Shown here piece by piece: positions 1-64,000 of a stretch of 64,000 bases of DNA (positions are counted from its first letter, which is position 1; each line of letters begins with the position of its first letter). The notes under the pieces are model-generated. The model had not been told where the DNA came from, did no database searches, and saw only the letters and a program-made list of their open reading frames with translations. The stretch covers positions 1 to 64,000 of the forward strand of contig CAXHJY010000413.1 of the NCBI GenBank assembly GCA_964016885.1. The letters run 5' to 3'. The stretch comes from Eledone cirrhosa. Lineage: Eukaryota. The translations under genes and the position numbers were made by a program.

Positions 1-169
1 GGCGTCAAAACAAATGTATATGTTTACGAAGGATTTTACAAGGTGAAAATAGAGTAAGGGTAATGAGTAAACAAGTATTATAGAGTGTATAATACCCTTT
101 GAAATAAGGTAGGAAGATGGGTATATTTTAAAAGAGGTGTATGTATATGTGCCTTTGAGAAAAAGATTC

Positions 170-2560
170 TAAATTGATAAAGAATTGATTATTAGCTGTA
201 TACTTTGTGAAATGTTTTATGGAATTTATGCAAGCAGATAGAAAACAAGTCAGTTCGTCTATTTATTATAGAATCTAGATTAGAGATAATGGTAAATTTT
301 TCATTTAGGCAGAGATTGCAGATTTGTATGAAGACGCAGAAGAAACCTTCTTCCAAAAGATGGTATATTTAATGTTTTTGTCTTTCAAGGACCATATGAG
401 TTCTGAGAGAGCCGTGTTGGTTCTTTTAAGTTTGTATTTAAATGATGAATGATGATTAAAAGAGGTGGAAGTGGAGCCAAAATAGGTGAAGGAATTGGTG
501 TTAGTTATAACTTTACATTCATAAATTAAGTTTTTATCAAGACAATGGTTGTTGAGAGGACATTTATTTTTAAATAGGGCAATTGCAATTGAAATTAGAG
601 AGATTATTAATGAGTGACCTAGTGTTATCTATAGAAGGAATTGGATTGGAGAAGTTGTTTGCGATAGGAATAATAGTTTCTTGATTTAGAGTTGGATTAT
701 GAACATTTAGCGAAGTTGTGTTTGACGTTGTATTTGGGTTTGTACGAAAATTAGCCTAGGGTTTATAATGACGTCGGGAAGTACTATTACTATTATTATG
801 AAATTCAGTGTTGGAAGGAAGAGATTTAGTATTTAGTATTTTATTGTTGTGTTTAGAGATAATGTTGGAAATATTGGAGGATGTAGAATAAGAAAATTTT
901 ATGGTGTGTTTGTTAAATATTTTACTATAGATATGCGAGGGAGGGGAAGCATTTATTTAAGGCACTAAAGAATAATTTAGGAATATTGTTATTAATAGAG
1001 ATGGAGAAAGGAGCATTATACCAGATTATGTTTTTGTATCTAGGTCTTTTATTAAAGTTATTGGAATGATCATGATTAATTATTCTACTGTAAGTTCTTC
1101 TAGAATTTGTTTCTTTACTATATTTGATTTTATCAGGATAGCCGGCTTTAGAAAGTGCGTTATTATAGTAATTGGACGTTAGCATCAAAGATGTTTTTAT
1201 TAGAAGATAGGTTAGATATTCTTTTTCCAATATTACTAGCTATAGCATTCTTGATATTAGTAGGATGGTTAGATTTAAAGTTAACATAATTTAGGTTCTC
1301 ATTGTTTTTATGGTAAAGGGTAATATAGGCCAGTGTCAAGATTAAGAGATACATCCAAGAAATTAGCTAGTTTGATACTGTTATCAAATTCAATTTTTAA
1401 GGTTTATGTTGGTTAAAGAGATTACGTATATTGTTTCTTAATAATATTAAGGTTAACAATATTGCAATTTAAGATAGTAAAGAGTCCATCGTCACGATAA
1501 ATTCCACCGCGAAGTTGAGGAATTTTCCGACTCAAAGAGTTCAAAATAAAGATACCAATTAAATCAGTCAATTGGGATGAATCGGATGCTCCCATTGTGA
1601 TGTCGAAGTTGTTAGAGGTATCGGCTCTGGTCCAATATTCGTTGTTGAACTCTAGGATGGTTTTACGTGCGGTGAGAATGATGTGAAGTTCATCTGTGGT
1701 GATGTCAGAATATTTAAGTGCGAAAGATAGAGCATTATTGAGAAGTGAAGGCGAAATGGAGGAATAGTAGCTGGCAATATCAAATTGAATAAATTTTAGT
1801 TTGTTTTTATTATTCAATTTGTTGAACCAGCCAATCACTTCAGAAGTACCAAACCATAAATTTAGGTTCAAAGAAGAGCAATTAGAACGAACCTGTGGGA
1901 TAATTCTATCCAAGATGGCTTTACTAACAACCCCAGATCAGATTTAGAGGGGGCGATTAATCTAACAGGTAGTTCAGTGCGAAAATTGTTTTTGTGATCC
2001 TTGAGATTTATCCTCGGAGTTCTTGGGAGGAATGGTTCGGTCTTTTTTTCAATGCCAAGTTTTGACATAATCTCAGAGGCTTCAAGGTTTATGTATTCTA
2101 AATTTTCATGGTTGGTTTTACGATATTTTTTCCTAAGTTCCTTTAGGATAAGGTTGTTATATAATTATCCTTGGAAATACCATATAAGTTATTGGTTTTG
2201 TCAGAGTGGACTAAAACATTTTTTTGAGGAATTTAGGTTAGAAATTGTGTTCTTGAGATTTACAAGGTGCTCTTGTCCTTTGTAAGGGTATCTCTTGAAT
2301 TTAAGATTTTTTATTATTTTAGTTAACTCTTCCTCGAATTGCACTAGATTTTTGTTGGAAGGAGGATTTTCTTCTAGAATTAAATAGATGATCGAGGAAG
2401 TTATGTTCTTTGGTATAGAAGTTCCCTTTTAGGCGCTGGTCATAGAAATAGGCTGTCCATCTAACGAAAGGAGTCAGTTTTTTTCAATTAGAAGTTTGGT
2501 GAATTCAGATTTACCAGGTATAGGAATGTCTTTTAGTTGAATTGGTTATGTTGTAATAAT
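170..2560 (-). mobile_element. Penelope-like retroelement, degraded (RT + GIY-YIG endonuclease), frameshifted
   Basis: ORF pieces 1868..2068, 1422..1913, 1163..1354 and 925..1230 give PLE RT motifs (IQFDIASYYSSI, DITMGA, IYRDDG, SNHP, IIWYNAPFS). Manual translation at about 400-570 gives KCPLNNHCL...IYECKV...YFGST (GIY-YIG region). Boundaries are approximate. Confidence 0.85.
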
Positions 2561-2766
2561 CCATGTTGTAGAAGAAGAAGTAAAAGACCATCAAAAGGTA
2601 TCCAATATGAGAGTAAGCGCTCAACCGTTAAGGAGCAAGTTAATGTAGGAGGTGAGTTTTATTGTAGTACAATAAAGCAATGCAGATATCGGATAAGAAG
2701 CACTCTACAGTTTGTAGGACTGGAGTATACATAATATATAAGAACAGAAGATGGTTAAAGGAGTTC

Positions 2767-2852
2767 CATGTATTTTATTATGCGCATTTCAAAAACAAAC
2801 ATCATCATGCAATAATATTTGTGTTTTCATCAGATAAAACAGGAGGGACATG
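2767..2852 (-). ncRNA. Type I hammerhead ribozyme
   Basis: Reverse complement reads TTTTAT-CTGATGA-stem II-GAAA-TGCGCA-TA-ATAAAA. Confidence 0.8.
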
Positions 2853-3043
2853 ATATGAAGGCTAAAAAACACTTGTGGATTAGTGCAGTTTTTAAAATCA
2901 ACATATGAGAAGTAGTTTTAGATTGATGTGTGATATTGGGAAAAATATTTTATTTAGAGGGGGAGGGGGGGGGAAGGATGAAAAAAAGAGGAGGAGATGA
3001 GAAGTGAAGAATATTCATTCCGCAATTCATTATTTTCTTCTCT

Positions 3044-3233
3044 AAAGGGTGGTGGATTGGCAGTATCGGTAGAGGGTCGGACGCCATGCTTTCCAGCATA
3101 GTTACGTCCCCTTTACGATCTGAGTTCAAATCCCGCCGAGGTTGACTTTGCCTTTCATCCTTACGGGGTCGATAAAATAAAGTACCAGTAATGCACTGGG
3201 TAATTGCTGGCCTTGTGCCTAAAGTAGAAAACA
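3044..3233 (+). mobile_element. tRNA-derived SINE with 15 bp target-site duplication
   Basis: A-box-like TGGCAGTATCGG and B-box GAGTTCAAATCC, followed by a conserved body GACTTTGCCTTTCATCCTTACGGGGTCGATAAA. ATTATTTTCTTCTCT occurs at both 3029-3043 and 3234-3248. Confidence 0.85.
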
Positions 3234-3628
3234 ATTATTTTCTTCTCTCTATCATCAAACTCATTATTCTCAATACATATTAACTCCCTCTCCTTCTTCG
3301 TTAATTTTCAAATTCTTTTAATTTATACATTATCTTCCAACGGTTTTCAACCTCTCTATGTAAAACAATATATCTTTCTCAGTTATAAAAACTATCTCTC
3401 TCTCTCTCATATCACCCATCTCTCCTCCTATCTCATCCTTCCTCATTATATTCCTCCCTCTCCACCTTCACTCTCATCTCCTCCTCTTTTTTTCTCATCC
3501 TTTCCACCCCCCCCCCCCCTCTAAATAAAATATTTTTCCCAATATCACAACACACATCAATCTAAAACTACTTCTCATATGTTGATTTAAAACTGCACTA
3601 TCCACAAGTGTTTTTTTAGCCTTCATAT

Positions 3629-3716
3629 CATGTCCTCCTGTTTTATCTGATGAAAACACACAAATATTATTGCAATGATGATGTTTGTTTTTGAAATGCG
3701 CATAATAAAATACATG
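3629..3716 (+). ncRNA. Type I hammerhead ribozyme
   Basis: TTTTAT (3641) CTGATGA, stem II, GAAA, palindromic stem III TGCGCA, TA cleavage site, ATAAAA. Outer CATGT/ACATG extends stem I. Confidence 0.82.
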
Positions 3717-3741
3717 GAACTCCTTTAACCATCTTCTGTTC

Positions 3742-4635
<894 letters not shown>

Positions 4636-5307
4636 TAATAATGGCTGCGCGTTGCAAATGGTGGGGCATATGAAAAAGTAAGTCCCTTCATCAGTGACCC
4701 TCCAACCGTCCCAGGCATTTCATCGCTTAAGGGCCATATGCCTCAGGTTGGTGCGAACAACGGCTAAAAAAAGTCGTTGGGACACGTAAACAAAGGGGAC
4801 GCCAGGGTAACAAACAAAAAGGTTTAAGCAACGGAAAGTGAGAAGAAATAGACAAGTCCCAGATCTCTATGAATATAAACTCGGTGAAATCGTGAACAAG
4901 AGACAAAAGACCATCAAACCTGGTTGAAATGTGAGCAAGGAAAGAATTTTGCACAAGTCTAACGGGGGGGGGGGGGGGGGAGAGAAGAAGAAGAAGAAGA
5001 AGAAGAAGAAGAAGAAGATAAAGGGGTCTGGTCTACGAATTCGGTAAACATAAGTTTTGTGAAGTCGCAGACGAAAGAGAGAGAGAGAGAAAAAAATTTC
5101 CATACCAGCTTGGTCAAGACCGCGCGAGAAAAGAATTACACACAGGTCAAACTTGAAGGAGGAGGAGGAAAGAGGAGGAGGAGAGGTAGTGACAGAGAAT
5201 GAGTGAGTGAAAGTTGAGGAGGAGGCTAACAGAGAGAGAGACTGCTAGAAAGGGTAAAAGGTAACGAACAGACGAGTGGCAGCAGAAGAAAAATTATGTG
5301 TAAATAT

Positions 5308-5497
5308 GATAATAATAATTGTTTCTACTTTTGGCACAAGGCCAGCAATTATCCCAGTACATTACTGGTACTTTATTTTATCGACCCCGTAAGGATGAAA
5401 GGCAAAGTTGACCTCGGCGGGATTTGAACTCAGAATAGAAAGGGCCGTAACTCTATGCGTCAAAGCATGACGTCCGACCCTCTACCGATACTGCCAA
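5308..5497 (-). mobile_element. tRNA-derived SINE, same family as 3044-3233
   Basis: Reverse complement of the 3044-3233 element, with a (TTA)n tail. Confidence 0.85.
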
Positions 5498-5524
5498 ATA
5501 ATGGCTGCGCGTTGCAAATGGTGG

Positions 5525-5619
<95 letters not shown>

Positions 5620-5623
5620 GTAT

Positions 5624-8600
5624 GTATGGTTGATTGTAGACTTGTTCTATATGTGACGGTATTTTAACGATAGTTATAGCTCTGATTCATCTGAATTATT
5701 GAGCCCTCTGCCGCTCATATCGAATTTCGTTTTTCGTGAACTCGTGCGCCGATTTTTCGATACTCGATCTTTCTAATATATTTAGCTCTGGACATAGCTA
5801 TCCACCAGTTAATTTTATTGCTCATTTTTTGTCGATTCTATTGAGTGATGAATAGCTTTTGTTTTATTTTAACATGTCTATTGAGCACTCTAATTCGATA
5901 TGTGTATTTCCACATTCACTCGAATTGTTTTCGCGGATATAGGGGTCATCTCCCTTGTCTAATGCCATGTGCGTTTTTCACCGCTAGTTGACTCCTTTGC
6001 CGCCAGGAAAAAACTCGTTGACAACGTAAACTCCGTTCCACTTATTCTAGTAGGCTTTTATATTTATATGTGAGCTGATAGAGTACTGTCTAAGGATTTA
6101 CAGAAACCCATGAAGCTAGATTTAACACCTTTCTAGTGGGTCCGGGTATGATTTTACATTCATTTAAATTATTGACGTATTGTTTTATTGATATTTTTTA
6201 TTTGTTTGGCCCGAATCTTCCTTTATCGATTTTAAATCGTATGGTTGATTGTAGACTTGTTCTATATGTGACGGTATTTTAACGATAGTTATAGCTCTGA
6301 TTCATCTGAATTATTGAGCCCTCTGCCGCTCATATCGAATTTCGTTTTTCGTGAACTCGTGCGCCGATTTTTCGATACTCGATCTTTCTAATATATTTAG
6401 CTCTGGACATAGCTATCCACCAGTTAATTTTATTGCTCATTTTTTGTCGATTCTATTGAGTGATGAATAGCTTTTGTTTTATTTTAACATGTCTATTGAG
6501 CACTCTAATTCGATATGTGTATTTCCACATTCACTCGAATTGTTTTCGCGGATATAGGGGTCATCTCCCTTGTCTAATGCCATGTGCGTTTTTCACCGCT
6601 AGTTGACTCCTTTGCCGCCAGGAAAAAACTCGTTGACAACGTAAACTCCGTTCCACTTATTCTAGTAGGCTTTTATATTTATATGTGAGCTGATAGAGTA
6701 CTGTCTAAGGATTTACAGAAACCCATGAAGCTAGATTTAACACCTTTCTAGTGGGTCCGGGTATGATTTTACATTCATTTAAATTATTGACGTATTGTTT
6801 TATTGATATTTTTTATTTGTTTGGCCCGAATCTTCCTTTATCGATTTTAAATCGTATGGTTGATTGTAGACTTGTTCTATATGTGACGGTATTTTAACGA
6901 TAGTTATAGCTCTGATTCATCTGAATTATTGAGCCCTCTGCCGCTCATATCGAATTTCGTTTTTCGTGAACTCGTGCGCCGATTTTTCGATACTCGATCT
7001 TTCTAATATATTTAGCTCTGGACATAGCTATCCACCAGTTAATTTTATTGCTCATTTTTTGTCGATTCTATTGAGTGATGAATAGCTTTTGTTTTATTTT
7101 AACATGTCTATTGAGCACTCTAATTCGATATGTGTATTTCCACATTCACTCGAATTGTTTTCGCGGATATAGGGGTCATCTCCCTTGTCTAATGCCATGT
7201 GCGTTTTTCACCGCTAGTTGACTCCTTTGCCGCCAGGAAAAAACTCGTTGACAACGTAAACTCCGTTCCACTTATTCTAGTAGGCTTTTATATTTATATG
7301 TGAGCTGATAGAGTACTGTCTAAGGATTTACAGAAACCCATGAAGCTAGATTTAACACCTTTCTAGTGGGTCCGGGTATGATTTTACATTCATTTAAATT
7401 ATTGACGTATTGTTTTATTGATATTTTTTATTTGTTTGGCCCGAATCTTCCTTTATCGATTTTAAATCGTATGGTTGATTGTAGACTTGTTCTATATGTG
7501 ACGGTATTTTAACGATAGTTATAGCTCTGATTCATCTGAATTATTGAGCCCTCTGCCGCTCATATCGAATTTCGTTTTTCGTGAACTCGTGCGCCGATTT
7601 TTCGATACTCGATCTTTCTAATATATTTAGCTCTGGACATAGCTATCCACCAGTTAATTTTATTGCTCATTTTTTGTCGATTCTATTGAGTGATGAATAG
7701 CTTTTGTTTTATTTTAACATGTCTATTGAGCACTCTAATTCGATATGTGTATTTCCACATTCACTCGAATTGTTTTCGCGGATATAGGGGTCATCTCCCT
7801 TGTCTAATGCCATGTGCGTTTTTCACCGCTAGTTGACTCCTTTGCCGCCAGGAAAAAACTCGTTGACAACGTAAACTCCGTTCCACTTATTCTAGTAGGC
7901 TTTTATATTTATATGTGAGCTGATAGAGTACTGTCTAAGGATTTACAGAAACCCATGAAGCTAGATTTAACACCTTTCTAGTGGGTCCGGGTATGATTTT
8001 ACATTCATTTAAATTATTGACGTATTGTTTTATTGATATTTTTTATTTGTTTGGCCCGAATCTTCCTTTATCGATTTTAAATCGTATGGTTGATTGTAGA
8101 CTTGTTCTATATGTGACGGTATTTTAACGATAGTTATAGCTCTGATTCATCTGAATTATTGAGCCCTCTGCCGCTCATATCGAATTTCGTTTTTCGTGAA
8201 CTCGTGCGCCGATTTTTCGATACTCGATCTTTCTAATATATTTAGCTCTGGACATAGCTATCCACCAGTTAATTTTATTGCTCATTTTTTGTCGATTCTA
8301 TTGAGTGATGAATAGCTTTTGTTTTATTTTAACATGTCTATTGAGCACTCTAATTCGATATGTGTATTTCCACATTCACTCGAATTGTTTTCGCGGATAT
8401 AGGGGTCATCTCCCTTGTCTAATGCCATGTGCGTTTTTCACCGCTAGTTGACTCCTTTGCCGCCAGGAAAAAACTCGTTGACAACGTAAACTCCGTTCCA
8501 CTTATTCTAGTAGGCTTTTATATTTATATGTGAGCTGATAGAGTACTGTCTAAGGATTTACAGAAACCCATGAAGCTAGATTTAACACCTTTCTAGTGGG

Positions 8601-11600
8601 TCCGGGTATGATTTTACATTCATTTAAATTATTGACGTATTGTTTTATTGATATTTTTTATTTGTTTGGCCCGAATCTTCCTTTATCGATTTTAAATCGT
8701 ATGGTTGATTGTAGACTTGTTCTATATGTGACGGTATTTTAACGATAGTTATAGCTCTGATTCATCTGAATTATTGAGCCCTCTGCCGCTCATATCGAAT
8801 TTCGTTTTTCGTGAACTCGTGCGCCGATTTTTCGATACTCGATCTTTCTAATATATTTAGCTCTGGACATAGCTATCCACCAGTTAATTTTATTGCTCAT
8901 TTTTTGTCGATTCTATTGAGTGATGAATAGCTTTTGTTTTATTTTAACATGTCTATTGAGCACTCTAATTCGATATGTGTATTTCCACATTCACTCGAAT
9001 TGTTTTCGCGGATATAGGGGTCATCTCCCTTGTCTAATGCCATGTGCGTTTTTCACCGCTAGTTGACTCCTTTGCCGCCAGGAAAAAACTCGTTGACAAC
9101 GTAAACTCCGTTCCACTTATTCTAGTAGGCTTTTATATTTATATGTGAGCTGATAGAGTACTGTCTAAGGATTTACAGAAACCCATGAAGCTAGATTTAA
9201 CACCTTTCTAGTGGGTCCGGGTATGATTTTACATTCATTTAAATTATTGACGTATTGTTTTATTGATATTTTTTATTTGTTTGGCCCGAATCTTCCTTTA
9301 TCGATTTTAAATCGTATGGTTGATTGTAGACTTGTTCTATATGTGACGGTATTTTAACGATAGTTATAGCTCTGATTCATCTGAATTATTGAGCCCTCTG
9401 CCGCTCATATCGAATTTCGTTTTTCGTGAACTCGTGCGCCGATTTTTCGATACTCGATCTTTCTAATATATTTAGCTCTGGACATAGCTATCCACCAGTT
9501 AATTTTATTGCTCATTTTTTGTCGATTCTATTGAGTGATGAATAGCTTTTGTTTTATTTTAACATGTCTATTGAGCACTCTAATTCGATATGTGTATTTC
9601 CACATTCACTCGAATTGTTTTCGCGGATATAGGGGTCATCTCCCTTGTCTAATGCCATGTGCGTTTTTCACCGCTAGTTGACTCCTTTGCCGCCAGGAAA
9701 AAACTCGTTGACAACGTAAACTCCGTTCCACTTATTCTAGTAGGCTTTTATATTTATATGTGAGCTGATAGAGTACTGTCTAAGGATTTACAGAAACCCA
9801 TGAAGCTAGATTTAACACCTTTCTAGTGGGTCCGGGTATGATTTTACATTCATTTAAATTATTGACGTATTGTTTTATTGATATTTTTTATTTGTTTGGC
9901 CCGAATCTTCCTTTATCGATTTTAAATCGTATGGTTGATTGTAGACTTGTTCTATATGTGACGGTATTTTAACGATAGTTATAGCTCTGATTCATCTGAA
10001 TTATTGAGCCCTCTGCCGCTCATATCGAATTTCGTTTTTCGTGAACTCGTGCGCCGATTTTTCGATACTCGATCTTTCTAATATATTTAGCTCTGGACAT
10101 AGCTATCCACCAGTTAATTTTATTGCTCATTTTTTGTCGATTCTATTGAGTGATGAATAGCTTTTGTTTTATTTTAACATGTCTATTGAGCACTCTAATT
10201 CGATATGTGTATTTCCACATTCACTCGAATTGTTTTCGCGGATATAGGGGTCATCTCCCTTGTCTAATGCCATGTGCGTTTTTCACCGCTAGTTGACTCC
10301 TTTGCCGCCAGGAAAAAACTCGTTGACAACGTAAACTCCGTTCCACTTATTCTAGTAGGCTTTTATATTTATATGTGAGCTGATAGAGTACTGTCTAAGG
10401 ATTTACAGAAACCCATGAAGCTAGATTTAACACCTTTCTAGTGGGTCCGGGTATGATTTTACATTCATTTAAATTATTGACGTATTGTTTTATTGATATT
10501 TTTTATTTGTTTGGCCCGAATCTTCCTTTATCGATTTTAAATCGTATGGTTGATTGTAGACTTGTTCTATATGTGACGGTATTTTAACGATAGTTATAGC
10601 TCTGATTCATCTGAATTATTGAGCCCTCTGCCGCTCATATCGAATTTCGTTTTTCGTGAACTCGTGCGCCGATTTTTCGATACTCGATCTTTCTAATATA
10701 TTTAGCTCTGGACATAGCTATCCACCAGTTAATTTTATTGCTCATTTTTTGTCGATTCTATTGAGTGATGAATAGCTTTTGGTTTATTTTAACATGTCTA
10801 TTGAGCACTCTAATTCGATATGTGTATTTCCACATTCACTCGAATTGTTTTCGCGGATATAGGGGTCATCTCCCTTGTCTAATGCCATGTGCGTTTTTCA
10901 CCGCTAGTTGACTCCTTTGCCGCCAGGAAAAAACTCGTTGACAACGTAAACTCCGTTCCACTTATTCTAGTAGGCTTTTATATTTATATGTGAGCTGATA
11001 GAGTACTGTCTAAGGATTTACAGAAACCCATGAAGCTAGATTTAACACCTTTCTAGTGGGTCCGGGTATGATTTTACATTCATTTAAATTATTGACGTAT
11101 TGTTTTATTGATATTTTTTATTTGTTTGGCCCGAATCTTCCTTTATCGATTTTAAATCGTTTGGTTGATTGTAGACTTGTTCTATATGTGACGGTATTTT
11201 AACGATAGTTATAGCTCTGATTCATCTGAATTATTGAGCCCTCTGCCGCTCATATCGAATTTCGTTTTTCGTGAACTCGTGCGCCGATTTTTCGATACTC
11301 GATCTTTCTAATATATTTAGCTCTGGACATAGCTATCCACCAGTTAATTTTATTGCTCATTTTTTGTCGATTCTATTGAGTGATGAATAGCTTTTGTTTT
11401 ATTTTAACATGTCTATTGAGCACTCTAATTCGATATGTGTATTTCCACATTCACTCGAATTGTTTTCGCGGATATAGGGGTCATCTCCCTTGTCTAATGC
11501 CATGTGCGTTTTTCACCGCTAGTTGACTCCTTTGCCGCCAGGAAAAAACTCGTTGACAACGTAAACTCCGTTCCACTTATTCTAGTAGGCTTTTATATTT

Positions 11601-13149
11601 ATATGTGAGCTGATAGAGTACTGTCTAAGGATTTACAGAAACCCATGAAGCTAGATTTAACACCTTTCTAGTGGGTCCGGGTATGATTTTACATTCATTT
11701 AAATTATTGACGTATTGTTTTATTGATATTTTTTATTTGTTTGGCCCGAATCTTCCTTTATCGATTTTAAATCGTATGGTTGATTGTAGACTTGTTCTAT
11801 ATGTGACGGTATTTTAACGATAGTTATAGCTCTGATTCATCTGAATTATTGAGCCCTCTGCCGCTCATATCGAATTTCGTTTTTCGTGAACTCGTGCGCC
11901 GATTTTTCGATACTCGATCTTTCTAATATATTTAGCTCTGGACATAGCTATCCACCAGTTAATTTTATTGCTCATTTTTTGTCGATTCTATTGAGTGATG
12001 AATAGCTTTTGTTTTATTTTAACATGTCTATTGAGCACTCTAATTCGATATGTGTATTTCCACATTCACTCGAATTGTTTTCGCGGATATAGGGGTCATC
12101 TCCCTTGTCTAATGCCATGTGCGTTTTTCACCGCTAGTTGACTCCTTTGCCGCCAGGAAAAAACTCGTTGACAACGTAAACTCCGTTCCACTTATTCTAG
12201 TAGGCTTTTATATTTATATGTGAGCTGATAGAGTACTGTCTAAGGATTTACAGAAACCCATGAAGCTAGATTTAACACCTTTCTAGTGGGTCCGGGTATG
12301 ATTTTACATTCATTTAAATTATTGACGTATTGTTTTATTGATATTTTTTATTTGTTTGGCCCGAATCTTCCTTTATCGATTTTAAATCGTATGGTTGATT
12401 GTAGACTTGTTCTATATGTGACGGTATTTTAACGATAGTTATAGCTCTGATTCATCTGAATTATTGAGCCCTCTGCCGCTCATATCGAATTTCGTTTTTC
12501 GTGAACTCGTGCGCCGATTTTTCGATACTCGATCTTTCTAATATATTTAGCTCTGGACATAGCTATCCACCAGTTAATTTTATTGCTCATTTTTTGTCGA
12601 TTCTATTGAGTGATGAATAGCTTTTGTTTTATTTTAACATGTCTATTGAGCACTCTAATTCGATATGTGTATTTCCACATTCACTCGAATTGTTTTCGCG
12701 GATATAGGGGTCATCTCCCTTGTCTAATGCCATGTGCGTTTTTCACCGCTAGTTGACTCCTTTGCCGCCAGGAAAAAACTCGTTGACAACGTAAACTCCG
12801 TTCCACTTATTCTAGTAGGCTTTTATATTTATATGTGAGCTGATAGAGTATTGTCTAAGGATTTACAGAAACCCATGAAGCTAGATTTAACACCTTTCTA
12901 GTGGGTCCGGGTATGATTTTACATTCATTTAAATTATTGACGTATTGTTTTATTGATATTTTTTATTTGTTTGGCCCGAATCTTCCTTTATCGATTTTAA
13001 ATCGTATGGTTGATTGTAGACTTGTTCTATATGTGACGGTATTTTAACGATAGTTATAGCTCTGATTCATCTGAATTATTGAGCCCTCTGCCGCTCATAT
13101 CGAATTTCGTTTTTCGTGAACTCGTGCGCCGATTTTTCGATACTCGATC

Positions 13150-13160
<11 letters not shown>
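5624..13160 (+). repeat. Tandem array of a 615 bp non-coding unit: 12 full copies plus a ~157 bp partial
   Basis: GTATGGTTGATTGTAGAC recurs at 5624, 6239, 6854 ... 13004. I saw only three substitutions (10782, 11161, 12851). Both ends adjoin TA microsatellite. Strand is inferred. Confidence 0.97.
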
Positions 13161-13218
<58 letters not shown>

Positions 13219-13532
13219 TTGAAAAAAATGAAAACGAAATTTCATTTCTCACTCTTAGTATGGCACTTACTTAAATGTAAGTATGTATGTATACGTACAT
13301 ACATATACGTATACAGACGTACAGTAGCATGCATATATATACATATATATATATATACATATATATACATATATACATACAGGTACACATACATATATGC
13401 ACGCATCAGTTTAGCGGACGTTTATTACAACGCCGCTTTGTTCGTTTGTTTGTCAACAAACCGAACAGCCTGAATTTATGCCATACGGTGTTAAGGCAAC
13501 CACGTCACCTTTTTGTTCAACACTGACACAGG

Positions 13533-13577
13533 AACGATGTACTAGTTTCAAGCTTGTTAGCTATCATCAGCACCGTT
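13533..13577 (-). ncRNA. Type I hammerhead ribozyme, array copy 1
   Basis: Reverse complement: AACGGTG-CTGATGA-T-AGCT-AACA-AGCT-T-GAAA-CTAG-TA-CATCGTT (7 bp stem I, GUA site). Confidence 0.88.
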
Positions 13578-14024
13578 TACCCATCTGCCAGATAGTTGAA
13601 CGTTCGAAAGTATATACTTTCCTTATGAAAATTAACGGCTGAGCAGCCTAATTTGCATATTGAGTGAGTTAAATCGGTCAGGCATACCGAAAACGATAAG
13701 TTGAAAAAAATGAAAACGAAATTTCATTTCTCACTCTTAGTATGGCACTTACTTAAATGTAAGTATGTATGTACACGTACATACATATATGTATACAGAC
13801 GTACAGTAGCATGCATATATATACGCATATATATATATACATATATATACATATATATACACATATGCATACAGGTACACATACATATATGCACGCATCA
13901 GTTTAGCGGACGTTTATTACAACGCCGCTTTGTTCGTTTGTTTGTTAACAAACCGAACAGCCTGAATTTATGCCATACGGTGTTAAGGCAACCACGTCAC
14001 CTTTTTGTTTAACACTGACACAGG

Positions 14025-14069
14025 AACGATGTACTAGTTTCAAGCTTGTTAGCTATCATCAGCACCGTT
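14025..14069 (-). ncRNA. Type I hammerhead ribozyme, array copy 2
   Basis: Identical to copy 1. Confidence 0.88.
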
Positions 14070-14502
14070 TACCCATCTGCCAGATAGTCGAACGTTCGAA
14101 AGTATATACTTTCCTTATGAAAATTAACGGCTGAGCAGCCTAATTTGCATATTGAGTGAGTTAAATCGGTCAGGCATACCGAAAACGATAAGTTGAAAAA
14201 AATGAAAACGAAATTTCATTTCTCACTCTTAGTATGGCACTTACTTAAATGTAAGTATGTATGCATACGTACATACACACATGTATACAGACGTACAGTA
14301 GCATGCATATATATATACATATATATACATACATACACATACATACATACAGGTACACATACATATATGCACGCATCAGTTTAGCGGACGTTTATTACAA
14401 CGCCGCTTTGATCGTTTGTTTGTCAACAAACCGAACAGCCTGAATTTATGCCATACGGTGTTAAGGCAACCACGTCACCTTTTTGTTCAACACTGACACA
14501 GG

Positions 14503-14547
14503 AACGATGTACTAGTTTCAAGCTTGTTAGCTATCATCAGCACCGTT
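14503..14547 (-). ncRNA. Type I hammerhead ribozyme, array copy 3
   Basis: Identical to copy 1. Confidence 0.88.
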
Positions 14548-14984
14548 TACCCATCTGCCAGATAGTCGAACGTTCGAAAGTATATACTTTCCTTATGAAA
14601 ATTAACGGCTGAGCAGCCTAATTTGCATATTGAGTGAGTTAAATCGGTCAGGCATACCGAAAACGATAAGTTGAAAAAAATGAAAACGAAATTTCATTTC
14701 TCACTCTTAGTATGGCACTTACTTAAATGTAAGTATGTATGTATACGTACATACATATACGTATACAGACGTACAGTAGCATGCATATATATACATATAT
14801 ATATATATACATATATATACATATATACATACAGGTACACATACATATATGCACGCATCAGTTTAGCGGACGTTTATTACAACGCCGCTTTGTTCGTTTG
14901 TTTGTCAACAAACCGAACAGCCTGAATTTATGCCATACGGTGTTAAGGCAACCACGTCACCTTTTTGTTCAACACTGACACAGG

Positions 14985-15029
14985 AACGATGTACTAGTTT
15001 CAAGCTTGTTAGCTATCATCAGCACCGTT
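14985..15029 (-). ncRNA. Type I hammerhead ribozyme, array copy 4
   Basis: Identical to copy 1. Confidence 0.88.
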
Positions 15030-15259
15030 TACCCATCTGCCAGATAGTTGAACGTTCGAAAGTATATACTTTCCTTATGAAAATTAACGGCTGAGCAGCC
15101 TAATTTGCATATTGAGTGAGTTAAATCGGTCAGGCATACCGAAAACGATAAATTGAAAAAAATGAAAACGAAATTTCATTTCTCACTCTTAGTATGGCAC
15201 TTACTTAAATGTAAGTATGTATGTACACGTACATACATATATGTATACAGACTTTCAAT

Positions 15260-18200
15260 TCAGGATTTTGGCACCATGGCCCATTCGAGAAGAGAATTAC
15301 TGTTTGCGGAGACATATCCGGGTGTGGGTGGTTTGTCCGGGATCACTTGGAGGAATTTGTCCAAAGACTTCTTGAATTTTGTGTGGTGAGTTTCTGTTTT
15401 GACGTGTCCTGGTGTGATGTTGAAGCGAGCAGGGCCAATTGAGGTGAAATAATTGTGCCGTATTGTTGTTATGAGTTGCGATTTAGATTTTTGTATGGGA
15501 CGGATAGCACGGGGCCCAAGCCTTGGGTGTATTTTGAAGGCGATGCCAACATCATTTGGGCAGTGATGATGGAACATTTTCCACATCATGCAGATAATAT
15601 AACGCTCACGGCGACGTTGGAGTGAGTAAAGTTTCAGCTTTTCTAGTCGACCCCAGTAGTCAAGGTCTGACATGCCATCTATCTTTTTCGTGATTGCCCT
15701 TTGAGGAGCTTCAAGTTTCATGATACTTTGTTTCGTGTGGGGAGATCACAGTGGACAACAGTATTCAAGGTGTGGTCGGGCAAAAGTAGAGAAGAGAAGG
15801 ATAATGGTGTGGGAATCTCTCGACTGGAAGGTTCTGAGGATCGAGGAACACATTCTGCGGGCCATGTCAACTTTGCTGCTTATATGCGTGGCCCAGCTTA
15901 TGTTGCTGTCCACGGTTACTCCCAAGTCTCTGATGTTGTTAGATGCCACGAGAGTTTCCCCGGAGGGAAGGGAGTACGGGAGTTTCAGAGCATCCTCTTT
16001 TCCAAAGTGGATCAGTTCGAATTTGTCTTCGTTCAGTAACATGTTGTTCTTTTCCGCCCATTGGGTAACAGCCAGTAGGTCTGACTGAAGGCTTATCCGG
16101 TCATCCACGCCATTGATGACCTTTTGGAGCTTGGAATCATCAGCGAAAATTTTAATGTTTCTGTGTTTGATGATGTCAGTGATGTCATTAATATAGATGA
16201 TGAAGAGAAGTGGGCCCAACACAGTGCCTTGTGGGACCCCACTACTGACTTTGGCTGGGCTGGATTTGACTCCTTCAACTACAACATGTTGGGTTCTGTT
16301 TGACAGGAAGCTCTTGATCCACTGCAGCAGCTTTCCACTGACACCAATATTGGACAGTTTTCTCAGTAGAATGTTGTGATCAACCCTGTCAAAGGCCTTG
16401 CTGAAATAAAGGTAGATAACATCAGTGTTGGAACCCTCTCCCAAGGCTCTCAAAATGTCATCAAAGTGATGCAGTAGCTGCGTCAGGCAATCCCTTCCAT
16501 TACGGAATCCATGCTGGTTGGAGTTCAGCATATTGTTACTCTCAAGGAAGTGGGTCATTCGCGATCTCACCACTCTCTCAAATACCTTAATGATATGAGA
16601 GGTGAGTGAGATTGGACGGTAATTCACGGCAAGGGATTTGTTTCCTTTTTTGAAAACTGGGACAACAGACTGGGATAGAAGGTTTTCTGGCACATATCCA
16701 GCATCCAGTGAGTTCCGCCACAGATTGGCAAGAGGAGATGCAAGTTGGTGTTGACACGCCTTCAAGACACAAGCAGGGAACCTATCGGGACCTACTGCTG
16801 AATTATGCTTGATTTCCTTTATTGCCGCCAAGACATCAGGGGCGCCAAACGTTATGTCCGATAAGGTGTAATGGGGAGTAAGATCGCCGATACAGCCCAG
16901 ATCGGCCATATCAGGATTGCTGAAAACAGAGCAGTATTGTTTCTGCAGTATCTCACCCATGGTTTTAGCATTGTCTTGAAGAGTGCCATTTTCATCAATT
17001 AGAGGGCCAACAGTAGAGCCAGTGATTTTGTGTTTTTTTGCAAATGAAAAGAACACTTTGGGATTGAGTTTGATCTTCTCAATGGCCCAGGCCTCTTCAG
17101 CTCTTCTCTGATTGTTGATGAGAGACATCATGTTGTTTTGGAGGTTATGTTTTTTAATCTCTAGTGATGAAATGGCAGTCAAGTTGATGTGTTGCTGCTG
17201 ACAGTATTTCAGCTTGTTGATTTTTTGTTCGTTCTCTTAATTTTCCTGATGAGCGTTTTTCTATTTCTAGGGATTCTGCTCTTAGATTTGTTTATAGTTC
17301 TTAATGGGGTGTGTTTAGCACATATGTTTGTAACAGTGTCCACAAATGTCTGCCAGGACTTTTTGATGTTAGTGGGTGTATGAGTGTGCGTGAAGGACCA
17401 GTCGACATGTGCAAGATCATGACTGATCGCTTCCCAGTTTGCATTGTGGAAATCCATAGCGTCAAACGGATGGACAGGAGAGATGACTTTGGGTTTGTAT
17501 ATTGGACGGTGGAATCTCAGATCACAGAGAACCATGTCATGATCAGAGAGTAGAGTTTTCTCCACTGCAATATTGTGGATATTGTCAGTGTGATTGCTGA
17601 AAATTAAGTCTAGGACGTTTTTGTGGCACCTCGTTGGTTCGAGCACCAGTTGGGATAGGAAGAAATCATCCATGAAGTCAAGAAGCGATTCCACTGCTTC
17701 CCTGTCAGAGGTTGAGGCAGAAGAACCTGGTGGCAGGGTGTTTGTGGACCAGTCAACTCCGGGGAGGTTGAAGTCCCCCATCATTAAGATGTTGTCAGGG
17801 TGACACTCTTGGATGAAACACTTTATGCTGTTGAGGCATTCCTTGAAGCATGGTACAGGCGTTTGGGGTGGCCTATAGAGCCCAACTACTATTAGGTTGT
17901 TGGTTTGACTGAATACAGTGACTGCTTCGCAGTATCCATTAGTGAATATGTTCATAGCCTCTGTTGAGAAAGAATTATGGACATAAATGGCAGTCCCGCC
18001 CTTTCTTCTGCCAGCGCGATCAGCACGGATGGCTTTGAAATTTTTCACTTTCACCTCGGCTTCCAAGTGGAGGTTACTGAGATGGGTTTCAGTGAGGACG
18101 AAGAAAGGGATGTGGTTTGGATGGACATCAATCCAGTCCTCCAGGAATTTGATCTTCCATTTTTGAGTATTGGTGGAAGGGCTGATGCCTTGGGCGTTAA

Positions 18201-18279
18201 GCAAAAATGTAGAGGCGAGAGTGGATGGTTTTAATTGTTTTGGTGTGTTGTTAATTTGTTTGTTTGTTAATGGCAGCAA
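15260..18279 (-). pseudogene. LINE ORF2 (APE endonuclease + reverse transcriptase) in three frameshifted pieces
   Basis: APE: LTETHL, GGTAIYV, YRPP, GDFNLP, LDLIFS, SDHD. RT: NYRPISLTS, FSKAFDRVDH, GVPQGTVLGPLLF, IFADDSKL. CR1-type C-terminus: LYSLQRRRER. Confidence 0.9.
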
Positions 18280-18299
18280 TGGGAGTTTGTGCAGTGGGG

Positions 18300-19200
18300 T
18301 GATAGTGGAGGGTGGTGCTGGGTGATAGCTCGAATGTTTTTTTCCAGTTCTTTTGCCAGATTCATTATGGCTAAAAAAGAGGAAGAAGTTTCCTGTTTAG
18401 AAGACTGTTGGTGACTGTGGTAGTGGTTATTTTTATGTAGGTTATGGTTTTTGTTTTTGCTTTTATTTTTAATTTTATTAATTTTATTTTAATTTGTCCG
18501 ACGGGTCCCCGGGAGATGGGTAAAGGGACAATCCCGGTCTAAACACAATCTGTCTCGCAGGGAAAAGCGGCAGATTTGTGGATTCCTTGTTTGAGTTATT
18601 GGTGGTTGTGTTGGTGTTAAATTAGAGTATGTATTATGGTGGTGGCTGTTTGTGGGGATAGACCGTTTTGTCCTAGGTAAATGGGTGAATTTGCAGCCAC
18701 TATCCGTACATATTCTATAGCGTAGAGAGTAGCGGCAAATGATGGGGTTTCAAGTGGGTGTGTATGTGGGTGTGTGTGTTGTGAGAGGTGTAGATGATGG
18801 TTTGAGTAGGATTTGACGACCTTTGTGGACTGTGGGAGGGAGAGTTCTTGTACTGGTATTAGAAGGTAAATTCCTTGAGATAGCAGTAGGAAAAGATGTG
18901 GTAGTAGTAGTAGTAGTAGTAGTAGGCAGAGAAGATGTTGGCAGTGGTGATGATTGGACTGCTGGGCCAGAGAAAGGATGTGGTGTTTCCTGCTGTGAGA
19001 CAGAGGCTACTGGGAGGTCAATAGTTTCATTTAGTAGATCGGCCATTGTTGATGAATCAAGGAGTGGTTCATACTGTTGTTGTTGTTGTCGTTGTTGTTG
19101 TTGCTGTTGTTGATGTTGTTGTTGCTGTTGTTGTTGTAGCTGTTGTTGTTGTTGCCGTTGTAGCTGCTGTTGTTGTTGTTGCTGCTGCTGGACAGCATCC
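18300..19200 (-). pseudogene. LINE ORF1 remnant with two CX8CX4CX3H fingers and a polyQ/polyT region
   Basis: Manual translation gives ICRYSLRYRICTDSGCKFTHL (about 18680-18742) and ICRFSLRDRLCLDRDCPFTHL (about 18512-18575). Confidence 0.65.
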
Positions 19201-19254
19201 GAAGAAAAAACACACATATATATATATGTATATAAGTATATATATGTATATATG

Positions 19255-19793
<539 letters not shown>

Positions 19794-20056
19794 ATTATCT
19801 CCAAATCGTTTGTCGAGCAATATTGGCCATGACTGCTGCTATGGTAGTAGGCAGGCCGCTGTCTTATTAACAACTCGCTTTCCACTGATTGACCTCGATG
19901 TGATTGATTCTTTTTGAATTTGCCACAGACGTAGAGGCAGTGATTTTCTCAATGGTTAGGAATTCAGTCCACACTTCGCTATTTCCTCTCCACTGAATTA
20001 TTTTTTTAATAAGTTTCCAGAGTCCTCGCTATGCCTGTAAACTTACACGAAAATAG

Positions 20057-20138
20057 ACTTTCCTGACGACGGATTGCTTTTCAATATATTCTTCGGAAAA
20101 TATATTTACTCCATTCCAGAAACTAATTAGTTGGAAGT
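20057..20138 (+). ncRNA. Type I hammerhead ribozyme
   Basis: ACTTTC-CTGACGA-C-GGA...TCC-A-GAAA-CTAATTAG-TT-GGAAGT, with palindromic stem III and a GUU site. Confidence 0.75.
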
Positions 20139-20196
20139 GATATTTTAGTAAGTAAGTTAATTTTATAATTTTCTTATTTTACGTCTCTTATATTAT

Positions 20197-25990
<5,794 letters not shown>

Positions 25991-26194
25991 AGAAAGTGAG
26001 GTTTTTTTTACAAAATGAAAAATAACCGAGGTGTCCTACACGAGTGAAAGTATAAAGAAAAAGAGATGAAATCGAAAATGCAACTGGAGTCTTATTTTTA
26101 AAAAAAATATATATATTTATTTGGTTCCTTTAACGGTTTCGTAGTTCTTCTGCTTTTCAAAAGGTGAGTTGAGATGGAGGGTCTGTAGTTTTTC

Positions 26195-27500
26195 TCACAT
26201 CTGTGAGACGGAGGTACCTGGTTTTTTTACGGAGGTACCTGGTCTTTCTACTATCTTAATATTGAGTTTATGTTTATTTAAGGCCCTTCTAAAATTGTAA
26301 GCTAAATCACCTCTAGGGGTAGTATCGATGAACATTACACTCTGGTATTTATTGCTATCATACCATGAGTTTATTCTATTAGCCTTGTTCCTAGTTCTTT
26401 CTATTCTATTCCAAAATTTGCTCCTATACAAGCGGCAGGTCCCATTTATGTCATTATTTACCATTTTTTCCCATTTGGTTCTGGCTCCTCTATACACTCT
26501 GATTTTATCTCTCTGATTGTAGCCAGAGAACTGCATACGGTGGATGAAGTGTTGTATGTGTCTCTCTAGTTCTTCGGGGTTGCACATGCGGGACACGTTT
26601 CTCATCACCCGTACCAAATCCGCAATCAGTATGTTGATTTTGGTATGGTCCGAAACGGCCGAGTTTCGGTGGATCAGATGTTTGGAAGTCATGGGTTTGG
26701 CATAATGGGAATGGAGGATTTGTTTTTTGTTATTAATGGTATCGATTACCTGTACTAGACACAGAGCTCTGGCTAGAAATATAGTGTATAGCATAAGATG
26801 TACTGAAGGACAATGTAGAGACAAAAATATAGTGTACATAGGTGAGACAGCCCGTAGTGTAGGGGAACGGATAAATGAACACTGGCGAGACCTTCAAGAT
26901 AGTAAAGAATCATCTGTACTCTGCCAACATGCTAAAATAGAACACAAGGGTAAATTAGAGAACATAGAAATAAAAATACAGTAGAATCTACACACAGAAA
27001 AGACGCAATGTTTAGACAAATTACAGAGGCAATAAACATAAAAGAATTACAACCAAAATTAAATAGAAAATATGAGTGGAACAGCAACATCACAACTTAC
27101 AATTAAGGACAAAATGAAAACACACACACACATAGAACAAACAACCAACCAGTAACATGTAAATAAACAAATAAATAAATGAACATAAACACACACAGAC
27201 ACCCGGATGTGGCGCATGCGCAGACTGAGCACACAACACACACACAGAAACAAAATGGCGTAGGACAGAACAAAGGAGAGGCACATAAACAAAGAAAGGA
27301 ATCCCCAGTCACTGAAGAGGTCACAGAGTGTATGACGAAAGAACTATGACAATATATAAACAACTATCTGGTTGTGGAACCAACCAACCAACCAGAAATT
27401 TATAAATTTGTAAATTTATTATAAATTTATTATAATAAATTGAAGTGAAAGCAACTGGTGCGTGTGTTTCTTATTGGCAACATGACCCTCCCAAAGTATA
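26195..27500. mobile_element. Penelope-like element with inverted 5' part (RT C-terminal region on minus, GIY-YIG and pLTR on plus)
   Basis: The minus part 26210-26743 is nearly identical to 39097-39462. The plus part reads NIVYSIRC...YIGETARSVGERINEH. Confidence 0.85.
27308..27350 (+). ncRNA. Minimal type I hammerhead ribozyme
   Basis: GTCA-CTGAAGA-G-GTCA-loop-TGAC-GAAA-GAAC-TA-TGAC, downstream of the GIY-YIG region. Confidence 0.78.
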
Positions 27501-27503
27501 ACA

Positions 27504-27546
<43 letters not shown>

Positions 27547-27663
27547 TACATATATATATAGATATATATATATACATATATATATAGATATATATATATA
27601 TACATATATACATATATACATATATATATATTTATATATATATACATATATATATATACACAC

Positions 27664-27696
<33 letters not shown>

Positions 27697-27699
27697 CAT

Positions 27700-28109
27700 T
27701 GGGAGAGATGACCCCTTAGCCTTTGTAAAGGCAGAATTCTAGGAGAAGGAAAACTCTGATATAACACCTGCAACCCTGATGGTATCCAATGATGTTGACT
27801 TGTTCTTCTTTTTGGTAAATATCATCTTGGTTAAGAGAGTGGGACTGGCTTTGTGCAGTGCCTTTGCTCACTATAAAAGCTTCACGGCACAGGCATTGCT
27901 TTATATCTGGAGATCTCTCTGCACTTGTCGTCACATGGAACCATGGGCCCAGCACTATGTGTCAATAATTGTCACAGGTGTAGTGTTTGTACCAGAGTTT
28001 TCAAGTAGCTAGCTGGACTAAAATGTCACACTCGTTCAGCGCATCGGTAGGAGTTCTCCTACATGGATATAAAGTAGTGGCCGTACTCGAAAACGAGTTG
28101 GCAGCCACT
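27700..28109. mobile_element. Non-coding interspersed element 'X', partial
   Basis: Nearly identical to 56836-57244 and 61096-61506. Flanked by TA tracts. Confidence 0.8.
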
Positions 28110-28193
28110 ATATATATATACATATACATATATATATATACATATATACATATATATATACATATATATATACATATATAAATATACATATAA

Positions 28194-28232
<39 letters not shown>

Positions 28233-28339
28233 TATTTATATATATATACATATATATATATATACATATATATATACATATATATATATACATATATATA
28301 ATGTATATATATACATATATATATATGTATATATATATA

Positions 28340-28382
<43 letters not shown>

Positions 28383-28404
<22 letters not shown>

Positions 28405-29463
28405 GTAGGAGGTGAGTTTTATTGTAGTACAATAAAGCAATGCAGATATCGGATAAGAAGCACTCTACAGTTTGTAGGACTGGAGTATACATAATATAAG
28501 ATCAAAAGATGGTTAAAGGAGTTCCATGTATTTTATTATGCGCATTTCAATTTATTTTTTTCTCTCTATCATAAATCTTTTTAATCTCAATTTCATCCTT
28601 AATTTATTATTTTTTTCTCCCCATCAACGAACTCATTCGTAATACATATTAACTCTATTCGCATATATTATCAATTCCTCCAATATACAAACTTTAACTT
28701 CACATTATTTTTCTCAAATCCTTCTACACACAAACCTTAATAATTTTTCTCTTCGTTAATTTTGAAATTGCCACAACATACCCTTTTTTGACGTTAGAAT
28801 ATTCATCCACAATTATTATTTCTTCTCTCTATCTTCATACATAAATTCCCTTCGTTAATTTTCAAATTCCTTTAATTTATACATTATCTTCCAACGGTTT
28901 CTCAACCTCTCTATGTAAAACAATATATCTTTCTCTCAGTTATAAAAACTATCTCTTTCTCTCTATCACCCATCTCTCCCTCTCCACCTTCACTCTCATC
29001 TCCTCCCCCTTTTTTTCATCCTTTCCACCCCCCTCCCTAAATAAAATACTTTTTCCTCGCACATATCCTCCTTTCGTTAATTTTCAAATTTTTTTTAATT
29101 TATACATTATCTTCCAACGGTTTTCAACCTCTCTATGTAAAACAATATATCTCCTCTCAGTTATAAAAACTATCTCTTTCTCTCTATCACCCATCTCTCC
29201 CTCTCATCTCCTCCCCTTTTTCATCCTTTCCACCGCCCCCTCTCTAAATAAAATATTTTTCCCAATATCACACATCAATCTAAAACCACTTTTCATATGT
29301 TGATTTAAAACTGCACTATCCACAAGTGTTTTTTAGCCTTCATATCATGTTCTCCTGTTTTATCTGATGAAAACACAAATATTATTGCATGATGATGTTT
29401 GTTTTTGAAATGCGCATAATAAAATACATGGAACTCCTTTAACCATCTTTTGATCTTATATTA
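28383..29463. repeat. Solo fold-back pLTR of the 2643-3750 family, with ~55 bp inverted ends and an internal ~220 bp tandem duplication
   Basis: 28496-28550 is the reverse complement of 29405-29459. 28850-29050 is repeated at 29073-29260. Confidence 0.75.
29346..29430 (+). ncRNA. Type I hammerhead ribozyme, same family as 3629-3716
   Basis: TTTTAT-CTGATGA...GAAA-TGCGCA-TA-ATAAAA. Confidence 0.8.
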
Positions 29464-29469
29464 TATATG

Positions 29470-29576
<107 letters not shown>

Positions 29577-29777
29577 TTGGGGAGGGTCATATTTTTGTAA
29601 TATTGCCAGAATTAATAACAGATCACACTCACTGTTTGGTTGGTTTTCGCTTCTCGCTGTCTTTTATATCTGCGATCTAACTTAATCGGTCCTCAATGTT
29701 GCCATTGACTGGCCGACAGTCAAAAATAATACAGATACAATATAGACACAAACACATATATATAGTTTACATAATTT

Positions 29778-29820
29778 ACATAAATCTTTCGTTGCACATC
29801 TGCAACATCGTCAGTGGTGT
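29778..29820 (-). ncRNA. Hammerhead ribozyme, probably degenerate
   Basis: Reverse complement: CCA-CTGACGA-T-GTTGCA-GATG-TGCAAC-GAAA-GATT-TA-TGT. Stem II is perfect; stems I and III are weak. Lies downstream of the PLE ORF. Confidence 0.6.
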
Positions 29821-30086
29821 TATATTTTTTCCTCCTGTTGTGTTGTATGTCTACGCCATTTTTTATTCAGTCTGTCTATATATTTATTTATTTGCTTGTT
29901 TTTTTGTTTATTTTATTTTGTCTTCTTTGCGCATGCGTTTGCGTGTGTTATAGCGTTATGTTTGCTGTGTGACTAGTGTGTATAGTGTTGTGTCTGCTGG
30001 GTGACTAGTGTGTGTTTATGTGCTTGTTGTTATTGTGCTTGTGTATGTATTTATTTATCTTATTTTATTTTATTTTATTTACTTAT

Positions 30087-31538
30087 TTATACTTCTCTTA
30101 GGTCAGTGTTGTTTGTTTGGGTGTTGTTGTTGTTCCACTCATTCTTTCTGTTTAGCTTTGGTCTTCTAATTTCTATTTCACTGGCCTCTCTGATTTGCCT
30201 ATCTGCTGGGTCATTCCTATGTTTAGATATTATTCTAATTTCTATGTTGTCTATGTTACCGTCATGTTGTTGTCTAGCATGTTCGTATAGTACTGACCCG
30301 TTTTTTCGTCCTTTTAGTTCCCCCCAGTGTTGGTCTATCCTTTCACCTATGCTACGAGCTGTTTCGCCTATGTATGTTGTTGTCATGTTTCTGCAAGTAC
30401 CCTCTGTACATCTTATGCTATAGACTACGTTTTTAGTTTTACAGTTTATCCGGGGGTTCACCTTACATATGATACATTTCCTATTGGTACAGTGGGTTTT
30501 CTTAAAAGGGTAGGTTTTGCTGATCAGGGATTTTATGGTGGTTCCTGGCTTTTCTACCACCTTTATTTTTAAGTGGGTCTTTCTCAGGGCCTTTCTACAC
30601 TGGTTAGCTAATTTCCCTCCAGGGGTGGCGTCCACAAACATGACACTCTGATATCTCTGGTTGTCGTACCATGATGTGGCCTTCCCTATCTTATGTCTAG
30701 CCCTATCTAAGCTATTCCATGATTTGCTTCTGTATAATGGGCAAATTCCTTTCATGTCCAGTTCTATGAGGGTCTTATACTTTTCCATGGCTCCTTCGTA
30801 TACTCTGACTCTGTCTCTTTGGTTGTAGCCAGAGAACTGCATGCGGTTGATGAAGTGTTGGATGTGTCTTTCCATTTCTGTTGGGTCGCACATGCTGGAC
30901 ACATTCTTCATCACTCTTACCAAATCTGCGATCAGAATATTAAACTTAGCATTACTGCACATTGCTGAGTTTTTGAGTATCAGGTATTTGGAGGCCATGG
31001 GTTTAGCATAGTGTGAGTGGAGAATTTGGGCTCTCTCGTCTATAGTGTTAATCCAGAGTTCTGTGTCTAATACAGGTAGTCTATTGTTAGGGTGTTTGGA
31101 AGGGAAGTCGATAGTTACAGTTATACTCTGGTGTATGGAATTAGCTATCTGCTGGATGCTTTCCATCGTGCTACGTTCTAAATCAAACTTGTTAGTGCTC
31201 TCTAGTGGGGGTGTTCTTATAACTATATTGATATCGTCTACATAACGAGAGTACATGATGAGGTCTATGGAGCTTTCATTAAGGAGATCTTTAAGTCTCC
31301 TTTCCCACCATACCATGAAAAGGTTGGCAACATCACCAGCTATGCTGACGCCGATGGCTGCTCCCTCATTTTGGGTGTAGATTTTCTCATTGAACTTAAA
31401 TATGTGGCCCTTTAGGGTAGTTTTGATACTAGCCCCTATTGCATGTGCGACCATTTTTCTTACCTGATCATTGTTTTGGGGGGTCCGTATAGCTTTGGTC
31501 CACCCAATCCACCTTCCCATGGGAGTCTTTTTTGCCAT
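30087..31538 (-). CDS. Penelope-like RT + GIY-YIG ORF (5'-truncated, uninterrupted 483 aa)
   Basis: GAAIGVSIAGDVANLFM, YSRYVDD, LPVLD, CTNRKCIIC, VVYSIRC, YIGETARS, LNRKNEW. Confidence 0.9.
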   Translation of the reverse strand: MAKKTPMGRWIGWTKAIRTPQNNDQVRKMVAHAIGASIKTTLKGHIFKFNEKIYTQNEGAAIGVSIAGDVANLFMVWWERRLKDLLNESSIDLIMYSRYVDDINIVIRTPPLESTNKFDLERSTMESIQQIANSIHQSITVTIDFPSKHPNNRLPVLDTELWINTIDERAQILHSHYAKPMASKYLILKNSAMCSNAKFNILIADLVRVMKNVSSMCDPTEMERHIQHFINRMQFSGYNQRDRVRVYEGAMEKYKTLIELDMKGICPLYRSKSWNSLDRARHKIGKATSWYDNQRYQSVMFVDATPGGKLANQCRKALRKTHLKIKVVEKPGTTIKSLISKTYPFKKTHCTNRKCIICKVNPRINCKTKNVVYSIRCTEGTCRNMTTTYIGETARSIGERIDQHWGELKGRKNGSVLYEHARQQHDGNIDNIEIRIISKHRNDPADRQIREASEIEIRRPKLNRKNEWNNNNTQTNNTDLREV

Positions 31539-31715
31539 TGAGGTTATGGTGGGGGGTCTACCTCTTATAGGTCTACTAGGGCAGAAACATCTAAGGTCAT
31601 GGCTGTCTAGGTAAGATGGGTAATATCTATCCTACGAGGTTACCCTTTAATAAAAGAGTTTGCATACCACAGCAAATAGATGACGAGACAGAGGCACATT
31701 TCACCATAGCTAGAA

Positions 31716-32045
31716 ATAAGATCAGTATTCTTTCAACCCTTACCTATGGTCATGAACCATGGGTAATGACCGAAAGAATAAGATCGCGAATACAATCGCC
31801 GAAATGTATGCATGCATGCATGTATATATGTACGTACGTACGTATGTATGTATGTATGTATGTATGTATGTATGTATGTATGTATGTATGTATGTATGTA
31901 TGTATGTATGTATGTATGCATGCATGCATGCATGCATGTATGTATGTATGTATGTATGTATGTATGTATGTATGTATGTATGTATGTATGTATGTATGTA
32001 TGTATGTATGTATGTATGTGTGTGTGTGTGTGTGTATGTATGTAT
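31716..32045 (+). repeat. RTE fragment joined to (TATG)n, a copy of 56492-56630
   Basis: Identical ~90 bp CAGTATTCTTTCAACCC...GCCGAAATGTATGCATG junction at both sites. Confidence 0.85.
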
Positions 32046-32562
32046 TTTTTGGTCACTGAACTCGGGAATGTCACGACAGAAGTTTGTGGAAGTTACACAA
32101 ATATTTTAGTATATTTTACCAGAGCAATCCTTATTTATATTTTACATTTTACATTTACTTACATCTCAATATAACATGGCTAAATTTCAAATTTTGCAAA
32201 GAGCAGAAAACGGACAAATGAACTAGATACATCTCACTGTCCCCCGCCACCACAATAACGCCTACACTCTCTCCCCACCATCACATGTCATTACCCTATC
32301 TAGACTAAAGTCATCGACCTGTTGTCAAACTCTCTACTCTGTGTTGAATGTGTATATATATATATTTATGTAGGAGGTGAGTTTTATTGTACAATAAAGC
32401 AATGCAGATATCGGATAAGAAGAACTCTACAGTTTGTAGGACTGGAGTATACATAATATATAAGATCAAAAGATGGTTAAAAGAGTTCCATGTATTTTAT
32501 ATTTGATATGTTAATTTAAAACTGCACTATTCACAAGTGTTTTTTAACCTTCATATCATGTC

Positions 32563-33363
32563 TGGGAGTGAAGAACCCCTAGCCCTTGTCAGGGCATTCT
32601 TCTAGGAGAAGGCATCTCAGGAAACTGGGTTAACTCCGACATAAAACCTGCGGCTCAGTAGTTACCGATGATGTTGATCTTTTCTTCTTTTCGGGTTATA
32701 GCTACTGTCGCTCAGAGAATCGGATGGGCTCAGTGCACAGTCTTTCCTCACTTTAAAAAGAATCTTCACGCACAGGCATTGCACAGTAGCATTAATTAAT
32801 AATTATTAATAATGTTATATCGTGCAATGACCATACTCGATAAGGAGAGGGCAGCCATCGTCATGTATGTATGAATGTATGTATGTATATATATATGTAT
32901 ATGTGTGTGTGTATCATTAAGTTTTAAAATTCCGCTAGACACACGATGTTCACATCTTTTGTGGATATCTCAATTTCTTACGTATAATAGAATATAGATA
33001 TACATGGTATTATTAAATGCAAGTATCTCCCTACATACAGGAAATTAAAATCAATAGCTTAATATCTTATGTACAATAGAATATATACCATATTGATATT
33101 ACAGTGTTAGATATAAATATAATTATTGATCATATGATTTTTTACAGACGAATGTACCCATAATGGTAAACAATATAACGGAGCATTTAAAATCGACTGC
33201 AATACATGTGTGTGTACTGAAACGGGCCAAGCACTGTGTACAAGCAAAAGTTGTGGCTATGGACAGCGACATACATGTAGGTATCAAGGTAAACGTTACG
33301 CTGTAGGACAGACATCTCAACAATCATGTAATAAATGTGTATGTAAAGCCAGTGGTCAAATGG
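32563..33363 (+). pseudogene. Inverted partial duplicate of the Cys-rich gene (intron 1 end plus the first ~215 bp of exon 2)
   Basis: Reverse complement of about 50864-51665. Acceptor TTTACAG|ACG at 33147/33148. Truncated by a Dong/R4 3' end. Confidence 0.9.
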
Positions 33364-34768
33364 AGTTATTAGATACAGAGTTTTTGGAATGTTTATATAT
33401 TTTTATTGTTTCATTAATGGATTCTACTTGTAATTTCCTACCTAATCGTGTTCCTTCTGTTTCTGTGAAGCCCAGCTTCTCGAGATTTGTACTGAGGCAG
33501 TTACTAACCTGTCCCAGTGCCCTAATAATCATAGGTATCAATCTGAAGGTGTAATCAGGGTGGAGTATCTGCATATTTCTCTTTAGTTCTGCATAGATAT
33601 TCTCCTTTTCGCTAATCTTTGATATTATATTGGCATTTTCTGGGCAGCTAACTTCCACTGATGTGCATGCCTTCTTTTCCCTGTCCCATATCATTACATC
33701 TGGTCTGTTATGCCTGCATTTTATGCAGATATCGGATAAGAAGAACTCTACAGTTTGTAGGACTGGAGTATACATAATATATAAAATCAAAAGATGGTTA
33801 AAAGAGTTCCATGTATTTTATATTTGATATGTTAATTTAAAACTGCACTATTCACAAGTGTTTTTAACCTTCATATCATGTCTGGGAGTGAAGAACCCCT
33901 AGCCCTTGTCAGGGCATTCTTCTAGGAGAAGGCATCTCAGGAAACTGGGTTAACTGTTATGCCTGCATTTTAGCTGTTGTTGGTCCAAGATAGACTACTT
34001 TGTTTATCTATATTACTCTCACTGTGGCGTTTCTATGCAACATATCCATGCATATTACTAGAACATTCCACCAGTACTCTTTCATATTATATATATGTAT
34101 GTCTTCCACATTGCTGTAGCTTTTAATGTGTTTATTGTCGGGGCTATCTTATCTACGGATTGCATTGTACGGTGTTTTGGCCTCTACAACATGCCCCATA
34201 GGTAGATAGTACCGTGGTGACATCTTTGGACAGCTGCTTATGACATGGATGACATCTTCGATGTTAATTCTGCAGAGTCTGCTCTTGTTATCACATCTAG
34301 GTGTTTTGCCTGCATCCCTATCTCTTTTGTGAATCAGGTATTTCGAGTTGATTTCCAGTTCTTGAATTGCAAAGCGTATCCTTCAAAGTGGGAGCCAATA
34401 TAGCTGTTGTTGGTCCAAGATAGACTACTTTCCTTATCTATATTACTCTCACTGTGGCGTTTCTATGCAACATATCCATGCATAATGTTTTGCTGATAAG
34501 CATGCAGTCTTTCATCCATGGATTCACTGCGGTACTGCTGGGCATCTTCCCTGGATGTGAGGTTTTGATTATCATGCAGGGAGTATCTTTCAAAGAGTTC
34601 CTTCCCAACTCTCATGATCTTATCTGTCTCATGCAGATAGACTTGCTCACTAGATGGACTCCTACGCTTCGAGGTGCGTAATTGTTGTCGGATGGAAATG
34701 ATGCGACACTCAAGTGCTGTCTGGACTGATGTTAGGCTTCTGCCTCCCTGCTTAAGTTTCAAGATATT
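33364..34768 (-). mobile_element. Rearranged Dong/R4-like RLE LINE 3' fragments
   Basis: HNRPDVMIWDREKKACTSVEVSCP, a CRLC-type zinc knuckle remnant and KQGGRSL. Homologous to 42352-43845. Confidence 0.8.
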
Positions 34769-35455
34769 ATGGAAAGCTCTCCGTGTGAAAGCATAGAAGC
34801 TCTTGTGCTTCAGCAAAGACTCCAATGGAGTGGTCACCTTGCCAGGATGGAGGATTCTAGGATACCAAACCAATTCTTTTATGGAGAATTAGTTAAAGGA
34901 AAACGACCTCCAAATAAACCAAATAAAAAGTACAAGGATTCGTTGAAAGCCTCCCTGAAATACGCTAACAACTCTGTTGATACATGGGAAAGCGTAGTTG
35001 CTGATCGTAATAAATGGTGATGGACTGTACATGAGGGGAAAGTTGCTTTTGAAGCACCTTGAACCGCACACGAGAAAGTAAAAAGGGATGTCAGGAAAGG
35101 CATTGCTGTTACATTTCCTGACAGCAAAGGTTCTCCTATGGCGCTGACATGCAGCGTCTGTGCGGGTTTCTGCCTCAGCAATGTAGGCCTCAAAAGTCAT
35201 CGTCGCAGTCATAAAATGAGACCAGTGGTTGACTACCAGGCTGCTATCGGAGATGCTACTCATCATACCTGTCAAGCATGTGGAAAAGAGTGTAGATCAG
35301 CAGGAGGGCTCAAACGACATGCAAAAGTACATGAAGATCAACCACAGCCGTCTATTGTCAGTGAATATTTTTATCATGGTTGCCAACTCTGAGCAAGACA
35401 TTTTAGATCACTGGCTGGGCTGAAAAGACAGATTTGATCGCAGCACCGTTAATTA
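34769..35455 (+). mobile_element. RTE-clade LINE 3' fragment with C-terminal C2H2 fingers
   Basis: RLQWSGHLARMEDSRIPNQFFYGEL..GKR; CSVC..LKSHRRSH; CQACGK..LKRHAKVH. Confidence 0.8.
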
Positions 35456-35492
35456 TTAATATATCTATATATCTATATATACATAACGAATA

Positions 35493-35688
35493 ACGAAGAA
35501 GTGTGGTAAGTAACCAGGTGGACCATAACGCACCAGAGTACTCGATACTTTGGGTAGTAGAGTGGGTAATAAGAAAAGAGTCAGGACCCTGACGGCAGAG
35601 CTCATGCCGTTTCGGCGGCTATTTCTGAGTCCAGAAATAGCCGTCTAAACGGCTTGAGCTCTGCCGTCGGAGTCCTGACTATTTTTGC

Positions 35689-35732
<44 letters not shown>

Positions 35733-37547
35733 CGTGTGCGTGTGTGTGTGTGTTTATGCAATGGCGATACTCGTGCAATGGTCAAACTCGATGACGAAGG
35801 GGCAGCAACCATGTATGTACGGACGTACGGACGTAGGTAGGTACATACATACATATATTTCGGCCACTTGTATTCTTGATCATATTCTAGCAAGGGTGAA
35901 AATATAACTCTATGTGCATGTTGACTTAATCCTAATCCTGGATAATCAAATGCACTACACCTTCCGAAAACCCAATGAAACCCTACACTACATAAACCGA
36001 CAATCTAACCACCCAAAGGCAATCGCCGAATCATCTCCCTCCGTATTTCACGCCTGTCTGCCAATGAGAAAATGTTCCATGGAAATGCGCCACATTACAA
36101 CTTGTAGCTAAAGGAAAGCAGATTCAACGAAGGACTACAAGTGCAATGTAACAGCCTACATCGGATTAACCGCATGCGAATTTAAAACAAGGTTCTAACC
36201 GCACCTGAACCGCTTTAGAAACCGGCCCCGGAGGAATGCTCGACACTATCCAGCCATATATGGGACCTCCGTGACTATAATACCACATACGGCCTGAAAT
36301 GGAGTACCTTGTCCAAGTCCAAACCTTATGCGGGGGGCCACCACACGTGCAATTTATGCTGAGAAGAAACCATCCAAATTTTGTTCGCCAAAAAAACAAC
36401 CCACCAACAGATTCTACGAAATAACACTAGGAATCAGGACCCAGAAAGACACCCAGCATATGTGCACACTGAGACACGTACACATACACACCATGATACA
36501 ACACTATAGAAATACACTTATCTTTGTACACACACATGCAGCCACTTACATACCAATCAAACCCATGCTGCACAGTCAACACAAAAGTTATACACACATA
36601 CTCTCAAATAGGTGGGTATAACGACAGCAATGCAACTGCTACACAAAGACGACAACACTCCTCCGAGCACCCCATTACAAAAGAAACAATACCAAAGATT
36701 TGTGGGCTGGGCATACCTTACTTAGGCACAGGCACACGCTGTAACCATAGGCAGACTAAATTGTACAACAAACAATTACTCAATATAAATACACTCTCTA
36801 TCACACAGACATTCCCTCACACGCACACCTACAGGCACGGATTAACCAACATCTATTCAAGCATATACAGTGCCCCATACACATACTCCCCCCCCCCAAT
36901 ATTTCGATACACACGCATGCCAACAGCCACCTACACACCCCATAAGGTGCACATGAACAACACTATAATCCTTACCAAACTAACAACACTCACCCATACA
37001 CTTTAAATTTGCTTATCATTTAGAATAAGGTACACATAAGCTACACCTCAAAACATACCCATAAGACCCCTACACACGCATCCTAACACACATGCACACA
37101 TAACCTCATATATTAACATATCTTAGCAGTAGACCTTTTCTAAAATATACACTTACACCGGTAAAATAACGCATAAGTTTCAGCATAAAGACATTCACCA
37201 CCACACCTCGCAACAAATATAAATAAACAAAAGTCAATGACACAAAAACCCCAGTAAAATGCAGTCATAACAGATGAGATATAATGATATGGGACAGGGA
37301 AAAGAAGGCGTGCACAGCAGTGGAAGTTAGCTGCCCAGCAAATACCAATATAATATCAAAGATTAGCGAAAAGGAAAATATTTATGAAGAACTAAAGAGA
37401 AATAAAAAAATAAACACACTCGAAACAACAACAACAATTACAATACCAACAAGCCGGGCAGTGATCATTCAAGAAAACTAAAAAATAGGTACTTTTGTCT
37501 ACAGTCATATAAAATATGACTGGGTATAAGTCTGGGAGTGTGTGGGA
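35493..37547 (+). repeat. Segmental duplication copy A (hairpin, decayed Penelope fragment 35910-36440, Dong RLE fragment 37250-37405)
   Basis: Nearly identical to 61988-64000. Confidence 0.92.
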
Positions 37548-37786
37548 TTTTTTTGTGATGTCAGTGCCGATCTTGGGTCTGCGTGTTAGCTTGCGTGGGC
37601 CCACATGTGCTTATAATAGTGAGAGATGGGGAGAGCGGGAGATACGGAGGCAGTGACAGTGGGAGTTTGGTTCCTTTGTGTTCGGCGCAAGTAGTGTATA
37701 TTTATATATTTATTTACCACACCACATATAAATATGACCTAAATTGATCGTAAATTCTCTCACTTCTCCAACCACATTGATGACGA

Positions 37787-37919
<133 letters not shown>

Positions 37920-38649
37920 AAATCAAGATGACGCAGCAAAAGACATACACTCTGTTTTCCCTTGAAAATTCTACAATTCAGTCAAATTTTTCTCGGCTTT
38001 AATACCAACTGTTTCAGGCTGCCATATTGTCATGTTACTTCCGGGGAGATTCTTAAGGGAGTTTTAATGCTAAAGCTAGGGAACTCTAAAAAATCTCAAT
38101 TAATTAATTGTCTACATAGACAATGAAACATACAAAAACACCCTTCCACATACGCGCAGACACACGTGTGCACACTAGTGCACACACTCACCCACACAAC
38201 CACTCCTTGAATATATAAAAAAGAACGTAACAATTGATTTAGAACTTTCATTAATAGCCTTTCCTTGTCAATATCCTTTCCTTGGCCGCTTAACAGTTAA
38301 CGACACGTCAATCACCTTAGGCCACGCCCTTGACGAGACGGTTCACTCACAGCTGGTAGATTTAACCCCAGTCTGGAATTATCTGTCGAAACGGCAAGAG
38401 CTCACACGTCGGGCTCCTATTCCCTGTAATATTATGCGTGTGTATATATATATATATATATATATATGTGCGTGTGTGAGTGTGTGTGTGTGTGTGTGTG
38501 TGTTTGTGTGTATGTGTGTGTGTGAATTTCGTACATCTGATGATATACGGTATCTTTAATAAATAAACATTTTGAAAGCCTCAGCTATGAATACAAGGCT
38601 GACGGCCAGCGCCGTCTGGCGGAATCAATCAGAACGAAGGGGGATAATT

Positions 38650-39465
38650 GTCTATGCATTTCCACAGCAAAATCCACGTCAATAGATGGATACAGGGACA
38701 CAACATCCATACTACCTATTATGCAGTTTGTTAGGTCCCTAGATCGGTTACTCACGCCGATTCTGCTGAGGAGGTCCTCCGTGCTGTCACATACATCTGG
38801 GGACATTTCAATGATGGGGCGTATGATGGTATGGTGGGACAGTAGACTTAAACTTAAATTTAAACAACAATTAGAAGACCCCTTAACCCTGATAATGTAC
38901 TCCCGCTACGTTGATGATATAAACATCGTAGTTAAGACACCCCCACTAGAGAACAGTCAGGAACTAGAGAAAAACACAATGGAAAGCATCCAGCAAATAG
39001 CAAACTCCATCCACCAGAGCATCAGAGTTACTATAGACTACCCAAGTAAACACCCCAACCATCGATTACCTGTACTAGACACAGAGCTCTGGTTAGATAC
39101 CATTAACATCAAAAAACAAATCCCCCATTCCCATTATGCCAAACCCATGACTTCCAAACATCTGATCCACCGAAACTCGGCCGTTTCGGACCATACCAAA
39201 ATCAACATACTGATTGCGGATTTGGTACGGGTGATGAGAAACGTGTCCCGCATGTGCAACCCCGAAGAACTAGAGAGACACATACAACACTTCATCCATC
39301 GTATGCAGTTCTCTGGCTACAATCAGAGAGATAAAATCAGAGTGTATAGAGGAGCCAGAACCAAATGGGAAAAAATGGTAAATAATGACATAAATGGGAC
39401 CTGCCGCTTGTATAGAAGCAAATTTTGGAACAGAATAGAAAGAACTAGGAACAAGGCTAATAGAC
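38650..39465. mobile_element. Penelope-like RT fragment with inverted 5' piece
   Basis: Minus 38650-38806 reads CDSTEDLL...IGSMDVVSLYPSID. Plus 38822-39465 reads YSRYVDD...LPVLD. Confidence 0.85.
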
Positions 39466-41990
39466 GACAAGGGAGACGCGCTGGAAGTGCCATTCCAACT
39501 CGCGAGGCTCACACCTGCGGCTGGCCAGCTCAGCGCCTATGGTGGTGAGTAGGGAGGTAGCCGTAGGGCCAGGACACCAGAAGTCTCCACTGCCAAGGGT
39601 ACGACGGCAAACCTGTGGGAAAGCGACCGGTATTTGGAGAGTTTGGCCTCCTCAGCCCGACGTGCAGCAGAACCTGGGTTAGTTGCAGACTGCACCAGGT
39701 TGCAGCTGGAGAAAGTGTCGGTGCAAGTGGCATCCCAGACGAGGGGTTTGCCACCGCGGAAAGGGAAGATGGTCATACCATCTAGCCTTTAATGATATCA
39801 CGGCCGCAATCAGAGTGTTTGTCTCATAGAACACTGTCCTCCAACCTACTGAGGAGGTCCTGGCTGCCCTGCGACTCAAGCACACTGAGCCACCGACTGA
39901 CCTCAGACCCATACCCCCACCCGATCCTCACTTGCTCCTTCTGGCTTCCGACGCAGATATCATGACTACTATCAAGTCCTTCCCAGTTAGCAGCAGTGGA
40001 GGTGCTGATGGTCTCCGACCTGGCCACCTCAAGAAGTTACTATCCCCCCTCTTCGCTGAGGCCGGGCCCCGCTTTCTGAGTGCAATTGTGGCACTCACCA
40101 ATAGGCTTATCCATTGCGCCCTGGACCCTCATGCCCGAGGCCAAATTTTTTCGGCTAGCCTGACCGCTCTCATGAAAAAAGAGGGTGGCATACGCCCCAT
40201 CGCTGAGGGCAATGTCTCCCGGAGGCTGGCTGCCAAGGAGGTCTGCAGGTCCATAACGGGTGAACTTGGTGTCGGCGTAACCGGTGGCTGTGAGGGAACC
40301 GCACATGCAACCAGGCCATCGGAACCGGCATCCAGGGACTCCAGGTACCTCATCGTCAAGCTGGACATGAGGAATGCCTTTAACTGCATACGCCGGGACT
40401 ATCTGCTCGATGCCTGTCTCAGCCGAGCCACCTCTGCCTACCCGCTGGCCTACCTGTCGTATGTGTCCCCGAACCAGCTCCTTGCTGCTGATACGATCAT
40501 ACCTTCGGCCACTGGGGTCCAACAGGGCGACCATTGGTCCCCCTCCTGTTTGCCCTTGGTATAGACCATCTTGCCCGGAGTATCACGGCCCCTCTCAACG
40601 TTTGGTATCTGGATGATGCTACATTGGACGGATGCGTACAGACTATCTGCCATGACCTACTATCGGTGGTTCCTACCCTGGCGGAAGAGCTGAATGTCAG
40701 CCCCTCCGTCTCGAACTTGCGGTCCATTCTTCACCAGGTACAGGTGACCCCCAAAGAGGATGTCCTCATCCTCGGGTCACCGATCCACCCACCGGCCATC
40801 CACTCCACCATCAGGTCCAGACTTCAACAACTCCAGACTCTCACAAGCCGACTGGGCTTGATCGACGGCCACCCAGCTCTCTTTCTCTTGAGGAACTGCT
40901 TCGCCATACCGAAGCTCCTCTATACCCTTCACAGCGCTCCGTGCTACACTCACAGATCTCTCCTCGTTGACCTCGATACTTGTATCCGAGCAGCCGAGGA
41001 GATATGCGACGTCAGGTTTGACGACATTGGATGGCAACAGGCCACTTTAACTGTCAGATATGGCGGCCTTGGACTCCAGTCCCCGATCTCACTGGCTTTG
41101 CCGGCGTTTCTTAAGTCGATACCCTCATGCCGCGTCCTCGTCAGCAGGGTTCTCCAAAACACAATAGAACCCTCTGTGATCAGGGAAACTGAAGCCGCCT
41201 GTGAGACGTGGGATCGGCTGGCTGGAACGTAACCCAGTAGACGTCCCTCCCCCTTTTCCCCCTGGTGACGTCAAATCCCCCCAAAGCTTTTGAGATGCCG
41301 TCCAGTGCAGCTTAGCCTCAGACAGGCTCACGCGTCAGCTCGACCAACACCGCCTTGCCTGGTTTCGTGAGGCCTCCAAATCCCAAAGTGGTGCTTGGCT
41401 CCATGCCCTGCTCTCCTTCTCCACTGGGACGCAGCTCGATAACTATAGACTGCGAATCGGCATTTCCTTGAGGCTCGGCCTCCGGATCTGCTAGCCACAC
41501 CAATGTCGGTGTGTATCCACAGTGATCCCTTTCGGCCTCCGCCCGCTTTCCTGTCTTCACAGTGCCGGCCGCCTTCCACGCCATGTTGCCCTCAACGAGG
41601 TCATAAAGCATGGCTTGGACGCTGCAGGCTTCCCTTCCCAGCTCGAGCCGGTGGGGGTGGACTGAGGCGACGACAAAAGGCCAGATGGTATGACCAGCAC
41701 CTCCTTGGTGGGTTGGAGGACTGTGTCCTCTGAGGCAACCACTCTGACTGCGGCCGAGATATTACTAAAGGCTAGATGGTATGACCATCTTCCCGTTCCG
41801 CGGTGGCAAACCCCTCCTCTGGGACGCCACTTGCACCGACACTTTCTCCAGCCGCAACCTGGTTCAGTCTGCGACTAGCCCAGGTTCTGCTGCACGTCGG
41901 GCTGAGGAGGCCAAACTCTCCAAATACCGGTCGCTCTCCGACAGGTTTGCCGTCGTACCCTTGGCAGTGGAGACTTCTGGTGTCCATACT
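39466..41990 (+). mobile_element. CRE-like RLE LINE, decayed, with an inverted RLE segment at 39466-39790
   Basis: GGADGLRPGHL, GGIRPIA, KLDMRNAFN, GVQQGD, WYLDD, YGGLGL, RPDGMT..PFRGGKPLLWDATC, PLAVETSG. Confidence 0.82.
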
Positions 41991-42351
41991 CACAAAGGTA
42001 TGACTTGAGTTGACAAATTTCTCTATTGGTTTTACTTTACTATTTGTCAAAGAATATGACTTTGTTCCAACTCCATGAATCTATAATATTATAAAGCTGA
42101 GTGTCGTGTGTATTATGTATGTATGTTCTTCTGGTTTTATAATTTCACAAAGTTTTACCAATAGAGAGAGAGTCGGTTTCTAACATAGACACAAGACTTT
42201 CTCATTGGAATTTACACAACATCAACTAGGTAGATATGTATGTATGCATGCATGCATGTGTAGATATGGATGTTATTGTATGTGTGGATGTGTATGTTTT
42301 GAGTTGTATGTGTGCATGTGTATATGCTTTGTATTTGTACATGCGTATATG

Positions 42352-43845
42352 CAGTTATTAGATGCAACATTTTTGGAATGTTTTACATATTTTTACTGTT
42401 CCAGTAATGGATTGTACTTTTAATTTCCTAACTAGTTGTGTTCTTTCTGTTCCTGTGAAGCCTAGCTTCTCAAGATTTGTATTGAGGCAGTTACTAACAT
42501 ATCCCAGTGCCCCAATAATCACAGGCATAAATCTGAAGGTGTAATCAGGGTTGAGTATCTGCAGCTCTCTCATCAGTTCTGCATGAATATTCTCCTTTTC
42601 ACTAATCTTTGATATTATATTGGCATCTGCTGGGAAGCTAATTTCCACTATTCTGCATGGTTTCTTCTCCCTGTCCCATATCATAATATCTGGTCTGTTA
42701 TGCCTGCATTTTATTGGGGTTTTTACTGGAACATTCCACCAGTACTCTTTCATATTATGTACATGGATGTCTTCCACATTGTTGTAGCTTTTAATGTGTT
42801 TATTATCGGGGCTATCTTTTTTACGAACTGCATTGTACAGTGTTTTGGCCACTACGTCATACCTCATAGGTAGATAGTACTGCGATGACATCTTTAGACA
42901 GCTCCTGATGACATGGGTGATATCCTCGATGTTAGTTCTGCAGAGTCTGCACTTGTTATCACATCTAGGTGTTTTGGTTGCATCCCTATCTCTTTTGTGA
43001 ATCAGGTATGTTGTGCTACTCTCCTGTTCCTGGATTGCAAAAGCGTGTCCTTCAAAGTGGAAGCCAATATAGCGGTTGTTGGTCCAAGATAGACTACTTT
43101 CCTTATCTACATTACTCTCACTCTGGAGCTTCCTGGCAACATATCCATGCATGATTTTTTGCTGATAGGCATGCAGTTTTTCATCCATGGATTCACTGCG
43201 ATACTGCTGAGCGACATCCCTGGGTGTGAATATCTCTCAAGGAGTTCCTTCCCAACTCTCATGATCTTATCTGTTTCATGCAGATAGACTTGCTCGAGAA
43301 ACGGGCTCCTACGCTTCGAGGTTCGTAGATGTTGTCGGAGAGATATGATGCGACATTCAAATGTTGTCTGGACTGATGTTAGGCCTCTGCCTCCCTGCTT
43401 ACGTTTCAAGTAAAGGCGGTCTATGTCACTGTTGATGTGGAAGTTTCCGGTGTTGTTCAGTATTTTTCGAGTTCCAACATCAACTGCTCGGATTTCGTCT
43501 ATCGTCCAATTGAGTATTCCAACGTTGGTGTTAGGACAGGCACAGCAAACACATTGTGAGACACTGTTTTGTTTTGCACGGAGAGTTCCGATGACCAGAT
43601 CTTTCTTAATCGGGTGTAGTATTCCCTGGTTACGCGTTCTTTATTAGATACCATTATAGGATATGTTCTCATCTATCCCCAGTTATCTGTAGCAGTCCTC
43701 ATCAGATATCGGTGAAACAGTTAGGCCATTGATGACAATGTTGCTAGATTGGGTTGTTGTTTTTCCCCGCTTTACAGTCATGTATGAGCATTTATCTTGG
43801 CCAAACTCCATTCCTATATCCTTTGAGAACGTTGTAACCAGGTAA
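42352..43845 (-). mobile_element. Dong/R4-like RLE LINE 3' half
   Basis: CRLCRTNIEDITHVIRSC knuckle, HNRPDI..IVEISFP, PVIIGALG. The 3' end abuts TATG-rich microsatellite. Confidence 0.85.
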
Positions 43846-44670
43846 CCGGAGAAGGAGGAGAGACGTCTACTGGGTTTGGTCCAAGCCGGTTCCACGTCTC
43901 GCAGGCGGTCTCACGTTCCTCGATTACAGTGGGTTCCATCGTGTTTAGGAGAACCCCGTTGATGAGTACGCGGTATGAGGTTACCGACGAAAGAAACGTT
44001 GGCAAAGCCAGCGAGACCGGGGACCGGAGGCCAAGGTCACCATATCTAACAAGTAAGGGGTGCCTGTTGCATATCTCCTCGGCTGCCGCTCGGATATAAG
44101 TGTCGAGGTCAGCAAGGAGAGATGCGTGGCTGTAGCACGGAGAGCTGCGAAGGGTGTAGCAGAGATTTGGCACGGCGAAGCAGTTCCTCAACAGGAAGAG
44201 GGGTCACCTGTACCTGGAGGAGAATGGACCGCACGTCCGAGACGGAGGCTGCAAAGCTCGCAGCATCGTGCTTGACATTCATCACGAGTTGAACTGGAGG
44301 ACGATTCCCGCTAGAACAGGAACCACAGATTGTAGGTCATGGCAGACTTTCTCTACGGGCCCGTCCAACGTAGCATCATCCAGGTACCAAACGTTGAGCG
44401 GGACCTTGATACTCCGGGCAACGTGGTCTATACCAAGGGAAAATAGGTGGAAGCCCAAAGGGTCGCCCTGTTGGAACCCAGTGGCTGAAGGTATGACCTT
44501 ATCAGCTGCAAGGAGCATGCTCGGGACTCCATATGATAGGTAGGCCGGCGGATTGGCAGATTAGCTGAGGCAGGCATCAAGCAGATGATCACGGCGTAGG
44601 CAGTTGAAGGCATTGCTGATGTCAAGCTTGACAATGAGGTGCCTGGACTCCTTGGATGCTGGTTCCGGTG
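43846..44670 (-). mobile_element. CRE-like RT fragment
   Basis: KLDISNAFN, GFQQGDPLG, WYLDD. Homologous to 40320-41260. Confidence 0.8.
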
Positions 44671-44914
44671 GGACAGATAACTCATTTAAACGCTCGAGCG
44701 CTATCCCGCTCAACACACAACAAACACCGTTAGTCTCAAATAAAACCACCCTGAACCATTTAAAATGCAAATACTTATATGCATAAAACATAATCTACTT
44801 TAGAAAACTAGGAAAGCTAAATCCAGAAAAAATAGCAAAATACCGAAGTTAAGATCATCGTCGCAGTATCTACTAGACCACTACAAATAAACTAAACATT
44901 CTAAGCAACTTACA

Positions 44915-44952
<38 letters not shown>

Positions 44953-44974
44953 ATACATACATACATACATTACA

Positions 44975-45011
<37 letters not shown>

Positions 45012-45208
45012 GTAAGAAAATTAACAAAGAAAGGAAAAGACAACGAAGGGAAACCAGGCAACACCAAAAAGAGTTTTTTTAAGAGAAAACATTAAAAATA
45101 TATTGAAAAAAAAAAAAAAATACAAACAAAGCCACAGAACTCCAGGGTCATCGACCGTTGAGATGAACTTTGGTAGTTTCGGCCCCTAACAATGGTATTG
45201 CTGGTCCA

Positions 45209-45400
<192 letters not shown>

Positions 45401-45741
45401 TTAATTTCAATATTGAGTGGAGAATTCAATGCTACGAGACATATATTATAGAGAAACTGTAGCGCCCCCTTTTCTCACGTCTATTAAATGTTCAGTTGTC
45501 TCCCCTTCACTTTTCATTTATTCTTACAATTAATACACAACAACTATTAGTCTACCTCTTTACCATTTCCGTTGTTCGTTATTCCAACACATGATTTCCT
45601 CTCTTTTTTAACACTCACCATTTGTTTGTTGAATAAAATATGATTTTATCAGATTATAACTAAATACACAATGAATAGATTATTCAATGAAGGAAACATT
45701 TCAATTAGCTGATAGATTTGGTTACATATAGCTATGTGGTA

Positions 45742-45905
45742 GTGACTTCTGGCGTCTTTGGCCCTAGGACCACTTCCCTACTCACCACCAGCGACACGGA
45801 GTTCACCACCAATAGGTGTGAGCCTTGCTAGCTGGAATGGTCTTCCAACGTGTCTCCCTTCACCATTCTTCGGGGAAACGCCTTCTCTATTCTGTCCACT
45901 GGGGC
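45742..45905 (+). mobile_element. CRE-like 3' end fragment
   Basis: TSGVFGP...ILRGNAFSILST. Homologous in reverse to 48290-48535. Confidence 0.6.
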
Positions 45906-46135
45906 CGCGGAGAGATCAGCGCGTGGGGAGAGCGAGAGAGGCAAAGGCAGTGAGTTAGAGATACACCTCGGTTATTCAACTGATCTTTTGATTGATTTCA
46001 ATATATTATATGACATAAAAGGGTTTATATTTTAATATATATTTCTTCTGGAGTTGGTTAAACTTTATCCCCCCCCCCCCGTTCTCTTTCGCCTGTTCGG
46101 TGGACATTATAACTCCGCCGATAGATGAGCGGTGT

Positions 46136-46548
46136 TTAAAATGATAGCGCAAGGTCTTCAAAATGTTTTTAATTAAACATACGGTATATTACCAAATATA
46201 CTATACATACATTCATGTATACATCGCTATTTCAGAGCACCAGTCCTAATTTTTACTTTTTGCTGGACCGGCAATCGCTCTGAATAATCAGTTCCTGATT
46301 ATTACTGGAATTCTATAAGAATCCAGCCTCTATAATTTTCGGCAGAGGTCGGGGAGTACGTTGCTCTGAGGAACACCAACAGTGTGAAACAGAATCTGTC
46401 AGCTTCTCTCCCTTCCTTTGCCGAAAAGAGAAGTACGTGACATAGTCACTACTTTAAACTGATAGCGCAAGGTCTTCAAAATGTTTTTAATTAAACATAC
46501 ATTATGTATACATCGCTATTTCAGAGCACCAATCATAATATATATATA
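46136..46548 (+). mobile_element. Retrozyme/pLTR-like unit (~320 bp period, ~1.3 copies) ending in (TA)n
   Basis: Direct repeat TTTAAA.TGATAGCGCAAGG...CAGAGCACCA at 46135-46242 and 46453-46531 flanks a hammerhead. Confidence 0.65.
46336..46427 (+). ncRNA. Type I hammerhead ribozyme with extended stem I
   Basis: GCT-CTGAGGA-ACAC-CAACA-GTGT-GAAA-CAGAATCTG-TC-AGC. Outer helices GGGAG/CTCTC and TTTTCGGCAGAGG/CCTTTGCCGAAAA. Confidence 0.88.
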
Positions 46549-47107
46549 TACCGTATTTGACAGCTTATAAGAAGCAATTTTCCCCCAAAATAGTCATGGG
46601 TCAGTTTGGTCATGGGTCAGTTTGTGTTACTGATTAGTGGAGTTCTAGTGCTGCAGTGGCACTTAAATTAAATCACAAACATCTCCACAAATGTAAACAA
46701 GATGGCGATCGCTTCTACACCAAAAATGGCAACTCTTTTCCAAAAAAAAAGCTACAATTTTAATTCATTGTGTGATGAATATAATAACATATTTTCACTT
46801 TGTTTTAAAAACGTACTCAATATTGCAACAAAAATACAATTTAACGTTTAAAGTACATTTATTTTTTCACACTTTCTTATGTTTTAAAAATTTACTAAAA
46901 TATTACAACTAATTTAAACCGATTTATTTATTTGAAGAAAAAAGAAAAAGAAAATGAAATATTTTATGAAGAGTTTTATATTCATTAAATAAACAATAAA
47001 ACTGTGATATGGTGATATATAAATATGATTTTTATTAAATAAATATAATGTTTCATTTGCAATATTTACATTGAGTAAGGTGATCGAATACACCAACTTC
47101 TCTTCTT

Positions 47108-47122
47108 TTAGTATCGTCGTAC
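47108..47122 (-). CDS. Putative terminal coding exon (VRRY*) of the Cys-rich gene
   Basis: Acceptor TTTATTGCAG|GTA in phase 0 matches the exon 2 donor. An AT-rich region with AATAAA follows. Confidence 0.45.
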   Translation of the reverse strand, partial: VRRY

Positions 47123-47208
47123 CTGCAATAAATTAATTGATAATATATTTAACAGACTTGTTATGTTTAAGGTGTGTTTTAAATAATGAATACATATGAC
47201 GTTGTAAA

Positions 47209-47460
47209 GGTGCATGGCTTTGTGGTTAGTTGTTAGGGTATTCGGCCCACAGTCGTAAAGTCTGGAGTTCGATTCCCGGCGACGTTTTGTGTTCTTGAGC
47301 AAGACACTTTATTACACGTTCTTCCAGTTCACTCAGCTGGCAAAATGTATTGTACCTGTAATTTGAACGGCCAGCCTTGTTACATACTGTGTTACACGCT
47401 GAATCTCCCTGAGAATTACGTTAAGGGTACGCGTGTCTGTGGAATGCTTAGCCACGTGTC
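47209..47460 (+). mobile_element. tRNA-derived CORE-type SINE
   Basis: A box TGGCTTTGTGG, B box GAGTTCGATTCC, CORE-like TGTGTTCTTGAGCAAGACACTT. Confidence 0.75.
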
Positions 47461-47499
47461 TCGATAGTAAGTCAACACAAATACGATCAGTCAAAATTC

Positions 47500-47830
47500 G
47501 AAATTTAATTATCTTCCGCATTACGAGCGGTGATGGTCAGGTTTGTTGTCATATTGATGAGATCGGTATCAGAGAACGTGTTGCAACATATGGCGTCTCG
47601 AGTGGAAACAGGATATAGTTCACTGCACAGTGAAAAGAGAAGTTTTGGGAGTGCAAAACAGTCCTTCATGTTGTTGAACGTGAGTTTGATTTCCAAGTAT
47701 ACTAGAATGACTTTCGAGAGAATTGCAGAGCCAAGAATATGGACAACATTCCTTAGAGTAAGTCATCTATCAGCCACATCCTACCGAATCTTGTACACGA
47801 TGTAGAATCTTGTTCACCGACATAGATATT
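47500..47830 (-). mobile_element. Decayed LINE (RTE-like) fragment
   Basis: Fragmentary RT C-terminal-like translation with a higher-complexity composition. Confidence 0.35.
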
Positions 47831-48044
47831 GATAATATATACTTTGGAAGTTAAGGATGATATAGTGCAATATATATATATCTATATATCAGTGATTTGG
47901 GAAAAGTGTCAATGATATCCGATAAACATTTAACGGTGTCTATATATGTTTTTATTAATCGATTGTGTACAGATATACATTGCTTTCTTACATAGTCACA
48001 AGGCCAGTAATATTTTTTTCTTTGGGGGTGGGGGTGGGGGGGGG

Positions 48045-48200
48045 GTGATTAAATCGACCCCAGTGAGAGACGGGTACTTTTATCGACCCTATAAGGATGA
48101 AAGGCAAAGTTAACCTCGGCAGGATTTGACCTCAGATCATGAAGGGCCGTAACATTATACTGAAAAGCATGGCGTCCGACCCTCTACCGATACTGCCAAT
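48045..48200 (-). mobile_element. SINE, same family as 3044-3233
   Basis: TATCGACCC..AAGGATGAAAGGCAAAGT..CCTCTACCGATACTGCCAAT. Confidence 0.8.
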
Positions 48201-48289
48201 TAGACAAGAGAATATTAATGTGGTGTGGTAAATATATACATATACACAAGGTCTGAACACAATGAGAAAGAACTCCAACTGTCACTACC

Positions 48290-48535
48290 TACGGTGGACA
48301 GAATAGAGAAGGCGTTTCCCCTGAAGATGGAGAGGGAGACGTGCTGGAAGAGCCATTCCAGCTACGGGTAGCGAACTCTGTGCCGATGGTGGTGAGTAGA
48401 GAGGTCGTTCTCTGGCAAAGGACACCAGAAGTGTCCAATGCTAAGAGCTCGAACAAAAACCTGTCGGTGATCGACTGATACTTGGACAGTTTACCGTCCT
48501 CGGCCCGAAGTTCAGCCGAGCCTGGGTTAGTTCGG
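48290..48535 (-). mobile_element. CRE-like 3' end fragment within the putative intron 2
   Basis: Similar to 39466-39690. Confidence 0.65.
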
Positions 48536-48707
48536 TTAAATGAATATCATAGATCGTTCACATTTCAGGGCCTATGTTAAACATGAACCATTTTTAAGTA
48601 ATTTTCTTTTAAATAGGAATAACGATTACATAAGAGTAATTATAGAATGGATAATGAAATTTATTACGTTTGAGATACTAAGAAAACTAATAAAACAAAT
48701 TACTGAC

Positions 48708-51079
48708 CTGATCAGGACAGTCATAGTTGGTACAGTTGATTTTCCCGTCTGTACACCGGCATATATTGCATTTATCTTCAGACATAAATATTTGGTTGGC
48801 TTCGAAAACTTTTCCTTTAAGTTCACATTTCGATTTAGGACAGTACATTTTAGTACATGCTACTTGACCAAACTGTCCACATGTACATGTATTGCAGTCT
48901 TTTTTAAACGATTCTCCGACAGAATAGGTCTGTCCGTTGAATACGCATGGTTTGGGGCATTTTTTCTGTTCACATTGGACTCTTCCATCCTCATGGCACT
49001 GACATTTATTGCAATCATTGTAGAATATAGAACCGAGATCATAACGTTTACCATAGTATGTACAAGAACATTTCATTTTAGTACAGCTAACTACACCATT
49101 TTGTTGGCAGGTACAAGTGTTACAGCCCTGAATAAATGTAGCACCAATGGGGTAAGATCTTCCATTTTCAAAACATTGACATGGCTTGTTAGAGCACTGC
49201 ACTGTACCACTAGATAAACATTCACATTGATTACAATCATCGTAAAATCTTTGACTAGTTTGATAAACCTGTCCTTTATGTGTACATTGACACTGCTTAT
49301 TTGTACATTGGACTTGTCCATTTTGTTGACAGGTACAAGTGTTACAGTCCTGATTAAATGAAGCCCCGATATTATAGATCTGGTTGTTGTATGTACATTT
49401 ACAGACGTTATTGGTACATTGAACATCTCCATTTGACTGACAAACACATTGGTTACATTCTTCATTAAATCTTTGACTAATTTGATAAACCTGTCCTTTA
49501 TATGTACATTGACAACGGTTATTTGAACATTGGACTTGTCCATTTTGTTGACAAGTGCAGGTGTTACAGTCATCACTGAATTGTTGTCCGAAATTATAAA
49601 CTCTATTTTTGTAGGTACAGGTACATGGGTTATTTGTACACTGTATACGACCATCTATTTGACATGTGCATGTATTGCAGTCCTTGCTAAATGTAGCACC
49701 AATGGGGTAAGATCTTCCATTTTCAAAACATTTACAAATCTTGTTAGAGCACTGCACTATACCACTAGATAAACATTCACATTGGTTACAATCATCGTTA
49801 AATCTTTGATTAATTTGATAAACCTGTCCTTTATATGTACATTGACAACGGTTATTTGAACATTGGACCTGTCCACTTTGTTGACAAGTGCATGTATTAC
49901 AGTCCTTGCTAAATGTAGCACCAATGGGGTAAGATCTTCCCTTTTCAAAACATTTACAAGGTTTGTTAGAACATTGCACAGTACCACTAGATAAACATTC
50001 ACATTGGTTACAATCATCGTTAAATCTTTGACGAATTTGATAAACCTGTCCTTTATATGTACATTGACATGGGTTATTTGTACATTGGACTTGTCCATTT
50101 TGTTGACAGGTACAGGTGTTACAGTCCTGATTAAATGAAGCCCCGATATTATAGATCTGGTTGTTGTATGTACATTTACAGGCGTTACTTGTACATTGAA
50201 CATCTCCATTTGACTGACAAACACATTGGTTACATTCTTCATTAAATCTTTGATTAATTTGATAAACCTGTCCTTTATATGTACATTGACACTGCTTATT
50301 TGTACATTGGACCTGTCCATTTTGTTGACAGATACAGGTGTTGCAGTCCTTGCTAAATGTAGCACCAATGGGGTAAGATCTTCCATTTTCAAAACATTTA
50401 CAAACCTTGTTAGAACACTGCACTGTACCACTAGATAAACATTCACATTGGTTACATTCTTCATTAAATCTTTGTCGAATTTGATAAACCTGTCCTTTAT
50501 ATGTACACTGACACGTATTCTTTGTACAGTCTACTTGACCATTACCTCGACAATAGCAAGTATTGCAATCTTCTTCAATTTTCTCTCCTACATTAAATAT
50601 CTTTCCTCTGTAGTAACATTTACACATTTTCTGAGTACATTTAACTGTTCCATCACTTAAACATTCACATGTATTGCATTCATCAGAGAATGTTTGTCCG
50701 GTTTGATAGCGAATGTTCTTGTGATAACATTCACATCCTTGATTGCTACACTGCACTGTTCCGCTAATTTGACAAGTACAAGGCTTACATCCATCTTTGA
50801 AGGTCTGTCCATGGTTGTAGACATTACCTTTATATTGACACTGGCACACATTATTTGTACATTCCATTTGACCACTGGCTTTACATACACATTTATTACA
50901 TGATTGTTGAGATGTCTGTCCTACAGCGTAACGTTTACCTTGATACCAACATGTACGTCGCTGTCCATAGCCACAACTTTTGCTTGTACACAGTGCTTGG
51001 CCCGTTTCAGTACACACACATGTATTGCAGTCGATTTTAAATGCTCCGTTATATTGTTTACCATTATGGGTACATTCGT
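48708..51079 (-). CDS. Exon 2 of a secreted Cys-rich protein: 21 tandem six-Cys half-VWC/pacifastin-like modules
   Basis: Open 2372 bp between acceptor TTTTTACAG|AC (phase 1) and donor CAG|GTCAGT. 37 aa repeat C-x16-CN-x-C-x-C-x3-G-x3-C(T/S)-x3-C. Confidence 0.9.
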
Positions 51080-51361
51080 CTGTAAAAAATCATATGATCA
51101 ATAATTATATTTATATCTAACACTGTAATATCAATATGGTATATATTCTATTGTACATAAGATATTAAGCTATTGATTTTAATTTCCTGTATGTAGGGAG
51201 ATACTTGCATTTAATAATACCATGTATATCTATATTCTATTATACGTAAGAAATTAAGATATCCACGAAAGATGTGAATTTAGTGTGTCTAGCGGAATTT
51301 TAAAACTTAATGATACACACACACATATACATATATATATACATACATACATTCATACATA

Positions 51362-51913
51362 CATGACGGTGGCTGCCCTCTCGTTATCGAGTATGGTCAT
51401 TGCACGATATAACATTATTAACAATTATTAATTAATGCTACTGTGCAATGCCTGTGCGTGAAGATTCTTTTTAAAGTGAGGAAAGACTGAGCACTGAGCC
51501 CATCCGATTCTCTGAGCGACAGTAGCTATAACCCGAAAAGAAGCAAAGATCAACATCATCGGTAACTACCGAGCCGCATGTTTTATGTCGGAGTTATCCC
51601 AGTTTCCTCAGTTGCCTTCTCCTAGAAGAATGTCCTGATAAAGGCTATGGGTCATTCACTCCCAGTGGTTTAACCATGCGATCGGGTATCTAGCCCGATT
51701 ATCTCCATGTCCCCCGCGCATTTGGTTGTCCGTGTAACTCTTATGAGTTCTTCCGCCCTTTGTCAGGTTTTGTTTTTTGTCCAGCAGGGTGTCCAAAATC
51801 ACCCTCTTCACCAAGTGAACTAGGTGGGGTTGTCGGTTTAGTCACCGACGACCTGACTATGTGACAGTCTGTACTGTGTTACATGTTACCAGTAGCACGC
51901 AAGAGTGACCTGT
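51362..51913. mobile_element. Diverged full-length member of element family X, intronic, opposite orientation, flanked by (CATA)n
   Basis: Termini GGTGGCTGCC and TGTTACCAGTAGCAC..GTGACCTG are reverse complements of the 56634-57244 termini. Confidence 0.7.
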
Positions 51914-52977
51914 AATACATACATACATAAGTTCTCAGATAGATATTTTTAATAAAAAAATGAGTTTTGTTTTCATTGACCATAATACGGTCTTCCAACA
52001 GAAAAACTACTAACACAATAATGACATCAATGTAAAATCATAGAAAACAAAACAGATAAACAAAAAATATACAAAATTTTACTTGAGAATATAATGACAT
52101 ATTTACAATACTTTCTAAAGAAGAACAACACACATTTTTAAGCACATTAATTAAAGAAGGAAATCCAACGTTCAAGATCCTTTAATTTTCTGTGTCTTCG
52201 AGAATGGTGTGAAAAAAGAAAAAATTACCTCCAAATTAGAGATTTTTCTTGAATCTTTGCAGTAGAGTGAACTACGTTAAAGGTAAAAAACAACCAAAGC
52301 GGTAGTGTTAAGCTGGATTACGTATTAAATCCATCACTGAAGACACTATAGAAGGCAAATAACCGTAAGAAATATCACATCTCATCAGATGTTGTAACAA
52401 ATCTAACTATACACCACAATAGATTATGGAAGACACATTTTACCACAATGAGGTGTGAAATTTGAGTGGAAAGAGTCACGACAAATACCACAAAGTATTA
52501 TGTTCGATGTTCTATCGACTCTGTCAATTCACCATCCTAAAGAACAATTAGATGTAACTGATCACATATATAGATCGATAACTTCTCTATCAATCGCGAT
52601 AGAGCTTACAAGACCTTACACTTTGTTTTTCAACAACTGTGAACAATGTGAAGATGTAAGACGTACTGGTACCTTATACATCTGACCATATAAATAACAT
52701 AAGATTTAAACATGAAACACTAGAGAGAAGTTTGTCCTGTTGATCATTGGCTTCTCGTCTCCTTGGTGTCACAATACGGAATATTTGATATTACCTATGT
52801 ATCTAGGTACTGTAATGTGTCATCTGATATTTTAGTGGACAGGTAAGTCCTAATAAACTTCAACTCTCATAGAGTCACCCTGGAGCTATGACACGTCTTG
52901 TGTACAATTGATAAATTCAACTAAACTAATTTAAAACATCAACAAATATACAATATATAGCAATATGAATTACTTAC

Positions 52978-53038
52978 AGTTGTTGTAGCTGTTTACGAAT
53001 GAAAATGCTGCTAATACTACTAGCAATTGGTACAACAT
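52978..53038 (-). CDS. Exon 1 (signal peptide MLYQLLVVLAAFSFVNSYNN) of the Cys-rich gene
   Basis: Kozak ACCACCATG, hydrophobic core, and donor T|GTAAGT in phase 1 that joins exon 2 in frame (TAC, Tyr). Confidence 0.8.
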
Positions 53039-53138
53039 GGTGGTCAATTGGTTTATCTTATTTTCCTGTTGTAGACTGGTGATGGTTGTTATCTTCTTCG
53101 AAACAAGGACAGGTTTGACAAATGTCTTAGAAGAACGC

Positions 53139-53146
53139 TTTATATA
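53139..53146 (-). promoter_or_regulatory. TATA box
   Basis: TATATAAA about 100 bp upstream of the exon 1 ATG. Confidence 0.6.
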
Positions 53147-54119
53147 ACCTATAATAAACGTGATCACCTGCATAAATTAATTAATTGAAGAAATAAATTT
53201 ATTTAGCTTAATTGTTTTCCCTAATTCCATATTCTAAAATAGCAACTTTCCCAATATTAAACTAGTGAGAAATGGGTGGAGCACTTTTCTTGCAGTTATA
53301 ACAATGATATGAGAAACGTTTCACAAATTGGTTCAATAATCACAACTTTAATCACATGTTTGATAATGTGTAAAGAAACAAAGAATTTATTAGTAAAGTA
53401 TTTCTTTAAACCATCTTTATTGATACTACATATACAAATTAAAACAAACAGATCTTTATACAATTCATGAGAAGCAATTGTAAATGATTCCCGGGCATGA
53501 AATTTTCACGCCTACCGTTAAGACATTTTTATGGTTAAAAATATTATTTTTGTCTGCCTCTATTGTTTTACTAAAACGACAAATTCATACCAACCTAAAT
53601 TTAGCCTAATCTCGTTTCCTGATCCACAAATTTTGTGTAGGTTCTCTATTGTCTACACTATTTATAGCTAATATTCCAGTTATACTCTCTATACCAACGT
53701 TAGCGAATATGTTGACTTTATATAAAACGTGAGGACTGTTTATTTTCAAATGAGGCGACACAAGTCCCAGAAATTTAGGTATATGTATAATTTCTGGGGT
53801 TTTTTTGTTTGTTAAGAGGAATAGGTGAAAGTGTTTACACTTCTTCGTTCACAGCGGAGGCTTTTACTTAAACATTGTAATTGTATCTAAGTAAAACTTT
53901 GCCTGAATCTTGAAATATATACTGTGTTCTAGCATAAATATTAATTATTGTTATTATTAAGTCGAGAGTTTTCTCTGATTATAGAAGGATATCCTTGCTA
54001 AGTATCTCCGGTGAAGATCACGCTAAGTGTCTGGCCGAAAGATGTAGGGATATTTTTTTGGTAGCAACAAACCTATATGTTTATTGTTTATAAATATATA
54101 AATTTTGCGACAGAACTGT

Positions 54120-56575
54120 TCTGCTAGAGAATGGGTCGCAGGTGGCAGATAGCGAGATGGCCACCAGATATGATGGCTAGTTGCGGTAAACTACTGAAAT
54201 GGAGCAATGGGTGTCAACTTTAGCTCCCATGAAAACGCTTACAACCCAGTGATTTAGCTATGACAAGGCGTGTTCAAGCCTTAGGTAGAAAAATATATTG
54301 CAGTCTCCATCTCATGCTGTAAAAGCTGGCGATGGTCCTGCGACCCGCCCTGTTAAGCGTGAGATAGACACACAAAGATTGCGTATCCCTAGAACCCCAA
54401 AGGTGTCCGTATGAGAGGAAACCGTAAATATTGGAACCGGGAACATCACAACCCTTACAGGTAAGGAGTTCCTACTCCTTACCTGTGGAGGAGGTCAGAT
54501 GCCACCGGCTAGATATAGTTGGGGCTTTCTCAACTAAGTTCCGTGGCTCTGGCACTGTAGAATTGGATAGAGGTTGGAAACTCCACTATTCAGTAGTGGG
54601 GCCAGAAATGACTGCACAGGCGAGCGTGGGGATACTCACAAGCCCCCGGCTGTCAGAATGTGTTATGGACTGGATCCCATTGGGGGGGGGGGGATTGCCT
54701 CTTGAAGCTTAGGCTGAAAGATATTCCCTGTGGGTGGTGCAAGTTTGTGCACCAAACAGATAGACAAATACAGATCCTTCCTTGATGAAGTCACTGCAGC
54801 GTTAGATGTAGTTAAGACAATCATATAACTTAAAGGGAGACTCCAATGCACATGATGGCACTGATCACCTGACATGGAAAGGAGTGATTGGAAGGAACGG
54901 TGACCCCGACCTAATTACGAATGGAGAGACCTTACTAGACTAATTGATTTCGTCATTGTCTCTGATATCTTCGGTTCTGTGCTGGATGTTCGTGTTAAGA
55001 GAGGGGCTGAGCTTTCAACTGATTAACATCTAGTCATCTGCAACATGACTACCTAAAGCCAAGGAATCCCACAAAACTGGCAGATACAGGTAGACCTACA
55101 GGATAAAGTGAGAAGCGTTGGCGGATAAGGAAGTCAGGACCAGGTATGCGGATACTATTGAATCTAAATCCAGAGAATTCCTTTGATGAACTGATGACGT
55201 AGAAACAGAGTTTCTGCTCCAGCTGTTAAATGCTGCGGTCGAAAAAGGTTTGGTATGGCACCAGGTGGCATGAGGGCCCCTTGGTCAAAGATGCCATCTG
55301 AGCAAAGAAGGAGGCACACAAATCTAGGCTTGTAAATAAGTCCTCCTTCTTTCACTTGCGGCACAAGCAGGCACGAAAAGTCGCAGCAGAAACAGTAATG
55401 GCGTCCAAAGTTAAGCTATTGAAGGACTTTGGGGTTAAGCTTAAATCCAACTTTAGATCAGCAAATAAAGTGTTCTGGAAGACCATCCGCAAACTTCGTA
55501 ATAAGAAGTCCTCCTCCACACCTGCTATCAGGAACACGTCTGGGGTTCTCCTCATTTCAGAGAGGTGCATCCTCGTGGGGTGGAGATAATACTTTATTGA
55601 TCTCCTAAACCTAGTCACAACAGCATCTTCTGATGTACATGAGGTGTATCTGGTACCTATGAATAATCTCTCGGAGGTCAAAGTCACAGGAGCAATTAAA
55701 GAGCTCAAATGTTGCAAATCGCTGGGCAGGATGAAATTCGGCCAGGGATGTTAAAAGCCTAATAGAAAGTATTACCTGACTGACTCTGGAAATGTATCTA
55801 AGCAATGGTAATCGGGGGTGATAATACCAATTTTCATAAAGGGAGAGAAGAGAGATTGTTCCAATTATAGAGGGATATCTTTGTTAAATATCCGGAAAAG
55901 TCTAGGACCTGTTGTGGAGGGTTCGGCAGGAGTATGGGACGGATGGACAGCTTCTTGTTGCCCTGATGTCTCTATACGAATTCCCTAGTATTTGTGATCG
56001 GATAAATGGTGCTAAATTGAAACCATTCAATGTGGGAGTCGGACCCCGCCAAGGGTGTATACAACCACCTCTCCTGTTTATAATCTTCATGAATTGGATG
56101 GACCAACGCAGCCGGGTTGGAAATGGTATCGTGACTGGTAGGGGTAGGATCAGTCGGATGGAATTTGCAGACGACATGGTATTACTTAGCTAATCAGAAG
56201 GTGATATCCGACATGCACTTTATACGTTTGATGCAGAGTGCTACACGGCTAGAATAAAAATCAATGCTGCGAAAATCATCCTCTCAAGGAAGCCTGCGCA
56301 ATGCACTCTACATGTAAGTGGAGTTCCACTGAAATATGTGGAGGAGATCAAGTATAACTTGCGCCGTGGAAAGCAGGAGGCTGAATTAAGTGCAAGAATT
56401 GCAGGATCTGGTGCAGTAATACGCCAGCTTCAGCATTTAGTCATCAGAAGAAGGGAGGTAGGTGTAAAAGCCAAACTCGCTATTTTCAGACCAGTATTCT
56501 TTCAACCCTTACCTATGGTCATGAACCATGGGTAATGACCGAAAGAATAAGATCGCGAATACAATCGCCGAAATG
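54120..56575 (+). mobile_element. Heavily decayed RTE-clade LINE (APE + RT)
   Basis: IGTGNITTLTGKE, VGILTS, NYRGISL, GPRQGC, EFADD and TLTYGHEPW remnants. The 5' boundary is uncertain. Confidence 0.75.
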
Positions 56576-56633
56576 TATGCATGTATGTATGTATGTATGT
56601 ATGTATGTATGTATGTATGTATGTATGTATGTT

Positions 56634-57244
56634 ATGTCAGGTCACCAGTTGGTGCTACTGGTAACATCTATGCCAGTACAACCTGTCTCATGGTCGGGTC
56701 GTTGGCGACTAGACTGGCAACCCCACCAAGGTTTCTTGGTGAGGAGGGTGACTTTCGACATCCTGCAGGACTAAAAACAAAACCTCTCAAAGGGCAAAGG
56801 AGCTGTTAAGAGTCAATGGCCATCCAAAATCACCGGGAGAGATGACCCCTTAGCCTTTGTCAAGGCAGAATTCTAGGAGAAGGAAAACTCTGATATAACA
56901 CCTGCAACCCTGATGGTATCCAATGATGTTGACTTGTTATTCTTTTTGGTAAATATCATCTTAGTTAAGAGAGTGGGACTGGCTTTGTACAGTGCCTTTG
57001 CTCACTATAAAAGCTTCTCGGCACAGGCATTGCTTTATATCTGGAGATCTCTCTGCACTTGTCGTCACATGGTACCATGGGCCCAGCACTATGTGTCAAT
57101 AATTGTCACAAGTGTAGTGTTTGTACCAGAGTTTTCAAGTCGCTGGCTGGACTAAAAAGTCACACTCGTTCAGCGCATCGGTAGGGGTTCTCCTACATGG
57201 ATATAAAGTAGTGGCCGTACTCGAAAACGAGTTGGCAGCCACCA
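56634..57244. mobile_element. Element X, full length (~610 bp), between (TATG)n tracts
   Basis: Multiple copies in the window with shared termini. Confidence 0.75.
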
Positions 57245-57246
57245 TG

Positions 57247-57291
<45 letters not shown>

Positions 57292-57293
<2 letters not shown>

Positions 57294-60200
57294 TATCTCT
57301 TTCTCTTAATTTCGAGTATATTTTTTTTTTACCGGCCACCTTCCTGGTGGCAAGGTTGTAGAAGAAAGGAAATTATCATCCCTTGAATCGCAAGAATGTT
57401 TTGCAAATTTTGAAGGTGCCAGCTATCGCAGCCATTTGTAGACTATGAATTAGGGAGCTGCGCTTTTTGTCCGCAAATCCAAGTTCAGTCATACTTTGGT
57501 CCAAGCGGGTTGGTATATAACCCGTAGCTCCAATAATGATGGGTATGAAGCTAAAGGTGTATCTTGGATACTAAATTTGTAAACTCCTCATCAATGGTCC
57601 GCAGATGTCCTCCTTCTCCTATATTTTTCTGACAACGTTTACACAAGTGGGCAACTGATCTCCACAACAGAACACGTTTTCAATGTGTGGTCCCAAACAA
57701 CAATATCAGGCCGGTTGTGCTTTAATTTGGTGGCAGTTTTTATTTTCAGGTTCCACCAGTATTCCTTAGTGCCATCTGTCTCAATATATTCTTCCTCGTT
57801 TGTTGTTAATTTTGTTTTCCGAAGTGCGTTCCAGATGGTTCTAGCTATCCCATCGTGTCTCATGGGGAGGTAGTAGCGAGATGACATTCTTTCGCAGCTG
57901 GCAACAATGTGGCTTACATCCTCGATCTTTGTTTTACATAGCCTACATTTATTGTCAGCTGCTGGCCCTCCTCTTTTGTGCAGCAGATATTTGGTAGGGA
58001 GTTCTTGTTCCTGTATTGCATAGAGATATCCCTCAAGGTGTGATGTCATAAACTTGTCGGAACTCCATGCCAGGCTTTTTGAGTGGTTTATCCCCTCTAT
58101 GGTCTGTGTTTTACGCCTCAAGTATCCATGCACAACTTTTTCTGTAAATTGGTCAATTTTTTTTATCTTGTTTGAACATTGAATAGGATCTTCCGATTTC
58201 TCTGGGTGAGAGATTTATATCAGGCTTTATTCCATATCTCTCCTCCAGATCAGTCGCTATTCTAATGATATTTTTTTTTTATGCTCATAAACCTGGGCAA
58301 GATGTTTGCCAACCTTTTCCCTCTGTTGAAGGTGTTGCTTCAATGTTACTATCCGGGTCTCATATGTTGTTAATATTGATTTTAGACTCCGGCCACCTTC
58401 CTTGCGTGAGAAGTATAGCCTATCCACATCACCATTGATGTTAAAGTTCCCAGTAACACTGAGAAGTTTTCGAGTTCTAACATCCATCTCACTTAGTTCT
58501 TGCAATTACCAGTTCAGCAGACCAAATGTTGGCGTTAGAATTGGCACAGCATAAGTATTGTGGGCAATGTATTTGCTGACAGTTCTGATGACCATATTTT
58601 CTTCACTCTTCTGAGGTATTCAGTTCTGGTTCTCTCCTTATTTATGGGTCCATCATATCTGACATTCTCATCCTGTCCAAGATATCTGTAGTTGTCACCT
58701 GACTGCAGAGGTTGTATTGTCAGGCCGTTCATCTCTAGATTTCTAGAGGAGGGCACAGCTCTTCCACGTTTTACTGCCAAATATGTACACTTGGACTCAC
58801 CAAATTTCATTTTGATGTCGGTTGAAAATTGTGTAATGAGGTCCAATTGTTTCTTGATGTCATTGATATTTGGCCCATACAACTTCAGGTCATCAACAAA
58901 GAAAAAATGGGAGATACTTCTGGGCCCACTTCTTTGTCCACCTTGTTTCCTGATTAGGTAAGATAGTGGATTCAGTGAGAGAACGAAGAGTAGCACTGAC
59001 AAGCTATCACCCTGAAAGATGCCCTTCTGGTAATGTATCTTATCAGTCTTAACCTGCTCCTTCTCACCTCTAAGGATCAAATTGGTGTACCAGTTCTTGG
59101 TCAGGCGTTCAACAGCAGCTACCAATGGTTGTGGGACTTTAGCTAACTGTAAAGCCTTAATAATCCACCCATGAGGTACACTATCAAATGCTTTTTGATA
59201 GTCCAGCCACACCACAGTCATGTTTCTGCGATTCTTTGTTGTTTTTTCCTGAATCATTTTGTTAGTTAGTAGGTGATCTATGCAACCCCACACCTCCCTC
59301 TTTCTACCAGCTTGCTCAAGTGTTATGATGTTGTTGGTAGCACAGTGATCCTGTAAGAACAGGTTAAGGCACCCAGTATATAATTTATACATGATGTTTT
59401 GGCAGGCTATTGGGCGGTAATGTTTAGCAAGGGTGGTTTGGCTATTTTGGGAATGAGGAGAGTAGTGGCAGTTGATAACCATCTGGGCAGTTCTTGTGTG
59501 CCCTTAATGGTTTCTGTAAACAGCCGTATGAGATCTTGCCGATAGAAAGTGAAATTCTTCAACCAGTATCCTGTAATGAGGTCTGGGCCTGGCGATTTCC
59601 TATTCGACATTTTCTGTAGAGCTGTTTCCAGTATTGACCCATTTATGTCGTATTGTTTTATCTGGACATGTTGGCAGTAGTCCTGTTCCAGTTCTTGTAG
59701 CCAATTAGCTTGTCTGTTGAATCCGTCATCCGTTTCCCATACAGATCTCCAGTAGCTCTCAACCTGTTCTTTTGAAGGGGTGACGTTTACAGGGATTGAG
59801 CTTTTGCCACCGAAGCTGCGATAAACTGATTTAGGATCTCTGGCAAACAATCTATTTAGCACTTTTCGTTTATGTGCTGTTGACTTATATTTTAGTCTTT
59901 CTGTTGTAGCTGTGAGGTGTTGTTTCAACTGGTGTAATTTGGTGTTCAAAGTTTTAAATTTTGTATCTCCAAATCGTCTCTCTAACTTTTTCTTTAGGTC
60001 TTCCTGGTGTCGTGTGAAGTTGCTCTCTATGTTGCATTTCATAACGACTGCGATGTGTGAGATACTTCATCTCAGGGACAAAATTTTGGTTTTTAAATTT
60101 CGCATTCACGCTGGTTCAGACTTTCTGTTTGTATCTTGATTGCGTGGTTTTAGATGTGTGTTATATGATAGCAATGTGACAGCTGAAACATATAACAAAA

Positions 60201-61001
60201 CATTAAGCGTTTCAAATGTCGTTTCTACACCTTTAGATCGTATAGCCTTCAGATAATTGCCAGCTATTTCGTTCACTGCTTCCGATTCCAATTTAGTGGG
60301 TTCTTTACTGATTCTGGTGTTGTATGGTCTGTCACTCACATTAAGGCTGTGTATCTCTTGAAACATATCGTTCCATATCACTTGTAGGGTGCTCACAAGT
60401 TTTTGGTGCTCTGTTTGTTCATGAATTTCAGCCTCGTTGTTGATGTGGTGACAATTACTACTAGAGTTAGCTGACCTTTCTCGCTGTTCTTCAGTGGAAG
60501 TGGGATGGATTTCAGCAAAATTGTTGGTGAACTGTTCACTGTTAGATTTAGCTGGCCATTCTCTTTGTCTGTCAGTGGAGGTGGGGTGGTTGTCTACAAG
60601 GGCTGTATTTGTAGTGTCACTCAATTCTGTTAGATATATCAATTTACATCTAATGATACGTTTGGCCTGTTCATTTAAATGCTTTGGGGAAAAGTCTAAT
60701 TCTGGGTGTTTGGAGTTCCATAGAGTTTTTAGCCTTTGCATAAAACCGAACTTTTGGGGTTCAGATTGTTTGTATGCTTCATATAATACTTTAAGCTCGT
60801 AGCTCCACTGTATACAACGGTTGTAGTTGCGATTTGGTCGAAGGAGACTTGTACTTTTTGCCATGATGAGTTCGTCTATTCACTAATATTTCGTATTTAT
60901 TTTTCAAAATAGTCGATGATCTTCTTTAAAAGTTTCGACAAAGTTCTGTCAGAATCAAATTTAAAGTTATTCACGGCTTGGGTAATATTTCTTTTCAGTT
61001 G
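57292..61001 (-). mobile_element. Dong/R4-like RLE LINE, near full length, frameshifted, flanked by (TATG)n on both sides
   Basis: KSPGPD, YRPIAC, WLDYQKAFDSVPH, GIFQGDSLS, FFVDDLKLY, CRLC..H...C knuckle, HNRPDI..VEISCP. Confidence 0.9.
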
Positions 61002-61094
61002 TATGTATGTATGTATGTATGTATGTATGTATGTATGTATGTATGTATGTATGTATGTATGTATGTATGTATGTATGTATGTATGTATGTATAT

Positions 61095-61790
61095 CCGGGA
61101 GAGATGACCCCTTAGCCTTTGTCAAGGCAGAATTCTAGGAGAAGGAAAACTCTGATATAACACCTGCAACCCTGATGGTATCCAATGATGTTGACTTGTT
61201 CTTCGTTTTGGTAAATATCATCTTGGTTAAGAGAGTGGGACTGGCTTTGTGCAGTGCCTTTGCTCACTATAAAAGCTTCACGGCACAGGCATTGCTTCAT
61301 ATCTGGAGATCTCTCTGCACTTGTCGTCACATGGTGCCATGGGCCCAGCACTATGTGTCAATAATTGTCACAGGTGTAGTGTTTGTACCAGAGTTTTCAA
61401 GTCGCTGGCTGGACTAAAAAGTCACAGTTGTTTAGCGCATCGGTAGGGGTTCTCCTACATGGATATAAAGTAGTGGCCGTACTCGAAAACGAGTTGGCAG
61501 CCACCATGTATGTATGTATGTATGTCAGGTCACCAGTTGGTGTTACTGGTAACATGTTCGGGTCGTTGGCGACTAAACTGGCAACCCCACCAAGGTTTCT
61601 TGGTGAGGACGTTTACTTTGGGCATCCTGCAGGACTAAAAGCAAAACCTGTCAAAGAGCAAAGGAGCTCTTAAGAGTCACTGGCCATCCAAAATCACCGG
61701 GAGAGATGAACCCTTAGCCTTTGTCAAGGCAGAATTCTAGGAGAAGGAAAACTCTGATATAACAACTGCAACCCTGAGGTGGCAGCTACC
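61095..61790. mobile_element. Element X partial copy (61095-61506) and internally deleted copy retaining both ends (61524-61790)
   Basis: Match to 56634-57244. The two copies are separated by (TATG)n. Confidence 0.8.
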
Positions 61791-61987
61791 ATGTATGTAT
61801 GTATGTATGTATGTATGTATGTATGTATGTATGTATGTATGTATGTATGTATGTATGTATGTATGTATGTATGCATGTATGCATGTATGTATGTATGTTC
61901 TTCTGGTTTTATAATTTCACAAATTTTTACCAATAGAGAGAGAGTGTCGGTTTCTAACATAGACACAAGACTCTCTCATTGGAATTT

Positions 61988-64000
61988 ACGAAGAAGTGTG
62001 GTAAGTAACCAGGTGGACCATAACGCACCAGAGTACTCGATACTTTGGGTAGTAGAGTGGGTAATAGGAAAAGAGTCAGGACCCTGACGGCAGAGCTCAA
62101 GCCGTTTCGACGACTATTTCTGAGTCCAGAAATAGCCGTCTAAACGGCTTCAGCTCTGCCGTCGGAGTCCTGACTATTTTTGCTATATATATATATGTGT
62201 GTGTGTGTGTGCGTGTGCGTGTGTGTTTATGCAATGGCGATACTCGTGCAATGGTCAAACTAGATGACGAAGGGGCAGCAACCATGTATGTACGGACGTA
62301 GGTAGGTACATACATACATATATTTCGGCCACTTGTATTCTAGCAAGGGTGAAAATATAACTCTATGTGCATGTTGACTTAATCCTAATCCTGGATAATC
62401 AAATGCACTACACCTTCCGAAAACCCAATGAAACCCTACTCTACATAAACCGACAATCTAACCACCCAAAGGCAATCGCCGAATCATCTCCCTCCGTATT
62501 TCACGCCTGTCTGCCAATGAGAAAATGTTCCATGGAAATGCGCCACATTACAACTTGTAGCTAAAGGAAAGCAGATTCAACGAAGGACTACAAGTGCAAT
62601 GTAACAGCCTACATCGGATTAACCGCATGCGAATTTAAAACAAGGTTCTAACCGCACCTGAACCGCTTTAGAAACCGGCCCCGGAGGAATGCTCGACACT
62701 ATCCAGCCATATATGGGACCTCCGTGACTATAATACCACATACGGCCTGAAATGGAGTACCTTGTCCAAGTCCAAACCTTATGCGGGGGGCCACCACACG
62801 TGCAATTTATGCTGAGAAGAAACCATCCAAATTTTGTTCGCCAAAAAAACAACCCACCAACAGATTCTACGAAATAACACTAGGAATCAGGACCCAGAAA
62901 GACACCCAGCATATGTGCACACTGAGACACGTACACATACACACCATGATACAACACTATAGAAATACACTTATCTTTGTACACACACATGCAGCCACTT
63001 ACATACCAATCAAACCCATGCTGCACAGTCAACACAAAAGTTATACACACATACTCTCAAATAGGTGGGTATAACGACAGCAATGCAACTGCTACACAAA
63101 GACGACAACACTCCTCCGAGCACCCCATTACAAAAGAAACAATACCAAAGATTTGTGGGCTGGGCATACCTTACGTAGGCACAGGCACACGCTGTAACCA
63201 TAGGCAGACTAAATTGTACAACAAACAATTACTCAATATAAATACACTCTCTATCACACAGACATTCCCTCACACGCACACCTACAGACACGGATTAACC
63301 AACATCTATTCAAGCATATACAGTGCCCCATACACATACTCCCCCCCCCCAACATTTCGATACACACGCATGCCAACAGCCACCTACACACCCCATAAGG
63401 TGCACATGAACAACACTATAATCCTTACCAAACTAACAACACTCACCCATACACTTTAAATTTGCTTATCATTTAGAATAAGGTACACATAAGCTACACC
63501 TCAAAACATACCCATAAGACCCCTACACACGCATCCTAACACACATGCACACATAACCTCATATATTAACATATCTTAGCAGTAGACCTTTTCTAAAATA
63601 TACACTTACACCGGTAAAATAACGCATAAGTTTCAGCATAAAGACATTCACCACCACACCTCGCAACAAATATAAATAAACAAAAGTCAATGACACAAAA
63701 ACCCCAGTAAAATGCAGTCATAACAGATGAGATATAATGATATGGGACAGGGAAAAGAAGGCGTGCACAGCAGTGGAAGTTAGCTGCCCAGCAAATACCA
63801 ATATAATATCAAAGATTAGCGAAAAGGAAAATATTTATGAAGAACTAAAGAGAAATAAAAAAATAAACACACTCGAAACAACAACAACAATTACAATACC
63901 AACAAGCCGGGCAGTGATCATTCAAGAAAACTAAAAAATAGCTACTTTTGTCTACAGTCATATAAAATATGACTGGGTATAAGTCTGGGAGTGTGTGGGA
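61988..64000 (+). repeat. Segmental duplication copy B, running off the window end
   Basis: Nearly identical to 35493-37547. Confidence 0.92.

Follow-up and report, generated by a model that had tools for sequence, protein, structure and literature searches.

A near-invariant 615 bp tandem array in a (TA)n tract of Eledone cirrhosa, probably a recent PLE-mobilised insertion

Introduction

Two questions about PLEs are open: by what mechanism their insertions become tandem, and whether they require their hammerheads (PMC11167929; PMC8557442, in part). Both are raised by a single locus in the window analysed here, a 64,000 nt stretch of Eledone cirrhosa DNA (assembly GCA_964016885.1, contig CAXHJY010000413.1, positions 1 to 64,000), where 7.5 kb of almost identical 615 bp units stand in a (TA)n tract: what is the repeated unit, and how did its copies arrive there? 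A first-pass annotation had proposed a very recent retrotransposed multimer. PMC7229834, PMC8557442, PMC9940879, PMC9977147 and bioRxiv 10.64898/2026.07.22.740005 are cited for portions of their content.

Results

The array and its flanks comprise the following features.

5528..5623, no strand: left (TA)n tract with G interruptions, ending GTAT (sequence inspection)
5624..13161, putative + strand: head-to-tail array with its 3' end on the right (hairpin orientation and fold z-scores)
5766..5788, + strand: unit junction, first of 12 identical copies, with a pyrimidine-rich end, a short TA-like run and the start of hairpin 1
10782..12851, + strand: three private substitutions (variant comparison with the majority unit)
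13154..13216, no strand: right (TA)n tract, putative priming site (sequence inspection)

With a period of 615 the array holds 12 x 615 bp plus 158 bp (12.26 units) over 5624-13161, in agreement with the 12 copies and a partial one first annotated, and its sense strand is taken to be + from motif orientation and fold z (+ strand -2.5, - strand -0.9). The unit is short, non-coding and tandem, has a GC content of 36% and lacks an LTR, and no second copy was found elsewhere in the window, which speaks against a mobilised passenger. The earlier statement that no ORF reaches 60 aa is correct for ATG-started frames but not from stop to stop, where the longest frame has 62 codons and its ATG-started portion is shorter. 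A promoter and terminator scan, bacterial in type, gave matches at chance level only. Lacking any tRNA or Rfam match, the unit was rejected as a tRNA-derived SINE.

Compared with the majority unit, the array carries exactly three substitutions, as the annotation had noticed, at 10782, 11161 and 12851 (in copies 9, 10 and 12), each confined to one copy and none of the three common to several, with no indels among copies; the substitution density is 3 in 7538 bp (4.0e-4 per site, CI 0.8e-4 to 1.2e-3). On these grounds an old satellite is rejected, as the annotation had also concluded. Copies 1-8 are invariant (4.9 kb without any difference) and all three private substitutions lie in the right third of the array (P ~0.03, one-sided, under uniform placement), a clustering for which subsequent duplication, or smoothing of copies 1-8 into a consensus, could be responsible. 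It is rather unlikely that a PLE-derived monomer or dimer was inserted and multiplied afterwards at the same site through unequal exchange or slippage, a satellite being born from a pLTR: this route, proposed for retrozyme arrays (bioRxiv 10.64898/2026.07.22.740005, in part), would retain Hydra-type motifs and accommodates the right-hand position of all variants beside an invariant block, but stepwise growth tends to copy variants, and here, in what is with three variants a weak test, none is shared and indels are absent. We regard as highly improbable that the repeat is real but owes its copy number or near-identity to collapse or consensus smoothing during assembly; eight identical copies in a region rich in long TA tracts would fit this, against which stand the three private variants, the clean and differing junctions at the two ends, and a neighbouring 482 bp array that keeps diverged monomers, so that repeats here are not generally smoothed. 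A length of 7.5 kb also falls within the span of long reads.

All 12 internal unit junctions are identical across 23 nt which, taken with three unshared substitutions in 7538 bp, fits one copying event. The array lies between (TA)n tracts on both sides (5528-5623 and 13154-13216), consistent with the insertion into a TA tract suggested in the annotation, (TA)n being the microsatellite target of Hydra and Naiad. Its right end falls precisely at the TA-like junction of the unit (the ATATAT of the unit runs into the TA tract, leaving the boundary indistinct over 13154-13161), and its left end is arbitrary and mid-unit; together these ends give the layout of a partial-tandem, 5'-truncated PLE. Head-to-tail arrangement, 5' truncation and a defined 3' junction are among the features by which a non-autonomous PLE is recognised, and these three are present at this one locus. 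The GTAT that ends the left tract may provide 4 nt of microhomology where the array is 5'-truncated, and no TSD is readable inside (TA)n. By eye only, the left end of the unit resembles a published Naiad 3' end.

Helitrons have a 5' TC, a 3' CTRR with a GC-rich hairpin ~12 nt upstream, and an insertion site between A and T. The right end of the array can be read as CTAA then T, fitting the CTRR end and this site, and rolling-circle amplification at the DNA level (Helitron-type, extrachromosomal circle or mobile satellite) with insertion into a fragile TA tract has a parallel in a Chlamydomonas mobile satellite with de novo insertions up to >21 kb (PMC9977147, in part). Such an origin is nevertheless quite improbable: the terminal hairpin is no better than chance (z +0.5, with 142/200 shuffles folding equally), the unit restarts with TA and not TC, the left end is mid-unit, and a Hydra-type hairpin 3 nt past the junction would be left unexplained.

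We compared the end of the array with other TA-abutting termini, including one that the annotation had described, in reverse orientation at 25985-26046, as the same terminus.

25985..25997, - strand: end of an unrelated element, with its last 7 bases before (TA)n in common with the array (alignment versus shuffles)

The two match over 7 bases only, CTTTCTA, before the TA run. By chance, 0.004 such matches would be expected across the 18 other TA-abutting termini that were compared, which makes coincidence unlikely, yet there is no extended homology: 100/300 shuffles align as well over the 150 nt upstream, and the upstream ACTCGTG put forward as a shared feature is therefore no evidence of homology. 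The Penelope fragment placed beside this terminus is indeed nearby, but ~200 nt of other sequence separates the two and Hydra-type proteins gave no match to it. A Hydra-associated terminus at 23302 likewise ends CTTTCT. The last 150 nt of the array aligned non-significantly with 12/12 other TA-abutting termini, using a procedure for which, of five control pairs, one was strong (0/300 shuffles) and two were weak (6 and 11 of 300). Whole-unit alignments in eight region and strand combinations gave, at best, a 25 nt match in 4634-5527 (1/100 shuffles; eight tests); searched with the unit by six-frame tblastn, the window gave a single match at E 0.52, and tblastn of 13 Hydra-type proteins gave none inside the array. 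No alignable PLE-end or protein homology was thus found for the unit, which counts against reading it as a PLE passenger. Searches with short words of the unit matched element ends of the PMC8557442 supplement, as far as it was covered, only in the hairpin motif described below, and matched nothing in the PMC13282606 supplement (~5,400 characters of methods and tables).

Hammerheads and hammerhead-like stretches were located in and around the array as follows.

305..3758, - strand: broken Hydra-clade PLE with RT and GIY-YIG pieces and inverted pLTRs
5714..5745, + strand: possible decayed Hydra-type hammerhead, 68 nt before the junction, last copy at 13094 (pattern scan)
6090..6142, + strand: second hammerhead-like stretch (descriptor)
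13214..15252, - strand: 482 bp array, a retrozyme by structure, used as internal positive control (hammerhead scans)

No intact type I hammerhead was matched in the unit by descriptor, in all six block orders and with <=1 core change, and the same scans recovered the four hammerheads of the adjoining 482 bp array, whose 4/4 full units each have one of minimal type I form, and three in Hydra pLTRs. Rfam gave no match at gathering threshold over the whole window and no ribozyme in the unit at E up to 10, the E-value scan yielding two chance matches (E 5.3). Having neither an ORF nor an RT or GIY-YIG match nor a canonical hammerhead, the array was rejected as an autonomous Hydra-clade PLE. The stretch at 5714-5745 has a core with two changes and an intact 4 bp stem II, with no stem III or I; this pattern, chosen post hoc, arose in 30/1000 shuffles anywhere and in 4/1000 at that position. 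The stretch at 6090-6142 is probably chance or inactive: its core carries G5 changed to A, and a 6 bp stem III and GUC triplet are present without a stem I (19/500 shuffles similar). Non-LTR retrozymes are expressed as highly self-paired circular RNA; as a circle the present unit has a fold of only modest stability (z -2.5, 60% paired), and z is -9.5 for the neighbouring retrozyme unit. The hammerhead-bearing 482 bp array and the hammerhead-less 615 bp array stand tail to tail on one TA tract (13154-13216), the former facing the opposite way and having this tract at its 3' end.

Without an intact hammerhead the 615 bp unit is not a retrozyme. That it could nonetheless self-cleave through an unrecognised or trans-assembled ribozyme and circularise seems scarcely credible: a canonical retrozyme adjoins it, two stretches are hammerhead-like and 0/40 shuffles reach the stability of the + strand, but the hammerhead and Rfam scans were negative throughout, and one of the two stretches bears a G5 change of the kind that abolishes cleavage (PMC10085705). 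Of the annotated multimer, its recency is supported, as is a PLE link into (TA)n, on evidence other than that annotated (the hairpin, and the CTTTCT end at 23302), but rolling-circle reverse transcription is not shown: the unit lacks the hammerhead by which retrozymes form circles, and its fold z is -2.5.

The in-window Hydra element at 305-3758, which has canonical hammerheads at 2833 and 3647 and a hairpin at 2726, models the junction layout. It is broken and old, so the window shows no active partner for the 615 bp array, a point against reading the latter as a PLE passenger.

Directly after its TA-like junction the unit carries a bulged hairpin of the form RCYC-stem-2 nt-GRGY-RCT, and such a hairpin also follows the junction of the Hydra-clade PLE.

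5679..5709, + strand: Hydra-type bulged hairpin copy 2, one per unit, last at 13059 (descriptor)
5785..5891, + strand: Hydra-type bulged hairpin copy 1, 3 nt past the junction, one per unit (descriptor)

Copy 1 has a 4 bp outer stem, a 7 bp inner stem, a 2 nt bulge, a long inserted loop and an ACTCT tail, with a pairing probability of only 0.3 in the circular whole-unit fold; copy 2 lies 106 nt upstream of the junction and has a pair probability of 0.98. A third relaxed match, at 6013, folds differently and was set aside. A descriptor written without the array's own tail variant matched once in the unit (5/5000 shuffles) and four times in the remaining window against a mean of 0.25, namely in Hydra pLTR copies (2726 and 28486) and beside Hydra fragments (35563 and 62058). 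The stem letters differ between families yet still pair, pairing being demanded by the descriptor. With a covariance model built on two families of the window, hairpin 2 reached a non-significant 11 bits (E 2.1), ranking below five unrelated matches, and hairpin 1 was missed. Comparison with published sequences, made by eye and by short-word search only, placed the motif at the ends of 4/6 Hydra consensi, twice in Hydra-1_Ajap, and found the 9-mer GAGCACTCT five times in the 584,131-character supplement of PMC8557442 (in part), three of them at Hydra ends. No description of the hairpin was found in the openly readable texts searched, among them the Hydra section of PMC8557442. Judged from sequence, the hairpin may be a signal recognised by the copying enzyme.

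Discussion

The array probably arose by a single recent insertion of a non-coding 615 nt passenger that was mobilised in trans by a PLE targeting (TA)n, most likely one from the Hydra clade. (TA)n is the target of Hydra families, and multicopy head-to-tail insertions are known for non-autonomous PLEs (PMC8557442, in part), the PLE RT initiates internally with hammerhead cleavage dispensable in vitro (PMC11167929), and Octopus vulgaris has recently active PLE families (PMC13282606). Every autonomous Hydra element is described as carrying canonical hammerheads (PMC8557442, in part) and none is intact in the unit, which counts against a passenger of Hydra type. Under the PLE-mobilised passenger explanation, the + strand would be transcribed as a continuous template, the PLE protein would bind the bulged hairpin and its GIY-YIG endonuclease would nick the (TA)n tract. 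Reverse transcription would then begin within the RNA, at the TA-like junction lying immediately 5' of the hairpin, and ~12.3 units would be copied without a break before a stop at 5624, joined via a few bases of microhomology.

Provided that the array was retrotransposed, its template may have been read-through RNA of a young tandem donor or, with the same weight in our judgement, a 615 nt circle formed without its own ribozyme, both serious possibilities though neither is probable; a terminally redundant RNA, repeatedly re-primed, seems unlikely on the same judgement. A bolder and doubtful extension makes the hairpin a clade-wide RNA start signal for Hydra-type PLE RTs, by which ribozyme-less RNA, circular or re-primed in the manner of telomerase, would be copied over and over, so that perfect arrays of several kilobases form in a single step. 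If true, hairpin-driven copying would turn RNA into instant satellite DNA in animals without any ribozyme, and such arrays would escape hammerhead-based retrozyme screens. As a candidate start signal, the short hairpin of this locus is amenable to mutational testing; should it fail as one, the array would be an ordinary young PLE-associated repeat.

Among known systems, the array resembles non-autonomous PLEs of the Chlamys group (MRC1, for example) in having no ORF, a multicopy head-to-tail structure, a partial terminal repeat and a microsatellite target, and most Chlamys PLEs likewise lack a canonical hammerhead (PMC8557442 and PMC9940879, both in part). They belong to a green-algal clade, target (C)n or (CA)n and have 3' similarity to an autonomous partner (same portions), whilst the array lies in an animal-type genome, in (TA)n, with Hydra-type signals and no alignable partner found. 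The MSAT-11 mobile satellite of Chlamydomonas likewise arrives as a single insertion of a long tandem array but is described without TE features (PMC9977147, in part), whilst the present unit has PLE-type junction signals. Non-LTR retrozymes share low-GC, non-coding tandem units, dimers to multimers and an association with PLEs (PMC7229834; bioRxiv 10.64898/2026.07.22.740005; both in part), and 615 bp is inside their 51-972 bp range (same preprint, in part); the unit departs from them in lacking an intact type I hammerhead, their defining feature, and in self-pairing far weaker than that of the neighbouring retrozyme. From Hydra-clade PLEs the array differs in having no RT/GIY-YIG ORF, no intact hammerhead and 12 full units as opposed to a partial tandem, and with them it shares the (TA)n target, a pyrimidine-rich end and TA-like junction with the bulged hairpin right after, and a possible hammerhead relic at about the usual Hydra-clade distance (PMC8557442, in part).

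Results

The 615 bp head-to-tail array occupies 5624-13161 and comprises 12 full units plus 158 bp, as the first-pass annotation had described, with TA tracts at both ends. All 12 internal unit junctions (a pyrimidine-rich end and a short TA-like run) are identical, and exactly three substitutions relative to the majority unit were found (10782, 11161 and 12851), every one private to one copy; there were no indels. Stop-to-stop frames reach at most 62 codons, and no second copy of the unit occurs elsewhere in the window. Variation amounts to 4.0e-4 per site (95% CI 0.8e-4 to 1.2e-3), which bears out the very recent origin proposed in the annotation: on the octopus calibration of PMC13282606 (a distance of 0.09 for 25 million years), and taking the host to be octopus-like, as the repeat content suggests, the array would be no older than roughly 0.1 million years. 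All three substitutions could be copying errors made during insertion. Their confinement to the right third of the array (P about 0.03) leaves room for a later local duplication or for consensus smoothing; we regard local amplification as unlikely and an assembly effect as quite improbable.

The left half of the window holds nested insertions of Penelope-like element (PLE) type within TA tracts, (TA)n being the reported target of almost all families of the Hydra clade of PLEs (PMC8557442). The element at 305-3758 was assigned to this clade from its resemblance, by eye, to published Hydra proteins (PMC8557442 supplement), its RW-A and DKT motifs and 13 relatives of 305-884 aa; it carries canonical hammerheads at 2833 and 3647. 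Other features observed in the window were:

30087-31631 (-), 26195-27500 and 38544-39548, second PLE family, putatively Neptune-like, to judge from a Cys-rich linker; (TA)n likewise follows its 3' ends (27500 and 29575), and part of the 26 kb copy is inverted internally
4637-4671 and 5497-5531 (+), perfect 35 bp direct repeat around an 860 bp segment that lies between two TA tracts and may be a further monomer-plus-partial insertion; a SINE-like copy occupies 5314-5497
27664-28137, 56833-57271 and 61059-61523, three copies of a ~440 bp element, 94-97% identical, terminating in TA or ATGT repeats
48687-51089 (-), 800-codon open frame with pacifastin and VWC-type repeats, ~800 bp of frame and flank being duplicated, inverted, at 32562-33364

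A hairpin at the unit junction probably links the array to Hydra elements. Inspection by eye of a few hundred end bases from each of six published Hydra consensi revealed a hairpin, built of a 4 bp stem (RCYC/GRGY) around an inner stem and bulged by 2 nt on its 3' side, with ACTCT or a similar sequence after it, in four of them (Hydra-2_Amil, Hydra-1_Ajap, twice, Hydra-2_Ajap and, as a compensated variant, Hydra-1_Crog); it was not seen in the end bases viewed of Hydra-1_Amil or Hydra-1_Obim. In the 615 bp unit it lies at 5785 (hairpin 1), 3 nt past the TA-like junction, and again at 5679 (hairpin 2). A descriptor including the array's own tail variant matched the unit twice and none of 2000 shuffles, whilst excluding that variant left one match against 5 in 5000 shuffles. 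The latter descriptor gave four matches in the rest of the window (null mean 0.25):

2726 and 28486, directly past a Hydra pLTR (PLE terminal repeat) junction, ~160 nt upstream of an ORF start
35563 and 62058, within a duplicated block that neighbours Hydra fragments

At 35480-35690 and 61988-62180 (-) a ~220 bp piece that lacks an ORF and contains a long palindrome as well as the Hydra-type hairpin adjoins Hydra RT and endonuclease fragments within 2 kb blocks (35493-37547 and 61988-64000) that are 97% identical. Speaking against the motif, a covariance model built from the two in-window families with these matches scored hairpin 2 at only E 2.1 and missed the long-looped hairpin 1, for which pairing probability in the circular fold was 0.3. 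From the orientation of the motif the sense strand is taken to be +, which agrees with folding z-scores. No description of this hairpin was found in the literature searched, and it is the part worth following up.

The annotation had also recognised the array's terminus a second time, in reverse, at 25985-26046 beside a Penelope fragment. What is common to the end at 25991 and the array's right end is the heptamer CTTTCTA (0.004 expected among 18 other TA-abutting termini), with no homology beyond these bases, 100 of 300 shuffles aligning equally well. Its 6-base form also terminates an element at 23302 (2/18 termini observed, 0.016 expected). The Penelope fragment (26195-26984) has a GIY-YIG match and none from Hydra-type proteins, which do match 21794-22120, upstream of 23302; the cue is therefore a short end motif, tied better to Hydra-type elements than to the fragment beside it. 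The region 21794-23302 (+) consists of a Hydra-type endonuclease fragment and a 3' region with hammerhead cores (22240 and 23151), its CTTTCT end preceding (TA)n.

A second array provided a positive control for ribozyme scans:

13214-15252 (-), 482 bp retrozyme-type array beyond the right TA tract of the 615 bp array

All four of its full units carry a minimal type I hammerhead (13570, 14062, 14540 and 15022), with Rfam Hammerhead_HH9 reaching 18.5 bits, under its gathering score. Its monomers diverge from one another whilst units 1 and 4 differ at one of 587 bases (a 1452 bp higher-order repeat), so a trimer was either its template or the unit that was duplicated. Its far end adjoins a LINE (RT and endonuclease, 15260-18396), and the last 45 bp of its unit recur at 25253-25299 (+) inside a 5.8 kb TA-rich tract, joined to the end of a palindromic insert known from 19350-20200.

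Scans that recovered these hammerheads and those of the 305-3758 element detected no type I hammerhead in the 615 bp unit and none under the six block orders taken from PMC10085705, and no Rfam ribozyme was found at E up to 10; a hidden ribozyme is most improbable. The unit does hold two partial look-alikes. The first, at 6090, has G5 changed and lacks stem I, its like occurring in 19 of 500 shuffles. The second precedes the junction by 68 nt, as the Hydra layout would have it (30/1000 shuffles anywhere, 4/1000 at that position, post hoc), and may be a decayed hammerhead. Failing the hammerhead test by which retrozymes are defined (PMC7229834; bioRxiv 10.64898/2026.07.22.740005), the unit is not a retrozyme. 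Naiads are reported without canonical hammerheads; by eye, however, the 3' end of the published octopus Naiad (Naiad_Obim, PMC8557442 supplement) contains putative hammerhead blocks whose order would be the non-circular SGC one described in PMC10085705.

Discussion

On structure and target the array is a candidate non-autonomous PLE. Purified PLE protein is described as nicking AT-rich DNA and beginning reverse transcription internally on its RNA, and hammerhead mutants as inserting equally to wild type (PMC11167929). The course of events that we consider fairly probable is binding of the junction hairpin by a Hydra-type protein, a nick in the TA tract, priming at the unit junction and copying of 12.26 units up to a 5' truncation.

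The annotation had favoured a single-event multimer made by rolling-circle reverse transcription or tandem pLTR synthesis. Because the junctions are exact, a continuous template is favoured over end-to-end jumps, a circle and a read-through multimer fitting equally. The fold z-score of the unit is a modest -2.5 against -9.5 for the 482 bp neighbour (the latter probably inflated by an internal microsatellite) and this, with the absence of a ribozyme, lends the circle no positive support. DNA rolling-circle amplification or a mobile satellite is very unlikely: MSAT-11 is a precedent for the satellite, but the Helitron hairpin is lacking. Replitrons have plants, algae and protists as their named hosts.

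Under the preferred reading, copying by a Hydra-type protein, the array behaves as a multimer of a non-autonomous PLE or of a retrozyme would. In Chlamydomonas, non-autonomous PLEs are described whose insertions are multicopy and head-to-tail (PMC8557442 and PMC9940879). In-window Hydra pLTR copies stop either at the junction (3743) or ~90 nt beyond it, past the hairpin (28404), and these two end positions resemble the pair of start sites that the anole element is reported to use.

Follow-up and report, generated by a model that had tools for sequence, protein, structure and literature searches.

Metazoan non-LTR retrozymes were defined in 2020 by Cervera and de la Pena in coral, mussel and axolotl, and the main text of that study (PMC7229834) proposes that they are moved by the reverse transcriptase (RT) of Penelope-like elements (PLEs). 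In axolotl retrozyme hammerheads that have either of the two weak features discussed below, cleavage is poor in the monomer and efficient in the dimer (PMC7229834), minimal PLE hammerheads are described in the accessible text of PMC4209133 as having low activity, and in the main text of 10.64898/2026.07.22.740005 one of nine predicted Xenopus dimers cleaved in vitro and eight did not. The marks of PLE insertion, as given in the accessible text of PMC8557442, are 5' truncation, an inverted 5'-truncated copy, a tail of 30-40 bp often on one end and a bias for (TA)n; both this source and the accessible text of PMC11167929 describe the tail as PLE specific. In vitro, two internal RT start sites delimit the tail, and both strands are cut; the PAc protein is predicted to be a dimer, and its insertion does not need hammerhead cleavage, unprocessed RNA being the dominant substrate (PMC11167929). 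Until now, the case for a particular mover of animal retrozymes, and for or against circles as their template, rested on co-occurrence and pLTR homology. Here, we describe a tandem array, located in a 64,000-nucleotide stretch of DNA (the window), whose unit is very probably a non-LTR retrozyme, that is, a non-autonomous PLE copied into (TA)n by a PLE RT-endonuclease acting in trans.

The array, its unit and its flanks

The array comprises 4.2 copies of a unit of ~482 bp (~480 bp in round figures), with 96% matches (Table 1). An earlier note on this DNA had described four identical minus-strand type I hammerheads spaced 492, 478 and 482 nt apart, a unit with no coding capacity and an array ending in a TA tract, and all of this is borne out. 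The 45-nt motifs are identical, with CUGAUGA cores starting at 13570, 14062, 14540 and 15022; the longest ATG frames (54 aa in sense, 100 aa in antisense) both cross the microsatellite and are of low complexity; and the 3' end meets the TA tract at 13213. An ORF with RT and GIY-YIG, the mark of an autonomous PLE, is absent from the unit. A candidate relic ORF start (MKFRF) at the long end was dropped, as its reading frame differs between subfamilies. Tandem non-coding units with one hammerhead each, at least two in a row, are the hallmark of non-LTR retrozymes.

Monomer positions are counted from the predicted hammerhead cut. On this scale, the tail separates a long end at position 336 (13214), the one used in the window array, from a short end at position 278 (13272), which sits in the loop of a small hairpin; the window locus has the long arm only. 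A palindromic TATA-like box (13606-13621) and an octamer (13651-13658) lie upstream of each hammerhead, the octamer being present in 361 of 372 sampled copies. A possible parallel between these putative promoter boxes and the snRNA-type promoter of newt satellite 2 was set aside, our literature search having found no support for it.

Table 1. Features of the array and its immediate surroundings, in window coordinates
Feature	Position	Strand	Remarks
Array of ~480-bp non-coding unit	13214..15252	minus (RNA sense)	5' truncation at monomer position 232; 3' end at 336
Type I hammerhead 1	13533..13577	minus	predicted cut between 13540 and 13539
Hammerhead 2, identical to 1	14025..14069	minus	A17 at 14032
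Hammerhead 3, identical to 1	14503..14547	minus	A17 at 14510
Hammerhead 4, identical to 1	14985..15029	minus	A17 at 14992
58-bp tail between two fixed insertion ends	13214..13271	minus	putative RT start sites
(TA)n target tract at array 3' end	13156..13213		also borders 3' end of opposite-strand 615-bp array
Compound TA/CA microsatellite inside unit	13280..13405	minus	one per unit, differs between units, folds as long hairpin
Candidate internal promoter	13606..13658	minus	octamer ATGCAAAT and palindromic TATA-like box; putative function
587-bp repeat of 14666-15252	13214..13800	minus	period 1452 bp, three units; contains locus-private markers
Flanking APE-RT LINE	15253..18396	minus	array 5' end joins LINE 3' UTR, 1 bp overlap

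The units follow one another in the order A-B-C-A', the outer 587-bp repeats differing by a single mismatch and sharing a microsatellite and flank variant seen only at this locus. This order could be explained by a template of three units that was copied 1.4 times and was either a trimer circle or the transcript of a period-3 array. It may also have arisen by duplication in place followed by deletion, an alternative that stays because an old array elsewhere in the genome holds an exact internal duplication of eight units (see below). A search of the assembly found no source locus for the trimer, and the markers of unit C occur once.

The flanking LINE, presumably CR1-like by a motif, belongs to a young family whose copies are 98% identical and end in TA tracts; the window copy has a frame break. 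About 65 nt of its 3' UTR are missing, a stretch present ahead of the TA tract in 14 of 14 other copies of the LINE. This clipped UTR suggests that the array entered the TA tract behind the LINE and that target DNA was lost at insertion or later. Elsewhere in the window, a short old fragment of the unit's long end lies inside a TA tract at about 25255-25299 (+), and 20189-25989 is a 5.8-kb TA-rich tract with large inverted repeats.

The opposite-strand array (5624-13161, plus strand) comprises 12.25 copies, 99.9% identical, of a 615-bp unit that is dispersed in the genome. In the window and in six of six other regions, one end lies at the fixed unit position 158 and runs into (TA)n; the other end varies. 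A conserved hammerhead-like stretch in this unit (8-nt first core, GAAA, long helix III, GUC, one clear pair in helix I) matched neither a descriptor nor Rfam; we regard the array as a likely further PLE passenger whose ribozyme is atypical or decayed. Another hammerhead family (type I, long helix II, UGCGCA loop) is found at 2833 (-), 3647 (+) and 29364 (+), the first two being inverted relative to each other. A very common element, with 3' ends at 35613 (-) and 62108 (-), and also at L133, L056 and L128, terminates at a short or a long end, the two separated by about 80 nt. Its longer copies also have a hammerhead-like fold with a U3-A8-type core, and it is probably a PLE pLTR. Finally, an 800-aa frame of 111-bp repeats at 48687-51089 (-), with Pacifastin_I and VWC matches, is probably a host exon.

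Structure and conservation of the hammerhead

Each hammerhead consists of a 7-bp helix I with one G·U pair, CUGAUGA, a 4-bp helix II, GAAA, a CUAG loop and the cleavage triplet GUA, so that the elements of the type I core (CUGANGA, GAAA and UH, with helices I-III) are all present. The cut had been placed 3' of position 13540 on the minus strand, which is where A17 of GUA falls. The length of stem II was also given correctly as 4 bp, but the U10.1·U11.1 mismatch on which this helix is stacked had been missed. Similarly, the CUAG of the proposed stem III is indeed a palindrome, but it forms a loop, and helix III is reduced to the single A-U pair that closes it. In Rfam, which the earlier note had suggested as a check, the motif has no match at the gathering score. 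At E<=10, the only hammerhead model to appear was Hammerhead_HH9 (18.5 bits against a cut-off of 52, E 1.4, in three of the four copies), and the microRNA matches at this threshold were microsatellite noise.

The monomer is predicted to fold at -163.9 kcal/mol (z -8), with a large contribution from the microsatellite hairpin. Folding of the circular monomer gives helix II a probability of at least 0.91 and helix I one of 0.18-0.8, and in a 51-mer the active fold lies 7.5 kcal/mol above the best fold. These models predict a weak monomer hammerhead; the ribozyme is likely slow and in need of a dimer or of protein help.

The contrast between an invariant ribozyme and a variable microsatellite, drawn in the earlier note, holds insofar as the four motifs are identical, but invariance within the window means little because, outside the microsatellite, the three full units show only 1-4 differences. 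Across 188 copies from 68 regions, variants common to at least three regions occurred in 0 of 33 hammerhead columns (core, helix II, loop 3 and the 3' strand of helix I, 17 of them fixed by the pattern that found most loci) and in 70 of 215 flank columns (Fisher 1.2e-5). When only the 16 pattern-free hammerhead columns are counted, none has a variant in at least three loci (~0.002, by hand arithmetic). Shared changes are confined to N7, loop 2 and four columns of the helix I 5' strand, where G·U is replaced by A-U (3 loci) or, on both sides, by U·G (2 loci). The first pair of helix II differs in 207 mostly older copies, some of which retain a G·U pair while many break it. As for the microsatellite, 98 of its 105 variants in the sample are private to one locus.

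Insertion anatomy, template and rival explanations

The hammerhead core pattern has 12,362 matches in the 3.0-Gb assembly and its reversed control has 0; the hammerhead is therefore not a product of chance. A separate motif of the unit, the tail hairpin, has 12,338 matches. Copies range in identity to the window unit from 100% down to about 73%, the oldest being units of ~430 bp, and the family shows the dispersed high copy number without LTR framing that is typical of retrozymes. Regions were sampled at the best DNA matches (13), at the first 100 core matches on C1 (54) and incidentally (3), and the sample is biased toward hammerhead-bearing loci.

Among the 123 3' ends scored in the 68 sampled regions and the window, 53 are short and 70 long; 86 fall at the exact positions (39 at 278 and 47 at 335-336), and TA-rich DNA adjoins 105. 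The two 3' ends, 278 and 336 nt after the cut and thus 58 nt apart, continue into (TA)n. Genome-wide, the ends that run into TA number at least 2,461 for the short form and 1,882 for the long one, against 0 for the reversed controls; both counts are lower bounds, and the long-end pattern misses the window's own variant. The 5' ends are spread across the unit (149 arm starts), and arms reach 7.4 kb. Opposite-strand candidate pairs number 38, of which 27 are contiguous, head to head, and 26 of these combine one short with one long arm (P 1.3e-7 under independence), the exception being a 73-bp fragment; the 11 pairs left out for gaps of more than 40 nt comprise nine short+long and two long+long. 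Mixed head-to-head pairs with another hammerhead element were set aside because one of them (L120) breaks the rule that two others (L119 and L135) fit, and because the other element is very common. Two fixed 3' ends, a tail on one arm only, 5' truncation, an inverted 5'-truncated partner arm and a microsatellite target together make up the signature of a non-autonomous PLE.

The genome is rich in PLEs, with 10,597 GIY-YIG candidates, 150 of which were scored. Two ORF-bearing PLE inverted pairs (L079 and L085) served as a positive control for the end signature in the same genome: in each of them a long arm is paired with a short one, the tails measuring about 62 and 54 nt, respectively, and members of both families match RVT_1 and GIY-YIG. 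The 58-nt tail of the unit matches those of these local PLEs in kind and size, not in sequence. U·U hammerheads occur near the ORFs of PLE families with RT and GIY-YIG matches; in one of the two control families, a U·U hammerhead with a palindromic loop 3 lies about 380 nt after the stop. The PLE at L074 has the CX4CX2C linker, a Neptune/Nematis mark according to the accessible text of PMC8557442. A small tandem with 310-bp spacing, a U·U hammerhead, a CGCG loop and an inverted copy (L063:4794-5618) appears to be a further retrozyme-like family.

The earlier note had recommended a search for copies attached to a PLE ORF. It returned none among 30 GIY-YIG regions, drawn from the 10,597 candidates, and about 100 unit regions, 32 of older copies included in the search for a framed ORF; the same 30 and about 100 regions yielded no pLTR homologue of the unit. 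Same-strand pairs of variant hammerheads 3.4-4.5 kb apart, considered as pLTR-ORF-pLTR, turned out to be old arrays or duplicates, and the alternative upstream sequence at L046 belongs to a different PLE in the opposite orientation. Since no autonomous PLE sharing the sequence of the unit was found, the PLE partner is deduced from anatomy. This anatomy supports PLE dependence well: there are thousands of dispersed insertions, two fixed 3' ends, variable 5' ends and inverted second arms that use the other end, and no ORF. The proposal of a retrozyme-type element mobilized by a Penelope-like RT thus finds support in the two-site ends, the short and long inverted arms and the ORF-bearing PLE control.

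Other origins account for parts of these data. It is hardly probable that a rare autonomous PLE has the unit as its pLTR, most copies being truncated ends of this element: pLTR-like parts are present (hammerhead, promoter-like boxes, tail) and rare full-length copies could escape about 100 sampled regions among thousands, but head-to-tail units close on themselves without an ORF, both in arrays that reach 24 units and in subfamilies as distant as about 73% identity, and a search for an alternative upstream context gave eight matches that were all junction variants or chance, with no new family. In sampled arrays of 15-16 and of 24 hammerheads, no ORF separates the units, which speaks against a unit that occurs only as the pLTR of an autonomous Penelope element, the case that the earlier note had named as fatal to its proposal. 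An origin as ordinary satellite DNA, with an old solo pLTR amplified through unequal crossover or circular DNA and the hammerhead left as a relic, is very improbable. An old 24-unit array in which several haplotypes are mixed (L214+L184; C3, 72.26 Mb) does contain an exact internal 8-unit duplication and short periodic runs, indicating that DNA-level amplification also happens, and local amplification is discussed in the main text of 10.64898/2026.07.22.740005; such processes, however, cannot account for thousands of loci with two fixed 3' ends that run into TA, nor for short and long inverted arms. More improbable still is SINE-like mobilization by a LINE such as the adjacent APE-RT element. 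The window array adjoins the LINE 3' UTR in the same orientation, and the LINE likewise ends in TA, but the 14 other LINE copies have the full UTR without the unit, the two share no common 3' end, and the two-site tail is described as PLE specific in the accessible literature.

Under PLE mobilization, the minus strand would be transcribed from the internal promoter, and the transcript may, as the earlier note proposed, self-process to ~480-nt monomers or circles. A PLE protein, probably a dimer as predicted for PAc, would cut both strands of the TA tract, and reverse transcription would begin internally in the RNA, with position 336 as the start for one strand and position 278 for the other, on an uncut multimer or a re-ligated circle that is continuous across the cut. 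Indeed, since both start sites lie mid-monomer, a cut linear monomer gives a cDNA of at most 336 nt, and any insertion that spans the hammerhead needs a template continuous across the cut. Genome-wide, 11 5' ends lie exactly at the cut, as do 11 at a control site 31 nt upstream, and on inspection the former are nine inversion junctions and two mutated hammerheads; cut linear RNA therefore leaves no trace among the insertions. The template is likely an uncut multimer or a ligated circle. We lean slightly towards circles as the usual template because one array run holds 14 units with 0-2 differences, because at one locus (L117) private variants are fixed in all 7-8 copies and both arms, and because the ribozyme is constrained; the runs and the L117 variants fit repeated copying of one monomer. 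Against circles stand the rarity of such fixation (rare variants are fixed across the whole array in only 3 of 23 multi-copy insertions), the insertion of PAc without a need for cleavage, and a negative cut-site join test, in which the phase analysis of the 24-unit array revealed no minimum there and hetero-multimers joined at the cut were rejected. Counts of discordance between array arms were left unused, being mostly alignment noise at junctions. With the same PLE dependence, the template could instead always be a linear uncut multimer, the hammerhead being slow or trimming ends and circles being a by-product or absent, a reading to which we give somewhat less than an even chance. The preference of PAc for unprocessed RNA (PMC11167929), the predicted weakness of the monomer fold and the existence of heterogeneous arrays speak for it, and the absent 5'-end pile-up at the cut fits it equally; yet hammerhead constraint and the monomer-to-array homogenization at L117 would need an extra step, and the 149 arm starts, noisy in the microsatellite, show no clear pile-up near the putative promoter.

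Coming back to circular templates, the window array could be the print of a Penelope RT that went 1.4 times round a trimeric circular RNA, the short and long arms reflecting a dimeric PLE protein that primes two fixed internal sites on such templates. We hold this reading only tentatively and consider it rather unlikely. If true, the circRNA-to-DNA step proposed for animal retrozymes would have direct evidence, as would the way in which PLE tandems and tails form.

Comparison with known systems

The retrozyme class has already been published, and the unit adds a new family to it. In common with the metazoan retrozymes described in the main text of PMC7229834, it forms tandem non-coding repeats with one type I hammerhead each, in thousands of copies, with a GC content below 50% and a highly self-paired predicted monomer. 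Two axolotl ribozymes of the same source need a dimer and are reminiscent of the one described here: HHR_Amex1 has a 1-bp helix III with a palindromic tetraloop, and HHR_Amex2 has a U·U at the base of helix II. The present ribozyme combines both weak features. The unit is also longer than the 170-400 nt tested in that study and has an internal microsatellite hairpin; circles were demonstrated for those retrozymes and are putative for the present unit.

Tandem hammerhead repeats are likewise regarded as non-autonomous PLEs, with family lengths of 51-972 bp, in 10.64898/2026.07.22.740005. The evidence in its main text consists of co-occurrence and pLTR homology, mostly in vertebrates, whereas ours is insertion anatomy, with no pLTR homologue found in the regions sampled. 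The word "tail" is absent from the main texts of this study and of PMC7229834, and "inversion" from that of 10.64898/2026.07.22.740005; inverted arms go unmentioned in the main text of PMC7229834. In the accessible passages, a literature search found no link between tails and retrozymes, and the literature on hammerhead ribozymes in the presumed host group yielded no such family.

As far as the accessible texts of PMC11167929 and PMC8557442 go, EN+ PLEs such as PAc of Anolis share with the unit 5' truncation, tandem and inverted arrangement, a one-ended tail, AT-rich or (TA)n targets and a hammerhead upstream of the RT start sites. The unit differs from them in having no ORF, a tail of 58 nt compared with the 30-40 bp cited, and up to 24 units per array. 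The PLE-specific two-site tail, present at thousands of loci, ties the retrozyme class to the PLE machinery by mechanism, and the unit RNA, 480 nt long, free of ORFs and with its start sites mapped, offers the in vitro PLE assay already available a compact substrate, in linear versus circular form. Multicopy head-to-tail PLE passengers are also known from Chlamydomonas, namely MRC1 and other non-autonomous Chlamys elements; in the accessible texts of PMC8557442 and 10.1101/2022.06.16.496473, the 3' ends of these passengers are similar to those of their autonomous partners, and hammerheads are missing from most Chlamys elements.
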